From: Acidobacteriota bacterium
Lineage (GTDB): Bacteria > Acidobacteriota > Blastocatellia > RBC074
Direction of reading: 5' to 3'
Length of the DNA stretch: 64,000 nucleotides
Assembly: GCA_018269055.1 (NCBI GenBank)
Contig: JAFDVI010000013.1
Location: 2,621-66,620 of the forward strand
This document shows, one piece after another, positions 1-64,000 of the stretch. The notes under the pieces are model-generated. The model was given only the letters and a program-made list of their open reading frames with translations, had not been told where the DNA came from and did not search any database. A program made the position numbers and the translations under genes. Each line of letters starts with the position of its first letter. Position 1 is the first letter of the stretch.

Positions 1-771
1 CGTCCAGGAACCTGCCATCAAGGCAACGCCAACGGCGAAAACTGCCGCTGATTTGAACAGTCGTTCTTTAGTCAGATAAACCAACGCCGCCAAGATCAAC
101 CCGGCGGCCATCGAACGCGTGAGAAATGCCCACGAAGCCGCCGCCGCTGCCAGCGTTGCGTACAACCAGAATCGGTCGCCGTCTTTTTCTGCTGCGCAGC
201 GCTCGACAGCAATCAAGGTCGCCATCTGCGCCAGAGCGAAAACGCATTCCGACATCACCGATCCCGTCGCTATAAAGGCCAACCCCGGATTCAGCGTGAC
301 AGCGGCGGCAATTGTCAGCGCCAGATACGTGGGTAAGTTTCGATAACGCGCGAAGTAGTAGTAACAGGCTGCGCCAGCCAACAGCATCGCCACAACTGAA
401 ACCGATTTCAGCAGCCAGAGGTTTTGCGGAAACTGCGGCGCAATACGAAAGGCCAATGACAGCAAAAATGGGAATGCAGGAGGGTACAGCGGCATAATTC
501 CCTGCGAAGGGGAATTGATCAATGTGTATCCCTGCCCGGTCGCCAATGATTTTGCCAGCAATACATACCAGGCATCGTCCTGAAACATCCCAACTACTCT
601 ATCCATACGCAAAATGTAGATAAGCAAACTGAGCGCCACCAACGCCAGACTGATGATGACTAGAATCGTCTGAGGTGTGAGCTTTCTTTTGGGTACGGTG
701 GTCAAGGGAGAAGCGGGTGACTCCTGGACAGACTTCTTCTGCCTGCCTTTTAAGACTGATTGTTTGTTCAT
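1..771 (-). CDS. Partial (runs off window) multi-pass membrane protein, ArnT/PMT-like (GT-C) glycosyltransferase family
   Basis: Not in ORF track because it has no stop in the window. Manual translation from ATG at 771 (preceded by AAGGA): MNKQSVLK...TM...RMDRVVGMFQDDAWYVLLAKSLATGQGY...PLYPPAFPFLLS...SEC..., i.e. an acidic DD pair after TM1 followed by many hydrophobic helices. Confidence 0.7.
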   Translation of the reverse strand, partial: MNKQSVLKGRQKKSVQESPASPLTTVPKRKLTPQTILVIISLALVALSLLIYILRMDRVVGMFQDDAWYVLLAKSLATGQGYTLINSPSQGIMPLYPPAFPFLLSLAFRIAPQFPQNLWLLKSVSVVAMLLAGAACYYYFARYRNLPTYLALTIAAAVTLNPGLAFIATGSVMSECVFALAQMATLIAVERCAAEKDGDRFWLYATLAAAAASWAFLTRSMAAGLILAALVYLTKERLFKSAAVFAVGVALMAGSWT

Positions 772-887
772 CGGGTATTCCTTCATGCCTGGCCCAGCGA
801 CCGCTTTGACCGGCACGTTCGTCAGTGAGTTTTTGTATCAATCAATATGGATAGCGATAAGAGGTCGTCAAATCAGCGGTTTGAGCG

Positions 888-2453
888 CTATTTTGCTTCC
901 GGGCGCATATGCGGGAACAAAATCACGTCGCGGATGGAAGGCTGATTGGTCAGAATCATCACCAACCGGTCAATGCCGATTCCTTCGCCGCCGGTTGGAG
1001 GCATGCCGTAACTCAGCGCGCGAATATAATCTTCATCCATAACCATCGCTTCTTCATCGCCGCGTTCGCGCTGGTTCATTTGCTCCTCAAAGCGGCGGCG
1101 CTGTTCGACCGGATCGTTCAGTTCCGAAAATGCATTGGCCACTTCCATGTTGGCGACGTACAACTCGAAGCGTTCCACAAAACGCGGATCGTCGGCTTTT
1201 TGTTTCGACAGCGGAGACAACTCGGTCGGAAATTCCGTGATAAACGTCGGATGGATCAGATGCGGTTCGACCACGTGCTCAAAAATCGCGCCGAGCAATT
1301 GCCCGTCGTTCAACTTCGGATCGAAACCTAAATCCAGCGCCGCCGCTGCATCCTCCAATTGCGTGCGATCCATCAACCCTTCCAGCGTTGGCCGTGTGGC
1401 GTCGTTCGGCCAGTGCTGCAAAACGGCTTCGCGCATAGTCAAGCGCTGCCAGTTATCGAAATCAATGATGTGATCTTTGTACGGCGTTTGTCGCAAGGCA
1501 CAAACTTTGTCCACCAATCTTTTGATGAGTTCTTCAGTCAAATCCATCAGGTCATTGAAATCCGCGTACGCCTGATAAAACTCCAGCATCGTGAATTCCG
1601 GGTTGTGTTTATACGAAATGCCTTCGTTGCGGAAGTTGCGGTTGAGTTCGTACACGCGCTCGAATCCGCCGACGATCAACCGTTTCAGGTACAGTTCCGG
1701 CGCGATGCGCGCGTACAGGTCAATGTCCAGCGCGTTGTGATGTGTGACAAACGGCTTGGCTGCCGCGCCCGTCGCTAGTGGCGTCAGCATTGGCGTTTCG
1801 ACTTCGACAAAATCGCGCTCATCGAAAAAGTGGCGCACTTCGCGAACGATCATTGCGCGCCGCTCGAAGATTTCGCGGCTGGTTAATTCGCCTGGCTGGC
1901 GTTCGTGAATTGCGCTGCTGGCAATCAAATCCACGTACCGCTGGCGGTAGCGCAATTCCTTGTCCGTGACGCCGTGATATTTGTCCGGCATCGGCAGCAA
2001 AGCTTTTGACAGAAACTGAAGTTGGGTCGCGTGAACCGACAACTCGCCGGTTTTGGTGACGAACAAATAACCCTTAACCCCAATCCAGTCGCCAAGATCG
2101 AGCTTTTGATATAACTCCCAGGCAGCGTCGCCGACATCGTTTTTGCGAATGTACGCCTGCAAGGCCGCCAGCCCGTCGGACAAATGCACAAAGGCGGCTT
2201 TGCCCATCAAGCGCATGGTCATAATTCGCCCGGCGATGCGGACTTCGCCCGCCTCCGCCGCTTTCAGTTCCGTGTTGGTGTTGGCAAGCTCGGCCTCTTC
2301 TTTTTTTCCTGCGAAGCTGTGGTAGCGTTTGACCAGTTCAGTAATTTTATGGGAACGGTCGAAGCGATTGGTATAAGCCGGGTGGCCGAGCGCCGCAATT
2401 TCTTCCAGATGGCGGCGGCGTTGTTGAATCTGGTCGTTATCCTGATCGAGCAA
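888..2453 (-). CDS. lysS: Lysine--tRNA ligase (class II)
   Basis: [38 protein letters not shown]-like [47 protein letters not shown]; TTG start with GAGGAG RBS. Confidence 0.98.
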
Positions 2454-2475
2454 AGTTGTGAACTCCTCAAAAAAT

Positions 2476-2574
2476 GTAGGTCGAACTGTCAGTTTGACCT
2501 GTTTGGCCGGAATAATTTTCCGGACCCGGAATGCGCATTTGTTTGAAACGAGACAAACTGACAGTTTGTCCTAC
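2476..2574. repeat. REP doublet (REPIN-like), family A: GTAGGACAAACTGTCAGTTTGTC
   Basis: 2476-2500 GTAGGTCGAACTGTCAGTTTGACCT and reverse complement of 2550-2574 GTAGGACAAACTGTCAGTTTGTCTC. Each is internally palindromic, with GTAG on the outer ends. Confidence 0.75.
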
Positions 2575-2741
2575 TGATGCGCTGGTATTGATGATGACGA
2601 TGCGACGTGTTATTTGAGCGGCGATTATAGAAATGCCTATTTAAGAGTGTCAACGAAGCCGTTTACGAAGCGGTAGTTTCAAGCGCGATCACGTTTTCTC
2701 AATTCGTTTCCAAGAGTTTCGTTCCTCAAAAGGAGTTAGCC

Positions 2742-3080
2742 ATGTCGAAGAAATCGCAGTTGGCAGTTGTTACTGCTGTCGCAATGTTGTCGTTTTTGTC
2801 AATGGCGGCGGTTTTCAACGTTTCCGGGCAAAGCTCGCGCGACAAGGAAAAAGACGCCGAAGTGCAGTGGGAATACATGGTTGTCAGCGGTGGCACTGTC
2901 AACTTGAGTGGCGTCAGCGATCTGAGCCGTAAACAGCCGGATAACGCCTTTGCGGGTGAAGCCTCCGTTTTGCAGCGCAATCTGGACAAATTGGGGCAGA
3001 AAGGATGGGAGTTGGTGACGGTTCATGGTTCGCCAGCTCAGCCGGTGTATTACTTGAAACGCCAGAAAGGTAATCACTGA
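2742..3080 (+). CDS. Small exported protein, DUF4177-like
   Basis: N-terminal signal-like stretch; QWEYMVV ... [14 protein letters not shown] ... YYLKRQK pattern; AAGGAG RBS. Confidence 0.7.
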
Positions 3081-3084
3081 GGCA

Positions 3085-4131
3085 GTGAAACGTCATTCTC
3101 ACATTGTGGCGGCAATTTCGTTGCTGGCGGGGCTGGTGTTGTTTGTGTACATCACTCGCCGGATCGGATGGCAGGAAATTGCCGAGCGAGTCCGAACCAT
3201 CGGCATCGGATTTCCGCTGCTGCTGGCTGTATCGGCGCTGCGGCCAGTGGGTCGGGCCTGGGCCTGGTTTCGTTGCTTTGAACCGCAAACTCGAACCGAA
3301 GAACTTGGGGGATTCTGGCCTGTGGTGCGCGCTCGGTTGGCGGCGGATTCAATGGGCGCGGTGACTTCTGCCGGACCGTTTGTGGCTGAACCTTCGCGCG
3401 TGTTCTTTTTTGGCGGCAGAGTTCCCATCGGTTCGGCGTCGGCTGCGGCGGCGGTGGAATTGCTCAGCTACACTGCGTCCTGTGGACTATTGCTGTTGGG
3501 CGGAATGCTGGCGCTGTTGTTCGGCATCGAACTCGGCCAGCAATTCAGATGGATTTTGATCGCTGCGATTGCTGTGGCGATTTCGTCGCTGAGTTTGATG
3601 GCCATCATCTTCAGCCTGAAGTTCGTGGTTGTGGAGCGGTTTTGCGAAGCGCTTAAAACACTGATTCCGGTTCCGCGTTTTCATCGCCTGCTGGATAAAG
3701 AGTTGCATCAATTGCTGGAACTGGAAGAATACGTATTCGATTTTTTCCGCAAACATCCGAAAGATTTTCTGTGGGTGATGCTGGGCGAATCCCTCTTTCA
3801 TCTGGGCGGAGTCGCGGAAATCTTTCTGACTTTGAAACTGACTGGAACCAACGCGACCTTTCTGGCGGCGTTCGTACTGGAAGCATTGAACCGGTTGATC
3901 AATTTGCTGTTTGCATTTGTTCCGGCCAAAGTCGGCGTGGACGAAGCGGGAAGCGCCTGGCTGGCGGAGGCGCTGGGATTAAGTTCCGCCGCCGGAGTGA
4001 CGCTGGCGATTTATCGAAAACTGCGACTGTTGTGCTGGACGGCAATCGGGTTGGTTTGTCTGGCGACGCTGACAAAAAGCGCAAAACAAAATGAACGATC
4101 AACAGAACCTAAATCCTCCAACGCTCGCTGA
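3085..4131 (+). CDS. Lysylphosphatidylglycerol synthase TM-region (UPF0104/flippase-like) membrane protein
   Basis: Hydrophobic multi-TM protein with LR..RAWAW, GPFVAEPSR, VPAKVGVDEAG and IYRKLR motifs typical of the family. Confidence 0.8.
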   Translation: MKRHSHIVAAISLLAGLVLFVYITRRIGWQEIAERVRTIGIGFPLLLAVSALRPVGRAWAWFRCFEPQTRTEELGGFWPVVRARLAADSMGAVTSAGPFVAEPSRVFFFGGRVPIGSASAAAAVELLSYTASCGLLLLGGMLALLFGIELGQQFRWILIAAIAVAISSLSLMAIIFSLKFVVVERFCEALKTLIPVPRFHRLLDKELHQLLELEEYVFDFFRKHPKDFLWVMLGESLFHLGGVAEIFLTLKLTGTNATFLAAFVLEALNRLINLLFAFVPAKVGVDEAGSAWLAEALGLSSAAGVTLAIYRKLRLLCWTAIGLVCLATLTKSAKQNERSTEPKSSNAR

Positions 4132-5689
4132 CCGGCTTCTCAATTTGCTGTGCATTTTTACCGTTGCCATCGGGATGATTTACTGCAACGGCGGCATTGG
4201 CGTCGGTTCTTCAAACCACGTCGGGCTGTTGCCGGTCGTGCGCCGCATTCTCGATCCCAATTATTTACCCGGCGATTTCAACATCGCGCTGCGCTTTTAT
4301 CATCATCGAGCCTTTGCTTACCTCGTGGCCGGAGGTTCCTCGCTGCTTGGCGAAGACCGCGCGTTGATTGTTCTGGGCGTGTTGGCGATGCTGGCAATCA
4401 GCGCAGGATTGTTCGGGTTGTGTGCCCAACTTGGGTTGTCGCGTTGGGGATTTCTGGCGGTTGGCGCGTTCGTTGCGACGCGGTTTTTGTGGACGGGAAG
4501 AGGATTGGAGCTCAATGAATTTCTGGGCGACCCGGAAGTTATGCCGCCGCACCTGGCTCATGCCTTGGTGCTCTTTGTGTTGATTGCATTGATTCGGGAA
4601 AAATACAGGCTGGCGATTTTTTTGACTGGCTTGGTCATCCTGTTGCACCTGCAAATCGGCATCACGCTGGCGCTGATGACTTCGCCGCTGTACCTGGTCA
4701 AGTTGCGCGATTTCGGATGGAAAGAAACGGCCTTGTTGCTTGTGTTGGCGATTCTTCCAGCTTCACCGGCATTGTGGCACGTCGCGCACATGTTTCAGCG
4801 AGGCTTGGCCAGTTCGACGATTTCATCAGCCTACTACATTGATTTTCGCCATCCGCATCATTTTGAATTGCTTTCCGCCGCCGCCGCATGTTGGGTCGCC
4901 GGTCATCTGGCAGTGATTGCAATTGCGTGGGTAACCGACCGGGAGCGCAGACATCCCCGTCCGCCTGTAACCGTTCCTGATACTTCCTTATTTAAGTCTC
5001 CTTTTGGCAAACTTTTAGTATGTTGTCTGGCGCTCGTTGGATTGTGCCTGATCCATTTCACCGATTACTACCTGATCAAAAGCGACAAGGTCGCCCAAAT
5101 TCAGTTCCTGCGCGTTTCGCCGTTGATTACGGTTCTTGGTGCAATCTGTCTGGTCTTGCTGATTCAACGCTGGTTGCCGAATCAAAAGCTCCTTGCGCTG
5201 GCAAATGTTGGTTTGATTGCGGCGGCTGCGGTTTGGGGATTTTATTCGCCGCGTCGCGCCGAAGTGCCGTATTACTTCGGCGTGAAACGCTTTGCGGAAG
5301 AAAAATCAAACTGGGTGGATGTGGCTTTGTGGGTGAAAACCAACGGCCCGCGCGACACTGTTTACCTGGTTCCGCCAGGGAGAAATGGATTTTCAGTGCT
5401 GGCGGAACGCTCTATCGTCGCCGAATTTAAGCTGAATCCGGACGGTTCGATGTTTCTGGACGAATGGTTCAAACGCTTGCGCGACCTTTCCGACGGCGAA
5501 TTGCCCAATGGCAGAGGATTCGACAATCGCCGTCCGCTCGACAAAGCGTTCGCCAAACTGACGAACGAACAACTGCTGGCGCTCAGCCGGAAATACAACG
5601 CGGATTTCGCCGTGCTTTCCAAAGATTCCAAAGCGAAGTTCGAAGTTGTTTATCAAAACAAGGATTATCGCCTCGTCAGATTGAAGTAG
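4091..5689 (+). CDS. Multi-pass membrane protein with C-terminal soluble domain (GT-C-like / DUF6798-like)
   Basis: About 10 TM segments, DPNYLPGDF, HLQIG, RHPHH, C-terminal FSVLAERSIVAEFK..W..RL; overlaps the upstream gene. Confidence 0.6.
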   Translation: MNDQQNLNPPTLADRLLNLLCIFTVAIGMIYCNGGIGVGSSNHVGLLPVVRRILDPNYLPGDFNIALRFYHHRAFAYLVAGGSSLLGEDRALIVLGVLAMLAISAGLFGLCAQLGLSRWGFLAVGAFVATRFLWTGRGLELNEFLGDPEVMPPHLAHALVLFVLIALIREKYRLAIFLTGLVILLHLQIGITLALMTSPLYLVKLRDFGWKETALLLVLAILPASPALWHVAHMFQRGLASSTISSAYYIDFRHPHHFELLSAAAACWVAGHLAVIAIAWVTDRERRHPRPPVTVPDTSLFKSPFGKLLVCCLALVGLCLIHFTDYYLIKSDKVAQIQFLRVSPLITVLGAICLVLLIQRWLPNQKLLALANVGLIAAAAVWGFYSPRRAEVPYYFGVKRFAEEKSNWVDVALWVKTNGPRDTVYLVPPGRNGFSVLAERSIVAEFKLNPDGSMFLDEWFKRLRDLSDGELPNGRGFDNRRPLDKAFAKLTNEQLLALSRKYNADFAVLSKDSKAKFEVVYQNKDYRLVRLK

Positions 5690-5708
5690 TCAGGTTTGGC
5701 TGATAAAC

Positions 5709-5789
5709 CTCCCACGAAGGCACACGAAGCATCACGAAGGAAACACAGGCAGATCGTTCTTCGTGTTTTTTCGTGTGCCTTTGTGGGAG
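5709..5789. repeat. Intergenic inverted-repeat element (CCACGAA/CACGAA units)
   Basis: CTCCCACGAAGGCACACGAA ... TTCGTGTGCCTTTGTGGGAG (one mismatch) with internal CACGAAG triplication, between convergent genes. Confidence 0.65.
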
Positions 5790-5802
5790 AAGGGCTACGT
5801 TG

Positions 5803-7275
<1,473 letters not shown>

Positions 7276-7282
7276 TCAAGAT

Positions 7283-7310
7283 AAACAAAAGCCGCGCGAG
7301 TTGGCGCGGC
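7283..7310 (-). terminator. Intrinsic terminator-like hairpin immediately upstream of guaB
   Basis: On the minus strand GCCGCGC-caactc-GCGCGGC followed by UUUUGUUU, ending about 14 nt before the guaB ATG. Confidence 0.5.
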
Positions 7311-7432
7311 GGGTTCACAATTCAGTGGAAACGAATTTTTGCGGCAGACGGCGCGGGGCAGGTTCGTGCCCGGCCAGCCTTTTTGCTCGCCTGGCCTTCC
7401 ATTGGAAAGCGACCGAGCGGGAAATCAAAAAT

Positions 7433-8221
7433 TTACTCAAGAAATCCTTGATAGTTGTCTTTCGAGATAACGACATTGTCAACAACTTGACCTTTACGGT
7501 TGGGAACAAGTTTTTCCAAACTGACCCGTTTGCCATTGACCGTAATGTTCAGCGCAGGCAGGTTGCCTATTCTGATGAAAGAGATTTTTTCGGTTGCCAG
7601 GAATTCATGGCTACTGCCTTTGGCAATGGTGACTTGGTCATTTTTGCCGCCATCGGTGCGAAAACTGATCCAGCAATCTTCCGTGTTGGCAGTCAATTGA
7701 ACCCGCAATCCATTAATCGTTTCCGGTGTCGGCGAAGCCTCTGGCGTTGGGGTGACACTCGGTTCGGCAGCAGCCGTTGGCGATGGTGTCGCCAACGGTG
7801 GTGGAGTCGGGATTGGTTCCGAAACTGTATGTTCCGAAGCGGGCTTAAACGCCAACCAGGCCGCGCCGCCCGCTGCCGCCAGAATGATCACCACGATAAG
7901 CGTAAAGAGAAAACTGTTTCCGGACGATCTGGACTCGAGTTCATCCGCCAATCCTACGTATGAAGTCTTTGCCGGTTCACCGCCACGCTCCGCCAATTGC
8001 TGATCGTAAAGTCGGACGGCCTGGTCCTCATCCATGCCCACTTGTCGCGCGAATTTGCGGACGAAGGCGCGATTGAACACCCCGCCGGGAAGGATTTTGT
8101 AATCGTCGTTTTCGATCGCTTCCAGAAAGCGGCTGCCCAGGCGAGTGGCCTCTGCGATTTGATTGATTGTCAGGCCGCGTTCTTCACGCGCCTGTTTTAG
8201 TTGCTGGCCCAGTGTTGCCAT
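7433..8221 (-). CDS. rodZ: RodZ-family cytoskeleton protein (HTH, TM, DUF4115-like)
   Basis: LGQQLKQAREERGLT..IAEATRL...LEAIENDDYKILPGGVFNRAFVRKFA, single TM, Pro/Thr linker, C-terminal CWISFRTDG..IGNLPAL domain. Confidence 0.88.
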   Translation of the reverse strand: MATLGQQLKQAREERGLTINQIAEATRLGSRFLEAIENDDYKILPGGVFNRAFVRKFARQVGMDEDQAVRLYDQQLAERGGEPAKTSYVGLADELESRSSGNSFLFTLIVVIILAAAGGAAWLAFKPASEHTVSEPIPTPPPLATPSPTAAAEPSVTPTPEASPTPETINGLRVQLTANTEDCWISFRTDGGKNDQVTIAKGSSHEFLATEKISFIRIGNLPALNITVNGKRVSLEKLVPNRKGQVVDNVVISKDNYQGFLE

Positions 8222-8355
8222 TGACGAAACCCCGGTGCTTCAAAAGTGAACTGTCTGAAGCGAAAAAATTGAATTGACCACCTAAACCAACGATGGCTGG
8301 AATCTTATGTAATTCGTTTGCGGCTGTCAATTTTCGGCCTTTCCAGCGCTCTTTT

Positions 8356-10420
<2,065 letters not shown>

Positions 10421-10443
<23 letters not shown>

Positions 10444-11302
10444 GATCCCTCCAAGTCCAACCTTTGTGACTTTTCCGCTTGCCACTTTTTACTTCGTGCA
10501 TGTGAACAGCATCCAGCCCAAATTTTCGGCAAAAAGCACTGAGATTGGTAATGACTACACGCTTTCCCCCAGGACTAACGAACCCGGAATATTTCTTTGG
10601 CTCAAGCTTTGGTTTGCAGTTTTGATGTGTCCATCCGCGATGATTGTTGAGTCTTCCCTTTGCGACGGCAACCATGTGGGTATTATCAAGTCCATGTTCG
10701 CGGCAGAATGCAGCGAGATTGACAATTGGGCCAACGGGCCTGCCCTCAGGATTGATAAAGCCGTCATAGGTTTTTATGAATTCACGTTTGCGAATGCTGT
10801 TTTTATGTGTCCAGCCTTTATATGACTTCAGTTTACTTTGACCTTTCGCCAACCGATGCATGGATGGAAAATCCAATCCATTTAGCCTGCAAAAATCGAA
10901 GAGATTCGTGATAGTCACTTCATTGCCATCGGGATCAATAAACCCTTCCCAAACTTGAGCGAAAGTATCTCCCGGCGATCCCGCAATTGGGTATAGATTG
11001 AAACCCACCTTTCTTTCTGTACAACGCGTTTTATCAATCCATTTTTGTTCTACAAGCAGAAGCTCAGACCGAGTTGCGTACTCTAAGACTTCAAATTCAA
11101 AGGCCGACTCGCCGTACTTGTCCCAGGCTTTTTGTAAGTGCGAATTTCGGTGAGTGCCACGGCGCAAGGTCATTTTATGCTTGCCCCAACGTTGAGAGAG
11201 GTTCACGGCACTGCCGACATAAATCTTCTGAGTGATTTTGCATCGAATCTGATATACCCCTGAGGGCAGCTTTTCAGAGTTGGTTTTGTGTTGAACAGCC
11301 AT
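10421..11302 (-). CDS. Free-standing GIY-YIG homing-endonuclease-like protein with three C-terminal DNA-binding repeats
   Basis: [23 protein letters not shown] catalytic domain, then 3x GF(I/V)xPxG...NLxxFCRxxGL...M..GWT repeats; AT-richer than neighbours. Confidence 0.88.
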
Positions 11303-11414
11303 CTGTAATTACAAAGAAGTAAAACAGGTCGGTTGAAAATATGGGCAATCGCTGGTAAATCCAATGCTAGTATTTTTTGGAGGAATTGCAAAAGCCCCGA
11401 TTGGTGTCAAAACG

Positions 11415-12137
11415 ATGAGTTATCACTGTCTGCTTTTTGATCTGGATGGGACGCTGGTGGATTCGCGCGCTGATTTGGCGAATTCGGTCAATTTGATGCT
11501 GGCGGAACTTGGCCGCGATCCGTTGTCTTCGTGCCGCGTGCTGAATTTTGTCGGCGAAGGCGCACGGTTGCTGGTCGAACGCTCTTTGACTGCTTCAAGT
11601 CAGTTGACGCCGCAGCCCGATGAAGTGGATCGCGCATTGAAGATTTTTCGTCGTCATTACCGCGAACACTTGCTGGATTACACGCGCGTTTACCCGGAAG
11701 TGGAAGAGACTCTGGCGCTGTTACGCCACCTGCCGAAAGCCGTTGTCACAAACAAACCTTATGAGTTTTCCGTCGCGTTGCTGGAAGGGTTGGGGATGCT
11801 TTCGCAATTCAAAGTGGTGCTTGGCGGCGACAGTCTGCCTGAGCGCAAACCTTCGCCGATGATGTTGCTGGAAGCTGCGCGCGGTTGCGGCGTCGAACCG
11901 TCAGCATGTTTGATGGTTGGGGATACGAAATTCGATGTCAGCGCCGGACGCGCGGCGGGAATGAAAACTTGCGGGTATATTCCGGGCTTTCGCGGCAGAA
12001 CGGAATTGGCGGAAGCCGGAGCCGATTTTTTGATCGAACGATTCAGCGAGCTATGTGTTTTGGTCGAATGCGCCCAATCACAGTTTTTATCGGAGTCGCG
12101 AGCGGTCGCCAGTGCTGCGCAGGCAACCGCCGATTGA
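11415..12137 (+). CDS. gph: HAD-family hydrolase, phosphoglycolate phosphatase-like
   Basis: [36 protein letters not shown] motifs. Confidence 0.88.
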
Positions 12138-12158
12138 CGCAAGGAAGCAGGAAAGAAA

Positions 12159-12232
12159 AAAAGCCGCTCGCGCCTGTCCGTCAGCCAATGCGGTTTGGAG
12201 ACAAGAATGACGAACAGACGCGAGCAGCTTTT
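12159..12232. terminator. Long imperfect hairpin between convergent genes
   Basis: AAAAGCCGCTCGCGCCTGTCCGTCA ... TGACGAACAGACGCGAGCAGCTTTT, with A/T tracts on both sides. Confidence 0.55.
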
Positions 12233-12272
12233 ATGCTTGTAGTTTTAGCCGGCAAGCTTACCGATAAATCGC

Positions 12273-12473
12273 TTACATTGCCGGGGAGGATTTGGTCAGT
12301 TTGTTGACCACCAGCCAGACCAGATAAATGATCGCACCGATCACGGCCAGCTTGATCAGAATCGGAATCAAACTCAGCGCCAACCCCAGAACCGAAAGAA
12401 CCAAAGAACTCACTGAAGCAATCACGACCAGCGCAATCACCACAAAAATAATTTTGCCAATAGCTTCGCCCAT
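12273..12473 (-). CDS. Small two-helix membrane protein (66 aa), unknown function
   Basis: Almost entirely hydrophobic; AAGGAG RBS upstream; terminator-like hairpin downstream. Confidence 0.7.
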   Translation of the reverse strand: MGEAIGKIIFVVIALVVIASVSSLVLSVLGLALSLIPILIKLAVIGAIIYLVWLVVNKLTKSSPAM

Positions 12474-12620
12474 AAACGTACAAGTCTCCTTTCACGAGTC
12501 GAAAATTTTGCAGGCGGAATCGAACCTTGTTGCAACTGGCCATACGCGATGTCGCGCGGTGATGTTTCAGCAATTTCCCCGCTCGTGCCAGTTTGGGCGG
12601 CTTCGATTACAATCCAAAAC

Positions 12621-13178
12621 GTGACTGATTCTTATCACCAACTCATCGAACACGTAGACAAACTGGTGGCAAACTTGTCGTCCCGTTACGCCCAGCATCT
12701 GGTCTGCCGCGCGGGGTGCAGCGGATGTTGTCACCATCATTTGTCTGTTTTCGCCGTCGAAGCCGCCGCCGTTCGCAAATCGGTTGAAACTTTGCCGGAA
12801 TCGCTTCGCCACCGGTTGGAACAACAAGCCCGCGTCGTATTGGAAGCGGAAGCGCGCAACGAAGCGGTCGCTTGTCCAATGTTGGTTGAAGACCGCTGCG
12901 CCATTTACGAATCGCGCCCGCTGATTTGTCGCACGCAAGGATTGCCGCTGTTGATCGAAGCCGAAGACGGCGTGGCCGAAGTGGATTTCTGCCCGCTGAA
13001 TTTCACGATGGAAAACGCGGTTGATGATTTGGACGAAACGCACTTGGTTCCCCTGGACGACCTGAACTTGAAGCTCGCGCTGGTGAATTTGCAGCATTGC
13101 CGGGAGCAGGGAATCGCCGATGCAAATAGCGGCAAACGTGTGTCCATGGCGGAAATTATCCTTCAAACCCGAACTTGA
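12621..13178 (+). CDS. YkgJ-family cysteine-cluster (Fe-S/Zn) protein
   Basis: CRAGCSGCC, CPML..DRCAIYESRPLICRTQGLP, DFCPLNF; start (GTG 12621) uncertain. Confidence 0.85.
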   Translation: MTDSYHQLIEHVDKLVANLSSRYAQHLVCRAGCSGCCHHHLSVFAVEAAAVRKSVETLPESLRHRLEQQARVVLEAEARNEAVACPMLVEDRCAIYESRPLICRTQGLPLLIEAEDGVAEVDFCPLNFTMENAVDDLDETHLVPLDDLNLKLALVNLQHCREQGIADANSGKRVSMAEIILQTRT

Positions 13179-13185
13179 AAATCCA

Positions 13186-14727
13186 ATGAAAACCAAACTC
13201 TTGTTGATTTTGTTGATTGCACTGCTGTCGCTGTTGTGTGCGCCATCGTTTGCCCAGACTTCGCCTGCAGCCATAGCGGCGAAGCAGTATCGCCAAACGC
13301 ACGAACACGAAATTATGACCGAGTACATGAATTTGCTTTCGATTCCGAACGTCGCTTCGGACAAGGCGAACATCGGTCGGAATGCGAATCTGATCGTGCA
13401 GATGCTGGAACGCAGAGGCGTGAAAACGCGCCTATTCGAAATGCCGGAAATTCCCGAAGCTCCGCCGGTCGTGTACGGCGAAATTCTGACGCCCGCCGCG
13501 ACGCGAACGCTGATTTTTTACGCGCATTACGACGGCCAGCCGGTTGAACCCACCAAATGGGTTGGCGGCGATCCGTTCAACCCGACGCTTCGTTCGGCGG
13601 CGATTGAAGCCGGCGGCAAAGACATTCCGTTTCCGGCCAAAGGGCAACCGTTCAACCCCGAATGGAGGCTCTATGCGCGTTCCACGGGCGATGACAAAGC
13701 GCCCGTGATTGCCATTTGCGCGGCGCTCGATGCGCTGAAAGAAAGCAAAATTGCGCTCAACGCCAACATCAAATTTTTCTTTGAGGGCGAAGAAGAAGCC
13801 GGTTCGCCGCATCTGGAAAAAATCGTGGAAAAGTACCGCGACTTGCTCGCAGCCGATGCCTGGCTGATTTGCGATGGCCCGGTGGATCAAACGCGGCGGC
13901 AACAAATTTACTTCGGCGCGCGCGGCGTCACGGGATTTGAAATTACGGTTTACGGTCCGCGCCGCGAATTGCACAGCGGGCATTACGGAAACTGGGCGCC
14001 AAATCCGGCGTTGATGTTGTCAAAATTGCTGGCTTCGATGAAAGATGACGATGGGCGGGTGCTGGTCAAAAACTTTTACGATGGCCTTGAACCGTTGAGC
14101 GAAACTGAAAAGCGCGCTTTTGCCGAAGCGCCCGACAACGACGCGCTGCTCAAACGCGAACTCGGCCTGGGGTGGAGCGAAGGAGGCGGCAAAAGACTCG
14201 GCGAACTGATCAACCTGCCGTCGCTGAACATTCGCGGATTCGTCAGTTCTTCGGTCGGAGCGACGGCGCGCAATGTGGTTCCTTCGACGGCGACGGCTTC
14301 GCTGGATATTCGTCTGGTCAAAGGCGTAGATCACGTTGCGGCGGTGGATCGCGTCATCGCTCACATTCGCGCGCAAGGGTATTTCGTCACGGGCGCTGAC
14401 CCCGACGACGCGACTCGGTTGAAGTACCCGAAAATCGCCAAAGTCATTCGGCAAGGCGGCTACAACGCCTCCAAAACTTCGATGGATTTGCCGATTTCCA
14501 AAGCCGTCATCGCCGCCGTCGAAAGCGCGCACGGCAAAGTCATCAAAATGCCAACATTGGGCGGCAGCGTCCCACTGTACATTTTTACCGATAATCTGAA
14601 AACGCCGTGCATCGGCATTCCCATCGCCAACCACGACAATAACCAGCACAGCGCCAACGAAAACATGCGGCTGCAAAATCTGTGGGACGGGATCGAAACG
14701 ATGGCAGTGCTGTTGATGATTCGATGA
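13186..14727 (+). CDS. Exported M20/M25/M40-family metallopeptidase
   Basis: Signal peptide; YAHYDGQP, ARSTGDDKAP, FEGEEEAGSP, HSGHYGN, NNQHSANEN. Confidence 0.92.
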   Translation: MKTKLLLILLIALLSLLCAPSFAQTSPAAIAAKQYRQTHEHEIMTEYMNLLSIPNVASDKANIGRNANLIVQMLERRGVKTRLFEMPEIPEAPPVVYGEILTPAATRTLIFYAHYDGQPVEPTKWVGGDPFNPTLRSAAIEAGGKDIPFPAKGQPFNPEWRLYARSTGDDKAPVIAICAALDALKESKIALNANIKFFFEGEEEAGSPHLEKIVEKYRDLLAADAWLICDGPVDQTRRQQIYFGARGVTGFEITVYGPRRELHSGHYGNWAPNPALMLSKLLASMKDDDGRVLVKNFYDGLEPLSETEKRAFAEAPDNDALLKRELGLGWSEGGGKRLGELINLPSLNIRGFVSSSVGATARNVVPSTATASLDIRLVKGVDHVAAVDRVIAHIRAQGYFVTGADPDDATRLKYPKIAKVIRQGGYNASKTSMDLPISKAVIAAVESAHGKVIKMPTLGGSVPLYIFTDNLKTPCIGIPIANHDNNQHSANENMRLQNLWDGIETMAVLLMIR

Positions 14728-15585
14728 GGTATGCATTGCCGTTCTGGTCGCATCCTCCAACTTCGATGAGAGTATCGGTGAGGAGCAGTCAAAAAGTTGA
14801 GGTGTTGATTTGGTCATCCCGCACTATACCGGAAACTTGTGTCTCGCGGTCTCACCAAGCCCGTAAACACGAACTGGGCGCTTTTACACGGTCATTGGGT
14901 AACTTCGCGCAGTTATCTCCCGCGAGCCAAATCGCATTAAACTGGAAGGGCAGAACCTACTGTTGAAACAGCCACATCACTTATTTCTCCATCCCTAATC
15001 TCCTCTAAAGCAATTCAGACAATTACCTTGCTTATACTACTTAGGCGACTTGCTCTCCTAATAATTGCCTTGCCACCAACGTTGAAGGGGGCGCGAGAGC
15101 ACGTCAGGACCGCAAGCTTTTCTTCTATACCACTCAGTCATAGCCACGGCATAAGACTTGCCATTTCGTAAACAATGTCCTCCAAAAATATTCGGTATGT
15201 TGTTTTCAAATATAAGGTGTTTATTGATCTCACACGAATAGATTGTGGCGTCATCAACGACCTCACTCAAGACTTAAAGGAAGCGAAACAAAAGGCTTAT
15301 GACTATGGCTAAAAGATTGGGTAGTTGCAGCCCCCGACGAGAAATCAGTCCTCTGGGGAAGACTTTTTAGCACCGCAAATCAAGAATATAGTGCGGTCAT
15401 ATTGCTTATGCACTTCTGGTTTTGGGCATCCCAAAAGAACCCGCGACCGTTGCCGGTTACACAATCTATCAACCTATCAACTCAAACACGCTACTGGGTG
15501 ATTACTTGATTTAACAATTCAAGAATCTACCCCTCACAAATGATTTCCGCGCAAGTTCTCAACTTGCCTTACAAGGAAGGTGCAT

Positions 15586-18500
15586 ATGAAAAGAACTTCT
15601 TGGCAAAAAGTAGCTCTGTTGGGCGCGGCGTTTATCTTTACATTCATGGGATTGGTTTACGTGGTTGCCGTCCGTGCGGATTTAATCTCACCCCTCACTG
15701 TTGATGTAACTTACCCGCCGACGATCGTCGGTCCCAGCCGGATCGGAGGTTCTGCCGTGCAGCAGGTCTTTCGATTAGGCAGCTCGACGCCCACCGGTCT
15801 CTTCGCAGGGTTAAATCCAAAAACGGGAACCTGTCCGGGCAGCGGCACGCTGCAATTTCTTTCAGGCAACACAGGCAGTGTCGGGACGAACAATTTCGTT
15901 TACGCCATGGTGGTGACCAACAGCATGCAGTCAACTCTTAATCTGGACGTGCTGCTTTCCGGCCTGTGCGATCTTCACACCCCGATAACGAGCGTGGGCT
16001 ACTGCGACCAGCCGCCGATCGAGCATCCGACCGCCTCGCTCGAATTGGCAACGGGCCTCGATTACTTCTACGGCATTGGGCATTCCCTCCCACCGGGTCA
16101 GCAAGGGACTGTTGTCTTCTACACTACGCCCGACCCGCCCGCGCGACAGCCCACTTCCATTGGTAGTTCGGGGATTGTCTCGCAGGGCCAGCAACCCGAT
16201 ATGCCTACCAACCTGGCGCCGATTTACGGCGCTTGCCGGACGAATATTACGATTGACAAGGAGATTGCTTGCGTAGCCAACGGGCCTTTCACGAATGGGC
16301 CGCAAGCGGCGATCAACGGCGCGCCTATCTTCTATCGCATTACGGTCAGAAATGATGGTACGACGCCGCTCGATAACGTGGTCATCAGCGACCCGAAATT
16401 GAAGGCCGGAGGCAATCTGACGGGCGACTTTACGTTCCCAATGACGTCAGGCCATTTGGATGGAGGGCAGATGGTGCAGCACGTGTTCGGCCCCTTCGTC
16501 GCCACCACGGGAACGCCAGTGGTTGGCACTTCGGTCAACGGGGTCAATACTGCCACCGCCACCGCCGATTACCTGATTCCTGATCAAACCGGCGCGCCTT
16601 CGGGGCAAACCTTCAACGTCAACGTTAACGACAGTGTGACGCTCAATGTCATCGCGCCACCTTCAATTTCGTGCCAGACGACAGTTTCACCGACATCATT
16701 CGCGTCATTGCCGGCGACCTTGACTTACACGCTCAAAGCGACCAACACCGGCCCGACGGATTTGTCGCTGGTCATCAGTGATACCAAGCTGAAGCCGATC
16801 ATAGATGCGCCGCCCGCAGGCATCACCATCAATTCGGTGGCGATCCACGGGGGAGCGGGCTTCGCCGCGGGTACGCTCACTGGCGGCAACAAACTGCCCG
16901 CCAACTTTGCCGTCGTTGACAAGACTGGCGGCACGAACACGATGGCGCAGGTGGACGTCTCGTTGACAGTCACAACACTCGTTGGATTCCAGGCGCTGGC
17001 CGACGGTCCGACACCACCCAACTCCGCAAAATCCACCAATCAGATTACGGTGACTGGCGCGGTGACCAATTTCACGGGCTGTCCAGGGCCGAACGTCAAC
17101 GTCTCGTGCCTGAACACGGCGATGGTCAACTTTGCGCCCTCCTGCTCGCTGACATTGACGAAGCTTGTGGCTTGCGGTCCGAATCCGGTGGACAGCGATT
17201 TCGGTGCGACCATCAATGCATTCAAAGGCTCTGCGCTCGTCTACCGCTACGTCGTCAGCAATACGGGAGCCGATAGTGTCAATAACGTGGTAATTACCGA
17301 TAACATCGTCAGCAGCCCGCTGTTCAATGTCGGCACGCTGGCGCCGGGCGAGACGCGGACGATCAACGTCGCGGCAACCGCCCCTGCGGTCCCCGGCCCG
17401 CTGACTAACACCGCCTCCGCCACTGGGGTATGCGCCACAACGGGTTCGCCAAGTTCCACCACCAACGTCAATGCCACCGTTACGGTGCTTGACCCGCAAA
17501 TCAACTGCGACAAGACCGTCAACGGCGTCAAACACCTGGCCGGTTATACGCCGGGCGGAACACTGACGTACACGCTCACGGCCGGCAACGCCGCAGCGAG
17601 CGGCCTGAATGTCAATCTGGTCGTTGACGATCCGACAGTTCGGAATCTGCCAGGCGTCAGTTGCCGCCTGTCTGACAATACTCCGGTGACATTGCCGCAG
17701 ACCTTCAGCAACGTTCCCCCCGGGCAGACGCGCTCGATTTCCTGTACGGTGAGTTTCGCCACCGAAGCGGCTTTTAAGGCCGCCGCTGGCGGCGGCACGA
17801 CGCTCACCAACACGATGCAGGTGAACGGCGCGGTTACTGCGGGACAGGCGGTCTGCGCGGGTGGCATTGTGCTGCCACTGTTGACGTGCCAATCGCAGGC
17901 GAGCGTTTCGCTGGCGACGCCCCCGCCCAATTTCTGCATCATCACCCCCCCGTGTGTTGAACCGAACTGTCCGCCGGTTGGGCCAGGGACTCCATTCCCT
18001 GCCACTTCCGAAGCCAGCGATCAGAAAGCGGGGTCGTTGTTGGTTTATAACCTCTACAGTTCCGACGTCACAGATCCGCGCCGCGAAAACACTGCGATCA
18101 ACATTACCAACACGGGGTCGAACTCGATCTTCGTGCATATGTTCTTTGTGGACGGTGTTTCCTGCTCGATCGCCGACAACTTCCTTTGCCTATCGACCAA
18201 TCAGACGGCGCGCTTCCTGGCTTCGGATATTGATCCGGGGACGGTGGGATACATCATTGCCTTGGCGGTTGATGAGCAAGGCTGTCCGATGAGCTGGAAC
18301 TATCTAATCGGAGACGCCTACGTCAAACTCGCATCGGGTCATCATGCCAACCTTGCCGCTGAGGCTTTTACCGCGCTGTATCGAGGATCACTGCCGACCT
18401 GTGGGAACAGCAACATAGCAACGCTGAACCTTGACGGCATCGAATATAACCGTGCACCGCGCACCTTGGCGCTTGACAGCCTGGGCAGTCTCAACGACGG

Positions 18501-18876
18501 CAATTCTCCGTTACTGGTGCTTAATAGCATCGGAGGGGATTTGGGGATTGGCGCGTCGGGACTGGGCACAATCTTCGGCATTGCTTATAACGACGTTGAA
18601 AATAGCGTCAGCTTCAGCTTGACCGGTGGCTGTCAATTCAGGCTGGCGATCTCCAACTCCTTCCCTCGGACGATACCACGCATGAACGTCTTCATTGGGA
18701 GCGGGCGCACAGGTTGGATGAAGTTTCAGGGCGATAGCAACTACGGCATACTCGGCGCCGCCATCAACTTCAATTCCAATGTGTTCGGTTTCAATCAGGG
18801 ACATAACCTGCACAAAATTACGCTGAATCCTTCAGTCAGTATTACTGTGCCGGTAATTGTGCCGAGCGGGGGCTAA
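15586..18876 (+). CDS. Large secreted modular protein: repeated DUF11/DUF7507-like beta-sandwich domains plus an unnamed C-terminal domain
   Basis: Signal peptide; repeats such as IFYRITVRNDGTTPLDNVVISD, LTYTLKATNTG, LVYRYVVSNTG..TLAPGETRT, LTYTLTAGN; C-terminal SDQKAGSLLVYNLYSS...INITNT domain; AAGGAAGG RBS before ATG 15586. Confidence 0.85.
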   Translation: MKRTSWQKVALLGAAFIFTFMGLVYVVAVRADLISPLTVDVTYPPTIVGPSRIGGSAVQQVFRLGSSTPTGLFAGLNPKTGTCPGSGTLQFLSGNTGSVGTNNFVYAMVVTNSMQSTLNLDVLLSGLCDLHTPITSVGYCDQPPIEHPTASLELATGLDYFYGIGHSLPPGQQGTVVFYTTPDPPARQPTSIGSSGIVSQGQQPDMPTNLAPIYGACRTNITIDKEIACVANGPFTNGPQAAINGAPIFYRITVRNDGTTPLDNVVISDPKLKAGGNLTGDFTFPMTSGHLDGGQMVQHVFGPFVATTGTPVVGTSVNGVNTATATADYLIPDQTGAPSGQTFNVNVNDSVTLNVIAPPSISCQTTVSPTSFASLPATLTYTLKATNTGPTDLSLVISDTKLKPIIDAPPAGITINSVAIHGGAGFAAGTLTGGNKLPANFAVVDKTGGTNTMAQVDVSLTVTTLVGFQALADGPTPPNSAKSTNQITVTGAVTNFTGCPGPNVNVSCLNTAMVNFAPSCSLTLTKLVACGPNPVDSDFGATINAFKGSALVYRYVVSNTGADSVNNVVITDNIVSSPLFNVGTLAPGETRTINVAATAPAVPGPLTNTASATGVCATTGSPSSTTNVNATVTVLDPQINCDKTVNGVKHLAGYTPGGTLTYTLTAGNAAASGLNVNLVVDDPTVRNLPGVSCRLSDNTPVTLPQTFSNVPPGQTRSISCTVSFATEAAFKAAAGGGTTLTNTMQVNGAVTAGQAVCAGGIVLPLLTCQSQASVSLATPPPNFCIITPPCVEPNCPPVGPGTPFPATSEASDQKAGSLLVYNLYSSDVTDPRRENTAINITNTGSNSIFVHMFFVDGVSCSIADNFLCLSTNQTARFLASDIDPGTVGYIIALAVDEQGCPMSWNYLIGDAYVKLASGHHANLAAEAFTALYRGSLPTCGNSNIATLNLDGIEYNRAPRTLALDSLGSLNDGNSPLLVLNSIGGDLGIGASGLGTIFGIAYNDVENSVSFSLTGGCQFRLAISNSFPRTIPRMNVFIGSGRTGWMKFQGDSNYGILGAAINFNSNVFGFNQGHNLHKITLNPSVSITVPVIVPSGG

Positions 18877-18950
18877 AGTGGGAAGACAGAATTGGCAACA
18901 GCCGTAGTTATTGAAGGTAGGGGATTCCCGGATGCGGAGTAAAACCGGCA

Positions 18951-18995
18951 GAATGCGACGGAGCACAATGAAGAATTGCGCTCCGTCGCATTTTC
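18951..18995 (+). terminator. Intrinsic terminator after the large secreted protein gene
   Basis: AATGCGACGGAGC...GCTCCGTCGCATT followed by TTC. Confidence 0.65.
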
Positions 18996-19063
18996 AAGGT
19001 TCTATTGAGCGCCAAGCAAGTGAGCACTTCAGAGCTTCCCAAACAAACCGCAACCATCACCGG

Positions 19064-19210
19064 CTCTTTTATCGTCGCTTCGACCTCAAAGACATCTTTC
19101 GGGATGCCATAGTCATAACTTCAACGCCATTTTTGGTGACGACCATATCCTTTTTGAGTCGCACACCTGATGTTGAAGAACACTTCCCGCACGCTCTCTG
19201 CTCCGGTGAC
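19064..19210 (-). pseudogene. Frameshifted 3' remnant of a Xaa-Pro aminopeptidase (pepP-like) gene
   Basis: With two frameshifts reads VTGAESVREVFFNI/GVRLKKDMVVTKNGVEVMT/GIPKDVFEVEATIKE, which aligns with the C-terminus of the PepP at 25267-26562 ([47 protein letters not shown]). Confidence 0.8.
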
Positions 19211-19250
19211 AAATTTGCCGCCGAATGCAGTTCTGGTTGGGTGATCGGTT

Positions 19251-19403
19251 TTAAGCTGCTGCTTCGGCGTATTTCGACGGATTTTCTTCAGCCGTCTTTG
19301 CGCAATCGTCACAGCACACGGTGATTTCCTTGCCGCCGACTTTGACCTTGATTCCGCCTTCATTGATATCCCAATCGCAGACCGGGCATTTGCTCGTATT
19401 CAT
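19251..19403 (-). CDS. 50-aa TRASH/YHS-like Cys-rich metal-binding protein (missed by ORF track)
   Basis: MNTSKCPVCDWDINEGGIKVKVGGKEITVCCDDCAKTAEENPSKYAEAAA; CxxC...CCxxC...NPxKY; GAAAGGA RBS. Confidence 0.8.
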   Translation of the reverse strand: MNTSKCPVCDWDINEGGIKVKVGGKEITVCCDDCAKTAEENPSKYAEAAA

Positions 19404-19499
19404 AAGATTTCCTTTCAGTTATGGGTTTACGTCTTGCCGCAACCAGCCATGGGTTACGACTCTTGTTCGACGGAAAGGATCGTATCAAGGCAGGGAAAT

Positions 19500-20420
19500 T
19501 CAGACTTCCAGATTCTTGCTCATTTCGCGCAAGCTGCTCTGGCTGGCGTTCAGGCGGACTTCAGACGGCGTCAGGCCGAATTCTTTGCGGAAGGTGTCGG
19601 TGAAATGGCTGTGGCTGGAAAAACCGAGTTCCAGTGCCAGGGCCGTCAAATCGTCGGCGCCTTCGGCCAACCGTTCCAACGAGGCGCGCAGCCGCAATTG
19701 CGTCAAATACCGATGCACTGGAACGCCAGTATGTTTTTGAAAAATGCGCGCCAGATGAAATGGCGAGGTGAATACTGCGCGGGCGACTTCATCCAATGTG
19801 ACAGTTTCGGAAATTTGGCTGGCCAAATAGGTTTTGGCGGCTTCGGCGCGGTCGGCGTGATCGGATTCGGTTCCATTTCGGTGAGATTTTCGGGGCAAAT
19901 CGTACCGCACGTAAGCAGCTTCCAGAACATCAGCCATCATTTGCAACGCCGTCACGTCCGCCCAAAGCGGTTCCAATGGTTCAACCTCAGCCGCTTCGAG
20001 TTTTTTCACCAACTCACGATGCCGCCAGAATAACGCGGAATCACAAGGCCCAATGACGAACGGAAACGGGCGTTCCGGATGTTTATCCACTGATGGATCG
20101 AGTTCCCGAACAATGTCATTCAAGATACGCGGCGAAGCGGCGAAAATCGTGCCGCGATCTCCGCGATCCGTCGGATGGCTGATGCGATAGGTGGATTCTT
20201 TGGAAAAGAAAATTGCCTGATTGACGTCGGTGGTCAGGCTGCGTTTGCCGAAATGCTGGGTAAAAGCCCCGTGTCGCATCAACACGATTTGGTTGCCGTC
20301 TGCCTGTTCGTCATCGCCAGGGCCGCCGCAACCGATGTGGCAACAGTAATCGCGCACGCTGACCAGCGGGCTTTCGTAAAGCGTGTGAAACGTGAGCAGG
20401 TTTTCCGGCGGATGTGGCAT
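19500..20420 (-). CDS. AraC-family transcriptional regulator
   Basis: C-terminal double HTH: TLDEVARAVFTSPFHLARIFQKHTG ... LALELGFSSHSHFTDTFRKEFGLTP. Confidence 0.95.
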   Translation of the reverse strand: MPHPPENLLTFHTLYESPLVSVRDYCCHIGCGGPGDDEQADGNQIVLMRHGAFTQHFGKRSLTTDVNQAIFFSKESTYRISHPTDRGDRGTIFAASPRILNDIVRELDPSVDKHPERPFPFVIGPCDSALFWRHRELVKKLEAAEVEPLEPLWADVTALQMMADVLEAAYVRYDLPRKSHRNGTESDHADRAEAAKTYLASQISETVTLDEVARAVFTSPFHLARIFQKHTGVPVHRYLTQLRLRASLERLAEGADDLTALALELGFSSHSHFTDTFRKEFGLTPSEVRLNASQSSLREMSKNLEV

Positions 20421-20474
20421 GCGCGCATCCTACGAAATCGGCGAAATTGAGGCAATGCAGTATTTCCGGGAATT

Positions 20475-21182
20475 TCAACTCAAGGCAGTCAGGTCGGACT
20501 GTGTAATTTGCCCATTCGCCATTGTGATCAGGTGCGTGCCGATGGCTCTGGCTTCGTGCGTGTTGTGCGTGACATATAAAAACGGAATGCCGGTTTGTTT
20601 CTGCAACGAACCGATTTCCGCCAGGATTCGCTCGCGGGTTTGCGCGTCCACTGCCGACAGCGGTTCATCCATCAAAAACACTTCCGGTTCGCTGGCAAGC
20701 GCGCGCGCAATGGCCACGCGTTGCGCTTCGCCGCCCGAAAGTTCGTGCGGATATTGCTGCGCGGCGTATTCGATTCCAAGTTGGGTCAGCAACGCGCGTA
20801 TTCGCGCATGTTTGTCAGTATGTTTTGACGCACGGAGTCCGTACGCGACGTTCTGTTCGGCGGTGAGGTGCGGAAAGAGCAGGTAATCCTGGAACACGTA
20901 TCCGACGCGGCGTTGTTGCATCGGCAAGTTGACGCCAGCGACAGAATCAAAAAAGACGCGCTCACCCAGACGGATGCAGCCTTCGTCGGGAGTGACGATG
21001 CCGGCAATGGCGCGCAAACAAGTGGTTTTGCCTGCGCCGGAGGGACCAAACAAAATCGTTACGCCGTCGGGAACGACGAATTCGACATCCAGCAGAAAGC
21101 TCCGTTCGGTTTGGCCGTTCGCGCCCTTATCACTTTTTTTCTCGCCAGCGCCCAGCCGCGTTTTGATCGAAACGTGCAGCAT
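20475..21182 (-). CDS. modC: Molybdate ABC transporter ATP-binding subunit
   Basis: GPSGAGKT Walker A, VGYVFQDYLLFPHL, LSGGEAQRVAIARAL, LMDEP, YVTH; operon context. Confidence 0.9.
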   Translation of the reverse strand: MLHVSIKTRLGAGEKKSDKGANGQTERSFLLDVEFVVPDGVTILFGPSGAGKTTCLRAIAGIVTPDEGCIRLGERVFFDSVAGVNLPMQQRRVGYVFQDYLLFPHLTAEQNVAYGLRASKHTDKHARIRALLTQLGIEYAAQQYPHELSGGEAQRVAIARALASEPEVFLMDEPLSAVDAQTRERILAEIGSLQKQTGIPFLYVTHNTHEARAIGTHLITMANGQITQSDLTALS

Positions 21183-21187
21183 GTTTT

Positions 21188-21883
21188 CTACAACCCCGCT
21201 CCGCGACTGCCCACCAGTTTGTTGGTCAAATAAATCGCCGTCAGCGACACCGCGGTTAAGATCAGCGCCAGAACCTGTGCTTGATGATTTTCCCCGGCTG
21301 CGACGGCTTCATAAATGGCCAGCGGCATCGTCTGAGTTTTGCCAGGAATGTTTCCGGCCAGCATCAGCGTCGCGCCGAATTCGCCCAGCGCCCGCGCGAA
21401 ACTCAGCACGATTCCCGCCAGCAGTCCGCGCCGTGCCAGCGGCAGCGTGATGCGAAAAAACGTTTCCGCCTTTCCTTTGCCCAGGGTGTAAGACGCCAGT
21501 TCATATTGCGGATTGACGCTTTCAATGGCGGCGCGCGCCGATTTGATCATCAAGGGAAGCGCGACCACTGCGGCGGCAATGACGGCAGCCCATCGCGTGA
21601 AGACGATGGACCAACCTGTCAATTCGTAAAGATAACCGCCGATCACGCCGCGTCGCCCCAGCAAGACAATCAGGTAATACCCCGTCACAGTCGGCGGCAA
21701 AACCAGCGGCAAGGTGATGATCGCGTCGAGCAGTTCGCGTCCCCAAAACCTGCCTTTGGCCAACACGTACGCGCAAGCCGTGCCCACAACGGCAGCCAAA
21801 ACCGTTGCCAGAATTGCCACGAACAGCGACAGTTTCAAGGCCGACCAAACCATTGCATCACCAAGCGCGCTCGCATTCATCAT
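21188..21883 (-). CDS. modB: Molybdate ABC transporter permease
   Basis: LPLVLPPTVTGYYL, FARALGEFGATLMLAGNIPGKTQTMPLAIY; ATGA overlap with the upstream MOSC gene. Confidence 0.95.
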   Translation of the reverse strand: MMNASALGDAMVWSALKLSLFVAILATVLAAVVGTACAYVLAKGRFWGRELLDAIITLPLVLPPTVTGYYLIVLLGRRGVIGGYLYELTGWSIVFTRWAAVIAAAVVALPLMIKSARAAIESVNPQYELASYTLGKGKAETFFRITLPLARRGLLAGIVLSFARALGEFGATLMLAGNIPGKTQTMPLAIYEAVAAGENHQAQVLALILTAVSLTAIYLTNKLVGSRGAGL

Positions 21884-22386
21884 TCGCCACTTTGCCCTTG
21901 TTCGACAGGCAGATTCAATAATTCCACTTCCACGCCGGGACGCACCGCGCCGCCTTTCAAAATTCGCCCCATTAACCCGCACTGCTGATACAACCGTTTG
22001 GGCAATCGGTGATCGAGTTTGGTCAAACTGCCGCACGGTTTGCGCGTTTCGCACAATTCGATGACGGCTTCGCCGATGCGCAATTGAGCGCCGGGTTCCA
22101 GCGCGCGCAGGTTGATGCCTTCTGTAATCAGGTTTGCACTCAGGCTTTCGGGCGCAACGTGAATGTTTTCGGCGGCCAGTTCGCGCAGAACTTCAATTTC
22201 AAACAAACTGATTTGGCGATGCGGATTTTGACCGGCATGCGCGTCACCCTGAATGCCGTAATCGGCAATGAGTTCGGCGCTGTCAACGGCAACTTTGCCT
22301 TCGCCGCGGTTGGGACTGACATAAACGCCAAAAATGGTTTTGGATGTTGCTTGCATTGGTTCGTAACACTCCACTTGCCGGTTCAA
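21880..22386 (-). CDS. MOSC-domain protein (YiiM-like)
   Basis: GIQGDAHAG..HRQISL, ANLITEG, LRIGEAVIEL...PCGSL, GLMGRILKGGAVRPG; start either TTG 22386 or ATG 22356. Confidence 0.88.
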   Translation of the reverse strand: MNRQVECYEPMQATSKTIFGVYVSPNRGEGKVAVDSAELIADYGIQGDAHAGQNPHRQISLFEIEVLRELAAENIHVAPESLSANLITEGINLRALEPGAQLRIGEAVIELCETRKPCGSLTKLDHRLPKRLYQQCGLMGRILKGGAVRPGVEVELLNLPVEQGQSGE

Positions 22387-23219
22387 TCGTGCTGATCCTT
22401 GACGCTTTCGTAGCCGTATTTTTCCAAACTGCGTTGGCCTTCATCGCTCATAACAGCGTCAAGAAAAGCGCGCGCCACATCCGGTTGCTTGCTCGCTCGT
22501 ATGACGGCAATCGGATACGCAATCGGTTCGTGCGAATCGGCTGGCGCGCGCGCCACGATTTGAACTGCGCCGTCGCGAGCGCGCACATCCGAAGCATACA
22601 CAATTCCGGCTTCGACTTCGCCGCGTGTGACGTAATCCAGCGCTTGCCGCACATCTTCGCCCAACACCAGCCGCGATTGAAGCGGCGTCCACAAATTGAA
22701 GTGCGTCAACGTTTGTTGGGCGTATTGCCCGGCCGGAACCGTTTTGGGATTGCCAATCGCGATTCGTTTGATTTGCGTGTTGTTCAAGTCGGCGAAGCTT
22801 TTCAGTTCAACAGTTTGCTCGGCGGGAGCAATCAAGACCAGTTCATTTCGCGCAAAATCTTGCCGCGTTTCCGGCGCGATCAATCTCTGCGCGGCAAGCG
22901 CGTCCATTTGCGTGTGCCCGGCGCTGGCGAACACATCCACCGGCGCGCCGGATTCAATCTGTTTTTGCAGCGTGCCCGAAGCGGCAAAGTTGAAATTGAC
23001 GCGCGCTCCTGTCTGTGCCTCAAACTGTTTTCCGATTTCCCGAAACGCATCCTGCAAACTGGCAGCGGCGGAAACAGTGATTTCATGTGCGGACGGTTTT
23101 GCCGATTCGGAACTGTGGCAACCGACGTCGAAAAATGCCAGCAACGCGCAAAAGCCCACGATTAGGATAAGTCTTTGTGTTTTGCTCATTTGCAGTTCTT
23201 CTACCGTTGAGGTTTGCAT
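22383..23219 (-). CDS. modA: Molybdate ABC transporter substrate-binding lipoprotein
   Basis: Lipobox-like DVGC; SAAASLQDAF, FAASGTLQKQIESGAPVDVFASA, IGNPKTVPAGQYA, AGIVYASD; alternative start 23189. Confidence 0.95.
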   Translation of the reverse strand: MQTSTVEELQMSKTQRLILIVGFCALLAFFDVGCHSSESAKPSAHEITVSAAASLQDAFREIGKQFEAQTGARVNFNFAASGTLQKQIESGAPVDVFASAGHTQMDALAAQRLIAPETRQDFARNELVLIAPAEQTVELKSFADLNNTQIKRIAIGNPKTVPAGQYAQQTLTHFNLWTPLQSRLVLGEDVRQALDYVTRGEVEAGIVYASDVRARDGAVQIVARAPADSHEPIAYPIAVIRASKQPDVARAFLDAVMSDEGQRSLEKYGYESVKDQHD

Positions 23220-23229
23220 TTGAACATCG

Positions 23230-23634
23230 TCAGGCGCGAATCAGCATCACTTCCGTGGCTTTGACCAGTGCGTACGCCGCAACACCTTTTTTCAATCCCA
23301 ATTCCCTGGCGGCATCGCTGGTGATGATGGATGTCACGGATTGTCCGCAAACATCAATCGTCACCTGCGCCAGCAATCCGGAATACCGGACGTTGGTGAT
23401 GATGCCCAGCAATTTGTTGCGACCGCTGATTTCGGTCAGCCCGGTGGATGTTCTGGGCTTCAATACCGCCACTTTTCGCGCGCCTGACAACCGTTCAATT
23501 TCGCTGCGCGGAATGCGATGATGCCCTCCGGCGGTTTTCACGGACTGAATCTTTTTCTGGTAAATCCAAAGCTTCAGCGTTTGGTAGCTGATGCCCAGCA
23601 TCTGAGCCGCATCGCGCAGCCTGACTTGTTCCAT
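23230..23634 (-). CDS. Excisionase/MerR-type HTH + TOBE molybdate-responsive regulator
   Basis: AAQMLGISYQTLKLWIY..KTAGGHHRIP plus ISGRNKL.G....V....VTSIITSDAARELGL..G..AYALVKATEVM; AGGAGG RBS. Confidence 0.9.
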   Translation of the reverse strand: MEQVRLRDAAQMLGISYQTLKLWIYQKKIQSVKTAGGHHRIPRSEIERLSGARKVAVLKPRTSTGLTEISGRNKLLGIITNVRYSGLLAQVTIDVCGQSVTSIITSDAARELGLKKGVAAYALVKATEVMLIRA

Positions 23635-23764
23635 ACATCCTCCTAATAGTTTGTTTGGTCGTATCTGGTCAATTCCTGTCGCATCACTTTAGACGGTTTT
23701 AGTCAGATTGGCGAAAAGAAAACCGCGATTCGCGGCGGTTGCAGGGCAGGAATGCTTTAGTAGA

Positions 23765-24091
23765 ATGCGAGCCATGCTCCTGAGTAGATTCGAAGTGTTG
23801 GCGCTGCTGCCGGACAAACAGGAAATCGAAGGCTTTCAAATTGTCGTGAATCCTTCAGGGCGAACAGTTTTACAGGAATGGACGCAAGCTTACGAAACAG
23901 TGGTGGATGGGTTGCCGGAAAAGTTTCATGCCAAGCTGGCCTGGCATAAAGGCCGCACTGATCTCGGCATTTTGATTTTCGTCCGAATCGGCGAAGACCC
24001 GAAAAAACAGGTCAGTTTTTATCTCAAGCCAGACCCGGAAAAGGTCAAGAAGCGGTATCGCATCAATCCGTACAAGCCGAAATCCAACTAA
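23765..24091 (+). CDS. Hypothetical protein (~105 aa), start uncertain
   Basis: Fills the intergenic gap divergent from the mod operon; protein-like composition; no motif recognised. Confidence 0.6.
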   Translation: MRAMLLSRFEVLALLPDKQEIEGFQIVVNPSGRTVLQEWTQAYETVVDGLPEKFHAKLAWHKGRTDLGILIFVRIGEDPKKQVSFYLKPDPEKVKKRYRINPYKPKSN

Positions 24092-24096
24092 ATCGC

Positions 24097-24151
24097 GTTC
24101 GTAGTTCCGCCTTCAGGCGGTCGTCTGCCGCCTGAAGGCGGAACTACGAAC
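24097..24151. repeat. REP doublet (REPIN-like), family B: GTAGTTCCGCCTTCAGGCGG
   Basis: Perfect 24-bp inverted repeat GTTCGTAGTTCCGCCTTCAGGCGG-N7-CCGCCTGAAGGCGGAACTACGAAC; each arm contains the CCGCCT-TC-AGGCGG palindrome. Confidence 0.85.
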
Positions 24152-25157
24152 TTGTCTTACCGTCTTTTCGTCGAACGCGCAGCACGGCAATTTTCGTAGA
24201 ATGATTGAAAGGCGTTGGATCAGGCAGGCTGGAAGCAACTTGCGTCGTCGCATGGCCGGTGAAGTCTTCAGCCACTGGAATCAATTCTTCAATTTCCAGA
24301 TACCCATCCGAACACAAAGCTTGCAGCGTTTGCTGAAACTCCGCGCCGCTGACGTACAGCGCGTTGTTGACGGCAACCAATCGGCCTCCGTCGGCAATGA
24401 GCGGGCGGATTTTGTTGATCAACCGCGCGTAATTGGTTTTTGCGTCCACCAATCCTTTACTGGTCGAAGCGAAAAACGGCGGATCGAGCAGCACGCAATC
24501 AAACAATTCACCGGCGCGAATCATGCGGCTGACCAGCGGCCAGAAATCGCCGGACTGAAAATCCGACTTGCGAATCGGAAATCCATTCAGCGTGTACGAA
24601 GTTTTCGCCACGTTCAGAAATGTGCGGTTCAGGTCAAGTTGAACAACGCGCGAAGCGCCCGCAGCCATTGCCGCGACCCCCAAACTGCCGGTGTAAGCAA
24701 ATGTGTTGAGGACACGTTGGCTGGCAAGATTTCGCAGAATCCAAGCGCGCAAGTTCTGCGTGTCCAAATAAAAACTGGCATCGCGATTCATCTGCAACGC
24801 GACGGAATACCACACGCCATGTTCGCGGATTTTGGTGCTGAGAGTTTCACCGGAAAGCAGAATGCCGTTGCGCGCTTCTGGCGTTGTCGCGTTGCGCGTT
24901 TTCAGCAAGACGGCGCTGATCCACGGCAAACGGGATTGATAAAATTCTTGCGCAGTTCTGATGATGGATTGGTTTTGTTCTGGCGTTTCGGCGTAATCGT
25001 GCAAAACCAGCGTATGCGCGTACAGGTCAACGGCCAGCGTCGGCCAGCCTTCGGTAAAGCCATTGAATAGTCGGAATGCCGCTTCGTGACGCGCGTCGAA
25101 GAATGCGGCACGCGCGTCGAGCGATTTGGCCAGGAAATTTTCAATACTGATTGTCAT
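24144..25157 (-). CDS. Class I SAM-dependent methyltransferase, RlmI/RlmK-like
   Basis: FRLFNGFTEG.P.L.VD.Y, VLNTFAYTGSLGVAA..AGA.RVVQLD, FDCVLLDPPFF; start at MTISIENF. Confidence 0.85.
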   Translation of the reverse strand: MTISIENFLAKSLDARAAFFDARHEAAFRLFNGFTEGWPTLAVDLYAHTLVLHDYAETPEQNQSIIRTAQEFYQSRLPWISAVLLKTRNATTPEARNGILLSGETLSTKIREHGVWYSVALQMNRDASFYLDTQNLRAWILRNLASQRVLNTFAYTGSLGVAAMAAGASRVVQLDLNRTFLNVAKTSYTLNGFPIRKSDFQSGDFWPLVSRMIRAGELFDCVLLDPPFFASTSKGLVDAKTNYARLINKIRPLIADGGRLVAVNNALYVSGAEFQQTLQALCSDGYLEIEELIPVAEDFTGHATTQVASSLPDPTPFNHSTKIAVLRVRRKDGKTSS

Positions 25158-25164
25158 AAATGAA

Positions 25165-25263
25165 GTAGCGCAACCAGCCATGGTTGCGCTGTCCCTGTAA
25201 AACGTTGGATTGTCACCAAAAGGATTTTCGAGAAAACAGCGCAACCATGGCTGGTTGCGCTAC
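25165..25263. repeat. REP doublet (REPIN-like), family C: GTAGCGCAACCAGCCATGGTTGCGCTGT
   Basis: Perfect 28-bp inverted repeat (25165-25192 / 25236-25263) with 43-nt spacer; internal palindrome AGCGCAACCA-GCCA-TGGTTGCGCT. Confidence 0.85.
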
Positions 25264-25266
25264 GAT

Positions 25267-26562
25267 TCAGCCGTTCATCGTTGCTTCGATTTCGTTGGGT
25301 TCTTTGGGGACACCGGTTGTCAGAACTTCAAAACCAGTATCGGTCACGACAACATCATCTTCGATGCGGACGCCGATGTTGAAGAATTCTTCGGGCACAT
25401 TTTCGGCTCCGGCAGCAATGTACACGCCGGGTTCGACGGTGAAAACCATTCCGGGTTCGAGCCGTCGCCAGTCGTCATCCAGTTTGTAGCGGCCTACATC
25501 GTGAACGTCCATTCCCAGCCAATGCCCCGTGCGGTGCATGAAGAATTTTTCGTAGGCCTTTGATGCGACGTTGTCTTTGACGCTGCCCGTTAACAGGCCG
25601 ACGTCAATCAATCCTTGCGTGACCACGTCAACGCTATGTTCGTGCAGCTTCATGAAACTTTCGCCGGGTTTGATCATCTTGATGACTTCTTTATTGGCGT
25701 TCAGCACGACTTCGTAAATGGCTTGTTGGGCTTTGGTGAATTTGCCGTTCGCGGGGAAAGTGCGCGTGATGTCGCCGGAAAACAGATCGTATTCGGCTCC
25801 GGCGTCAATCAACACCACGTCGCCGTCTTTGATCCGGTCGTTGTTGGTGTTGTAGTGCAAAATCGTTGAATTAAACCCCGCGCCGACAATTGAAGGATAG
25901 CCAACGCCACTCGCGCCGCGTTTGCGGAAGATATATTCGACGATGGCTTCCAGTTCGTATTCGTACATTCCCGGTTTGCAATGCTTCATGGCGGCGACGT
26001 GGCCTTCGGCGCTGATGGCCGCGGCGCGCCGCAAACTGTTCAAGTCTTCTTCATTCTTTCTTAGCCGCATTTCGTGAACGATGGTGACGGGATCAATGAT
26101 CGTCGTCGGAGCATACACACCGCCGCGAACCCGTTCGCGGATGTGTTTGACGCAGCCGAAAACCTTCTGGTCGAACTGCGCGCTTTGGCCGAAGCGGTAA
26201 TACAGCGTATGAACGTTTTGCAGATATTTCGGCAGCACCTGATCAAGTTCGGCAATGTCATACGCCGCGTCGGCTCCGAAACTCCTCACTGCGCCTTCGA
26301 CGCCTGCGCGCAATCCCGTCCAGATTTCTTCTTCGCGTTTGCGCGGACGAACGAACAGCGCGTATTTGTGTTCGGGATGATTGGGAGCCAGCACAGCGAC
26401 ACAATCCGGTTCGTTCAATCGCGTCAAATAGTAAAAATCCGTGTCCTGCCGAAACTCAAAATCGGTGTCCTGATTGCGGCGAACTTCGTGCGCGCTGGGG
26501 AAAATGGCGACGCTGTTTGGCTCCATCCTGGCCAAAAACTCGGTCAATCGAGAAGGTTTCAT
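25267..26562 (-). CDS. pepP: Xaa-Pro aminopeptidase (M24B)
   Basis: [22 protein letters not shown]...[38 protein letters not shown]. Confidence 0.96.
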
Positions 26563-26759
26563 CGTTGCTCCTTAGGGGTAGAAAATATGATTGCTTGAAA
26601 CGCGGATAGTATTGCATGACCCAGACGAACCGGAAAAAAGGCGTGAATAATCAACCTGCTGTTGCTCCGGATTGGGAAATTTTGGACGACCATCGGTTAA
26701 GGTTGCGTGTGGAGCGAGCGCAGAAAGGATACGCGAGCAGCGGCAGAAGGTCATTGGGC

Positions 26760-29177
26760 TTACTTGGGAATTTCTATACTCCAAATCGTCGTCGAGACAG
26801 ATTGTTTGCTGAAATAAATCCCTCGGTTATTGGGCAACCAGACGGGGCCGGAAAAGTGCAAACGGGAATCGGAATTTGAGGTAAGCATTCTTGGATGACC
26901 AGCCACCAATGGAGTGATCCAAATGTTATCGCTATTCTTTTGGCGCGAGGTGAATCCGAGCAGTTCGCCATCGGGCGACAGCCGCAGGCTGTTGAAATAA
27001 ACCGACGGAAATTCTGCGACGGATTCGACTCCGTTTCCATCCAGAAAAATACGAATCAACTTCAAATTGGATGTAGCACCTGTTTCTTCTGCAGCGACAA
27101 GCCCGGCCAGAAAATGAGTTCCGCGCGACGACCATCCAACCATTCGCAAAAGTGAGTCCGTTTGGAATAAGGTTCTAGATCGTCCGTTTTCATAAACCAT
27201 GATGCTTCTGGTGGTTTTACCATTCACTTTGGTTTGGGCCAGATAAACCAATCGCTTTCCGTCGGAAGACCACATCGGCGAAAAAAATTTGATGGCCTTG
27301 TCGGTGTTGTCCGTGAGCATCTTTTCTTGCTCGCCGTTGGCAGAAACCTGCCAAAGATTCATCGCCGAAGGATCAATTCCACAAAACACCAGATTCATTC
27401 CGTCCGGCGACCAATTGTAGTTGTAAGGTTGTTTCCAATTGTAAGGTTTCGTGCCAAAGCCATTGGGTATCACACTGATGGTGGAGAGTTGTTTTTGTTG
27501 TGCGCCGTCGCTTCTGACTGTCCAAAGCTTATAAACTCCATTCCCGCCACGCAAAAACGCCAGGCGATCTCCGTTCGGCGACCAGCGCGCATCGAATCCA
27601 TTAGCCGCCAGTTCATGCTCAAAGTTGGCGCTGCCAGAATTCCTGGTGATCAACGTACTCCGCAGAACATTGAAACCGTTGTTGGTTTTTTGTACGACAA
27701 TTGAGTTTCCATCGGGCGAGACATCGGGCCAAACTTTCAGCATTGGGTCTGAGGTGAGTTGTGTTTCGGCTTCGGCTTTCAAGTCACGGAAAAAAATATC
27801 CGATTCCTCCGTCGTGACTGCGTAAAAGATTTTTCTTCCATCCGGGGAAACATACGCTGGTGTTACATCATTCGGGCTGGACCACAATTGAACAGGTTTT
27901 CGTCCATCCAGATAGGCGACGCAAAGTTGATTAATGCCATTGCTGGTTGACCGGTACAAAAGCCTGTTGCCGTCAGGGAACCAGACGGGAGAACTGTTTT
28001 GCTCTCCTTCATGGGTTACTTGAACCGGAGAGCTTCCACTGAGAGAGGCGACAAAAATGCGAGCCGCTCCATTGATTGGCTGCATATAGGCGATCTTTTT
28101 TTCATCGTTGGAAATCGCAATGCCGCTTTTGGGCGGATTGGCAGAGGAAAAATCCGTTAGCTTGGACATTTGGCCGGAATTCAAGTCCAGCACAAACAGG
28201 TCTTGCGCGGATGTGTAAAAGATTCTTGAACCGTCTTTCGACCAACATAACAGTTGCAGGTATTCGTCTCCCAGGGAGCGAATCATTTCTCCTTTACCAC
28301 CCAGCGATGGGATGATCCAAAGCTCATTGCCCTGCTGGCGTCGGGAAAGGTAAGCGATTCGCTGTCCGTCCGGCGACCAGACCGGACTGTAATCCGACCA
28401 TTTTTCGTTTGTTACGGCGATGGTTTTGCCGCCCTTGATTTGCTGAACGTAAATATCTGTCTGTTCGGCATCTCCTTTGGAAAAAGCGATCAGATTGCCG
28501 TCGTGTGATGATTGAATTAGTGCTGAACTCGCAATGAATCCGCCTTTCCAGCTATCCAGCCGAATTTGCTTGAGCTTGCTCACCTCAATGGATTCCGCGT
28601 CCGTGGCAGATCGGAACCATAACAACGGGAGCGCCACCGCAATCAGCGTCAATCCCATCAGGTATGGCCAAGGGGGAAGAGAAAAATTTCTTTTTTGAAG
28701 ACCAGGTTCCTGAACTGACTCGTGCTGGTCAATTTTCAAGATTGATTCAGAAACTTGATTGGTAAAAGCCGAGAGCGACGGCTGCCAAGTGGTCACCAGG
28801 TCAGCATCTACTTCTCGAACTTCGTGGACAAACTGGTAACCCCGTTTCGGGATTGTACGAATGTAAGGGTTTTGATCAGATTGGCCATTTTCCTTCTCGT
28901 CAACTTCCTTGCCATGATCCGCTTTTCCGGTGGCCAAAATTTTACGCAAAAGCGAAATATTTTTTGCAATGTTGATCTCCTCAACAACAGTGTCCGGCCA
29001 GACGCGAGCCATTAATTCTTCTTTGGTGACGATCCGGGAGCGATTCTCAATCAGCGCCACAAGAATCTCGAACGCTTTCGGGGCCAGAGGAAGATGTTTC
29101 CCTTCATCCAGCAGGATGTGTTGCTGCAAATCCAGGGTGAACTTATCGAACACTAAAAGCTTGGTAGCATTAGACAT
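26760..29177 (-). CDS. CadC-type winged-helix DNA-binding protein with TM and TolB-like (PD40) beta-propeller
   Basis: LAPKAFEILVAL..VTKEELMARVWPDTVVEE.N...IRTIPKRGYQF, one TM, repeated xWSPDG motifs. Confidence 0.9.
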   Translation of the reverse strand: MSNATKLLVFDKFTLDLQQHILLDEGKHLPLAPKAFEILVALIENRSRIVTKEELMARVWPDTVVEEINIAKNISLLRKILATGKADHGKEVDEKENGQSDQNPYIRTIPKRGYQFVHEVREVDADLVTTWQPSLSAFTNQVSESILKIDQHESVQEPGLQKRNFSLPPWPYLMGLTLIAVALPLLWFRSATDAESIEVSKLKQIRLDSWKGGFIASSALIQSSHDGNLIAFSKGDAEQTDIYVQQIKGGKTIAVTNEKWSDYSPVWSPDGQRIAYLSRRQQGNELWIIPSLGGKGEMIRSLGDEYLQLLCWSKDGSRIFYTSAQDLFVLDLNSGQMSKLTDFSSANPPKSGIAISNDEKKIAYMQPINGAARIFVASLSGSSPVQVTHEGEQNSSPVWFPDGNRLLYRSTSNGINQLCVAYLDGRKPVQLWSSPNDVTPAYVSPDGRKIFYAVTTEESDIFFRDLKAEAETQLTSDPMLKVWPDVSPDGNSIVVQKTNNGFNVLRSTLITRNSGSANFEHELAANGFDARWSPNGDRLAFLRGGNGVYKLWTVRSDGAQQKQLSTISVIPNGFGTKPYNWKQPYNYNWSPDGMNLVFCGIDPSAMNLWQVSANGEQEKMLTDNTDKAIKFFSPMWSSDGKRLVYLAQTKVNGKTTRSIMVYENGRSRTLFQTDSLLRMVGWSSRGTHFLAGLVAAEETGATSNLKLIRIFLDGNGVESVAEFPSVYFNSLRLSPDGELLGFTSRQKNSDNIWITPLVAGHPRMLTSNSDSRLHFSGPVWLPNNRGIYFSKQSVSTTIWSIEIPK

Positions 29178-29510
29178 AAGGACGGTAAACAATTTCCCAA
29201 CTTTTTCCCAATAAAGCTCAAAGATTTATGAGGAGCAATGTGCGATTAAAAAGAGAGCGCACATAGCCATAGGGCTGCGTAGCTTACAGTAAACCTACAC
29301 TGTGCCCAGGGAAAAAGAATAAAGTTTATGAATGGCACCTGCCAAATCTTAATCAAGTTACCCGTGCGTCCCGGCCAGCTTCCAGAAATGATGATAGCAG
29401 CTCCCTCACTTTGTTTGGAGGCTGACTCCTCTGTCCGTGCCAAATAACAAACTGGCTATCATCATTTCTGAAATGGAAGCGAGGCGTAATGGAATGTGGG
29501 GATAGGCTTT

Positions 29511-31682
29511 TCAGCCAATCAATGCCGGTTCCAGCAGGTATTCCTGCAAACTGAACCGTTTTTCGTCGGCGATGCGTGGGCGCGTGTAGCCGCCATCCAT
29601 TTTCAGCCAGCGCATTTTGACGTTGTCTTTTAAGGCCGGCTCCAGAATTTCGTGCGTGATGCGGTCCTTCAACCGCGGGTCTTCGATGGGGAAGAGAACT
29701 TCGACGCGACGGTCAAGGTTGCGATTCATCAAATCAGCGCTTCCCAAATACACCTGTTCGTCGCCGCCATTCAGGAAGCGGTAAATCCGCGAATGTTCCA
29801 GGAAACGTCCGACGATGCTGCCGACGCGAATGGTTTCGCTTCGTCCGGGCCAGCCCGGTCGCAAACAGCAGATGCCGCGCACGATCAAATCCACCGGCAC
29901 GCCTTCGCGCGAAGCGTTGTACATTTCTTCGACCATTCCCGCGTCTGTGAAGCTGTTGAATTTGGCCGTGATGCCTGCCGGGCGGCCGGATTGATGGTGC
30001 GCGATTTCGCGACGAATCATTTCCGTGAAGCTTTGGCGCAAATTCACTGGCGCAACCAGCAACTTGCGATACCGAATTTGCCGTGAATATCCGGTCAGGA
30101 AATTGAAGAGTTCCGAAACGTCTTTGCCGAAATCTTCGTGGCAGGTGAAAAATCCCAGGTCGGTGTAAATGCGGGCGGTGGCAGGGTTGTAATTGCCCGT
30201 TCCCAGGTGAACGTACCGGCGCAAATCGGTTTTTTCCTGCCGAACGACCAGCGATACCTTGGCGTGCGTTTTTAGTCCTACCAAGCCGTAAACCACGTGG
30301 ACGCCGGCCTTTTCCAGCCGTTTCGCCCAGAGAATGTTGTTTTCTTCGTCAAAACGCGCTTTCAATTCGACCAGCACCGCCACCTGCTTTCCGTTTTCGG
30401 ACGCTTCGATCAAAGCTTCGACAATCGGCGAATCTTTGCCTGCGCGATAGAGCGTTTGTTTGATGGCCAGCACGTTCGGATCGCGCGCGGCGGCTCGCAA
30501 AAACTCCACCACGGGCGCAAAGGATTCGTAAGGATGATGCACCAGAATGTCCTGATGGCGGATTGCATCAAAGATCGTTTCGCCCGAGCGAATCGCCGCC
30601 GGGGTGACGGGCGTGAACGGTTGATCTTTGAGTTCAGGCAGGTCGAGTTTGTACAGCGACATCAAATCCGGAATGTTCAGCGGCCCGTCGAAGGTGTAAA
30701 CATCGTGTTCTTCCAATTCCATCCATTGCCGCAACGATTTGACCATTTCCGGACTCATGCCGGAAGAAACTTCCAGCCGGACGTAAAACCCGAATCGGCG
30801 TTGGCGCAATTGTTGTTCGACGGTTTTCAGCAAATCCCCGGCTTCGTCTTCGACCAGTTCCAGGTCTGCGTCGCGTGTGATTCGGAACGGCTGGCATTCC
30901 AGCACATGCATGCCCGGAAACAATGCTTCGATATGAGCGGCGACGACTTCTTCCAACAACACAAAACAAAATCCTGCTTCGCATTTGACTGGAATCAGTC
31001 GCGGAACATTCGGCGGCAATTTGACACGCGCAAACCTGGGCTCTTCGTCAGTATGATTGGTTTCCGGAACCACCAGCGTCGCCAGGTTCAGACTGATGTT
31101 GGAAATCGAAGGAAACGGATGGCTGGGATCAACCGACAACGGGGTCAAAACAGGGAAGATACGATCGTTGAAAAATTCTTTCAGCTCGGCTTTCTGATCT
31201 TTGTTCAATTTGCCATACGGGATAATGCGAACACCGTATTCTTCCAGTCCGGGCAAAATCTGTTTGGTCAGACAGCGCGTTTGCACTTCCAGCAACGGGC
31301 GCAGCCGCTCGGAAAGCCGCCGCAGTTGTGCCGCAGGGGACAATCCGTCCGGCGACAGCATCAGCGGGTTGGATTCCATTTGTTCGACCAGACCCGAAAC
31401 GCGCACCATGAAAAACTCATCCAGGTTGGTCGAAAAGATCGAAAGAAACTTCAACCGTTCCAACAGTGGCTGCGACGGGTCCAAGGCTTCGTCCAAGACC
31501 CGGCTGTTAAATTCAATCCAGCTCAACTCCCGGTTGAGCATCGGAGCTTCTGCCAAAGAACCCGTAGCTCTTCTTTCAGTGAGCGTCGCTGTGCCGGCAG
31601 TGAGCGTCGCTGTGCCGGAACCTGAATAGGACGCATAAGGAGCAGCCGAAATTTTTTCTGTGGGGAGTTGCGCGGTTTCCAT
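29511..31682 (-). CDS. ppk1: Polyphosphate kinase 1
   Basis: [84 protein letters not shown]. Confidence 0.99.
31577..31618. repeat. Perfect 21-bp tandem duplication in ppk1 5' region
   Basis: CAGTGAGCGTCGCTGTGCCGG x2; in-frame [14 protein letters not shown]. Confidence 0.9.
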
Positions 31683-31870
31683 ATTTTCTCATTCACCCTT
31701 TGAACCGAAAAATCGCTTGGGGAAAGCAGCTATGATTTTATGTGAGGCTGTGGTGAAGCGTCAATTTTTACACGCGGCGCATCCCAAAGAGCAACTTGCA
31801 CAGATGCAGAACGGCGCGGATAATGCCCGCTAATTTGCGAAGCTCCATAAAGGGAATCAGTAATCACAAT

Positions 31871-32461
31871 ATGAGCGCAGAGAGCAAAATGGATTTGGAC
31901 AAAATCGCCGCCGGAGTTCGTTTGATTTTGGAAGGCATCGGCGAAGACGTGACGCGGTCTGGAGTACTCGAAACGCCTCGCCGCGTGGCGGAGATGTACG
32001 AAGAAATCTGCGGAGGCTTGCACGAAGACCCGGCGGCAGAAATCAAGGTCATTCCCGGCGAATCGCAGGACGACATTGTGATGGTCAAAGACATTTCCAT
32101 CGCTTCGATCTGCGAACATCATCTGGTTCCATTCACTGGCGTTGCGCACATCGCCTACATCCCAAAGGATGGACGCATCATTGGTTTGTCAAAGCTGGCG
32201 CGGATTGCCGAAATTTTCGCCCGCCGCCCGCAGGTGCAGGAGCGGCTGACTTCGCAAATTGCCGAATTGTTGTATCGTGGTGAACTTCAACCTAAAGGCG
32301 TGATGGTGGTTATCGAGGCTGAGCACATGTGCATGACCATGCGCGGCGTGAAAAAGCCTGGCGCGACAACAATCACATCCGCCGTGCGCGGCGTATTTCG
32401 CAAGGACGAACGCACGCGCATCGAGGCAATGTCTTTTTTAACGGAGAACCGGCGTGGCTAA
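31871..32461 (+). CDS. folE: GTP cyclohydrolase I
   Basis: [53 protein letters not shown]. Confidence 0.98.
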
Positions 32462-34040
32462 AGATAGTTTGAAGAATGCCGGGCAAACTCGGCAGTTTGC
32501 CCTACCCTCGCGGCGTGAGTTTTTGATTGGCGGAGCGGCCTTGGCCAGTTCGGCATTGCTTTACCCAACAGCGGCTTGGGCGAAAAGTGATGCGTTGAAT
32601 TTTGCCGACGATCCGTTCAGTTTGGGCGTTGCGTCGGGCGAACCTTGGGCGGACAGCGTTGTGCTGTGGACCCGGCTGGTGCCGAAGCCATTGGAAGGCG
32701 GCGGGATGCCCGCGAAAAACGTTCCAGTGAAATGGGAAATTGCCAGCGATGAACAGATGCAAAAAATCGTCGCCAAAGGTACGGCCATCGCTACGCCGGA
32801 ATTCGGCCATTCGGTTCACGTCGAAGTCGCGGGGCTAAAACCGGCTCGGTGGTATTGGTATCGCTTCACGGTGGACGCCGGTTCAAGTCCAATTGGGCGC
32901 ACGCGGACGGCTCCGGCGATGGGCGCGAAAAGCGACCGTATGAATTTCGCCTTCGTTTCCTGCCAGCATTACGAATACGGTTATTACACGGCATACAAAC
33001 ATCTGGCGGCAGAAGATTTGGACTTAGTGGCACATCTGGGCGATTACATTTACGAAGGCAATCCAACAAATGACCGCGTCAGGCGACACAACAGCGCAGA
33101 AATCATTACCGTTGACGATTACCGGAATCGGTATGCGCTTTATAAAAGCGATCCGCTGCTGAAACAGGTGCACGCAAACTTTCCGTGGGCGGTTGTCTGG
33201 GACGATCACGAAGTTGATAACAACTATGCTGGTTTGGTACCCGAAGACACGCAATCGAAAGAGGATTTCGCCAAACGCCGTGCGGCCGCTTATCAGGTCT
33301 ATTACGAACACATGCCGCTTCGCCGGTCAGTGCTGAAAGCAGGACATAAGGTTGAAATTTATCGCCGTCTGAATTTTGGCTCTTTGGCGAATTTTTTTAT
33401 GCTGGATACTCGCCAATATCGCAGCGACCAACCGTGTGGCGATGGCACCAAGCCTGCCTGCCCGGAATCGGTCGATCCGAAGCAGACGATTATGGGCCGA
33501 GCGCAGGAGCGATGGCTGCAAAATGGATTGCGCCGGTCAACAGGACGTTGGAACGTCATTGCGCAACAGGTGATGGTGGCCGCGGTGGATTCGGCTCCTG
33601 GAAAGGAACAGTGGTTTTCGATGGATAAGTGGAATGGGTATCACGTCGAACGTCAACGCTTTCTGGAATTTTTGCGCGATGCCAAGCCTTCAAACCCGGT
33701 GGTCATTACCGGGGACATTCACACGAACTGGGTCAGTGATTTGAAACCGGAGTTTTACAAAGAAGATTCTCCGGTGGTGGCGACAGAATTTGTCGGGACT
33801 TCCGTGACGACGAGCGGTGATGGAGCGGACGTTCGACCGAACACGGCCACAATGTTGGCGGAAAATCCGCACATCAAATTTTTCAATGCCCAGCGCGGCT
33901 ACGTGCGTTGTTCGTTGACGCCGGAGCGTTGGCAAACGGATTACAAAGTCGTGGCGGCGGTGTCGAAACCTGATGAACCAGTCAGCACGCGAGCTTCCTT
34001 CGTGGTCGAAAACGGAACGCCGGGCGCAAAACGAGTATAA
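32454..34040 (+). CDS. phoD: Alkaline phosphatase D family protein (Tat-exported)
   Basis: SRREFL Tat motif; [58 protein letters not shown]. Confidence 0.95.
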
Positions 34041-34042
34041 GA

Positions 34043-34825
34043 ATGGAAGAACGATTGCAAAAAATCATTGCCGCGGCGGGAATCGCTTCGCGGCGCAAAG
34101 CCGAGGAAATGATTGTTGCCGGTCAGGTGATGGTCAACGGCAAGATCATCAACACGCTTGGCGCAAAGGCTGATCCGGACAAAGACTCCATCAAAGTTCG
34201 CGGCCGATTGATTGCTGCCAGTAAGGATAGGGAAAAGATTTACATCCTGCTCAACAAACCGGTCGGATATTTGACCAGCCGCTCTGATCCGAACAAACGC
34301 CAACTGGTAATTGACCTGGTCGGCAAATATCGTAATCAGGTACATCCGGTTGGAAGATTGGATTTGAACACGGAAGGATTGATTTTATTGACGAATGACG
34401 GCAATTTTACGAACTTGATTGCCCATGCTTCGCATAACATCGCCAAAGTGTATGCGGTGAAAGTGAAAGGAAAACCGAGCGAAGTACAAATCAAAAAGCT
34501 TTCGCGAGGCGTGGAAATTGACGGCGTCAAAACCGCCCCGGCCAAAATCGAACTTGTTGAAGAAACCGAAACCAACGCCTGGTATCAGGTGACTTTGCAC
34601 GAAGGCCGCAATCAGCAAATCCGAAAAATGTTTGATTCTATTGGTCATTCCGTCGTCAAACTTCGCCGAATTGCGATTGGCTTTTTGAAGGACGAGAAAC
34701 TGAAACCGGGCGAGTTGCGGTTTCTCAACGAAGCTGAGGTAAAACGATTTTTCAAAATTGCCGGTAAACCAGCCGTTCGCGCTGATCGCAAAGCAGCAAA
34801 GAAAGGCAATAAGCAGACAGTTTGA
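34043..34825 (+). CDS. rluB: S4-domain rRNA pseudouridine synthase (RluB/RsuA family)
   Basis: ERLQKIIAAAGIASRRKAE, NKPVG, PVGRLDLNTEGLILLTNDG, EGRNQQIRKM. Confidence 0.88.
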   Translation: MEERLQKIIAAAGIASRRKAEEMIVAGQVMVNGKIINTLGAKADPDKDSIKVRGRLIAASKDREKIYILLNKPVGYLTSRSDPNKRQLVIDLVGKYRNQVHPVGRLDLNTEGLILLTNDGNFTNLIAHASHNIAKVYAVKVKGKPSEVQIKKLSRGVEIDGVKTAPAKIELVEETETNAWYQVTLHEGRNQQIRKMFDSIGHSVVKLRRIAIGFLKDEKLKPGELRFLNEAEVKRFFKIAGKPAVRADRKAAKKGNKQTV

Positions 34826-34944
34826 CAAGGCATAGTTGAACCTTTAGAGTCTCGACTTCCTAATTACTGAGAATGAAAGTAGATTTGCCGATGCTTCGCG
34901 TGAGAGTTCATCACCTGCCACATTCCTCCAACTGGTAATCAAGC

Positions 34945-35802
34945 ATGGAAATAGTTTTGGCTGAAAGTCTGGGTTTTTGCATGGGCGTGAAGCGCGTTGT
35001 GGACATGGCGTATCGCGCACTGGACAAAGCCAACTCCCTGCCGGTTGTAACGTTGGGGCCGCTGATTCATAACTCTCAGGAAATTGACCGCTTATCGGCG
35101 GACGGAATTGCCATTGCCGGGGAAACCTTGCCGGAAGCAGGGACGGTGATTATTCGTGCTCATGGTGTTGCGCCGCAAGCTTATGACGAATTGAAGGCGC
35201 GCGGTTTGAAAATCATGGATGGCACTTGTCCGTACGTTCATTATTCCCAACGCAAGGCAATGGAATTACAGCGCGAAGGATACAAAGTCGTCATTGCCGG
35301 AGACAAAAATCACCCGGAAATTACGGGGATTCTTGGCTTCATCAACGATGATGCCATCGTTGTCAAAACCGTTGAAGAAGCGCAAGCCTTGCCGCAACTT
35401 GACCGTGTGGGAACAGTTGCTCAAACGACCCTTAGTCCGAAGAAGTATCAGGCAATTATTGACGCTTTGCGCCAACGTGCCAACGAAGTAAAAGTTTGCG
35501 AAACGATTTGCGACGCGACCGAAGAAAATCAAACGGCGATCCGCGAAATGTCCGGAGAAGTTGATTTGATTTACGTCATCGGCGGACGCCACAGCGCCAA
35601 CAGCAACAAGCTGGTCGAAGTCGCAAAGGAAAAATGTCCGCGCTCGATTTTGATCGAAACTGCTGAAGAAATCAGGCCCGATGATTTGCGCGGTGTTGCT
35701 CGAATTGGCATCAGCGCCGGAGCCTCGACGCCGGACTGGATGATTCGCAATGTTGTGCAACGATTGCGTGAAATTGAGAAATCGTTGGCAAATAACGACT
35801 AA
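34945..35802 (+). CDS. ispH: 4-hydroxy-3-methylbut-2-enyl diphosphate reductase
   Basis: GFCMGV, LIHN, IRAHG, DGTCPYV, HPEI, TICDAT..Q, SANS, SAGASTP. Confidence 0.97.
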   Translation: MEIVLAESLGFCMGVKRVVDMAYRALDKANSLPVVTLGPLIHNSQEIDRLSADGIAIAGETLPEAGTVIIRAHGVAPQAYDELKARGLKIMDGTCPYVHYSQRKAMELQREGYKVVIAGDKNHPEITGILGFINDDAIVVKTVEEAQALPQLDRVGTVAQTTLSPKKYQAIIDALRQRANEVKVCETICDATEENQTAIREMSGEVDLIYVIGGRHSANSNKLVEVAKEKCPRSILIETAEEIRPDDLRGVARIGISAGASTPDWMIRNVVQRLREIEKSLANND

Positions 35803-35960
35803 AGGTTTATTATTCAGGCTCTTTTACAGATCGGCATTCTCTGTCTGTTATCCTTTTTTCGAACAGCAAGCAAACGAGTTCAGACAAAAGGGTTCAGAAT
35901 GATGCCAAACCGGGTTGCAAGAGCAATTCGCGTAGTTTTCCCAGGAGGAAGTCCACTTTA

Positions 35961-37847
35961 ATGTCAACCATCAATGCTAACCAAACCGCTCTCGAAAACA
36001 GCGAAACACCGGAAGTTGCTGTTGAGAGCGCTCAACCGGCTGCGGGGGTTTCAAGCGTAGAAGCCAACGGAGCCGCTGCTGCCGTTTCAGAGGTTCCCGC
36101 TGCTGCCAATCCAGACGTCGCACAAGCCGCAACAGATGTCGAAAGTTCCGAAGGCGATGACGGGGAAATGGATTTCGCTCAAATTCTTGCCGGATTTGAG
36201 GAATCGCATAAGTCCGAAATCAACGAAAACGAACTTGTCAAAGGGCGTGTCGTCAAGATCACCGATCAAGTAGTTGTTATTGACGTCGGATACAAATCCG
36301 AAGGCATCGTTCCGCTCGCGGAATTCAAAGAAGGCGACCAGATCGTTGTTAAACCCGGAGATGAAATTGACGTTTTCGTCAAACAGCTTGAAAACAACGA
36401 AGGATATGTCGAGCTTTCGCGCGCTGATGCGATCCGCATGCAAACCTGGGATCAAATCGAAAAAGCCAGCCGCGACGGCGTCATCCTGAAAGGTCGTGTG
36501 ACAGACCGCATCAAAGGCGGATTGCGCGTTGACATCGGCGGCATTCAGGCCTTTTTGCCCGGCAGTCAGGTGGATGTTCGCCCGGTTCGCAACCTGGATA
36601 GTTATCGCAACAAGGAAATCGAAGTCCGCGTTCTGAAAGTCAACAAAAAGCGCGGCAACATCGTCCTTTCCCGCAAAGTCGTTCTCGAAGAGCAGGTCAA
36701 CCATTTGAGAAACCAGACCTTCAAGGACATGGAAGAAGGCATTATCAAAGAAGGTCAGGTCAAGAACATCACCGAATACGGCGCGTTCGTTGATCTGGGC
36801 GGAATTGACGGTTTGTTGCACATCACGGACATGTCCTGGGGGCGCATTCAAAATCCGAACGAATTGTTCAAAGTCGGCGAGACCATCCAGGTCAAGATTT
36901 TGAAATTCGATCGCGACAAAGAGCGCGTCAGTTTGGGATACAAACAACTGATTCCGGACCCCTGGGCGACGACCGTGGAACGGTACCCGGTTGGCACACG
37001 CGTTACTGGCAAGGTGGCGTCGGTTACCGATTACGGTGCATTCATTGAACTGGAACCCGGCGTTGAAGGCTTGGTTCACGTGACGGAAATGAGCTGGTCC
37101 AAGCGCGTCAAGCATCCTTCCAAGCTGGTTTCGGTCGGCCAGGACGTCGAAGCCGTTGTGCTGGAAGTTGACCAGAATAGCCGCCGCATCAGCCTGGGCA
37201 TCAAACAGATTGAAACCAATCCCTGGGATACGATCAACGAACGCTATGGCATTGGCACTCGCGTCAAAGGTCGTGTTCGCAACCTGACCGACTTCGGCGC
37301 TTTTGTCGAAATCGAAGACGGAATTGACGGACTGGTTCATGTCTCCGACATTTCCTGGACCAAACGCATCAAACATCCGAGCGAAGCGTTGAAGAAGAAC
37401 CAGGAAGTCGAAGCGGTCATCACGGCGATTGACATTGACGGACGCCGCTTGTCGCTTTCGATCAAGGATCTGGAGCCAAATGCCTGGGATCGGTTCTTTG
37501 ACACCCATCGGCTGGGCGATGTCGTGACGGGTAAAGTCACACGCTTTGCCAACTTTGGTGCTTTCGTCGAACTTGAAGACGGCATTGAAGGGCTGTGTCA
37601 CGTTTCAGAGCTTTCGGAACAGCACGTGGACAAACCGGAGGACGCTGTCAAAGTTGGCCAAAAAGCTCAGTTCAAGATTCTGAAAATGGATCGCGAAGCG
37701 CGCAAGATCGGTCTTTCGGCGCGCGCAGTGGGCAAGGATGAGCCAATCATCGAAGTGCGCAACTACTCGTCGAGCGATTCCGGCATGGCCGGTTTGTTTG
37801 AAGTTGCGGACTTCAATCGCGGCGGCGACGAAGGTTCAAAGAATTAA
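35961..37847 (+). CDS. rpsA: 30S ribosomal protein S1
   Basis: Six S1 repeats (VIDVGYKSEG, AFLPGSQVD, YGAFVDLGG.DGLLHI, EGLVHV..SW, DGLVHVSD, EGLCHVSE); acidic N-terminal extension. Confidence 0.99.
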   Translation: MSTINANQTALENSETPEVAVESAQPAAGVSSVEANGAAAAVSEVPAAANPDVAQAATDVESSEGDDGEMDFAQILAGFEESHKSEINENELVKGRVVKITDQVVVIDVGYKSEGIVPLAEFKEGDQIVVKPGDEIDVFVKQLENNEGYVELSRADAIRMQTWDQIEKASRDGVILKGRVTDRIKGGLRVDIGGIQAFLPGSQVDVRPVRNLDSYRNKEIEVRVLKVNKKRGNIVLSRKVVLEEQVNHLRNQTFKDMEEGIIKEGQVKNITEYGAFVDLGGIDGLLHITDMSWGRIQNPNELFKVGETIQVKILKFDRDKERVSLGYKQLIPDPWATTVERYPVGTRVTGKVASVTDYGAFIELEPGVEGLVHVTEMSWSKRVKHPSKLVSVGQDVEAVVLEVDQNSRRISLGIKQIETNPWDTINERYGIGTRVKGRVRNLTDFGAFVEIEDGIDGLVHVSDISWTKRIKHPSEALKKNQEVEAVITAIDIDGRRLSLSIKDLEPNAWDRFFDTHRLGDVVTGKVTRFANFGAFVELEDGIEGLCHVSELSEQHVDKPEDAVKVGQKAQFKILKMDREARKIGLSARAVGKDEPIIEVRNYSSSDSGMAGLFEVADFNRGGDEGSKN

Positions 37848-37881
37848 GCGCTTACGGTATTGACGGCGCTTATTGATTGTC

Positions 37882-37966
37882 AGTGGTCAGTAGTTCAATG
37901 GTTTGTTGTCTGAGGTACCGGGGTTTCATCGGGCGTGGGCACTGAATCTCCAAACTATTGACCACT
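37882..37966. repeat. Short inverted repeat downstream of rpsA
   Basis: AGTGGTCAGTAGTT ... AACTATTGACCACT (13/14 match), spacer about 57 nt. Confidence 0.45.
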
Positions 37967-38004
37967 ATTTCCTTTTCCGCTCAGCCTAATTTTTTGTAGC
38001 AGTT

Positions 38005-38955
38005 ATGAAAAGAAGTACTTTGACCTGGATCATCGTCGGTGGAGTTATCCTGCTCTGCGCTTTTTTCGTTGGGCTGTTCGCTTTGATGGCTGTGGCCACA
38101 GACGAAGATGGGTTTTTTGCAGGCGGCGGAGACCGGATTGCGGTTATTCCGGTCGAAGGCGTCATTGACGATGAAATGGCCAAAACGGTCAACCGGCATT
38201 TGAAACAATATGGGGATGATGCTCGTGTGAAGGCCATCATTTTACGAATTAATAGCCCTGGCGGAGGCGTTTCCGCGTCCCAGGAAATTCATCGCGAAGT
38301 CGTTCGGGTCAAAGAAGAGAAAAAGAAGAAAATTGTGGTTTCAATGGGCAGCGTTGCAGCTTCGGGCGGGTATTACATCTCCGCCCCTGCCGATCGGATC
38401 TTTGCCAACGAGGGGACCATTACCGGCAGCATCGGTGTGATTGCGGAATGGTTGAATTACAAGGATTTGGCCGAGTGGGCAAAGCTCAAGCCGGTAGTTT
38501 TCAAAAGCGGGGAGTTCAAAGATACGGGCTCGCCGACAAGAGATTTGACCGACAAGGATAAACAGTTTTTCGATGGATTGATCAAGGAACTTTACGGACA
38601 GTTTTTGGGAGCGGTCACCGCAGGCCGCAAAGGAAAAGGCGAGCCGAATAATCAGCTTGATGAAGAAAAGGTGAAGGCTTTGGCGGATGGTCGGGTTTTT
38701 AGCGGCACGGCTGCCGTCAAAAATGGTTTGGTGGATGAAATCGGAAATTACGAAGATGCCGTCAGAGCTACGGCCAAGATGGTAGGCATTAAAGGCGAAC
38801 CGAGTGTCGTGACGCCGCCGAAGCCCCGGGAAGGTTTCTCATTGCTTGATTTGCTGCTAGGGGCGACGAAAATCGGCGAACTGTCGCCCAGTCAATTGCC
38901 AAAACATTTGTCTGACATTGACACCTCAGTGAAGTTCAAATATCAATGGAAGTAG
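38005..38955 (+). CDS. sppA: Signal peptide peptidase SppA, 36K type
   Basis: LRINSPGG, VSMGSVAASGGYYIS, TITGSIGV, KSGEFKDTGSP, ADGRVFSG. Confidence 0.95.
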   Translation: MKRSTLTWIIVGGVILLCAFFVGLFALMAVATDEDGFFAGGGDRIAVIPVEGVIDDEMAKTVNRHLKQYGDDARVKAIILRINSPGGGVSASQEIHREVVRVKEEKKKKIVVSMGSVAASGGYYISAPADRIFANEGTITGSIGVIAEWLNYKDLAEWAKLKPVVFKSGEFKDTGSPTRDLTDKDKQFFDGLIKELYGQFLGAVTAGRKGKGEPNNQLDEEKVKALADGRVFSGTAAVKNGLVDEIGNYEDAVRATAKMVGIKGEPSVVTPPKPREGFSLLDLLLGATKIGELSPSQLPKHLSDIDTSVKFKYQWK

Positions 38956-39043
38956 GGCGGATAAACCCTTGCAGGTTACGAAACACGGATTGTGTAGTTG
39001 TTGATCTGATGTTTGATCCTACTCACCGTCAAACGGAGGAGCG

Positions 39044-39427
39044 ATGACCAAAGCAGAGTTGGTGGAAGAAGTTTCCAAAGCAGCCGAATTGACCAAAAAA
39101 GATTCGGAAGTGATTGTTGACGAAGTCTTCAAAAATATCATTCAGGCGCTCAATCGGGGCGACAAGATAGAATTGCGGGGCTTCGGATCATTTCGCGTCC
39201 GTAAACGGGATGCCCGACGCGGACGCAACCCGAAAACCGGTGAACCGGTGGACATCCCAGCCAAATCTGTGCCGTACTTCAAGCCAGGTAAGGAACTGAA
39301 AGAACTCATTAACGGGAAACAGCCAGGTGAAGGGGCTGAGGACGATTTTGACGATGATGAGGACGACGAAGACGTCGTCCAAGAAACAGCCCAAAATACA
39401 ATCGAAGAAACAAGCAATGCTGGCTAA
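39044..39427 (+). CDS. ihfB: HU/IHF-family DNA-binding protein (IHF-beta-like) with acidic C-terminal tail
   Basis: MTKAELV, IELRGFGSF.VR.R.AR.GRNPKTGE.V..PAK.VPYFKPGKEL; follows rpsA-sppA. Confidence 0.85.
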   Translation: MTKAELVEEVSKAAELTKKDSEVIVDEVFKNIIQALNRGDKIELRGFGSFRVRKRDARRGRNPKTGEPVDIPAKSVPYFKPGKELKELINGKQPGEGAEDDFDDDEDDEDVVQETAQNTIEETSNAG

Positions 39428-39551
39428 ACCATCCGTATTGACCATTCTTTGTCGCATGGATGAATCCTGAAGATTGAAGCTCGCCGTTTGCCTTTTAGCT
39501 GCTCCGGTCAATGGGATTTCATTGTTGTCGTGTCCCCCTTCGGAGGTGCTT

Positions 39552-40637
39552 ATGAAGTGGTTCTCACGCCAGCCCTTTCGGTTTTGTCTAGGGTGGTTTC
39601 TGTCTTTCTTTGCCTTGGCCTGCTTTGTCCAAATCGGTTTTTCCCAACAATCAACTAATCCCAACAACCCGTCCCGCAACGCCATCGTCTCGCATTCCAT
39701 TCGCGGAAAGATTTTTATGCCATCTGGCAATTTGCCTGAACAGCGTTTACGCGTGGTGCTGGAACACAGCGCGGGCGGAATTGTGTCTGAAACCTTTTCT
39801 GATACCGCGGGCAACTTTGAATTCCGTGGATTGACCAATAACACCTATCGCGTCACCGTTCCCACGGACCACTACACCTACGAAACCGGCCAGGAAAGCG
39901 TCGAAGTCTTCGGCAATTATGCCCATACCGTCAGCGTTCAAATTTACCTCAAGGAAAAAGACAACAACCTGAATGTCATGACAAAAGACAAGCTGCTTTC
40001 ACCGGCTGACATTCAGGAAGTGCCGAAGAACGCTAAAAAAGCCTATGACCAGGGAGTAAAACTGGCGCGAGATAAACAGCCGGAAAAAGCCAGCGCAAAG
40101 TTTCAGGAGGCGTTACAGATTTTTCCCGAATACCTGAATGCTTTGAATAAACTCGGCGAACAGATGGCCATATTGAACAAACCCGATCTGGCCGAAGCCA
40201 ATTTCGAGCGAGCCATCGCCATCAATCCGAAATTCGCTTCGCCTTATATCAATTCCGGAATCGTGCTGGTCAGCCAGAAGCGTTACGACGAAGCAATCTC
40301 GACGCTGGAAACCGGCAACCGGCTGGATGACAGTTTCCCGATGGGCCATTTGAATTTGGGAATCGCCTTGATGTCCAAAACGCCTGCGGACTTTGATCAA
40401 GCAGAAAAGGAATTGATGCGAGTCCTTGATTCGAATAAGAAAGAGTTTGCCTATGTCCGAAAACTGCTCTTCAACCTCAACATTCGCCAGCGTAAATACG
40501 ACAAAGCCGTCGCGCAATTGGAAGCTTACTTGAAAGAATTCCCGGATGCCCCCGATTCACAAGAAGTCAAACTGACCTTGGAAAAAGTGAAAAAGGCGAT
40601 GGCTCAGCAGGCAGCGGCAAACCAAAAGTCACAATAG
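39552..40637 (+). CDS. Exported TPR protein with N-terminal carboxypeptidase-regulatory-like beta domain
   Basis: Signal peptide; SDTAGNFEFRGL...YRVTV; several TPRs; GGAGG RBS before ATG 39552. Confidence 0.82.
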   Translation: MKWFSRQPFRFCLGWFLSFFALACFVQIGFSQQSTNPNNPSRNAIVSHSIRGKIFMPSGNLPEQRLRVVLEHSAGGIVSETFSDTAGNFEFRGLTNNTYRVTVPTDHYTYETGQESVEVFGNYAHTVSVQIYLKEKDNNLNVMTKDKLLSPADIQEVPKNAKKAYDQGVKLARDKQPEKASAKFQEALQIFPEYLNALNKLGEQMAILNKPDLAEANFERAIAINPKFASPYINSGIVLVSQKRYDEAISTLETGNRLDDSFPMGHLNLGIALMSKTPADFDQAEKELMRVLDSNKKEFAYVRKLLFNLNIRQRKYDKAVAQLEAYLKEFPDAPDSQEVKLTLEKVKKAMAQQAAANQKSQ

Positions 40638-40858
40638 TTTCATATTTCATTTTGCCAAAGCGGTAAACGCGTTCGGGTGGTGAAGTCCATTACAGTTTGA
40701 AACCGATCTTTCGGTTACGACTCCTTACTTTAGGTGGACGAAATTTTCTGAATCATCTATCCTCTTTCCGTGAAAGCTAAAGCATAGGGACGCGGTTTAT
40801 TCCTGCCGAAATTCAAGACACATTTTCGAGTAACATTCAGTTTCGATATAAATTCGGA

Positions 40859-41467
40859 GTGGAACCTATTTCAATGATGGGCGAAACCGGTACGTTGAAT
40901 GCACTGAACGATCAGGAAGTTACACCGGAAAGATTGCAAGCCTTTCTCGAATGGCTGGCATCTGGCGCGAACATCCGTGAGGAAGTATATGAAGCTGCGC
41001 GCCGACGGCTGATCCTCTTTTTTGCAGGGCGCAAATGTCTTGACCCGGAATCGCTTGCCGACCGAACGCTCGACTTGGCCATGCGCAAACTGACCGAGAT
41101 TCCCGCTGAGGCCAAACCTCTGGCTTATCTGATTGGCATCGCCAAAAATATCTACCGCGACGAATTGCGTGCAGCGCATAAGGCCGAAGCCTTTCTGTCA
41201 ACTCGCTCTGCAACGCCTTCACAATCTGAACCCGAAACCGAGAGCCGGCATTCCTGCCTGGAAAAATGCTTGGCTGAATTGCCTGCAAACGAACGCGCCC
41301 TGGTGTTGGGGTATTACAGCGAATCCCGGCAAGCCAAAATAGATAAACGCAAACAACTTGCCGATCTGTACGGATTGACGCTGAACGCCTTGCGAAACCG
41401 TGTTTTTCGGCTCAACCAGCGGTTGGTGTTGTGCGTCACAGCGTGTTTGGAAAATTCTACGGCGTGA
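40859..41467 (+). CDS. ECF-type sigma-70 factor
   Basis: Region 2-like YEAARRRLILFF..DPESLADRT..AYLIGIAKN; region 4 CLEKCLAELP..ERALVL.YY..LADLYGLTLNALRNRVFRL. Confidence 0.85.
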   Translation: MEPISMMGETGTLNALNDQEVTPERLQAFLEWLASGANIREEVYEAARRRLILFFAGRKCLDPESLADRTLDLAMRKLTEIPAEAKPLAYLIGIAKNIYRDELRAAHKAEAFLSTRSATPSQSEPETESRHSCLEKCLAELPANERALVLGYYSESRQAKIDKRKQLADLYGLTLNALRNRVFRLNQRLVLCVTACLENSTA

Positions 41468-41520
41468 TATTTCACCATTTCCCGCCATATATGAATGCGC
41501 GGGGTAGAAAGTCCGCATAA

Positions 41521-44500
41521 ATGTCTTTTATCACCGACACAGAACTCCGGTCGTATCTGTTGGGAAACCTGGCGGATGCGCCGCGCCAAGAAATTGAAGA
41601 TACGTTGCTCGTTAGCGACGAAGGCTCGTTGCGCTTGGAACTGGCCGAAGAAGATTTGATTGAAGATTTTCTGGACGGCCAACTCGACGCGGAACAAACC
41701 GCATTGTTCCAGAGCCAGTTTCTTTGCACTTCCGCACGCAAAGAAAAACTGGCGTATTTGCAAGCCATTCGTCAGATCGCCATTCGGCATCCGCAGCCGG
41801 AACAGGCCCCCGGCAACGTTGTCAGCTTTCCCGCGCCGGAAACGCGGCGGGGGATTTTCGTGGGTATGAATCGTTCAAGTTACTTAAAACTTGCGGCGGC
41901 AATTTTGCTTCTCAGCAGCGCGGGATTTTTGGTTTGGCGGTATGCGTTTCGTTCACCGGAAAGCGCTTCGCTCGTGGCCCTCAACCGAGCGTATGCGGGT
42001 GGACGAACGCTCGAAACGCGCATTGGCGGGTTCGATTACGCGCCTTATGCACCCACGCGCGGCGCGGACGAGGCGGACGCCAATGCGCGCATCCTGCGCG
42101 AACGCGCCGAACGCATTGTGCTGGATGCATATGCCGAACATCCGACTGCAGCCAATCGGCACGCGCTGGGAAAATACTATCTGGCAGATAAGCAGTTCGA
42201 TAAAGCCATTGAACAATTCAACGCTGCGCTCAAAGAAACTCCAACCGTGGCCGAATTGCACAACGATCTGGGCGCAGCTTTACTGGAAAAATCCAAATAC
42301 GAAAAGCGTAATGACCAGCCCGGCGACAGCTTGCAACACATGGCCGCAAGTCTGGAATCCATTGAACAAGCCCTGAAGCTGCAACCAAATTATCCAGCCG
42401 CAGTGTTCAATCGCGCGCTCTGTTTGCAGGAAATGTACCTGCCGCGCCAGGCCATTGAAGAGTGGAAAAAGTATCTACAACTCGACAACAACTCGAAATG
42501 GGCAGACGAAGCGCGCCGCCGATTGGCGGAACTCGAAAAAGCGCCGTCGAACATCTCAAAAAGTGATGATGAACTTTACCAGGAATACCTGAAAGACCCA
42601 GGGAACGAAGAACGCACCTTCGATCTGTTTTGCCAAGCCTATTCCACCACCGGCAACGGCATTACCGAACGGTTGATTGACGATTATCTGGCTGCTCAAA
42701 GCCACGGAGATGCCGCCGCAACCGACAAGCTGAATCTGCTGGAACAACTCGGCAAACTGATTTACCAGCGCACGACGGATTCTTACGTCCGCGATGTGGC
42801 GCGGTATTACCGGCAGTTACCTCCGCGTTTGTTACCCAAGCTCATCGAAGCTCGCCAGCATTTGAACCGGGGGCGCGACCTCAGATCAACTTCGCAATCC
42901 CAAGCGGCGTCGAATTACGAACAAGCTATCTCCCTGTTCCGCCAAGCCCAGGATTCGTGCGAAGTGAAAATGACTACCTGCTTGCTCGCCCGTTCGCATT
43001 TGCGGCAATCGAACCTGGATAAGAGCCAAGAATTGTTTGCTCCATTGGCGGGCGCGGGAAATCCCTATCTTTGGTTGCGGTGTGAAAGTTTGAATGGCCT
43101 GGGAGAACTGTTTAAGGTCAAAGCTCTGTCAGAGGAGGCGATTCGCGCAAATCAATCCGCACTTTCCATTGCTCAGCAAATTGGCAACACGAACCAGAGG
43201 GCCACAAACTTATATTCCCTGGCTGTAAAATACTTTGAGCTCGGCAATTTTGAGCGATCATTTGTTTATCAACAACAAGCCATCGAGACGGTTAGTCAAA
43301 ATGCAGCGAGCCATCAACAACACTGGGCAACCAATGCTCAAGCGGCGTTCCAATTATTTTCGAATGGGTTTTACGCAGCGGCTCTTGCCTATCAACAAGA
43401 AGCCTTAGCGATTGAGTTGACTACAAAACGCCAACTCCAGCTTTCACGCACTTTCAGCCACTTGGGCGTAATGCTAGGGAAAGTAATGCGCTTTGCTGAG
43501 GCAATCCCGGTGGCCCAAGAAGCAGTCAATATCGGGATTCGTCTGGGGAATGAAAGATTGGGAATTGAAATCCAGGCTTATAGCGGTTTGTTTCTTGCCG
43601 ATTTGCAACGTGAATCCGGGAACCAATTGGCAGCGTTCCAAAGCTATGAACGGGTGCTCAGCCTGAACAATCAACTGGGTATTCTCAGGTATGACTTTGA
43701 AGCTTACCGAGGTAAAGCCCTGGCAGAAATTGCTTTGGGATGGACCGAACAAGCAAAACGAGATTTAGCCACGGCACTGGCTATCTTTGAACAGAACCGC
43801 AATCAAATCGTGGCTGATAACGAACGTACGACCTATCTTGATAAGGAATACGAGACTTATGACGCCGCGATCAGTTTGGCTTATGCCGAAAATCCGCAAG
43901 CGGCTTTTGATTTGTCGGAACGAGGTCGTGCCCTTACTTTGCTTGAGGTCATGAAGGGCGGGCAGGGTGTAAATGCCAACAGAGCCGAAAAAGAATTCAT
44001 ATCCTTGAATCGCACCCAAAAGACCTCTCTACAGATGGTGCAGCAGCGAATCCCTCCGGGGACGAGTTTGCTGGAGTTCACCTGCTTGTCTGATCGTCTA
44101 ATTGTTTTTGGAGTTTCGGCAACCAATTTTACCCACAACCAGAATCTGATTTCGCTGTCCCAGCTTGAACAGAAAGTACAGGCTTTCAGGCGTGCAGTGT
44201 CGGACGCTTCCACAGGTGATGACCAGACCAAGATCCTCGCCGCTGAGCTATATCAAATTTTGATCGAACCGCTCGAACCCTTTTTATCCGACGAACAAAC
44301 TGTTTGTGTGGTTCCGGACAAAATCTTGCATTATTTGCCCTTTGCTGCGCTTTTTTCCGCTCGGCAGCAAAAATATCTGATTGAAACCCGCGCGCTTGTT
44401 ACGGCACCCAGCGCCTCAGTTTTCTTACTCTGTCTTGAACATGCTCGGCAACAAGGGATAGGCAAAAACGGCCAGGTGTTGGCGGTAGGAAATCCGCAGT

Positions 44501-45099
44501 TTGATCCGATTGCCTATCCGCAGTTGTCTGATCTATCAGCCGCAACCGATGAAGCAAATGAAGTTGCCGCCAAATACATCCACCGCAAAGTACTTACCGC
44601 TGAACAAGCCACTGAAGAGGCGGTAAAATCGGCAATCAAACGGGCCTCAATTATTCACTTGGCCACCCACGGCGTGATTGACGAGCGATCGTGGGCGAAT
44701 TCCAGATTGGTGTTGGCCAAGTCTTCTGCAGAAAACGGGGAAGACGGTGCGCTGCGCGCCTACGAAATTGCCCAAATGCGATTGCCAAATGCCCGGCTGG
44801 TTGTGCTATCGGCCTGCCAGTCGGGTGTGGAACGCGTTTATCGGGGCGAAGGCATGATCGGATTAGGCCGAGCCTTTCTCAGCGCGGGCGCGACCAGCGT
44901 CGTCGCCAGTTTTTGGGCCGTAGATTCAGACGTTTCGGCGGTTTTGATGACCGATTTTCACAAACAACTAAAGGCGTATTCCGTGTCTCAGGCGTTGAGG
45001 CACGCGCAATTGAACATGCTGCATAGCGCTAACGTTCAGCATCGTAATCCATATTACTGGGCGGCCTTCAGCGTTTTTGGCGGGGACGTGTTGCTGTAA
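41521..45099 (+). CDS. Anti-sigma-like N-terminus, TM, TPR array, CHAT (caspase-like) domain fusion
   Basis: LRSYLLG.L..EIED.L...EEDLIEDFLDG.L anti-sigma-like segment; TM LAAAILLLSSAGFLVW; TPRs; CHAT with VPDKILHYLPFAAL, IHLATHG, VLSACQSG, AFLSAGA..VVASFW.V.S, PYYWAAF. Confidence 0.92.
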   Translation: MSFITDTELRSYLLGNLADAPRQEIEDTLLVSDEGSLRLELAEEDLIEDFLDGQLDAEQTALFQSQFLCTSARKEKLAYLQAIRQIAIRHPQPEQAPGNVVSFPAPETRRGIFVGMNRSSYLKLAAAILLLSSAGFLVWRYAFRSPESASLVALNRAYAGGRTLETRIGGFDYAPYAPTRGADEADANARILRERAERIVLDAYAEHPTAANRHALGKYYLADKQFDKAIEQFNAALKETPTVAELHNDLGAALLEKSKYEKRNDQPGDSLQHMAASLESIEQALKLQPNYPAAVFNRALCLQEMYLPRQAIEEWKKYLQLDNNSKWADEARRRLAELEKAPSNISKSDDELYQEYLKDPGNEERTFDLFCQAYSTTGNGITERLIDDYLAAQSHGDAAATDKLNLLEQLGKLIYQRTTDSYVRDVARYYRQLPPRLLPKLIEARQHLNRGRDLRSTSQSQAASNYEQAISLFRQAQDSCEVKMTTCLLARSHLRQSNLDKSQELFAPLAGAGNPYLWLRCESLNGLGELFKVKALSEEAIRANQSALSIAQQIGNTNQRATNLYSLAVKYFELGNFERSFVYQQQAIETVSQNAASHQQHWATNAQAAFQLFSNGFYAAALAYQQEALAIELTTKRQLQLSRTFSHLGVMLGKVMRFAEAIPVAQEAVNIGIRLGNERLGIEIQAYSGLFLADLQRESGNQLAAFQSYERVLSLNNQLGILRYDFEAYRGKALAEIALGWTEQAKRDLATALAIFEQNRNQIVADNERTTYLDKEYETYDAAISLAYAENPQAAFDLSERGRALTLLEVMKGGQGVNANRAEKEFISLNRTQKTSLQMVQQRIPPGTSLLEFTCLSDRLIVFGVSATNFTHNQNLISLSQLEQKVQAFRRAVSDASTGDDQTKILAAELYQILIEPLEPFLSDEQTVCVVPDKILHYLPFAALFSARQQKYLIETRALVTAPSASVFLLCLEHARQQGIGKNGQVLAVGNPQFDPIAYPQLSDLSAATDEANEVAAKYIHRKVLTAEQATEEAVKSAIKRASIIHLATHGVIDERSWANSRLVLAKSSAENGEDGALRAYEIAQMRLPNARLVVLSACQSGVERVYRGEGMIGLGRAFLSAGATSVVASFWAVDSDVSAVLMTDFHKQLKAYSVSQALRHAQLNMLHSANVQHRNPYYWAAFSVFGGDVLL

Positions 45100-45116
45100 A
45101 ATATTTAGGAAGCAAA

Positions 45117-46118
45117 ATGAAGAACATCACAAACCAAATACCAAGTGAAAATGTCAAAGCTAAGGTTATCGTAGAAGGACTTTTTGTATTTTGTATCAAT
45201 GAAGAAGCAAAGCAGGCCGAATTTGGAGTGTACGATTTTGCCGACGATCACGAGTTTTCAATTAAAATATCAAAGAAACCTTTTGATATTACGGCAGACC
45301 CAATTAGAGAAATTATTGAGCTAACTTCCGATCCAATAATCGCTTATTTGAATAACCTTTCAATTGGGATAAAAGGGCGCGCATCAGATGTCCAGATTTA
45401 CCAAAACGAGAATCTCGAAGAAAGTTACTTTTTCATTAAAGCTAGGGAGGAAGAAATAGAAACCGAGGATGAAAATGGTAACTCAACCGGTTATGAGAAG
45501 GATTTTCGCTGGGTGCTTGATCTCGAAAGTAGTCGCTTCCACAATGAAAGACTCAATATAGTGCCTGGTATGTTAGAGCGAAAAATTATCATCAGCAACG
45601 GAGTCATTTCCACGCACGATACTGGGGGAAGGATTGTAAAGAATACATTCCCAAGCATAGCCAAGCAAAAACCTCCTCTGGATAGCTGCTACGTTAGCTA
45701 TCAGCTAGCAATTGATTTGATTGCTGATCCGCTAGAGGAGTCAATTGTAATTTCATATAGAGACCAAAATGCTACTCGGCGAAATGAGATATGTCTAGTT
45801 CCATCTGACGAGTATTATTATGAAATAAAACTGGATAATAACTGCAAGCGAGCTAAGCCCAACGCACGATTCAGCGATTTTCAGCATTATTACAATGTTT
45901 TTGCGAATGTTACCGCAGATAACAGATTCGATTTTGAAAAATTTGATGGTAGCGGTACAAAATCAATTCCTTGCGATCTTGTCTTTCTTGGGCAACACCA
46001 GAGTCTAGACGAAATCAAGGAGGGCCTTGTAGAGATGAGCGATCAGGCTATAACTGTTACTGAGGCAAACGATTCTTCTCCTACGTTACAGCTTGAATGT
46101 CAAAAAGAAGTTCATTGA
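45117..46118 (+). CDS. Hypothetical protein (333 aa), CHAT-associated, AT-rich
   Basis: Long ORF 17 nt after the CHAT stop with AGGAAG RBS; beta-rich; no signal peptide; no named family recognised. Confidence 0.8.
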   Translation: MKNITNQIPSENVKAKVIVEGLFVFCINEEAKQAEFGVYDFADDHEFSIKISKKPFDITADPIREIIELTSDPIIAYLNNLSIGIKGRASDVQIYQNENLEESYFFIKAREEEIETEDENGNSTGYEKDFRWVLDLESSRFHNERLNIVPGMLERKIIISNGVISTHDTGGRIVKNTFPSIAKQKPPLDSCYVSYQLAIDLIADPLEESIVISYRDQNATRRNEICLVPSDEYYYEIKLDNNCKRAKPNARFSDFQHYYNVFANVTADNRFDFEKFDGSGTKSIPCDLVFLGQHQSLDEIKEGLVEMSDQAITVTEANDSSPTLQLECQKEVH

Positions 46119-46211
46119 AGCTGAATCATTCGAATAATTCGAGATTTTCCGTATAGGTTGCCAATAACTGGCTGAAACATTTACCTGTTTTTGAACTAAC
46201 TGCGAGGGAAT

Positions 46212-47612
46212 ATGGATAAAGTTTACTATCACAGACAAAACAAAGAAGAAGATTGTGGCCCAGCTTCGGTTCAGATTGTGTTAAATTACTTGGATGACAA
46301 TTTGCCAGCAGTTGGTAAATTTGACCAACAAAGCAAACTGAAAAGTAATGCGAATCTTTCATCTCATAACGCGCCTTGGGATTGGAATAGGTATAATAAC
46401 TGGAAATGGCAACCTGACGAAATTCGGGGGATGCTGGCTAAATATCTTAATTCATCGGCGAGTGCTGAAATATACCCTACAATCTCCGCTTCGGGTAAGG
46501 TGTATAGTGTTGATCCAATTACTGGTAAATCTGGTTATAAAAGTAAATTATCCGATCATTTGAATCAGTCAAAATATCCAATCGTTCCGATACATGGCAC
46601 TTTTCACTACAATGACAAGCTCGTTCCGCCGTCCATATACTCTGATATCGTTGAGAATCTTTTATTGAATAACGATGGAAAAATTGAAGACTCTAAATAT
46701 ATTGGGCACTGGATTGTGCTGACTGAAAATCAAAATGATAGCTTTATCGGCTTCGACCCTTGGCTGCCTAAATTGTTGGGTGCCCCTGAAATAAGTTCAA
46801 CTCATACAAAGAGCGTTGCTGGCAAAGGAGGAACGGATTGTGCGTGCTTTGAAGTTTATATCCACGTTAGCGGAGACAAAGATGCCTTAGGTCTAAATTT
46901 TCCAGCAGAGTCTCGTGTGGCGATCGTATGGAATGTGTCGAATTCGACAGGACGGCGCGTGCCTCCAACCAAGACAGGCAATCTCCCTCAATTTCCCCAA
47001 ACGGGTAAATGCATCAATAAGCCATTTGATGCCCAATCGCTTTTTGATCAGATGACGGCGTTTGGTCTTCGGAAACAACCCCCTTGCAACGTTTATTTGG
47101 AGAAGTCCACGATTGTTGCGCCTAATGTAAAGCCCAAGTTTAATCTTGGTATGCCAAGGCTTGTTCGTCGTTTGGATGCATTTTGTAATGATTACTACTT
47201 GGTGCCTTTTTTAAAATTGAATAGGCCTGGAGAAACTGCTCCTGGGGCAAGTACCATTTTGGCTCGTGTGGATGCTCCTTCTCTGCTTTACCTTGACGCA
47301 CTGTTCTATTCCGAAAATCCATTGCTCATTGATGAAACTACGATCCCGATGCCTCCGCCATTACCCGCCATTCTTACGCAAAAAGATATAATAAATCGAT
47401 ATGTCCCTGATCAGCTAATCAAGAAGGGAAAACGCCATTGGATAAAACCCTTTCAAGACCAGATCAAAGATATAAGTAATCCGCCAGAAATGGTTTGGCT
47501 GCCCTGCAAACAATCTATATCGCCGTTTTTCCCATTTTTTGTTATTACTGCTGGATCTGAAAAGTTTTTGGTGCGGCTCGATGGGGCAGTGTTTGAAAAG
47601 CTGAGTTATTGA
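46212..47612 (+). CDS. Papain-like C39-family cysteine peptidase with uncharacterised C-terminal domain
   Basis: Q-x5-CGPAS (HRQNKEEDCGPAS), GHWIVL, GFDPW give a Cys/His/Asp triad; GAGGG RBS; no signal peptide. Confidence 0.72.
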   Translation: MDKVYYHRQNKEEDCGPASVQIVLNYLDDNLPAVGKFDQQSKLKSNANLSSHNAPWDWNRYNNWKWQPDEIRGMLAKYLNSSASAEIYPTISASGKVYSVDPITGKSGYKSKLSDHLNQSKYPIVPIHGTFHYNDKLVPPSIYSDIVENLLLNNDGKIEDSKYIGHWIVLTENQNDSFIGFDPWLPKLLGAPEISSTHTKSVAGKGGTDCACFEVYIHVSGDKDALGLNFPAESRVAIVWNVSNSTGRRVPPTKTGNLPQFPQTGKCINKPFDAQSLFDQMTAFGLRKQPPCNVYLEKSTIVAPNVKPKFNLGMPRLVRRLDAFCNDYYLVPFLKLNRPGETAPGASTILARVDAPSLLYLDALFYSENPLLIDETTIPMPPPLPAILTQKDIINRYVPDQLIKKGKRHWIKPFQDQIKDISNPPEMVWLPCKQSISPFFPFFVITAGSEKFLVRLDGAVFEKLSY

Positions 47613-48285
47613 TTCGCTCAGCAGTCTCATCGTCCGATATGCGGAAGATCTTCGGCTTTCTACTCGTGTTGTCATTCCATTGCGGGCACTCCACAATGAT
47701 TTCGAACATAATTCGCCGTAATTTTCTCACTCGATTTCCAACACTCTTTCTTCCTGTTCTTTCCTCATCTCATTTTTTCTCAAAGTTGTTGCGTCGGTTG
47801 CCGTGATGTTTTGTCTATTGCGGACATTCCTGAATGAGCAGGAACCATCAGTGAAAATCACTGACCCAGTGTCTTGTCTGATGCAAATGAGCGGAGACTG
47901 AAGTCTGAGTGCAGGGCAATGGTTTCTGCCTCTCTGAAATCAAGATTTGCGTCCCAGCCAGATCGTTCCGTAGTAGCAAACCGCTTGTCGCAACGATTCA
48001 CCGCTGTTTCATCGGCTCTCCAAATGATTCGCCTCAGCCGTTTTTTCAATTCTCCTACAAAAAACCGTCCTTGTCCGACGTGATGTTTTGCGCATCTTGT
48101 ACATTCATCAGTGAAGGCAAATGGTGGAAATAGCCGGTGGCAAACGGAGGCGACAAAAGTTGGTTCTGATTTTCGGGTCTTGTCGCGAATGCGGGTGACG
48201 ATGGTTTGTTCGGCATCCGCCAGAGGCAGTGGAATGCCATCGGATCAAGAAAACTTCAGTCACTTTAACCTCGGAGGAAAAGAAC

Positions 48286-49554
48286 ATGCGCAAAAATGCA
48301 ATCAACTACTTTTTCGGCAAACTGCTTCCTTGCATCGCTATATTGATGTTGTTACAGGCAATTCAAGCGAAAGCAGCAGATCCGGGACAATCCTGTGATT
48401 GTTTCGATGGAACGTTTGCCACTGTCGATTGGACTGATTTGATGATCAAAGATGCAAATGGATCGGGGCAGTATCAAGTATTACAGATGTCAGCAGGAGG
48501 GAATCTAAATGAATATCGTAGAACCAGGCACGATTACGGTTATGGGGAGATTTATGTCGCTCATAAAAATACAAAGTGCACTTATGATCCCAAAATTCAA
48601 GGGGCTATTGACTCTGTAAGCTATAGATTCGATTTATTACAATTTGATCCACCGGTAGGGCAGGACGTGGCCTACCGGTTACTCGTATTTCAGGATCAGA
48701 CTTACTATGGTGGGCCATTAGAGGTCATCGGTAACCAATCCGTGTGGACAAATAAACCATCGGCGATTGTTCCTCTAAAACCGGGAGACTTTATAAAAAT
48801 AGCAGGGCCAAGCAGTACGCCATTAACACCTAATTTTACTGCTGCTGGCAAGCCCATCACATTTGGTTACCTTAGTGGTAACAACAACCCTAATCCGAGC
48901 ACGAAGTCTACTCGTATTAGCGGCCTTGATAATTGGTGCGTAAACATCGTGTCAGTGCCTCCGCCAACCGACCCTTGCTGTCCACCTTGGGATGTGAACC
49001 GTTTGAAGTCAATGATGTTCTACAAAGGCCAAGGCTCGATTTCGGCCCCCTATGTGCTTCAGTTCAAGCCGACATCTACCTTTATCAATCAGATGCAGGC
49101 ATACATCAACTACCTGAATTTCGATCCGACCATCAAACGGATCGTTATTTACTGGGACTTACGAGATCAAGGTACAGGCACCAATCCAAATCCAAATCTA
49201 AATCCCACAAAGATATTTGATCCTACCGCCGGTACCGGTCAAGGTCAGGGATACGTGAAATGGGATGCTCCGAACACCAATGGTTACGGCGTTTTGGACC
49301 CGAATTACTTTCTTCTGGAACAACCCAATGCCGTTGAATACCCAATGCAAGTGGGTACCTGGTATGTGATTCATACATACATATACCTGAACGATAAGAT
49401 CAGGTACTGGCCGGAGAAATGTGATACCAACGACATTTACGTCAGGATTCAGGTTCAGCCACAAATGCCAAGAAACTCAGGCAGCCAAACCATTCTTGAA
49501 TTCAGTGATGGTAAGAAAGTAATTCAGCGTGTTCCTATTCAGGTGCAAAACTAA
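48286..49554 (+). CDS. Secreted two-domain protein of unknown function
   Basis: GGAGG RBS, signal peptide ending AQA/AKA; domain 1 (..YDPKIQGAIDSV..PITFGY) and domain 2 (DPCCPPW..QMQAYINYL..VGTWY..C..DIYVRIQ). Confidence 0.8.
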   Translation: MRKNAINYFFGKLLPCIAILMLLQAIQAKAADPGQSCDCFDGTFATVDWTDLMIKDANGSGQYQVLQMSAGGNLNEYRRTRHDYGYGEIYVAHKNTKCTYDPKIQGAIDSVSYRFDLLQFDPPVGQDVAYRLLVFQDQTYYGGPLEVIGNQSVWTNKPSAIVPLKPGDFIKIAGPSSTPLTPNFTAAGKPITFGYLSGNNNPNPSTKSTRISGLDNWCVNIVSVPPPTDPCCPPWDVNRLKSMMFYKGQGSISAPYVLQFKPTSTFINQMQAYINYLNFDPTIKRIVIYWDLRDQGTGTNPNPNLNPTKIFDPTAGTGQGQGYVKWDAPNTNGYGVLDPNYFLLEQPNAVEYPMQVGTWYVIHTYIYLNDKIRYWPEKCDTNDIYVRIQVQPQMPRNSGSQTILEFSDGKKVIQRVPIQVQN

Positions 49555-49773
49555 ATTTGGGCCTCAGGTACTCGTGAGCTACTGTGAAGACTCATCAAAA
49601 TTGCTGAAGCACGCCGCCTGGCGAAAGGCGGCAGGAAATAAGCCGAGCTAAACCTCAGTAAATCAATCAATTGCAATCCCTTTCGTTGAGACGGCGAACT
49701 GCTGAGTTCGCTGTCTGGCGGCATTGGTTTGTTTATTGCCCGGTGAATCACCAGGGCCACTTCCGGAGAAAAA

Positions 49774-52700
49774 ATGAATACACATATAACGCCCACACGA
49801 ATTGTTTTCCTGAACCGAAACTGGGAACGGTTTCGATTGGTTCTTGCCAGCAGTTTTGTAATGCTGGCCGCGGTCTTAACGTGGCAGGTCTCGGCGCGAT
49901 TTTCCGCTTCGGCGAAATCGAATTCGCTGGCCGCGAACTCTGCGACCTCGATTCCCGCTGCGCCTGCGGCAGCGATGCAAGGCGGCTGCAACAACTGTTG
50001 CGGTTCATGGAGCCAGAAATCCAGCACGGGGCCATCTGCCCGCGACATTCACGCAATGGCTTATGCGCAAGCTTGCAATCGCGTCGTGCTGTTTGGTGGC
50101 CGCGCAGCGGGTGGTTTTCCGCCTGCCAACGTCACGGATGATACTTGGGAATGGAATGGCAACACCATGACCTGGACGCAATTCTTCCCGGCGACACGGC
50201 CAGGGCCACGCGGTCAGCACGCGATGGTATATGACGCGGCGCGCAATGAAATCGTGCTCTTCGGCGGATTCAATCAAAACTTTGTTGGGCTGAATGACAC
50301 TTGGGTGTATAGCTGCGCCACGCATACCTGGACGCAGAAATTTCCGGCCACGTCGCCTTCGATCCGGCACGGGCACGCGATGGCCTACGATCCGAACAAA
50401 CAGCTTGTCGTGATGTATGGCGGCGGCAGCAACAAACAAGACACCTGGACGTGGGACGGAACGAATTGGGTGGAGATCATCGGCGCAAACCAGCCGGGCA
50501 TTCGCCACGAACATGCCATGGCCTTTGACGGAACGCGCATCATTTTGTTTGGCGGGTCGAAAAACGCAGGCTATGCGGACAACGACACCTGGGATTTGAC
50601 GCTGACTTCGCCGAGCGCGGGAACCTGGACGATGATCGCTCCCAATGGTAGCGGCCCAAATAAACGCCAGCGTCATGCGATGGCGTATGACCCCGGTTGT
50701 CGCAAAGTGATTTTATTCGGCGGGTGGAGCGACATTGCAACTTACGCCGACGACACCTGGGAATGGCGGCGAGACACATTGTCGTGGTGTCAAACTTCAG
50801 TGCCGACACCGCCGTCGCCAGCGCGCCAATTTTCAGCAATGGCGTATGACGGAAAAGGCGTGATTATGAATGGCGGACTGAATAGCTCACTCGCGCAAAT
50901 TCAGGACACCTGGCGATTTGCCTGCAACCGCGCGTACACCTATCGCGCCGGATTGATGGACGATTTCGCCTTGCCCACCGATCCGACCTCGCCAACCGCG
51001 GCATTTATGGCAAACGTTGACGCGTTTTATAGCACTCCGCCGAAGATGGATTTTGACGAACCGACGACGAATAAATTCCTGCTTCATTCGTTTACCGGAT
51101 TGCCGACCAACATCGTCCGAGCAGAATTGGAAGTGCGGGCGCAGCCGAACGGCGGAGCTTCCAACGATTCAATCCATTTGGATTTCCCGCCGTTTAACGC
51201 TCCTTCATTTACGTGGGGGAAAAACTTTTTCGCGCTGCATCCCGGCGGAACGTGGGATCCGGGGCAGGGCGCGTATACCTTCACCCTGGATTTGTGCAAT
51301 TTGCCCGCTGGCGGCGCAGGGCAGCCGACAAACCTGCTTGGCCTGCTGAATGCGAATCAGTCACTCCACATCATGATTCAGGATGACACCAGCGTGGATT
51401 ACATCAAGTTGCGCGTGTGGTCGTGCCCACCGCGCAGGTATCACGGCGGTTTGCCCGTGGAATCGCTGGGGCAAGCACAACTGAGCGAGGACGCGAACGG
51501 CAATCTGTTGATCGGGGACATCGGCGTCAGCGGCAACGACGGAGCGACCTTCCAGGTCGGCGAAACGAGAGGCGCTTCGATCAAGATGGTGGATACGCTT
51601 TCGTCGCTGCCCAACGGCAGTTATGTCGAAGCGCGCGGGATCGGACGAGTTGGCGGCACGCCCAACAGTCCAGCTAGCAGCATGCGCATAGCGATGACAA
51701 ACACTGGTGCTGAACTGACGCCGAATTTCAGTGCGCTTGGCGCTACGACGTTTCACGTTATCCTGTACAACGACGGGAACACCGTGTTCAGCCAGGGAGG
51801 GTTGAGCGGCAATGCCGTTAGTGTGCCCGCCGCTGCCGTTGCGCCTCTTCTGCAATTCGGCGGGTCAGGAAACATCGTCGGTATGGAAGACATGTCCGGT
51901 CTCGGTATCATCATTACCGAAGACGTCCTCCTGCGTGTGAATGGGCAGGACATTGGTACCGGAGACACGCTGGTCTTTGCGCCCGAAAATCCCACGCAGT
52001 CCTTCGATCTGCTGACGAACTTCCAATTCGGCGGGGCGGGCGTTTCGACGCTGCGCGCGGTGTTGGGAAATATAACCTGTTGCGGTTTCTCCGGTTCCGC
52101 CTCTAATACGTCGCAGTTCCAGGTGGGTGGCAACGCACAACTGGAACCATTTGTCGGTGGCGTCAGTGTGACGGGCATCGGTTCCAGCGGGCAGGATGGC
52201 GTAACAATAAACCTGCGCAAGTCGCAGAGCTTCGGCATCACTTTTGATCCCCTTGATCCAATGTCCATTGCGCCGGTCGGAGCTTCGCTGCAAATCAGCA
52301 CGTCGCACATTCTCAATGTGCTGCCGCCGCCTCCGCCGCGCAACGACAACCTCTCGCTGACCGCAACCAAGCCCATCATTCCGCCGATCTTTCCGGAGAC
52401 GTATAGAGTCGCGGCGAATTTTTCGGAATTGGGAGCGACTTCACTGCATGTAACGGCGTTCAATGGCGCGACGCAAGTTGCTGAGATGACGAACTTTACT
52501 GGGGAAGTCTTGGTCTCAAAACGGCCATTAAAATTTAGTTTCATCGATTTGGCCACGTTGGGATATCAACTGGATTTCCCCAGCGGCGCGCAGGTCAAAT
52601 TTGGACCTTGCCCGCCTGCTCCGTGTGACCAGGGATTCACCATCACATCGCTGCGCGTCCAGCCGCAGACCACAAACGTGACGGTTTCATACTTTACGAA

Positions 52701-54759
52701 TGTGAGTCTGACGGCGATTGATCTGCCGGAATTCACAATCACCGGTATGACGATGGTTCCGTTCTGCAACAGCACGATTTCGGTGTCGCCGGGTTCGTTG
52801 CCGCTTGCCAGAGTCAATCAAGCCTACACTCAGCAACTTACCGCGGGCGGAGGCTTGGGAACATACCGCTTTAACATCACTTCCGGGTCGTTGACTCCGG
52901 GGTTGAGCCTGAACCGTGTGACCGGCGTGATTTCGGGAACGCCGACTGTGGATGGATCTGCGACGTTCACGGTGACGGCGACGGATGACAACGGATGCAC
53001 AGGCAGCCAAGCCTACACACTCAATGCGATTATCTGTCCAACCATCACGGTGAATCCGGCAACGGCTGCCAACGGGACTGTTGGCACGTCGTATAGCCAG
53101 ACATTCACGGGTTCTGGCGGACTCGCGCCATACTCGTTTGCTCGCGTCACGGGGACACTGCCTCCGGGTTTGACGCTGAATGCAAACAACGGCCTGTTGT
53201 CCGGCACACCTACGCAAGCAGGCACGTTCAACTTCACCGTCGAAGCGACGGATGTCCTTGGCTGCACAGGCAATCGGGGCTATTCGGTGGTCATTAACCC
53301 GGTGTGTCCCGCCATCACCGTCAACCCGGCAACCAGTCCCAATGGATTTGTCGGCACGGCTTACAGCCAGACCTTCACGGCTTCTGGCGGAACCGGTCCG
53401 TATACCTTCGCTCGCATCACCGGCACGCTGCCTCCGGGCTTGACGCTGAGTGGGGCCACCGGCCTGTTGTCCGGCACGCCGACCACAGCGGGCACATATA
53501 CCTTCACGGTGGAGGCGACAGCCGCCAATGGCTGCACTGGAACGCAACCTTACACGGTCGTCATTTCCGGCAACGGATTGATGTTCTATCCGCTGGCGGC
53601 TCCGGTGCGATTTTTGGATACGCGGCCAGCGCAGACAGGCTGTTTGACGCCGGGAACTCCGATTGCCGGGGGAACCAGCTTCACGTTGGGAGGCGCAGGA
53701 TTCTGCGGTGTTCCTTCGGTGGCCAGAGCGGTGATGGGGAACATCACGGTCGTGACTCCTGCGGCCAATGGATTCCTGACCTTGTTTCCCAGCGGCGCTA
53801 CACAACCAACGGCGGCCAATACCAACTTCATTTCGGGCGAGGTGTTGAACAACGTCTTTACTGTAGGGTTGGGAGCCGCCGATGGCGCGTTCAAGATATT
53901 CGCTTCGACAACGGTGCATGTCGTGGTAGATGTGACGGGGTACTTCGCTCCGCCGCAACCCGCGCCCGCAACGGGCTTGTACTTCCATCCGTTGCCGACC
54001 CCGATTCGGCTGGAAGACACACGCGTCGGGTTGTCCGCCTGCTTTACACCTGGAACGCCTTTGCCGGGCGGAGTGGACACGACGCATCAAGGGACAACGA
54101 CCTGCAACGGCGTGACCATTCCTTCGGTGGCCAGAGCGATCATCGGCAACATCACAGTTGTTGCTCCTCTGGCCAACGGATTCATCACGGTGTTTCCGGG
54201 AGACACGACCCGGCCATTGGCTTCCAGCGGAAATTACAGGGCAAACACTGTCTTGAACTCACCGTTTATGGTGGGTTTGTCTTCAACGGGGCAGTTCAAG
54301 GTCTATTCCGTGGCACAAACGGATGTGGTGATAGATGTTTCCGGATATTTCAGTCCTGAACCCGTCGACGTAAACGGAACCGGATTGCTGTTTACGCCGA
54401 TTGTTCCGTCGCGCTTGCAAGACACGCGTCCAGGCCAAGCGGCTTGCTTCAATCTGGGCACCCCATTGCCCAGCGGCATGGATGTGACCCAACCTGCCGC
54501 CGGTTCCTGCACCATCGCCAGCACAGCCAGAGCGATTATGGGAAACGTCACTGTCGTGACTCCTGCGGCACAGGGGTTCATCACGTTCTGGCCAAGCAAC
54601 ATTCCCAGGCCGCTGATTGCCACCTCGAACTTCCAGACGAGCCGAAACTTCAACCGCTTTTTCACGGTCGGGCTGGGGCCAGCCGACGGCGCATTCAAGA
54701 TGTTTTCGCTGGCAATGCCCCACCTCGTGGTTGACGTGTCGGGATACTTCGCGCCGTAA
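49774..54759 (+). CDS. 1661-aa secreted modular protein: Kelch propeller, unknown beta domains, three putative-Ig (He_PIG) domains, three C-terminal repeats
   Basis: Signal/TM; repeats of R..HAMAYD...LFGG...DTWxW; three GSLPPGLTL..G.LSGTPT..G..FTV.ATD units; three P.PxRxxDTR...A.A.GN.TVV.P...GF.T.FP...FxVGL...F.....HVVVDV.GYF units. Confidence 0.9.
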   Translation: MNTHITPTRIVFLNRNWERFRLVLASSFVMLAAVLTWQVSARFSASAKSNSLAANSATSIPAAPAAAMQGGCNNCCGSWSQKSSTGPSARDIHAMAYAQACNRVVLFGGRAAGGFPPANVTDDTWEWNGNTMTWTQFFPATRPGPRGQHAMVYDAARNEIVLFGGFNQNFVGLNDTWVYSCATHTWTQKFPATSPSIRHGHAMAYDPNKQLVVMYGGGSNKQDTWTWDGTNWVEIIGANQPGIRHEHAMAFDGTRIILFGGSKNAGYADNDTWDLTLTSPSAGTWTMIAPNGSGPNKRQRHAMAYDPGCRKVILFGGWSDIATYADDTWEWRRDTLSWCQTSVPTPPSPARQFSAMAYDGKGVIMNGGLNSSLAQIQDTWRFACNRAYTYRAGLMDDFALPTDPTSPTAAFMANVDAFYSTPPKMDFDEPTTNKFLLHSFTGLPTNIVRAELEVRAQPNGGASNDSIHLDFPPFNAPSFTWGKNFFALHPGGTWDPGQGAYTFTLDLCNLPAGGAGQPTNLLGLLNANQSLHIMIQDDTSVDYIKLRVWSCPPRRYHGGLPVESLGQAQLSEDANGNLLIGDIGVSGNDGATFQVGETRGASIKMVDTLSSLPNGSYVEARGIGRVGGTPNSPASSMRIAMTNTGAELTPNFSALGATTFHVILYNDGNTVFSQGGLSGNAVSVPAAAVAPLLQFGGSGNIVGMEDMSGLGIIITEDVLLRVNGQDIGTGDTLVFAPENPTQSFDLLTNFQFGGAGVSTLRAVLGNITCCGFSGSASNTSQFQVGGNAQLEPFVGGVSVTGIGSSGQDGVTINLRKSQSFGITFDPLDPMSIAPVGASLQISTSHILNVLPPPPPRNDNLSLTATKPIIPPIFPETYRVAANFSELGATSLHVTAFNGATQVAEMTNFTGEVLVSKRPLKFSFIDLATLGYQLDFPSGAQVKFGPCPPAPCDQGFTITSLRVQPQTTNVTVSYFTNVSLTAIDLPEFTITGMTMVPFCNSTISVSPGSLPLARVNQAYTQQLTAGGGLGTYRFNITSGSLTPGLSLNRVTGVISGTPTVDGSATFTVTATDDNGCTGSQAYTLNAIICPTITVNPATAANGTVGTSYSQTFTGSGGLAPYSFARVTGTLPPGLTLNANNGLLSGTPTQAGTFNFTVEATDVLGCTGNRGYSVVINPVCPAITVNPATSPNGFVGTAYSQTFTASGGTGPYTFARITGTLPPGLTLSGATGLLSGTPTTAGTYTFTVEATAANGCTGTQPYTVVISGNGLMFYPLAAPVRFLDTRPAQTGCLTPGTPIAGGTSFTLGGAGFCGVPSVARAVMGNITVVTPAANGFLTLFPSGATQPTAANTNFISGEVLNNVFTVGLGAADGAFKIFASTTVHVVVDVTGYFAPPQPAPATGLYFHPLPTPIRLEDTRVGLSACFTPGTPLPGGVDTTHQGTTTCNGVTIPSVARAIIGNITVVAPLANGFITVFPGDTTRPLASSGNYRANTVLNSPFMVGLSSTGQFKVYSVAQTDVVIDVSGYFSPEPVDVNGTGLLFTPIVPSRLQDTRPGQAACFNLGTPLPSGMDVTQPAAGSCTIASTARAIMGNVTVVTPAAQGFITFWPSNIPRPLIATSNFQTSRNFNRFFTVGLGPADGAFKMFSLAMPHLVVDVSGYFAP

Positions 54760-54787
54760 TGCGGAAGAGAGGCTGAAAGGTCAAAAT

Positions 54788-54831
54788 AGAAAACGCCGGA
54801 TAGAAGATGAATTTTCTACCCGGCGTTTTCT
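54788..54831. terminator. Bidirectional terminator between the 1661-aa gene and rpmB
   Basis: AGAAAACGCCGG(A/G)TAGAA...TTCTACCCGGCGTTTTCT. Confidence 0.7.
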
Positions 54832-54854
54832 GATTTTAGAGTTTGTGTTCGGCG

Positions 54855-55091
54855 TTAAACCTTTTCGCCGCGGGCGCGCATATCAGCCAGCACTTTCTCG
54901 ATGCCGAGCTTATCAATCGTCTTGATGCCGCGCGGGGTGACGCGCAACCGAACCCAACGGTTTTCGCTCGGAACAAAGAAACGGTGTGATTGCAGATTCG
55001 GTTCAAAGCGGCGCTTGGTGCGATTGTTGGCGTGCGAGACGTTGTTGCCGGACATCGGCTTTTTGCCGGTCACCTGACACTTTCTAGCCAT
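54855..55091 (-). CDS. rpmB: 50S ribosomal protein L28 (78-aa single-Cys type)
   Basis: [38 protein letters not shown]...RARGEKV; AGGAGG RBS. Confidence 0.98.
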
Positions 55092-55292
55092 CGAATTACC
55101 CTCCTACTGAAAAAATTGCGTATTAACGAAGTTTCGGAAGATACACGACAGCGCCGGAAAAAGCCAGCAGCGCGAAATTTTTTGGATTCGTCAGGCATCG
55201 TCTTTGACGGCTTGACAGTTTCACGGGCGAGATAGTTTGATAGCAAGACAAATAAAAATTTGCGCAAAACGACTCTCTGAAGCGATGAAAAG

Positions 55293-55928
55293 ATGATTAA
55301 ACGTGGCCTCTTGCTGGTGCTTTTGATTGCCGCGATAGCGTTTGCCTATGTTCATTTTCAGGTTCACAGCTACGACAATCGAATTGTCACCGATTTGAAT
55401 GAATTAGATACCAGCCGATGGGCGCGCCCTCGCGTCGCAGTGGTGTTTGGCGCCAGCGTCTACAGTAACGGCGACTTGTCTCCGATTTTGGAAGATCGCG
55501 TGGATACGGCCATTGAGTTATACCGCGCCCGCAAAGTGGACCGCATTTTGGTTTCGGGCGATAACCGGCATGCCAGTTACAATGAACCGAAAGCGATGCA
55601 GGATTATCTGGTCACGCACGCCGTTGCGCCTCAGGACGTTGTGGTGGATTACGCCGGGCGTTCAACGTATGAAACCTGCGTGCGGGCAAAAGACGTGTTT
55701 GGATTGAAACAGGCGGTATTGGTGTCACAGGGATATCATCTGCCGCGAGCGCTGTACATCGCCAACAATGTCGGGCTTGATGTAGTGGGAGTTGCAGGAG
55801 ATTTACGGTTAAAGCCAAAGGTGGATTATCAGGGATTTCGGGAATGGGCGGCGGAGGTCAAAGCCTACTTGAATTTGAAATACTTTCCTCCCGATGTGCT
55901 GCTCGGCAATCCCCAGCCGATTCGATAG
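55293..55928 (+). CDS. SanA/YdcF (DUF218) family protein
   Basis: AVVFGASV, ILVSGDN..YNEP.AM, DYAGRSTYETC.RAK.VF, VSQGYHLPRALY, REW.A.VKA. Confidence 0.92.
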   Translation: MIKRGLLLVLLIAAIAFAYVHFQVHSYDNRIVTDLNELDTSRWARPRVAVVFGASVYSNGDLSPILEDRVDTAIELYRARKVDRILVSGDNRHASYNEPKAMQDYLVTHAVAPQDVVVDYAGRSTYETCVRAKDVFGLKQAVLVSQGYHLPRALYIANNVGLDVVGVAGDLRLKPKVDYQGFREWAAEVKAYLNLKYFPPDVLLGNPQPIR

Positions 55929-55943
55929 AAGTTTTTACAGGCC

Positions 55944-57635
55944 ATGGCAAACGAATTACGAACGAACGAATTTTCCTGGCGTTCCCGGCAAGCTTCGCTT
56001 GATCGGTTCACACAGGAAATGTTCGACGTCTTGATCATCGGCGGCGGAATTACAGGAGCCGGGTTGGCGCTGGATGCCGCCGTGCGCGGGTTGAAAACCG
56101 CCTTGGTGGAAAAGCGCGATTTTGCCGCCGGAACGTCCAGCCGTTCGACCAAGTTGATTCACGGCGGGTTGCGGTACCTGGAGCAGTTCGATTTTGCCCT
56201 GGTGCGTGAAGCTTTGTTGGAACGGTCAATCCTCGCGCGGATTGCTCCCCATTTGGCCGAAGCTTTTCCCTTTGTCATTCCGATTTATTCCGACAGGCGT
56301 AGAAATTACGATCATCCATGGAAGATGCGAGCCGGGCTGTTTTTGTACGATTTTTTGGCTGGCGGGCACAATTTTTCCAGGCATCGGCGGTTGAATAAAG
56401 AAGAAGCGTTAAGGCTGGCGCCGCAACTGGATGCCAACGGATTAAAGGGCGCATTTCTGTATTACGACGCCCGAACGAATGATTCCCGACTGGTTATTGA
56501 AGTCATCAAGGCTGCGCACGAACGCGGAGCATCCATCGCCAATTACGCCAAAGTCGAAAGCTTTTTGCGCAATGGCAACGGCAAAATCGCCGGGGCGCGC
56601 GTAGTGGATCAAATTGGCGGCAATCCGATTGATCTGCGCGCCAGCGTGACGATCAATGCGACGGGCGTCTGGTTGGAAGAAACAATTCGGTTGAATAACA
56701 GCGAAGGAGAATTGCCCAAAACATTGCGGCCGGCCAAGGGCATTCACCTGACAGTTTCCGCTGACCGGTTGCGTGTGGGGGCTGCCTGGTTGATTCCATC
56801 GCTGACCGGCCATCGGTTTTATTTCATCGTGCCGTGGCAGGATCGCGTCAACGTCGGAACCACAGACACCGATTACGAAGGCGGCAAGGATTCGCCTCAA
56901 GCCAACCCGGAAGAAGTTGCTGAAATTCTGATTGCTGTCAATTCTTATTTTCCCGGCGCAAATCTGGATACGACGGACGTGATTTCCGCCTGGGCGGGAT
57001 TGCGTCCGTTAATCACCGATGCCGACGCCAAAGACACCACCAAAGTGTCTCGCAAAGAAGAGATCATCGAAACTTCAGATGGATTGATTTCTATTGGAGG
57101 AGGCAAACTGACCACCTACCGGTTGATGGCGGAGCAGGGAATTACCCTCGCACTAAAACGACTGGAAAGGCGACCGGAAAGACTCAATGGTGAAAACAGA
57201 ACGACGGAAGTTCCGATCAGCGGCGGCCAGATAAGCCGGGTTGATCTGGAAATGCTGGCGAAACAGTTTGCTCAGCATTACGACTTGCCGGTCGGAATCA
57301 CGCGGCATCTGGCATTTTCTTATGGATCGGATTTTGACCGGTTGATTCGCCTGATGCTGGATGATGAACAATTGCGCGAACCGCTGACCAAAGACCTGCC
57401 TCACGTCAAAGCCGAAGTTGTTTATGCCGCCCGGCACGAAATGGCTGTCAATTTAAGTGATACGTTGATGCGGCGGATGCGTCTGGCAATGCTGGCAGGA
57501 GAAGCTTCGCTGGAATGCGCGCCGGTGGCAGCCATGTTGATGGCCAGGGAGTTGGGTTGGGATGAAGTCGAAACCCGTCGCCAACTTACCAATTTCGTTG
57601 CTGAGCTTCACCGCGAGTACCTCGCCAAAGTTTGA
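55944..57635 (+). CDS. glpD: FAD-dependent glycerol-3-phosphate dehydrogenase/oxidase
   Basis: DVLIIGGGITGAG, DFAAGTSSRSTKLIHGGLRYL, INATGVW, AWAGLRPL, GGGKLTTYR. Confidence 0.95.
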   Translation: MANELRTNEFSWRSRQASLDRFTQEMFDVLIIGGGITGAGLALDAAVRGLKTALVEKRDFAAGTSSRSTKLIHGGLRYLEQFDFALVREALLERSILARIAPHLAEAFPFVIPIYSDRRRNYDHPWKMRAGLFLYDFLAGGHNFSRHRRLNKEEALRLAPQLDANGLKGAFLYYDARTNDSRLVIEVIKAAHERGASIANYAKVESFLRNGNGKIAGARVVDQIGGNPIDLRASVTINATGVWLEETIRLNNSEGELPKTLRPAKGIHLTVSADRLRVGAAWLIPSLTGHRFYFIVPWQDRVNVGTTDTDYEGGKDSPQANPEEVAEILIAVNSYFPGANLDTTDVISAWAGLRPLITDADAKDTTKVSRKEEIIETSDGLISIGGGKLTTYRLMAEQGITLALKRLERRPERLNGENRTTEVPISGGQISRVDLEMLAKQFAQHYDLPVGITRHLAFSYGSDFDRLIRLMLDDEQLREPLTKDLPHVKAEVVYAARHEMAVNLSDTLMRRMRLAMLAGEASLECAPVAAMLMARELGWDEVETRRQLTNFVAELHREYLAKV

Positions 57636-57719
57636 TTATCTCGCCGTTGCGGCAACCACTCCCGTTTGTAAGAATGCAATCTACAGTCGCTGTTTAGTTG
57701 CAACAACCAATCACAACCC

Positions 57720-60700
57720 ATGAAAAGAACAATCTCCGAAGAGACTCGGCGCAAGCTTCTGGAAGCTGCAAGGGCCCGATGGGCGAAAGCCGACAATAAA
57801 AATGGTGATCACTTGGAATCCGCAATTCCAGCAGTGGTGGCTGCGCTGGACATTGACAGCTTGAAAAAACGCGCCGGTTCCAGCGTGACCGTACGCGGCA
57901 TCGCATACTTTGTTGATAAAAGTCGGTTCAAGCTGAAAGAAGACGCGGACGACTCTGTTATCGTCAAGGTGCGCAGTTCTGAAAATTACACGGTCTTTTT
58001 TGACCTCGAACCAGATGGTGAGGTTTTCACTTCCTGTGATTGTCCCTATTCGGATTACGAAGATGAAATTATCTGCAAGCACAAAATTGCCGCTGCGATG
58101 TATCTGAAAGACCTCTACTCCAGAGGCCGCGCGAGCAAGCCAGTTCCGCAATCCAGCCCTTCAAAAATCGAGCCGAAAATTGAGCGGGAAGACTCGCGCT
58201 GGAAAGAAAATCTTGCGGCCTTGCTGCGGCGCGATTTAATTCCGACGAAGTCTGAATTGACGGAGGCAATCCTGTTCTTTTCCTTTATTCGCCGGAATCA
58301 CCGCTACGTTGTCCAACCGGGCGTTGTTGTGACGTACGAAATTCCGTCTGAATTGTGGAAAGACAGAATGGCTTTGCGTGAGTATTTGCTTGCCAACCGA
58401 GAGCCGTTGAGCCTGCAAACCTTTTCGCTTTCTTCATACAACCTGGATTCCTATCAGTTTGTTAATGCCGAACAAGCGCATCGTATGTTGGTGTATCAGG
58501 CGGAATCCGCCTTGCAAACGAGTTATTACAATTACAGCTACGGCTACGGTGCGAACATGGAAACGCGCGTCTGGACTGCGCTGAGCGATACGCTGACGTT
58601 TCTGGGCAATGAACAGCAATTGATCAAACAACCGCTGGACGTATTGCCGGGAATCGCGCGGATCGAATTGGATTTGCAGCGCCAGGAAGATGGAATTCAT
58701 TTGTCGCCGATGCTTGTGCTGGAGAATCGCGCCGTCAGCGTGAAGGCAAACGGGCTGGAAGTGTTCAATCAGTCGCCGCTTTGGTTGCGCCAGGGGCAGC
58801 AGATTTTTCAAGTTGGGATTGATCAATACAAGTTCAACCAGTTTCGCCAGCAGAAAGACGTTGTGATTCCCGCCGAAGCCGTGGATGAATTTTTCCAGCG
58901 CAACTTTGCGGAAGTGACATCGGCGTATGAGTTGCGCGGCGAAACCATGCTTGGCGAAACCTTGACCGAGGCTCAGCCCGTTCCGAGGCTGTATCTGATC
59001 GAACACGAAAACCAGGACGGCAAGCACGAACTGCGGGCGATGTCGCGTTTTGCCTACAACGGATTGAACTGCATCGCGGCGAAAAATGCGCCGCCTGTCA
59101 GTTACGCGCGCGACGCGGAAAATGACAAGGTCGTCAAAATCCATCGGCACACCGCGTTTGAAAATAATTGGTGGCGGCGGTTTGGCACGGATGAATTCGG
59201 CATGAAGTGCGGCAACGTGCGCGATGGCACGACGCAGGATGTGTTTTTGTTACGCAAGAAAGTTCATCCGTTCGACTTCCTGAAAAACATGGTGCCGAAA
59301 CTGACAGAAGCGGGCGTGGAAATTTTCGGCGAAGCCGAACTGACGCTGGCCAAAATCAACCGCGCTCGTCCGACGATTCAGTTCAATGTAACTTCGGGGA
59401 TTGACTGGTTCGACGTGCAAGCCATCATCAATTTTGGCGATCTGGAAGTTTCGCTGGCCGAAATTCGCAAATCGCTGCGCAAAAAGGAACGCTTCATCAA
59501 ACTGGCCGACGGTTCCATCGGCGAAATTCCCGAAGAGTGGTTGGAAAAGTACAAACACTTGTTCGGACTGAGCGAGGCCAAGGAAGACGGCTTCCGCGTC
59601 GCGCGCCATCACGTGACGTTGCTGGATCAACTGCTGTCGGACAATGAACAGATCACAACCGACAAGGGCTTTGAGCGGGCGCGCGCATGGCTGAAAAACT
59701 TTCAAGGGATCGAAACCAAATCGCTGCCCGAAAACTTCCTGGGCGAATTGCGTCCGTACCAGAAAGCCGGATTCGACTGGCTGCATTTTCTGCGCGAAGC
59801 TCGCTTTGGCGGGTGTCTGGCCGATGACATGGGAACCGGCAAAACGATCCAGACGCTGTGTTTTCTGCAATCGGTCAGGGAAGAGTACGAAACGCGCAAC
59901 CAGCGCAAACGCAAAAAGGAACCACGCGCGGCGCATTTGTTGGTTGTTCCGCGCTCGCTGGTGACGAACTGGATGCGCGAGGCTGAAAAGTTTGCGCCGA
60001 GCCTGAAGATTCTGGATTTCGCCCACGCCGAACGCGCGGCGGACATTCGCGAATTCGACGAATACGACATCGTGTTGACGACCTACGGCATTTTGTTGCG
60101 CGAAATCGAACGACTGTTGGAATACGAATTCGACACGGTGATTCTGGATGAAGCGCAGGCCATCAAAAATCCGGTTTCGGAATCCGCAAAAGCTTCGCGG
60201 TTGTTGAAGTGCAAACACCGGTTGACGCTGACCGGAACGCCCGTGGAAAACAATACGCTGGAATTATGGTCGCAATTCGCGTTTCTGAATCCCGGCTTGC
60301 TTGGTTCGGCGGATTACTTCCGCGAAGATTTCGCCGGGCCAATCGAACGCCAGCAGGATGAAACTGCAACGGCAACATTGCGGCGATTGGTGTACCCGTT
60401 CATTTTGCGAAGGACGAAAGACCAGGTCGCGCTGGATTTGCCGCCGCGCAGCGAAAAGATTCTGTGGAACGAAATGGAACCGGCGCAGCGGAAAATTTAC
60501 ACTGAAACCCGCGACGAATACCGCGCCAAAATCCTGAAGCTGATCGAAGACAAAGGCGTGAAAGACGCGCGGTTCCGCATTCTGGAGGGTCTGCTGCGTC
60601 TGCGCCAGATTTGTAATCATCCGAGACTGGTGCAACCCGGTTACAGGGGAAATTCGGCGAAGCTGGATACCTTGCTGGAAACAGTGGAAACACTACGCGC

Positions 60701-61160
60701 TGAAGGTCACAAGGCGTTGATTTTTTCGCAGTTCGTGCAGATGTTGCGGCTGATTGAAACCCAGTTGAAGAAAGCCAAAATTCCGTACAGTTACCTGGAC
60801 GGTTCGACCGTGAATCGCCAGGCGCGTGTGGACGAATTTCAGTCGAACGAAGCCATTCCCGTTTTCCTCATCAGTTTGAAAGCGGGCGGCGTGGGGTTGA
60901 ATTTGACGGCGGCGGATTATGTCATTCACGTGGATCCGTGGTGGAATCCGGCTGTGGAAATGCAGGCCAGCGACCGCGCCCATCGCATCGGCCAAGACAA
61001 ACCCGTTTTCATTTACAAACTGATGATGCGCGATTCGGTGGAAGAAAAAATCTTGCAGTTGCAGGATCGCAAACGGAATCTGGTCAAACAGCTCATCGCC
61101 ACCGAAGCAGGCTTTTTCAAATCGCTGACGGCTGAAGACATTGCCGCACTTTTTTCTTGA
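57720..61160 (+). CDS. SWIM zinc finger + SNF2-family (DEAD/DEAH) helicase
   Basis: SCDCPY..CKHKIAA, LRPYQKAG, LADDMGTGKT, LDEAQAIKN, LTGTPVENN, LRQICNHP, SLKAGGVGLNLT, QASDRAHRIGQ. Confidence 0.95.
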   Translation: MKRTISEETRRKLLEAARARWAKADNKNGDHLESAIPAVVAALDIDSLKKRAGSSVTVRGIAYFVDKSRFKLKEDADDSVIVKVRSSENYTVFFDLEPDGEVFTSCDCPYSDYEDEIICKHKIAAAMYLKDLYSRGRASKPVPQSSPSKIEPKIEREDSRWKENLAALLRRDLIPTKSELTEAILFFSFIRRNHRYVVQPGVVVTYEIPSELWKDRMALREYLLANREPLSLQTFSLSSYNLDSYQFVNAEQAHRMLVYQAESALQTSYYNYSYGYGANMETRVWTALSDTLTFLGNEQQLIKQPLDVLPGIARIELDLQRQEDGIHLSPMLVLENRAVSVKANGLEVFNQSPLWLRQGQQIFQVGIDQYKFNQFRQQKDVVIPAEAVDEFFQRNFAEVTSAYELRGETMLGETLTEAQPVPRLYLIEHENQDGKHELRAMSRFAYNGLNCIAAKNAPPVSYARDAENDKVVKIHRHTAFENNWWRRFGTDEFGMKCGNVRDGTTQDVFLLRKKVHPFDFLKNMVPKLTEAGVEIFGEAELTLAKINRARPTIQFNVTSGIDWFDVQAIINFGDLEVSLAEIRKSLRKKERFIKLADGSIGEIPEEWLEKYKHLFGLSEAKEDGFRVARHHVTLLDQLLSDNEQITTDKGFERARAWLKNFQGIETKSLPENFLGELRPYQKAGFDWLHFLREARFGGCLADDMGTGKTIQTLCFLQSVREEYETRNQRKRKKEPRAAHLLVVPRSLVTNWMREAEKFAPSLKILDFAHAERAADIREFDEYDIVLTTYGILLREIERLLEYEFDTVILDEAQAIKNPVSESAKASRLLKCKHRLTLTGTPVENNTLELWSQFAFLNPGLLGSADYFREDFAGPIERQQDETATATLRRLVYPFILRRTKDQVALDLPPRSEKILWNEMEPAQRKIYTETRDEYRAKILKLIEDKGVKDARFRILEGLLRLRQICNHPRLVQPGYRGNSAKLDTLLETVETLRAEGHKALIFSQFVQMLRLIETQLKKAKIPYSYLDGSTVNRQARVDEFQSNEAIPVFLISLKAGGVGLNLTAADYVIHVDPWWNPAVEMQASDRAHRIGQDKPVFIYKLMMRDSVEEKILQLQDRKRNLVKQLIATEAGFFKSLTAEDIAALFS

Positions 61161-61164
61161 CGGA

Positions 61165-62040
61165 TTATTTTCGCTCTCGCGCAATCTGTTCGTTGTAACT
61201 TTTCTCGAAACCCGCGATGTAATTCCGATACCCTTCCGGGTCAATGAAGGGATTGGTTTTGACATCAGCCATCCGTTTGACCTTGGCTTCCATATCAAAA
61301 AACGGCGCGTGCGGTCCCAGAAAAACATCGCAATGCAGTGATTTCAGCGTTTGAAACGATTTGGCGTATGCTTCGGCAATGCCGGGCCAAGTCGGATTGT
61401 TGACCATTTTGACGCCGGGGTTGATGGACATGCTGCCCGCAAACACCACGTCGTATTTTTGGCCGTTTTCTTCCACGGTCGTCGTCCAGGTCGTGTTGCC
61501 TTCGGTGTGGCCCGGCGTTAGATGCGCTGTCAATGCTACGCTGCCCAACCGTACAACTTCTCCATCCTTGATGATCCTGTCCACTTTGACCGGTTTGTAA
61601 TGATTCAGCGGGTGAAAACCCTTGGCTCCGCCGCTTTCCAACGTAATGGCGTCCGCCGCCGAAGCGTACACCTGCGCGCCTGTCGCCGCTTTCATATCTG
61701 CGTGCCCGGCGACGTGGTCGAAATGTGCGTGGCTGGAAAGAATGATGCGGATGTATTTCAGTTTGTAGCCCAGGGATTCGATGTTGGCGCGGATGATTGG
61801 GGAAGATTCCTGCATCGCCGTATCAATCAGAATATACCCGCCGGGCGACGTGATCAGGTAACACGCCAGGTTGTTTGTCCCAACGTAGTAGATGTTGCCG
61901 ATGATGCGAAACGGTTTGAACGGTTTGTTCCAATCGTCAAACTGTGAGGTTTGACTCTGCGGCGTTTTGGCTTCCGAAAGCAGCGGGAAGAAACAAACGC
62001 CAAGCACAAGAGCACAGAACAGAAACTGTTTCCATTTCAT
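61165..62040 (-). CDS. Subclass B3 metallo-beta-lactamase
   Basis: Signal peptide; PFRIIGNIYYVGT, SHAHFDH, TPGHTEG.TTW, LGPH; AAGGAG RBS before ATG 62040. Confidence 0.9.
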   Translation of the reverse strand: MKWKQFLFCALVLGVCFFPLLSEAKTPQSQTSQFDDWNKPFKPFRIIGNIYYVGTNNLACYLITSPGGYILIDTAMQESSPIIRANIESLGYKLKYIRIILSSHAHFDHVAGHADMKAATGAQVYASAADAITLESGGAKGFHPLNHYKPVKVDRIIKDGEVVRLGSVALTAHLTPGHTEGNTTWTTTVEENGQKYDVVFAGSMSINPGVKMVNNPTWPGIAEAYAKSFQTLKSLHCDVFLGPHAPFFDMEAKVKRMADVKTNPFIDPEGYRNYIAGFEKSYNEQIARERK

Positions 62041-62166
62041 AAATGGCTCCTTTTGCCGGTACGGCAGCCCCGACTGCACTGTCGCACGTTGGAAGATATT
62101 TCGTGTGTTTTGTTGAACGACTGTTGTGCTAACGATACTCCGCTCCGCTGGCAATCTCAAAAGTTT

Positions 62167-63018
62167 TTAGAGGCCAAGTTGCGAGAAAAAATCCGGCAAC
62201 GTCGTCTGCCAGGGACGCATTGGCGCAAGGCCGAGTTCCTCCGACAGCAAACACCGCATCGGCGTATTGTGCGGACGATGCGCCAATCGGTTGGCCGTTG
62301 TCTCCGAAACCCCTTCGACCAACGCCTCGCCATCAAACTGCAACCGGCGGGCAAGTTCAACCGCAAATTCGTAATGCGAACACACGCCGTCGTTCACGAC
62401 CTGATAAATTCCCGGCTGGCGATGAGCCAGGATTTCCTTGATTCTTGCGACCAGATCGGCAACGTAGGTCACGCTGGCCCACAGATCATTGACGGCTCGC
62501 ACAGGCTTTTTTGCGGCAAGCGACTGCGCAGCCTGGCTGAAAAAATTTTCCTTGCCCGTGCCATAAACCCACGAAGTCCGCACGATGTAACTGTTGAGCG
62601 CGGCGGCAATCACAGCCTGTTCGCCCGCCAGTTTTGTTTTGCCATAGATATTGATTGGCAGGGCTTCGTCGTCAATGGTGTACACCGCGCCCAATTGGCG
62701 GTCGCCGCGAAACACGTAATTGGTGCTCAGGTGCATGATCTCGGCGCCAAGTTCCGCAACGACTTCGGCCAGGAACTTCGGCCCGGCGACATTGATGGCT
62801 TCGGCCAGCGCGGGGTCGGCTTCGCAAATGTCCACGCCCAGAACGGCGCAATTGATGACCAGATCAGGTTGTGTTTCCCGGATTACGCGATTGACGGCTT
62901 CGCGGTTGGTGATGTCCAACATCGAATGCGTCAGCGAGATCAATTGATGGTCGGCGGCGAATTGGCGAGCGAGTTCTTTTCCGACGAACCCGCCCGCGCC
63001 CGTGATGGCGATTTTCAT
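62167..63018 (-). CDS. rfbD: dTDP-4-dehydrorhamnose reductase-like SDR
   Basis: ITGAGGFVG, VINCA, STNYVF.G, PINIYGKTKLAGE, VRTSWVYG, G.Y. Confidence 0.85.
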   Translation of the reverse strand: MKIAITGAGGFVGKELARQFAADHQLISLTHSMLDITNREAVNRVIRETQPDLVINCAVLGVDICEADPALAEAINVAGPKFLAEVVAELGAEIMHLSTNYVFRGDRQLGAVYTIDDEALPINIYGKTKLAGEQAVIAAALNSYIVRTSWVYGTGKENFFSQAAQSLAAKKPVRAVNDLWASVTYVADLVARIKEILAHRQPGIYQVVNDGVCSHYEFAVELARRLQFDGEALVEGVSETTANRLAHRPHNTPMRCLLSEELGLAPMRPWQTTLPDFFSQLGL

Positions 63019-63614
63019 GCTTGTGGGTGAAGAGTTTCGTTTCGTTCCAGCATTTCGATGAATTGATGAATACGCCGCGCGCGCGTTTCGGCCTTTTTAG
63101 CGGTTTGGACGCGCCACAGGATTGCGTAGCGGTTCGCGCTGTTTAGTTTGGCGAAAAATTCCTTTGCCTTCGGGTTTCGATCCAACTCCGCCTGAAAGTC
63201 TTCCGGGATGGAAGCTTTGCTTTGCGAATCGTATGCGGCATCCCAGCGGCCATCCCGTTTGGCGCTTTCGATCGCTCGCAATCCAGCGGGGCTCATCTTT
63301 CCGGTTTCGATCAAACTTTCGGCCTTTTCGCGATTGATCTTCGACCAAATGCTTTTGGCGCCGCGCGGCGTGAATTTTTGCAGCCAGGATTCTTCGTCGT
63401 AGCTCTTCTTTTGTCCGTCAATCCACCCATAACACAACGCCACGTCCAGCGCTTCGGCGTAACTGACAGAGGTCAATTCGGACGCTTTTTTCGCCAGTCG
63501 CAGCCAAAGCCCTGACGAACTGGCGTGATGTTTGTCGAGCCACTTCGCCCAATCCTTTTGACTGGCGAACAGCGTCACAGGTTGATCTTTGGATTTTTCA
63601 GCGGAAATTTTCAT
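63015..63614 (-). CDS. YdeI/OmpD-associated family protein
   Basis: F.SQKDW..WL, EALDVALCYGWIDG, FTPR..KS.WS..N, PEDFQAEL, RYAILWRV..AKKAETR. Confidence 0.92.
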   Translation of the reverse strand: MKISAEKSKDQPVTLFASQKDWAKWLDKHHASSSGLWLRLAKKASELTSVSYAEALDVALCYGWIDGQKKSYDEESWLQKFTPRGAKSIWSKINREKAESLIETGKMSPAGLRAIESAKRDGRWDAAYDSQSKASIPEDFQAELDRNPKAKEFFAKLNSANRYAILWRVQTAKKAETRARRIHQFIEMLERNETLHPQA

Positions 63615-63764
63615 CTCTGATTGTAACAACGAACGAAGCAGGGGGCTTCTATCGTGAAGCAGGCATTGAACCACAAAGGAAAAGGAAAGAAAAAAGTGCA
63701 GTGGTTTCGCAAGGGAAGGCGTCAAATATTCAACAGGGCTGGCTGGGTAGTGGATCGGCAAATG

Positions 63765-63806
63765 AAAAGGTGTGGAGGGGGCGCGCCGGCTCCCTCCACA
63801 CCTTTT
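63765..63806. terminator. Terminator hairpin after the TonB-dependent receptor gene
   Basis: AAAAGGTGTGGAGGG...CCCTCCACACCTTTT. Confidence 0.7.
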
Positions 63807-63818
63807 GAAAGTTCGGGT

Positions 63819-64000
63819 TTAGAAGTTGATGCCCAAAATGAAGTGGATGATGCGCGGCGAACCTCTTTGCCCGCTGATGCGGCCAAAGCTGGCGCTGTCG
63901 AACGTCGGGCTGCCAAATGTGAAGTTGGCGTGGTTGAAAGCGTTGTAGAACGTCGCCTTGAATTCGACTTCTGCGCTTTCATACATCTTCGTACGTTTGC
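63819..64000 (-). CDS. C-terminal end of an Oar-like TonB-dependent receptor (partial)
   Basis: Manual translation KRTKMYESAEVEFKATFYNAFNHANFTFGSPTFDSASFGRISGQRGSARIIHFILGINF*, ending in an aromatic beta-signal. Confidence 0.8.
   Translation of the reverse strand, partial: KRTKMYESAEVEFKATFYNAFNHANFTFGSPTFDSASFGRISGQRGSPRIIHFILGINF

Follow-up and report, generated by a model that had tools for sequence, protein, structure and literature searches.

The locus analysed here, part of a 64-kb (64,000-nt) stretch of DNA from a soil bacterium of the Acidobacteriota (hereafter, the window), probably encodes a signalling module of the DdvS/DdvA type. A divergent ECF-type sigma factor gene is followed by a gene for a 1192-aa protein that combines an anti-sigma-like N-terminus, one transmembrane (TM) helix, a TPR superhelix and a CHAT protease domain in a single polypeptide. 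The initial annotation, made from the letters of the window alone, had proposed this pair and set its limits at 40859-45099; these hold for the sigma and CHAT genes but leave out two conserved genes downstream, at 45117-46118 and 46212-47612.

The sigma gene and the TPR-CHAT membrane protein

The sigma ORF is called at 40859-41467 (+), 202 aa when counted from the GTG that opens the longest frame, and orthologue alignment together with the database gene call makes ATG 40874 the likely start (40874-41467, + strand, 197 aa). The product has only sigma2 and sigma4. In Pfam/NCBIfam-type profile searches it reaches no curated family cut-off, the NCBIfam matches TIGR02989 (E=2.9e-12) and TIGR02937 (E=2e-6) both falling under theirs. 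Among 30 relatives, 24 match Sigma70_r4_2 and 10 match Sigma70_r2, and the family profile finds ECF sigmas in the PDB across both sigma2 and sigma4 (SigL 6dv9, E=2e-6; RpoE 2q1z, E=1.7e-5), with SigK and SigW also matched.

Upstream of the gene lies a promoter-like block, TGGACG-N17-TATCCT (40734-40765, +), which is almost unchanged in the upstream-region alignment of close orthologues while its flanks diverge; it was not found 5' of the sigma gene in the 35%-identity relatives. Scanning the 64-kb window with up to three mismatches returned this single match and hence no other target promoter. The sigma gene ends 53 nt before the next gene, as first annotated, and this spacer holds a conserved stem-loop (CCCGCCAT...ATGCGCGGGG; 41480-41504, +) that folds in 14 of 14 close orthologues, with spacer energies of -10 to -26 kcal/mol, one compensatory change (L018) plus G-U changes, and no T-run 3' of it.

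The second ORF (41521-45099, +) begins with an anti-sigma-like domain of residues 1-89 (41521-41787, +), predicted to be cytoplasmic and modelled by AF2 as five helices (6-13, 19-29, 33-51, 57-65 and 71-88). Pfam zf-HC2, an anti-sigma zinc-finger family, matches residues 44-64 of the window copy at E=0.0076 and is recognized in 36 of 41 family members (best 2.6e-8), which bears out the label that the region had been given. The HxxxCxxC positions of the window protein are Q66, T70 and R73, i.e., the zinc ligands are missing; across the family, the first column is His in 36 of 87 sequences, the second is mostly Thr or Ser, and the third mostly Arg. Judged by these residues, the domain is a zinc-free, degenerate zf-HC2. 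Class I anti-sigma domains without zinc are common.

The one TM helix of the initial annotation corresponds to a single hydropathy peak at residues of about 120-142 (41878-41946, +), and no second segment of equal hydrophobicity lies outside the folded domains. AF2 models a helix at 120-142 preceded by a disordered linker (89-118, pLDDT below 50). The family mean of Lys and Arg, 3.55 on the N side versus 1.94 on the C side, favors N-in, so that hydropathy, charge bias and model are all consistent with the predicted N-in/C-out topology. A further topology indicator is the paralogue L070, whose N-terminus is a type-II signal anchor carrying positive charge.

Outside the catalytic part, conservation is highest in a juxtamembrane ectodomain motif, GLxALxxAYRxQRPxEARIxGFxYAPxxxTRG (residues 150-181; 41968-42063, +), in which column counts over 87 sequences show A157, R162, R167 and R180 to be invariant. 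The next loop (180-185) has low AF2 confidence. Searched alone against the PDB, the motif had no match; a profile of residues 118-345 aligns with DdvA 101-281, which comprises the DdvA linker and scaffold. We infer a role in cleavage, and the motif and loop together are a candidate cleavage or regulatory segment.

Beyond this segment, an extracytoplasmic scaffold and TPR superhelix (residues about 186-812; 42076-43956, +), the presumed sensor, matches Pfam TPR families at about 213-340 and 520-680 and is modelled by AF2 as an all-helical repeat with pLDDT mostly above 90. The caspase-fold CHAT domain (residues about 837-1192; 44029-45099, +) matches Pfam CHAT over residues 906-1187 at E=2.2e-71, and both catalytic residues are present as annotated, in LATHGVI (His1050, nt 44668-44670) and LSACQSG (Cys1099, nt 44815-44817). 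Far from being commonly lost, both residues of the dyad are unchanged in all 87 homologues. The pattern of ORFs and domains is not due to chance.

The locus belongs to a large clade in the Acidobacteriota (Blastocatellia/Pyrinomonadaceae) that comprises more than 470 protein clusters and has 234 matches in species-representative genomes. The sigma/anti-sigma pairing of the initial annotation is supported because a sigma homologue lies immediately 5' of the CHAT gene in 73 of 74 loci, a set that spans 32-82% identity, and it gains further from the paralogue L070, which has neither the N-terminal domain nor the sigma gene and keeps CHAT and the gene after it. In another paralogue, L048, the HxxxCxxC motif is canonical, the Sigma70_r2 gene that lies upstream is a different one, and the body plan is the same; locus L071 has the N-terminal domain and no upstream sigma gene.

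Comparison with DdvS/DdvA and other systems

The architecture was first thought to have no experimental description, but one is already published: M. xanthus DdvS/DdvA, an ECF sigma factor and a single-pass anti-sigma factor with a periplasmic TPR-CHAT region (NAR 2018, Sci Adv 2024; PMC6061681, PMC11506125). The data include genetics, cryo-EM (8ROT/8RW5), NMR of the sigma-bound anti-sigma domain and RseP dependence, with PDB entries 8ROT, 8RW5 and 8RLZ. CHAT self-cleavage as the site-1 step, followed by RseP, was already proposed for DdvA; the RseP step was demonstrated and self-cleavage was unobserved: in unstimulated cells the dyad mutants behaved as wild type, and phage Mx4 triggered no cleavage. 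Zinc ligands matter in DdvA-DdvS binding, and DdvA-like proteins were reported by the authors from Myxococcota and one Comamonas only (PMC6061681, PMC11506125).

DdvA is the closest relative of known structure by both sequence and fold. It is the best PDB sequence match of the window protein alone (8rot_B, E=1e-10) and, although TPR proteins outrank it in the family-profile search, it is the sole CHAT protein matched there. Fold comparison of the scaffold, TPR and CHAT regions ranks DdvA first (8rw5, E=8.4e-19, TM 0.69, about 1070 aligned columns; also 8rot_A), followed by separase and then Csx29. Both loci have the gene order sigma, then anti-sigma; both proteins have a small cytoplasmic anti-sigma domain of class I type, a flexible linker, one membrane helix, a periplasmic scaffold, a TPR superhelix and a CHAT domain with a His-Cys dyad (the location of each part being predicted in the window protein). 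The initial annotation had independently reached the same model, in which the protein would be its own site-1 protease.

The differences are also considerable. Identity to DdvA is about 15-16%, DdvA has a CHCC zinc site where the window protein has none, and the window anti-sigma domain has an extra N-terminal helix pair. The window sigma belongs to another, very divergent ECF lineage than DdvS. The window protein exceeds DdvA by 200 aa. Some 40 of these residues make up a group of three helices (879-921) that separates the first CHAT strands from the catalytic His and may or may not, on the model, be the counterpart of a three-helix motif that DdvA lacks. Its phylum, Acidobacteriota, lies outside the reported range of DdvA-like proteins, it has no CBASS or CRISPR island, and its clade conserves a further gene and a protease gene downstream.

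Csx29 of the type III-E CRISPR craspase (with Csx30, Csx31 and RpoE) is comparable in that its TPR-CHAT protease activity ultimately frees an ECF-type sigma factor. Csx29 is among the fold neighbors of the window protein, and there are weak NCBIfam matches to the Csx29 model (33.8 bits, cut-off 300) and to the III-E sigma models. However, Csx29 is soluble, cytoplasmic, bound to Cas7-11 and activated by target RNA, and its substrate is the separate protein Csx30 rather than its own anti-sigma polypeptide; no cas genes were found among the window ORFs examined. Separase, the second-best fold group (TM about 0.3), likewise joins helical repeats to a caspase-fold domain of CHAT type under the control of its own partner, securin, but it is a soluble eukaryotic protein whose helical regions are far larger and which has no link to transcription. 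In RseA-DegS-RseP and systems of the RsgI/FoxR type, a single-pass anti-sigma factor also loses a bulky outer domain before a site-2 protease acts, but there site-1 cleavage depends on a separate protease or occurs as non-enzymatic autocleavage, whereas in the window protein and DdvA a caspase-fold protease is built into the anti-sigma factor.

Reviews describe actinobacterial ECF54 as having CHAT, carboxypeptidase and subtilase genes nearby and no anti-sigma factor. The window resembles it in linking an ECF sigma to CHAT and, in sister clades, to an S8 gene downstream, and a CarboxypepD_reg-TPR gene lies upstream of the locus in the window; it differs in phylum and in its anti-sigma-like partner.

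Downstream genes and alternative readings

Seventeen nucleotides past the CHAT stop codon begins c2 (45117-46118, +), a 333-aa protein that AF2 models as all-beta (pLDDT 87.5, pTM 0.85). It is genetically tied to the TPR-CHAT module: in 60 of 72 loci a c2 gene of the 300-aa class comes immediately 3' of CHAT, as it does on all further contigs of sufficient length. A search of 1.84 billion representatives yielded only 97 relatives. G21, His45 and Cys286 are invariant and the C-terminal tail beyond Cys286 is variable. Sequence searches of Pfam, PADLOC and the PDB gave no match, and fold searches of the PDB and BFVD with the model matched nothing, gasdermins included.

The next gene, c4 (46212-47612, +), encodes a papain-fold cysteine peptidase of C39-like type, in which Cys15 is part of EEDCGPAS and the His of GHW is at residue 165, and which also has a C-terminal region outside the peptidase part. 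It matches Peptidase_C39_2 at E=6e-4, and the orthologue L016 does so above cut-off (8.8e-7). Close orthologues keep c4 at position +2. More broadly, a protease gene follows the c2 slot in 33 of 66 loci and its class varies, from C39-like in the window to S8, C14, C11 and trypsin-like in other clades.

It is possible, if rather unlikely, that the sigma/anti-sigma pair is real but CHAT cleaves another protein (c2, an envelope protein or an invader protein) or is restrained by a securin-like partner, the site-1 cut then falling to another protease, either a general one of the envelope or the variable one encoded two genes downstream. Separase cuts cohesin and is inhibited by securin, and Csx29 cuts Csx30, so both TPR-CHAT fold neighbors act in trans on dedicated partners. 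A protease gene is at hand in the 33 loci, c2 stays with TPR-CHAT in L070 even without the sigma gene and anti-sigma domain, and Sec, Tat or lipoprotein signals on some c2 copies and some +2 proteases would place these on the same side as CHAT. However, export signals are missing from 67 of 76 c2 copies, the window copy among them, and from most +2 proteases, including the C39-like and C14 ones; an extracytoplasmic CHAT domain may thus be out of reach for most of these proteins. No downstream protease is recognizable in half of the loci, and the juxtamembrane conservation with its invariant arginines would fit a cleavage site used in cis or within a trans dimer.

We consider it improbable that the cassette is a protease-activated effector system, with c2 a latent protein resembling a toxin or pore-former, switched on by the neighboring protease or proteases, and the sigma part only setting expression. 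Bacterial gasdermins adjoin proteases of varied class, including caspase-like, subtilase and CHAT types. That logic is echoed by a conserved protein of about 300 aa beside class-swapping proteases (S8, C14, C39-like, C11, trypsin-like), by the variable tail after Cys286, and by retention of CHAT-c2 without sigma in L070; the likeness extends to c2 and the variable protease only. The c2 model resembles neither gasdermins nor any solved or predicted viral structure, PADLOC recognizes no defence family in c2, c4 or the sigma protein and gives the CHAT protein only weak matches short of significance, and the neighboring genes are housekeeping, with no defence island near the locus.

Least probable is that the N-terminal domain is no working anti-sigma factor, the membrane TPR-CHAT protein then acting alone as an envelope protease or sensor and the small upstream gene encoding a co-transcribed, unsequestered regulator: the lost ZAS zinc ligands, the weak zf-HC2 match of the window copy (E=0.0076) and L071 point that way, but zinc-free class I domains are common, zf-HC2 is matched in 36/41 members, synteny holds in 73/74 loci, domain and sigma gene are lost jointly in L070, and the ZAS-type paralogue L048 shares the body plan.

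Proposed mechanism and the wider family

The signalling-module reading, modelled on DdvS/DdvA, is the one we favor. Homology and synteny suggest that the ECF-type sigma factor would be held at the inner membrane by the zinc-free cytoplasmic anti-sigma domain, and the predicted topology and invariant dyad suggest that the extracytoplasmic TPR superhelix and CHAT domain, with the DdvA fold, would serve as sensor and protease. By analogy with DdvA, a signal from outside may activate CHAT, and the bulky ectodomain would be removed, whether by juxtamembrane self-cleavage or through a partner; an RseP-type site-2 protease would then cut the membrane helix, and the freed sigma factor would direct transcription. 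It is plausible that CHAT, outside the cell, cuts its own polypeptide as site-1 proteolysis, as first proposed. Counted against the module are the absent zinc ligands, a sigma factor below every curated cut-off, the single promoter-like match in the window, the lack of export signals on most c2 proteins and +2 proteases, and, for DdvA, the wild-type behavior of dyad mutants in unstimulated cells and the failure of phage Mx4 to trigger cleavage.

The locus represents a large, previously unstudied family in which two additional partner genes are conserved. What is new here is the Acidobacteriota clade, the zinc-free anti-sigma domain, c2 and the variable-protease slot. Both c2 and the class-variable protease are missing from the DdvA system, and most likely they would act as substrate, ligand, regulator or first output of the switch.

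The sigma gene and the adjacent TPR-CHAT gene

The initial annotation of this locus placed a sigma gene 53 nt upstream of an open reading frame (ORF) for a 1192-aa protein, and both co-oriented ORFs are indeed found at these positions, with exactly this spacing. The span that it proposed for the locus, 40859-45099, is sound for the sigma and CHAT ORFs but stops short of the conserved c2 and protease genes that lie beyond 45099. In its longest form, the sigma ORF (40859-41467, + strand) encodes 202 aa from a GTG codon; orthologue alignments and the database gene call identify the ATG at 40874 as the real start, giving 197 aa. The second ORF (41521-45099, + strand) encodes TPR repeats and a CHAT domain, both recognized by Pfam, together with a single hydrophobic helix.

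Taken alone, the window's sigma protein matches TIGR02989 at 2.9e-12 and TIGR02937 at 2e-6, both sub-threshold, as is the case for all curated cut-offs. A profile of 30 relatives spans the sigma2 and sigma4 domains of solved ECF sigma factors (SigL, 2e-6; RpoE, 1.7e-5) and also aligns over both domains with SigK, SigE and SigW; Sigma70_r4_2 is matched in 24 of the 30 relatives and Sigma70_r2 in 10. At the level of this family profile, the protein has the composition of an ECF (group 4) factor, namely about 200 aa with sigma2 and sigma4 domains only, and judged from its sequence it is a very divergent member of the sigma-70 family. The main text of an ECF classification paper (PMC7826278) was found to contain no CHAT-linked Acidobacteria group; the actinobacterial ECF54 group has been described in a review as having carboxypeptidase-type, subtilase and CHAT genes in its neighbourhood. 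Two CxxxC motifs flank the sigma4 domain (Cys133, Cys137, Cys192 and Cys196 in the 202-aa numbering), of which Cys137 and Cys192 are invariant in the 30 relatives, down to 25% identity. These cysteines might be linked as a disulfide or bind a metal, which would be unusual among ECF sigma factors.

Upstream of the sigma gene, two blocks are near-invariant in close orthologues while their flanks diverge: a promoter-like block, TGGACG-N17-TATCCT (40734-40765), and a second block, GGGACGCGGTTTATTCC (40785-40804). Within the 64-kb window neither occurs again beyond the DNA that precedes the sigma gene itself, the DNA ahead of distant sigma genes yielded no common motif, and a generic promoter/terminator scan returned the same counts as in shuffles. 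The 53-nt spacer between the two genes contains a stem-loop (41480-41504) that lacks a T-run, is kept in 14/14 close orthologues and shows one compensatory change among them; it might set the ratio of sigma to anti-sigma. Directly upstream of the sigma gene, at 39474-40637, lies a gene for a secreted-looking protein with CarboxypepD_reg and TPR domains, conserved at this location only in the closest orthologues.

Residues 906-1187 of the 1192-aa protein match the CHAT family (PF12770) at E=2.2e-71, scoring 241 bits where the cut-off is 24. The catalytic motifs of this domain, LATHGVI and LSACQSG, supply His1050 and Cys1099, so that the dyad, as first annotated, is intact in the window copy. 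We also checked whether homologues commonly lack these residues, and they are kept in every one of the 87 full-length aligned members. This invariance removes the possibility that the domain is a dead, pseudo-protease version of the fold.

The N-terminal part of the protein is an acidic domain of 120 aa that stands before the sole membrane helix (residues 120-142, approximately). Several observations point to an N-in/C-out topology, with TPR-CHAT predicted to lie outside the cytoplasm: there is no N-terminal signal peptide, Lys/Arg residues flanking the helix (3.55 on the N side versus 1.94 on the C side) favour N-in, a paralogue at the related locus L070 starts with a type-II anchor, and the TPR-CHAT region of DdvA, a transmembrane anti-sigma factor of Myxococcus xanthus, is periplasmic. 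An AlphaFold2 model of the whole protein, made with 87 homologues, has a pLDDT of 85.2 and a pTM of 0.71.

The N-terminal domain is predicted to be a helical bundle. Pfam zf-HC2 is matched in 36/41 of these domains, at best with 2.6e-8 and in the window copy with 0.0076 (residues 44-64). A profile of the domain had no significant match among PDB sequences, so its link to anti-sigma domains comes through zf-HC2, and it is by sequence profile only that we assign it as a putative cytoplasmic class I anti-sigma domain. The positions equivalent to the zinc-binding HxxxCxxC motif are Q66, T70 and R73 in the window protein; across the family, His occupies the first in only 36/87, and Thr/Ser and Arg predominate at the second and third. 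The domain has no Cys or His that is conserved family-wide, and the CHCC zinc site is absent. Because the ligand positions are replaced in this way, the domain is a zinc-free derivative of the ZAS fold. It also carries an extra N-terminal helix pair, which repeats a YLxGxL-x8-E motif.

Relationship to DdvA and distribution of the family

The initial annotation knew of no experimental description of this architecture and inferred self-cleavage as site-1 proteolysis. The former statement is wrong and the latter idea was already in print, both in work on the M. xanthus pair DdvS/DdvA (PMC11506125, PMC6061681). DdvA is a 991-aa single-pass anti-sigma factor. In the cytoplasm it has a zinc-binding three-helix domain, and in the periplasm a scaffold, TPR repeats and a CHAT domain with a His-Cys dyad; a cryo-EM structure shows it bound to its ECF sigma factor, and removal of TPR-CHAT exposes it to RseP (PMC11506125, PMC6061681). 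Its authors had already proposed that the site-1 step is signal-induced CHAT self-cleavage in trans, and they add that such cleavage is yet to be observed and that they do not know the signal (PMC11506125, PMC6061681). The architecture and the proposed mechanism are thus already known, and the locus as first described is not new.

The window protein is a remote homologue of DdvA with the same body plan, a conclusion that follows from both sequence and fold matches. DdvA (8rot_B) is its best PDB sequence match (E=1e-10), covering some of the scaffold and, within CHAT, the catalytic half. When family profiles are compared with the PDB, TPR proteins both designed and natural score above DdvA, and no CHAT protein other than DdvA is matched; residues 118-345, used as a profile, align with DdvA 101-281, the linker and scaffold. 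The best fold matches by Foldseek are DdvA 8rw5 (E=8.4e-19; TM 0.69 with normalisation on the target; 1074 aligned columns at 16% identity) and then 8rot_A, and the DdvA structures rank above human and yeast separase and type III-E Csx29. Membership in the type III-E craspase system was rejected on the basis of the score of the Csx29 equivalog NF041237 on the window protein (33.8 bits against a cut-off of 300) and because no cas genes were seen among the window ORFs examined.

There are also clear differences. DdvA has the CHCC zinc site that its authors use as their 'ZASD' criterion, whereas the window protein does not; the latter pairs with a very different ECF lineage; and relative to DdvA its model has about 40 extra residues with three helices (879-921), perhaps the three-helix motif missing in DdvA, ahead of the catalytic His. 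Just outside the membrane, residues 150-181 (GLxALxxAYRxQRPxEARIxGFxYAPxxxTRG, with A157, R162, R167 and R180 invariant) make up the most conserved non-catalytic stretch and are followed by a low-confidence loop. DdvA has a flexible linker at this location, the likely cut site according to its authors. A PDB search with a profile of just this motif failed to retrieve DdvA, so any equivalence to V129-P140 of DdvA is tentative, and we put the stretch forward as no more than a candidate site of cleavage or regulation.

Searching with the full-length protein gave over 470 clusters (E below 1e-10), almost all about 1200 aa long and with 96-100% coverage; the named clusters belong to Blastocatellia, Pyrinomonadaceae or other Acidobacteriota. 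Scanning one genome per species gave 234 relatives, the best 80 of which are all from Acidobacteriota metagenome-assembled genomes (MAGs), and several genomes have two or more paralogues. The initial annotation had suggested a survey of Acidobacteriota genomes for sigma-CHAT synteny, and this bore the pairing out: among loci with enough upstream sequence, 73/74 have a co-oriented sigma gene of the same family immediately before the CHAT gene, usually with a gap of 20-90 nt, and the pairing spans 32-82% identity of the CHAT protein.

Three loci depart from this arrangement. The L070 paralogue (L070:5037-8321) begins with a positively charged membrane anchor and has neither an anti-sigma domain nor a sigma gene, and the L071 locus has kept the anti-sigma domain and lacks the upstream sigma gene. 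The paralogue at L048 (L048:3560-7843) has the same TM-TPR-CHAT body behind another N-terminal region, one that contains a canonical HxxxCxxC motif (HCIRCAEC), and lies downstream of a different Sigma70_r2 gene; it lies on MAG CAZMXG01, as does an orthologue, L006. By its sequence, this paralogue gives Acidobacteriota a ZAS protein of the DdvA type; the phylum is not part of the range reported for DdvA-like proteins. Six of the MAG records (L006, L007, L017, L018, L024 and L048) are titled 'uncultured Heliomicrobium sp.' despite clearly Blastocatellia-like loci, and are probably mislabelled bins.

An orphan-fold gene and a variable protease downstream

By clustering all ORFs around 80 loci, we found a third conserved gene, c2 (45117-46118, + strand), which encodes 333 aa and starts 17 nt past the CHAT stop codon. 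A c2 homologue lies directly downstream of the CHAT gene in 60/72 loci, including L070, where there is no sigma gene, and L048, which is of the ZAS type. An exhaustive HMMER search of 1.84 billion representatives returned only 97 c2 relatives, and the further ones (L085, L087, L090/L091 and L092) are downstream of a CHAT-family gene wherever the contig is long enough.

With a mean column identity of 16%, the c2 family retains invariant G21, His45 and Cys286 and near-invariant D129, W132, D135, G162, N241 and Y259. The protein had no match in Pfam, PADLOC or PDB sequences. Its AlphaFold2 model is all-beta (pLDDT 87.5, pTM 0.85) and had no match among PDB folds or in a library of predicted viral structures (best E=0.02, TM about 0.1), for which reason we treat the modelled fold as an orphan. 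A gasdermin fold for c2 was considered and rejected, since so confident a model found nothing in the PDB better than these values.

Sec, lipoprotein or Tat signals were found in 9/76 c2 representatives; among the locus copies directly beside a CHAT gene, 5/62 carry an export signal and the rest, including the window copy, have none. One protein of 1438 aa (P0192, L088:7001-11317) contains about nine tandem copies of the c2 N-terminal beta domain. Its neighbours are surface proteins with Big, SLH and CarboxypepD_reg domains, which suggests that this beta domain is of an extracellular type.

The gene after c2 differs among clades and often encodes a protease. In the window's clade it is c4 (46212-47612), a C39-like papain-fold peptidase; elsewhere an S8 subtilase, a C14 caspase-domain protein, a C11 clostripain or a trypsin-like peptidase takes its place (L028:9853-11376, L045:5328-6242, L072:9737-11164 and L048:8751-9806). 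A survey with profiles built from these proteases covered the 66 loci whose downstream sequence extends for 2.5 kb or more and found one within 3.5 kb in 33 (16 S8, 10 C39-like, 5 C14, 1 C11 and 1 trypsin-like); a C70/C39_2 peptidase comes after one additional c2 relative. By eye, the C39-like, C14 and most of the listed S8 proteins have no obvious N-terminal signal peptide; the L072 C11, L060 S8 and L048 trypsin-like proteins have a hydrophobic N-terminus. This conserved combination of c2 and a swappable protease has not been described for DdvA.

A defence-island context was rejected on the basis of the housekeeping neighbours: ppk, folE, phoD, a pseudouridine synthase gene, ispH, rpsA, sppA and HU lie upstream, and genes for a DUF218 protein, a glycerol-3-phosphate dehydrogenase-like protein and an SNF2 helicase lie downstream. 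PADLOC assigned no defence family to the operon proteins. The ddvS-ddvA pair, unlike the window copy, adjoins CBASS/CRISPR genes, and according to its authors only a subset of DdvA-like pairs is near defence genes (PMC11506125). Two large secreted proteins are encoded after the cassette. Large proteins with Ig-like He_PIG domains recur one or two genes past c2 at unrelated loci (L086:2112-3953, L090:4494-6386 and, in the window, a 1661-aa Kelch and He_PIG protein at 49774-54759), and may belong to the regulon. G+C content falls to 0.43-0.46 across 44001-48000, a stretch that takes in the last part of the CHAT gene, c2 and the C39-like gene, compared to about 0.53 for the window.

Proposed mechanism and implications

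The loci display a set gene order and domain content, an invariant catalytic dyad, a fold relationship to DdvA and a linkage of sigma, c2 and, often, a protease. Drawing on DdvA homology and on general knowledge of regulated intramembrane proteolysis, we propose that the sigma factor would be sequestered by the N-terminal domain and that the TPR-CHAT ectodomain would sense a protein signal outside the cytoplasm. The ectodomain would block the site-2 protease until it is removed, a step that would require CHAT activity. The bare sigma/anti-sigma relationship is likely; the complete model, with the protease included, we regard as somewhat favoured; and that CHAT cleaves its own juxtamembrane segment seems to us less likely than not, as it may instead cut c2 or be regulated by it.

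We also considered a more elaborate scheme, in which the four-gene cassette of sigma, TPR-CHAT anti-sigma, c2 and protease is a proteolytic relay with c2 and the variable protease on the signal side. The variable protease would act as a 'sentinel' that processes c2, and processed c2 would be the ligand or substrate that switches on CHAT, freeing sigma. This resembles the Spaetzle/Toll cascade in its logic, and a relay of this kind has not yet been described for sigma-factor control. We judge it unlikely; if it were true, c2 would be the missing signal-side component that eluded the work on DdvA.

Leaving the relay aside, the locus is more than a plain new member of the DdvA type, because it lacks the zinc site, pairs with a different ECF lineage, belongs to Acidobacteriota, from which the type was reported absent, and comes with a swappable protease and a conserved partner of orphan fold. 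DdvA alone among characterised anti-sigma factors carries a caspase-like protease of its own, and those who discovered it believed such proteins to be nearly restricted to myxobacteria. Among the abundant soil bacteria of this second phylum the design is common, and the zinc-free form that it takes there would have escaped the DdvA authors' search criteria. The c2 protein and the swappable protease can be tested as the signal, the substrate or the output of the switch, and through these linked partner genes the question of how TPR-CHAT anti-sigma factors are activated could become experimentally tractable.

What the first reader, a model, noticed from the sequence alone, without database searches (positions are those of the whole stretch)
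45117..46118. Uncharacterised 333-aa protein tightly coupled to the CHAT gene: candidate substrate, ligand or effector
Seen: starts 17 nt after the CHAT stop, has its own RBS, is AT-rich, has no signal peptide, and contains motif-like blocks (VEGLFVFCIN, DFRWVLDLE..FH, LDNNC, SDFQHYY, PCDLVFL). From recollection, not verified, similar proteins sit just downstream of CHAT genes in other acidobacterial genomes. Inference: a dedicated partner of the protease, either cleaved by it or binding its TPRs. The lack of a signal peptide conflicts with a periplasmic CHAT, which is itself informative.
Basis: partly seen in the sequence, partly recalled or inferred. Interest (0 to 1): 0.65.

Follow-up and report, generated by a model that had tools for sequence, protein, structure and literature searches.

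The report
Unannotated protein behind CHAT anti-sigma gene
This gene encodes a member of a previously undescribed protein family that nearly always sits just behind a membrane-spanning sigma-factor inhibitor carrying a caspase-like (CHAT) sensor domain, usually with a cytoplasmic protease gene next to it, so it is probably the still-unknown working part of an envelope-triggered signalling cassette in Acidobacteria.

Summary
ORF 45117-46118 is a real 333-aa gene, 17 nt after the CHAT stop, with an AGGAAG ribosome-binding site, GC 0.39 and no signal peptide.

It belongs to an unannotated family of about 190 clusters at 50% identity. It has no Pfam, NCBIfam, PADLOC or PDB sequence hit. A confident AlphaFold model (pLDDT 89) has no Foldseek match.

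The CHAT linkage is supported: 47 of 59 assessable homologs lie directly downstream of a ~1200-aa TPR-CHAT gene preceded by an ECF sigma gene. That CHAT protein is a single-pass transmembrane anti-sigma factor of the DdvA type, so its protease domain is periplasmic. 45-46 of the 47 CHAT-linked copies lack a signal peptide, so direct cleavage by CHAT is unlikely.

The next gene is usually a cytoplasmic peptidase: C39-like here, S8/S53 elsewhere. In this clade the protein co-varies with that peptidase (r = 0.92) and not with CHAT (r = 0.23). His45 and Cys286 are invariant, and cytoplasmic copies add Cys26/34 and Cys243.

Best reading (about 0.35): a sigma-induced cytoplasmic His/Cys protein paired with, and probably processed by, the neighbouring peptidase. 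Function is unproven.

The parts
40735..40765 (+). Promoter-like motif TGGACGAAA-N-ATCATCTATCCT, about 123 nt upstream of the sigma ORF. It is the likely operon promoter. A second conserved leader block, GGGACGCGGTTTATTCC, lies at 40787-40803.
   Evidence: Conserved in the upstream regions of six related loci. It occurs once in the window and once per related locus, always 123-141 nt upstream of sigma. Promoter function is inferred.
40859..41467 (+). ECF-type sigma factor (202 aa), first gene of the cassette
   Evidence: NCBIfam ECF models match, with TIGR02989 at E=2.9e-12, but below the curated cut-offs. It is 58-79% identical in related loci and always lies directly upstream of the TPR-CHAT gene.
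41521..45099 (+). [quoted passage not shown]
   Evidence: Pfam CHAT 241 bits plus TPRs. One TM helix at about aa 120-143, with K/R bias towards the N-terminal side. The catalytic His1050 and Cys1099 are invariant in 28 homologs. The best PDB sequence match is 8rot_B (DdvA), E=1e-10 (PMC11506125).
45107..45112 (+). Ribosome-binding site AGGAAG of the target gene
   Evidence: Read directly from the sequence.
45117..46118 (+). The finding: a 333-aa cytoplasmic, beta-rich protein of an unannotated family. Gly21, His45 and Cys286 are invariant; the DFRW-x2-DLE motif and Cys26/Cys243 are conserved. Residues about 300-333 are a clade-specific disordered tail.
   Evidence: No Pfam, NCBIfam, PADLOC or PDB hit. 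No Foldseek match.
46212..47612 (+). Cytoplasmic C39-like papain-fold cysteine peptidase (466 aa) with an unknown C-terminal domain of about 270 aa. It is the probable functional partner of the target.
   Evidence: Weak Pfam Peptidase_C39_2 match, 20.8 bits against a cut-off of 24. Cys15-Gly16, His166-Trp167 and Asp182-Pro183 are invariant in 11 homologs. No TM segment or signal peptide. Its divergence tracks that of the target, r=0.92. It has the same low GC as the target.

Best explanation
ORF 45117-46118 encodes a soluble cytoplasmic, mostly beta-strand protein of a previously unannotated family.

It is the third gene of a conserved operon with four parts:
1. An ECF sigma factor.
2. A single-pass anti-sigma factor whose periplasmic part is a TPR-CHAT caspase-like module (DdvS/DdvA type).
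3. This protein.
4. A cytoplasmic peptidase, C39-like in this window and S8/S53 subtilase in other clades.

Proposed mechanism:
- A periplasmic cue acts on the TPR-CHAT sensor and the sigma factor is released, as proposed for DdvA.
- The auto-regulated operon is then transcribed, so the protein and its peptidase are made together in the cytoplasm.
- There the protein is the peptidase's specific partner. Most likely it is a latent His45/Cys286 (plus Cys26/Cys243) effector or zymogen that the peptidase processes. That would make it a transcriptionally gated 'protease-effector' module.

Shown: the gene is real, family membership, synteny, lack of export signal, conserved residues, and co-variation with the peptidase.

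Inferred: co-transcription from the sigma promoter, physical pairing with the peptidase, cleavage, and any effector activity.
For: Real, conserved family:
- 190 representative clusters match the profile.
- The AlphaFold2 model has pLDDT 89.1 and pTM 0.85.

Cassette:
- The order sigma, TPR-CHAT, target holds in 47 of 59 assessable unique homologs, down to about 20% identity.
- Gaps are 17 nt here and -4 to 75 nt in most other loci.
- The clade-conserved promoter-like motif occurs only upstream of sigma.

Compartment:
- The CHAT protein has one TM helix and an N-in charge bias, and resembles DdvA (PMC11506125).
- 45-46 of the 47 CHAT-linked copies lack a signal peptide.
- The partner peptidases lack TM segments and signal peptides. 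The S8 partners start with a CPxC...CxxC zinc ribbon.

Peptidase link:
- The next gene is a peptidase of unrelated classes in most CHAT-linked loci. It is C39-like in 11 loci and S8/S53 in 16 or more. L093/L094 carry both.
- Two unique secreted copies sit beside periplasmic S41 peptidases.
- In the window's clade, target and peptidase identities co-vary with r=0.92 (35-72% and 27-74%), while CHAT stays at 58-75% with r=0.23.
- Both genes share a low GC of 0.39-0.43 in every locus.
- DNA homology to L008 ends at the CHAT stop codon, although the flanking SppA is 91% identical.

Active or metal site:
- His45 and Cys286 are 100% conserved; Asp129 and Asp135 are 93-94% conserved.
- Cytoplasmic members add Cys26 or Cys34 plus Cys243.

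Precedent:
- Effector families linked alternately to trypsin-, caspase- and S8-type proteases, with co-phylogeny, are activated by cleavage (PMC12642450).
- DdvS/DdvA switches on defence genes (PMC11506125).
Against: - There is no experimental or expression data. No RNA runs hold this sequence.
- No cleavage site can be named.
- About 40% of CHAT-linked loci have no peptidase as the next gene. MacB/FtsX, AAA+, ARPP-1 or opposite-strand genes appear instead. The protein is therefore more constant in the cassette than the peptidase.
- In the S8-type clade the protein co-diverges with CHAT as well (r=0.90) and there is no GC dip. The decoupling from CHAT is specific to this clade.
- The window flanks are housekeeping genes (rpsA, ispH, ppk, phoD, sppA, glpD), not a defence island. 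No PADLOC model matches.
- Secreted paralogs show that the fold also works outside the cytoplasm. This fits a general enzyme or binding function as well as it fits an effector.
- I had no coordinates of the model, so the spatial clustering of His45, Cys286, Cys26 and Cys243 is unverified.
Confidence: 0.35

Rival explanations
1. Stand-alone cytoplasmic Cys/His enzyme or metal/redox-binding protein. It belongs to the sigma regulon but is not a protease substrate. The protein and the neighbouring peptidase would act in parallel, or on a third substrate, for example in stress-induced protein or peptide turnover or in redox sensing.
For: - His45 and Cys286 are invariant, and Asp129, Asp135 and Asn241 are near-invariant, across cytoplasmic and exported members.
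- Most cytoplasmic members show a Cys3-His pattern: C.HCC in 31, CCHCC in 25 and .CHCC in 18. All 17 signal-peptide members lack Cys243. This is typical of a thiolate metal site that is dispensed with in the oxidising periplasm.
- Some copies carry Tat signals, which often mark cofactor-containing proteins.
- Many CHAT-linked loci lack an adjacent peptidase.
Against: - There is no similarity to any known enzyme or metalloprotein fold or family.
- The repeated, class-independent adjacency to peptidases in the same compartment, and the r=0.92 co-variation with the C39-like peptidase, are not explained.
Confidence: 0.2
2. Cytoplasmic signalling accessory of the sigma/anti-sigma pair. The protein would be an adaptor or modulator that, with the neighbouring peptidase, removes the cytoplasmic anti-sigma fragment after intramembrane proteolysis, or otherwise tunes sigma release. 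The analogy is SspB/ClpXP acting on RseA.
For: - The protein is the most constant gene after sigma and anti-sigma, more constant than the peptidase.
- In the S8-type clade its divergence tracks that of the TPR-CHAT anti-sigma, r=0.90.
- Start and stop codons overlap or nearly abut in several loci, with gaps of -4 to 20 nt.
- The DdvA model requires degradation of the released cytoplasmic domain by cytosolic proteases (PMC11506125).
Against: - In the window's clade the anti-sigma N-terminal domain and the sigma factor are highly conserved (58-79%), while the protein and peptidase fall to 35% and 27-32% and look like an exchanged cassette. A specific binder of that domain should not diverge like this.
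- Exported and tandem paralogs exist without any sigma or anti-sigma nearby.
Confidence: 0.15
3. One reading: a direct substrate, pseudo-substrate or ligand of the TPR-CHAT protease, securin- or Csx30-like, met in the same compartment.
For: - The gene is tightly and anciently adjacent to the CHAT gene in 47 of 59 cases.
- The CHAT catalytic dyad is invariant, so the protease is probably active.
- Family members with Tat signals lie next to CHAT genes in L072, L055 and L058. Tandem no-signal/Tat pairs could be co-exported.
- Divergence is correlated with CHAT in the S8-type clade.
- DdvA authors expect a protein signal or partner in the periplasm (PMC11506125).
Against: - 45-46 of the 47 CHAT-linked copies, including this one, have no export signal, and there is no room for an upstream start.
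- The N-terminus is folded into the domain.
- The TPR-CHAT part is beyond the single TM helix.
- There is no co-variation with CHAT in this clade, r=0.23.
Confidence: 0.1
4. Dedicated inhibitor or chaperone that keeps the neighbouring cytoplasmic peptidase inactive until needed, similar to the staphostatin/staphopain logic.
For: - The protein is adjacent to a peptidase in the same compartment and co-varies with it.
- It is a compact beta-rich protein.
Against: - The same family sits next to mechanistically unrelated peptidases: cysteine C39-like, serine S8/S53 and S41. This is unusual for a specific inhibitor.
- Invariant His/Cys/Asp residues suggest an active or metal site rather than a binding loop.
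- Many family members have no peptidase neighbour.
Confidence: 0.08

Closest known systems
DdvS/DdvA of Myxococcus xanthus (ECF sigma plus transmembrane anti-sigma with periplasmic TPR-CHAT; PDB 8ROT; PMC11506125)
   Same: The two upstream genes have the same architecture.
- An ECF sigma gene is followed by a protein of about 1000-1200 aa with an N-terminal cytoplasmic sigma-binding region, one TM helix and a periplasmic TPR-CHAT with an intact His-Cys dyad.
- DdvA is the best solved-structure sequence match of the window's CHAT protein, E=1e-10.
   Different: - DdvA has a CHCC zinc anti-sigma domain. The proteins here have a conserved but Cys/His-free N-terminal domain.
- Similarity to DdvA is limited to the CHAT domain.
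- DdvS/DdvA controls a CBASS/CRISPR island and has no reported homolog of the 333-aa protein.
- The cassette here is in Acidobacteriota-type genomes, outside the Myxococcota/Comamonas range reported in that paper.
Protease-effector defence modules (bacterial gasdermin, Pepco/Trypco, EACC1, MBL-fold and alpha/beta-hydrolase zymogens; PMC12642450)
   Same: - A protein of unknown function is encoded next to a protease.
- Different clades pair with different protease classes, including S8 subtilases.
- Effector and protease co-evolve.
- The protein is similar in size and beta-rich, like gasdermin.
   Different: - There is no sequence or fold similarity to any of these effectors.
- The peptidases here are not fused to recognisable sensor domains. 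Sensing would instead be done by a separate sigma/anti-sigma pair at the transcriptional level.
- There is no defence-island context.
- Cleavage and toxicity are untested.
Type III-E Craspase (Cas7-11, Csx29 TPR-CHAT, Csx30/Csx31, RpoE sigma; PMC10028731)
   Same: A TPR-CHAT protease, an ECF-type sigma factor and an uncharacterised neighbouring protein occur in one locus. In Craspase the neighbour (Csx30) is the CHAT substrate that controls the sigma factor.
   Different: - There are no cas genes and no CRISPR array.
- The Csx29 model scores 34 bits against a cut-off of 300.
- The CHAT here is membrane-anchored and periplasmic.
- The protein has no similarity to Csx30 or Csx31.
ECF54-type genomic context (ECF sigma with carboxypeptidase-regulatory, subtilase and CHAT proteins; PMC8999054, PMC7826278)
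   Same: The neighbour combination is the same. The window has a CarboxypepD_reg-TPR gene at 39474-40637. Related loci have subtilases. A CHAT protein sits next to an ECF sigma.
   Different: - ECF54 was defined in Actinobacteria and is described as lacking an anti-sigma factor.
- Membership of this sigma factor in ECF54 was not tested.
- No conserved unannotated 300-aa protein is mentioned in the passages I read.
Peptidase family C39 / C39-like (for the downstream partner gene)
   Same: The N-terminal Q..CG(P)A motif and the HW(I/V)V..DP motif give a Cys/His/Asp triad that is invariant in 11 homologs.
   Different: - The Pfam score is below the gathering threshold.
- There is no ABC-transporter fusion.
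- No double-glycine leader is evident in the target.
- The extra C-terminal domain of about 270 aa is unknown.

Membership tests
DdvS/DdvA-type ECF sigma / TPR-CHAT transmembrane anti-sigma cassette (context of the finding) | ECF sigma gene immediately upstream of the anti-sigma gene | tested here: inconclusive
   The 202-aa ORF matches several ECF sigma models (TIGR02989 E=2.9e-12; TIGR02937 27.5 bits), but all are below curated cut-offs. The gene and its position are conserved in all related loci.
DdvS/DdvA-type ECF sigma / TPR-CHAT transmembrane anti-sigma cassette (context of the finding) | Single-pass membrane protein with a cytoplasmic N-terminal domain and a large C-terminal periplasmic domain | tested here: met
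   There is one hydrophobic helix at about aa 110-150 in 26 full-length homologs. K/R averages 3.4 before and 1.9 after the helix. Topology is inferred, not measured.
DdvS/DdvA-type ECF sigma / TPR-CHAT transmembrane anti-sigma cassette (context of the finding) | Zinc-binding (CHCC) anti-sigma domain | tested here: not met
   The N-terminal 100 aa are conserved (YLLGxL...IE..L..D....EDELID.Y) but lack the Cys/His ligands. No zf-HC2 hit was found.
DdvS/DdvA-type ECF sigma / TPR-CHAT transmembrane anti-sigma cassette (context of the finding) | TPR-CHAT domain with a His-Cys catalytic dyad | tested here: met
   Pfam CHAT scores 241 bits, with TPRs. His1050 and Cys1099 are invariant in 28 homologs. 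The best PDB match is 8rot_B, DdvA.
DdvS/DdvA-type ECF sigma / TPR-CHAT transmembrane anti-sigma cassette (context of the finding) | Controls an adjacent anti-phage defence island | tested here: not met
   There are no PADLOC hits for the neighbouring proteins. No CRISPR array is present. The flanks are housekeeping genes. The regulon itself is not testable here.
Protease-effector modules (gasdermin, Pepco, EACC1, MBL, alpha/beta-hydrolase) | Effector gene encoded next to a protease gene | tested here: met
   The next gene is C39-like in 11 loci and S8/S53 in 16 or more loci. L093/L094 carry both.
Protease-effector modules (gasdermin, Pepco, EACC1, MBL, alpha/beta-hydrolase) | Co-evolution of effector and protease, with different protease classes in different clades | tested here: met
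   r=0.92 with the C39-like peptidase (6 loci) and r=0.73 with S8 (8 loci). The pairs are not independent and the samples are small.
Protease-effector modules (gasdermin, Pepco, EACC1, MBL, alpha/beta-hydrolase) | Site-specific cleavage of the effector that unleashes a toxic activity | not testable with these tools
   This needs co-expression or biochemistry. No conserved cleavage motif could be named.
Protease-effector modules (gasdermin, Pepco, EACC1, MBL, alpha/beta-hydrolase) | Homology to a described effector family | tested here: not met
   There are no Pfam, NCBIfam or PADLOC hits for 82 family members. Foldseek against the PDB, which I expect holds the solved bacterial gasdermin structures (from my own knowledge, not checked here), gave a best E of 0.05 at TM 0.09.
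Type III-E Craspase (Csx29/Csx30/RpoE) | Cas7-11 and CRISPR array in the locus; CHAT protein meets the Csx29 model; neighbour homologous to Csx30 or Csx31 | tested here: not met
   The Csx29 model scores 33.8 bits against a cut-off of 300. There is no array. The target has no NCBIfam hit.
Peptidase C39 (downstream partner 46212-47612) | Papain-fold Cys/His/Asp triad in C39 order; Pfam gathering score | tested here: inconclusive
   The triad is invariant in 11 homologs, but Pfam Peptidase_C39_2 scores 20.8 bits against a cut-off of 24.

The most novel reading that the evidence does not exclude
The family is a new-fold, His/Cys-dependent cytoplasmic death or stress effector. A dedicated cytoplasmic peptidase (C39-like or zinc-ribbon S8) licenses it, and the pair is switched on transcriptionally by an envelope-sensing ECF sigma / TPR-CHAT anti-sigma pair. 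This would be a two-tier immune or stress module, sensing in the periplasm and executing by proteolysis in the cytoplasm, widespread in Acidobacteriota. Its effector-peptidase cassette would be exchanged between lineages behind a conserved sensor.
Probability: 0.2. Interest if true: 0.8.

Novelty: new variant of a known kind. Interest (0 to 1): 0.6.

Why it matters
- DdvA is, by its authors' account, the only characterised anti-sigma factor with a TPR-CHAT domain and was thought to be nearly confined to Myxococcota. Here the same architecture appears in many soil and sludge Acidobacteriota-type contigs, as a tighter four-gene cassette.
- The third gene of that cassette has no annotation, no detectable fold relative, and invariant His and Cys residues.
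- If the protein is the output or a co-factor of this pathway, it gives a handle on what TPR-CHAT anti-sigma systems actually do.
- It may also add a new effector family to the growing 'protease-licensed effector' logic.
- Even the conservative result is useful. It defines a new protein family of about 190 clusters, with diagnostic motifs, two compartment variants and a clear genomic signature that annotation pipelines currently miss.

Tried and rejected
- AlphaFold2 on the 3-sequence alignment was useless, pLDDT 34. It was replaced by the 143-sequence alignment.
- The word-indexed homolog search was insensitive for this family. It gave 3 hits with the single sequence and 4 with the profile. 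The exhaustive profile search was needed.
- The 143-sequence alignment was too diverse for the locus scan. The 82-sequence alignment worked.
- Pfam, NCBIfam and PADLOC on 82 members gave only Tat-signal hits.
- The PDB sequence profile search gave nothing.
- Foldseek against PDB and BFVD gave only meaningless Ig/Fab-type matches at TM about 0.1. Gasdermin, aerolysin-like, chymotrypsin-like, sortase or cupredoxin folds are therefore not supported.
- No family member was found in viral contigs, plasmids or phage genomes.
- No RNA-seq run holds the sequence.
- hhalign found no internal duplication between the N- and C-terminal halves.
- P0092, a 961-aa hit with 8 matched stretches, is an fn3-repeat protein and a spurious match to the 'YEIxLxN' strand.
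- I searched for a second copy of the sigma-promoter-like motif in front of the target or peptidase. None exists.
- No repeats or tRNA suggest a mobile element around the low-GC target-peptidase segment.
- The idea that the S8 partner is a membrane-anchored periplasmic site-1 protease was rejected. It has no TM helix or signal peptide.
- The idea that the decoupling from CHAT is general was rejected. It does not hold in the S8-type clade.
Full report
**1. Observation**

The ORF at 45117-46118 (+) is present as described, with an ATG start and 333 codons.

- The upstream 1192-aa ORF (41521-45099) ends with TAA at 45097-45099. This leaves 17 nt that contain AGGAAG at 45107-45112.
- GC is 0.391 (GC3 0.359), against 0.524 for the window and 0.52-0.53 for the two upstream genes.
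- There is no hydrophobic N-terminal segment.
- No upstream in-frame start exists.

**2. The protein and its family**

Known-family searches gave nothing.

- Single-sequence searches against Pfam, NCBIfam and PADLOC found nothing.
- A word-indexed search of 5.8 billion proteins found two relatives: P0002 at 72% identity and P0003 at 43%.
- An exhaustive profile search of 1.84 billion cluster representatives found 190 proteins at E<=1e-3 and 35 at E<=1e-10. Nearly all are 250-345 aa.
- None of 82 members has a Pfam, NCBIfam or PADLOC domain apart from Tat signals.
- The family profile matches no PDB sequence.

Structure prediction succeeded once the alignment was deep enough.

- With a 143-sequence alignment, AlphaFold2 gives a confident model: pLDDT 89.1, pTM 0.85.
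- The model is mostly long beta strands, with an ordered coil segment that carries the DFRW-x2-DLE motif. Residues about 300-333 form a disordered tail specific to this window.
- Foldseek finds nothing in the PDB or BFVD. The best E is 0.05 at TM about 0.1.

Conservation points to a functional site.

- Gly21, His45 and Cys286 are invariant.
- Pro285, Asp129, Asp135, Gly162, Trp132, Phe255, Tyr259, Asn241 and Glu137 are 89-98% conserved.
- Most members without a signal peptide also carry Cys243 plus Cys26 and/or Cys34. The window has Cys26, Cys243 and Cys286.
- All 17 members with signal peptides lack Cys243.

This pattern suggests a catalytic or metal/redox site built around His45 and Cys286. 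I had no model coordinates, so their proximity is an inference.

**3. The neighbour is a DdvA-like anti-sigma factor**

- The 202-aa ORF at 40859-41467 matches ECF sigma models, below curated cut-offs.
- The CHAT protein has a conserved N-terminal domain of about 100 aa, one TM helix at about 120-143, TPRs and a C-terminal CHAT domain.
- In 26-28 homologs the single helix, a K/R excess on its N-terminal side (3.4 against 1.9) and the catalytic His1050/Cys1099 are all conserved.
- Its best match among solved structures is 8rot_B. That is the cryo-EM structure of M. xanthus DdvA, the only characterised anti-sigma with a periplasmic TPR-CHAT (PMC11506125).
- The N-terminal domain here lacks DdvA's CHCC zinc ligands.
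- A clade-conserved promoter-like motif, (G/A)GACGAA-N15-TCTATYCT, lies 123-141 nt upstream of sigma. It occurs once per locus.

Together with the 17-nt gap, this argues that sigma, anti-sigma and the target are one operon. This is an inference, because no transcript data exist.

**4. Gene neighbourhood across 94 loci**

I collected 94 loci from genome and metagenome scans and exact-protein look-ups. I built profiles for the four genes and sorted the unique family ORFs of at least 200 aa by context and export signal.

| Context of the family ORF | Number | Export signal |
|---|---|---|
| Directly downstream of a TPR-CHAT gene, same strand | 47 of 59 assessable | 45-46 without signal peptide, 1 with a Tat signal (L072) |
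| Assessable, not linked to CHAT | 12 | 11 with Sec or Tat signals |
| Tandem second copies | 12 | 11 with signals |

- Where enough DNA is present, the TPR-CHAT gene is itself preceded by a sigma gene.
- L055 and L058 have the order CHAT, no-signal copy, Tat copy.

The family therefore has a cytoplasmic, CHAT-cassette form, to which the window's gene belongs, and an exported form. The linkage holds at 20-25% identity to the query, so it is not just recent common ancestry.

The genome loci are Acidobacteriota or Blastocatellales MAGs. Three MAGs labelled 'uncultured Heliomicrobium' carry the same cassette. The window sequence itself occurs in activated-sludge metagenomes.

**5. The gene after the target**

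The next gene is usually a cytoplasmic peptidase, of unrelated classes.

- In the window's clade it is a 416-488-aa protein. Its N-terminus is C39-like, and Cys15, His166 and Asp182 are invariant in 11 homologs. It has no TM segment or signal peptide.
- In more distant clades it is usually an S8 subtilase of about 700 aa. This begins with a CPxC...CxxC zinc ribbon, has an intact SGTS serine motif and has no TM segment or signal peptide.
- One locus has an S53 pro-kumamolisin.
- L093/L094 carry both a C39-like and an S8 gene.
- Other loci have MacB/FtsX, AAA+, ARPP-1 or opposite-strand genes.
- Two unique exported copies sit back-to-back with periplasmic S41 peptidases.

Non-homologous peptidases in the matching compartment point to a protease-related function. 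The peptidase is less constant than the target, however.

**6. Who co-evolves with whom**

Among six loci of the window's clade:

- The sigma factor stays at 58-79% identity and the CHAT protein at 58-75%.
- The target ranges over 35-72% and the C39-like peptidase over 27-74%.
- Target and peptidase identities correlate with r=0.92. Target and CHAT correlate with r=0.23.

L008 is the clearest example.

- It shares upstream synteny with the window, with SppA 91% identical.
- DNA homology of 75-79% runs up to exactly the CHAT stop codon, and nothing is alignable beyond it.
- The target is 35% identical and the peptidase 32%.

By contrast L001, whose CHAT is equally distant (74-75% identity), has a 72% target and a 72-74% peptidase.

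Both the target and the peptidase have GC 0.39-0.43 in every locus of the clade.

This looks like exchange or rapid joint diversification of a target-peptidase cassette behind a conserved sensor.

In eight S8-type loci the three genes diverge together, with r(target,CHAT)=0.90 and r(target,S8)=0.73, and there is no GC dip. The decoupling is therefore clade-specific. The samples are small and the pairs are not independent.

**7. Interpretation**

It argues against the protein being a direct CHAT substrate or TPR ligand (confidence about 0.1).

The most economical model is as follows.

- The protein is a cytoplasmic product of the sigma-controlled operon.
- It works with the adjacent cytoplasmic peptidase.
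- Most likely it is a latent His/Cys effector or zymogen that the peptidase processes.

Two lines of published work are consistent with this. Protease-effector modules show alternate protease classes and effector-protease co-phylogeny (PMC12642450). DdvS/DdvA switches on defence genes (PMC11506125). I give this model about 0.35.

Rivals:

| Rival | Confidence |
|---|---|
| Stand-alone Cys/His enzyme or metal/redox protein of the regulon | 0.2 |
| Cytoplasmic accessory that helps remove the anti-sigma fragment | 0.15 |
| Peptidase inhibitor or chaperone | 0.08 |

Against a defence role:

- The window's flanks are housekeeping genes.
- No PADLOC model matches.
- There is no CRISPR array, tRNA or mobile-element repeat nearby.
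- The family is absent from the phage, viral and plasmid collections.

**8. Comparison with known systems, and novelty**

- The sigma/anti-sigma pair works like DdvS/DdvA but fails one defining feature, the zinc anti-sigma domain. It also lies outside the reported taxonomic range.
- The locus is not a Craspase locus.
- The neighbour set of CarboxypepD_reg, subtilase and CHAT recalls what is described for ECF54 (PMC8999054). Membership in ECF54 was not tested.
- The 333-aa protein belongs to no described family or fold.

I class the finding as a new variant of a known kind of system: an ECF sigma / TPR-CHAT anti-sigma cassette, with features of protease-effector modules. Its distinctive component is a new protein family. 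Interest is 0.6.

Noticed in passing
window 46212-47612: The downstream 466-aa gene is a cytoplasmic C39-like cysteine peptidase. Its Cys15/His166/Asp182 triad is invariant, and it has a C-terminal domain of about 270 aa with no known family. It is as divergent (27-74% identity) and as low in GC as the target.
   Followed up: partly
window 48229-49554: A 441-aa ORF with a clear signal peptide has no Pfam or NCBIfam hit and no homolog in any of the related loci. It has low GC (0.46-0.48) and lies between the cassette and the Kelch gene. A 36-nt imperfect direct repeat lies just upstream, at 47802-47837 and 48079-48114.
   Followed up: partly
window 49774-54759: A giant Kelch/He_PIG repeat protein (1661 aa) is syntenic downstream of the cassette in L002, L003 and L006, at 42% identity. 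It may belong to the same regulon.
   Followed up: partly
window 39474-40637 and 38005-38955: A CarboxypepD_reg + TPR protein and an SppA (S49) peptidase lie directly upstream of the sigma gene. Both are syntenic in L008, at 69% and 91% identity. L008 has an extra 895-aa gene inserted between them and sigma.
   Followed up: partly
window 40787-40803: A second conserved block, GGGACGCGGTTTATTCC, lies in the sigma leader, downstream of the promoter-like motif. It contains GGGA...TCC complementarity, so it could be a second promoter element or a leader structure.
   Followed up: no
L006 9974-10902: In this Acidobacteriota MAG the target homolog is split into two overlapping ORFs of 138 and 171 aa. 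This is a frameshift, so either a pseudogene or an assembly error.
   Followed up: no
L049, L054, L055, L058 (tandem pairs); L072: Tandem pairs consist of a copy without a signal peptide followed by a copy with a twin-arginine signal. This suggests hetero-dimer 'hitch-hiker' export by Tat. L072 has a Tat-signal copy directly after the CHAT gene.
   Followed up: partly
L062 65-1543, L065 2650-4035: Sec-exported family members are divergently adjacent to periplasmic S41 (C-terminal processing) peptidases. In L084 and L065 they also lie near VanY and peptidoglycan-binding proteins.
   Followed up: partly
L093 and L094 (4683-10061 in L093): These cassettes carry both peptidase types in series: sigma, TPR-CHAT, target, C39-like, then S8 with a fervidolysin-type N-propeptide.
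   Followed up: no
L005, L007, L008 (genome contigs records): MAGs labelled 'uncultured Heliomicrobium sp.' carry this Acidobacteriota-type cassette. L008 has 91% SppA identity to the window. The taxonomic label of these records looks doubtful.
   Followed up: no
L009-L094, many soil metagenome contigs: Transmembrane TPR-CHAT anti-sigma proteins with adjacent ECF sigma genes are common in these soil and sludge contigs. The DdvA paper reported such proteins almost only in Myxococcota, but it searched for the zinc-binding type.
   Followed up: partly
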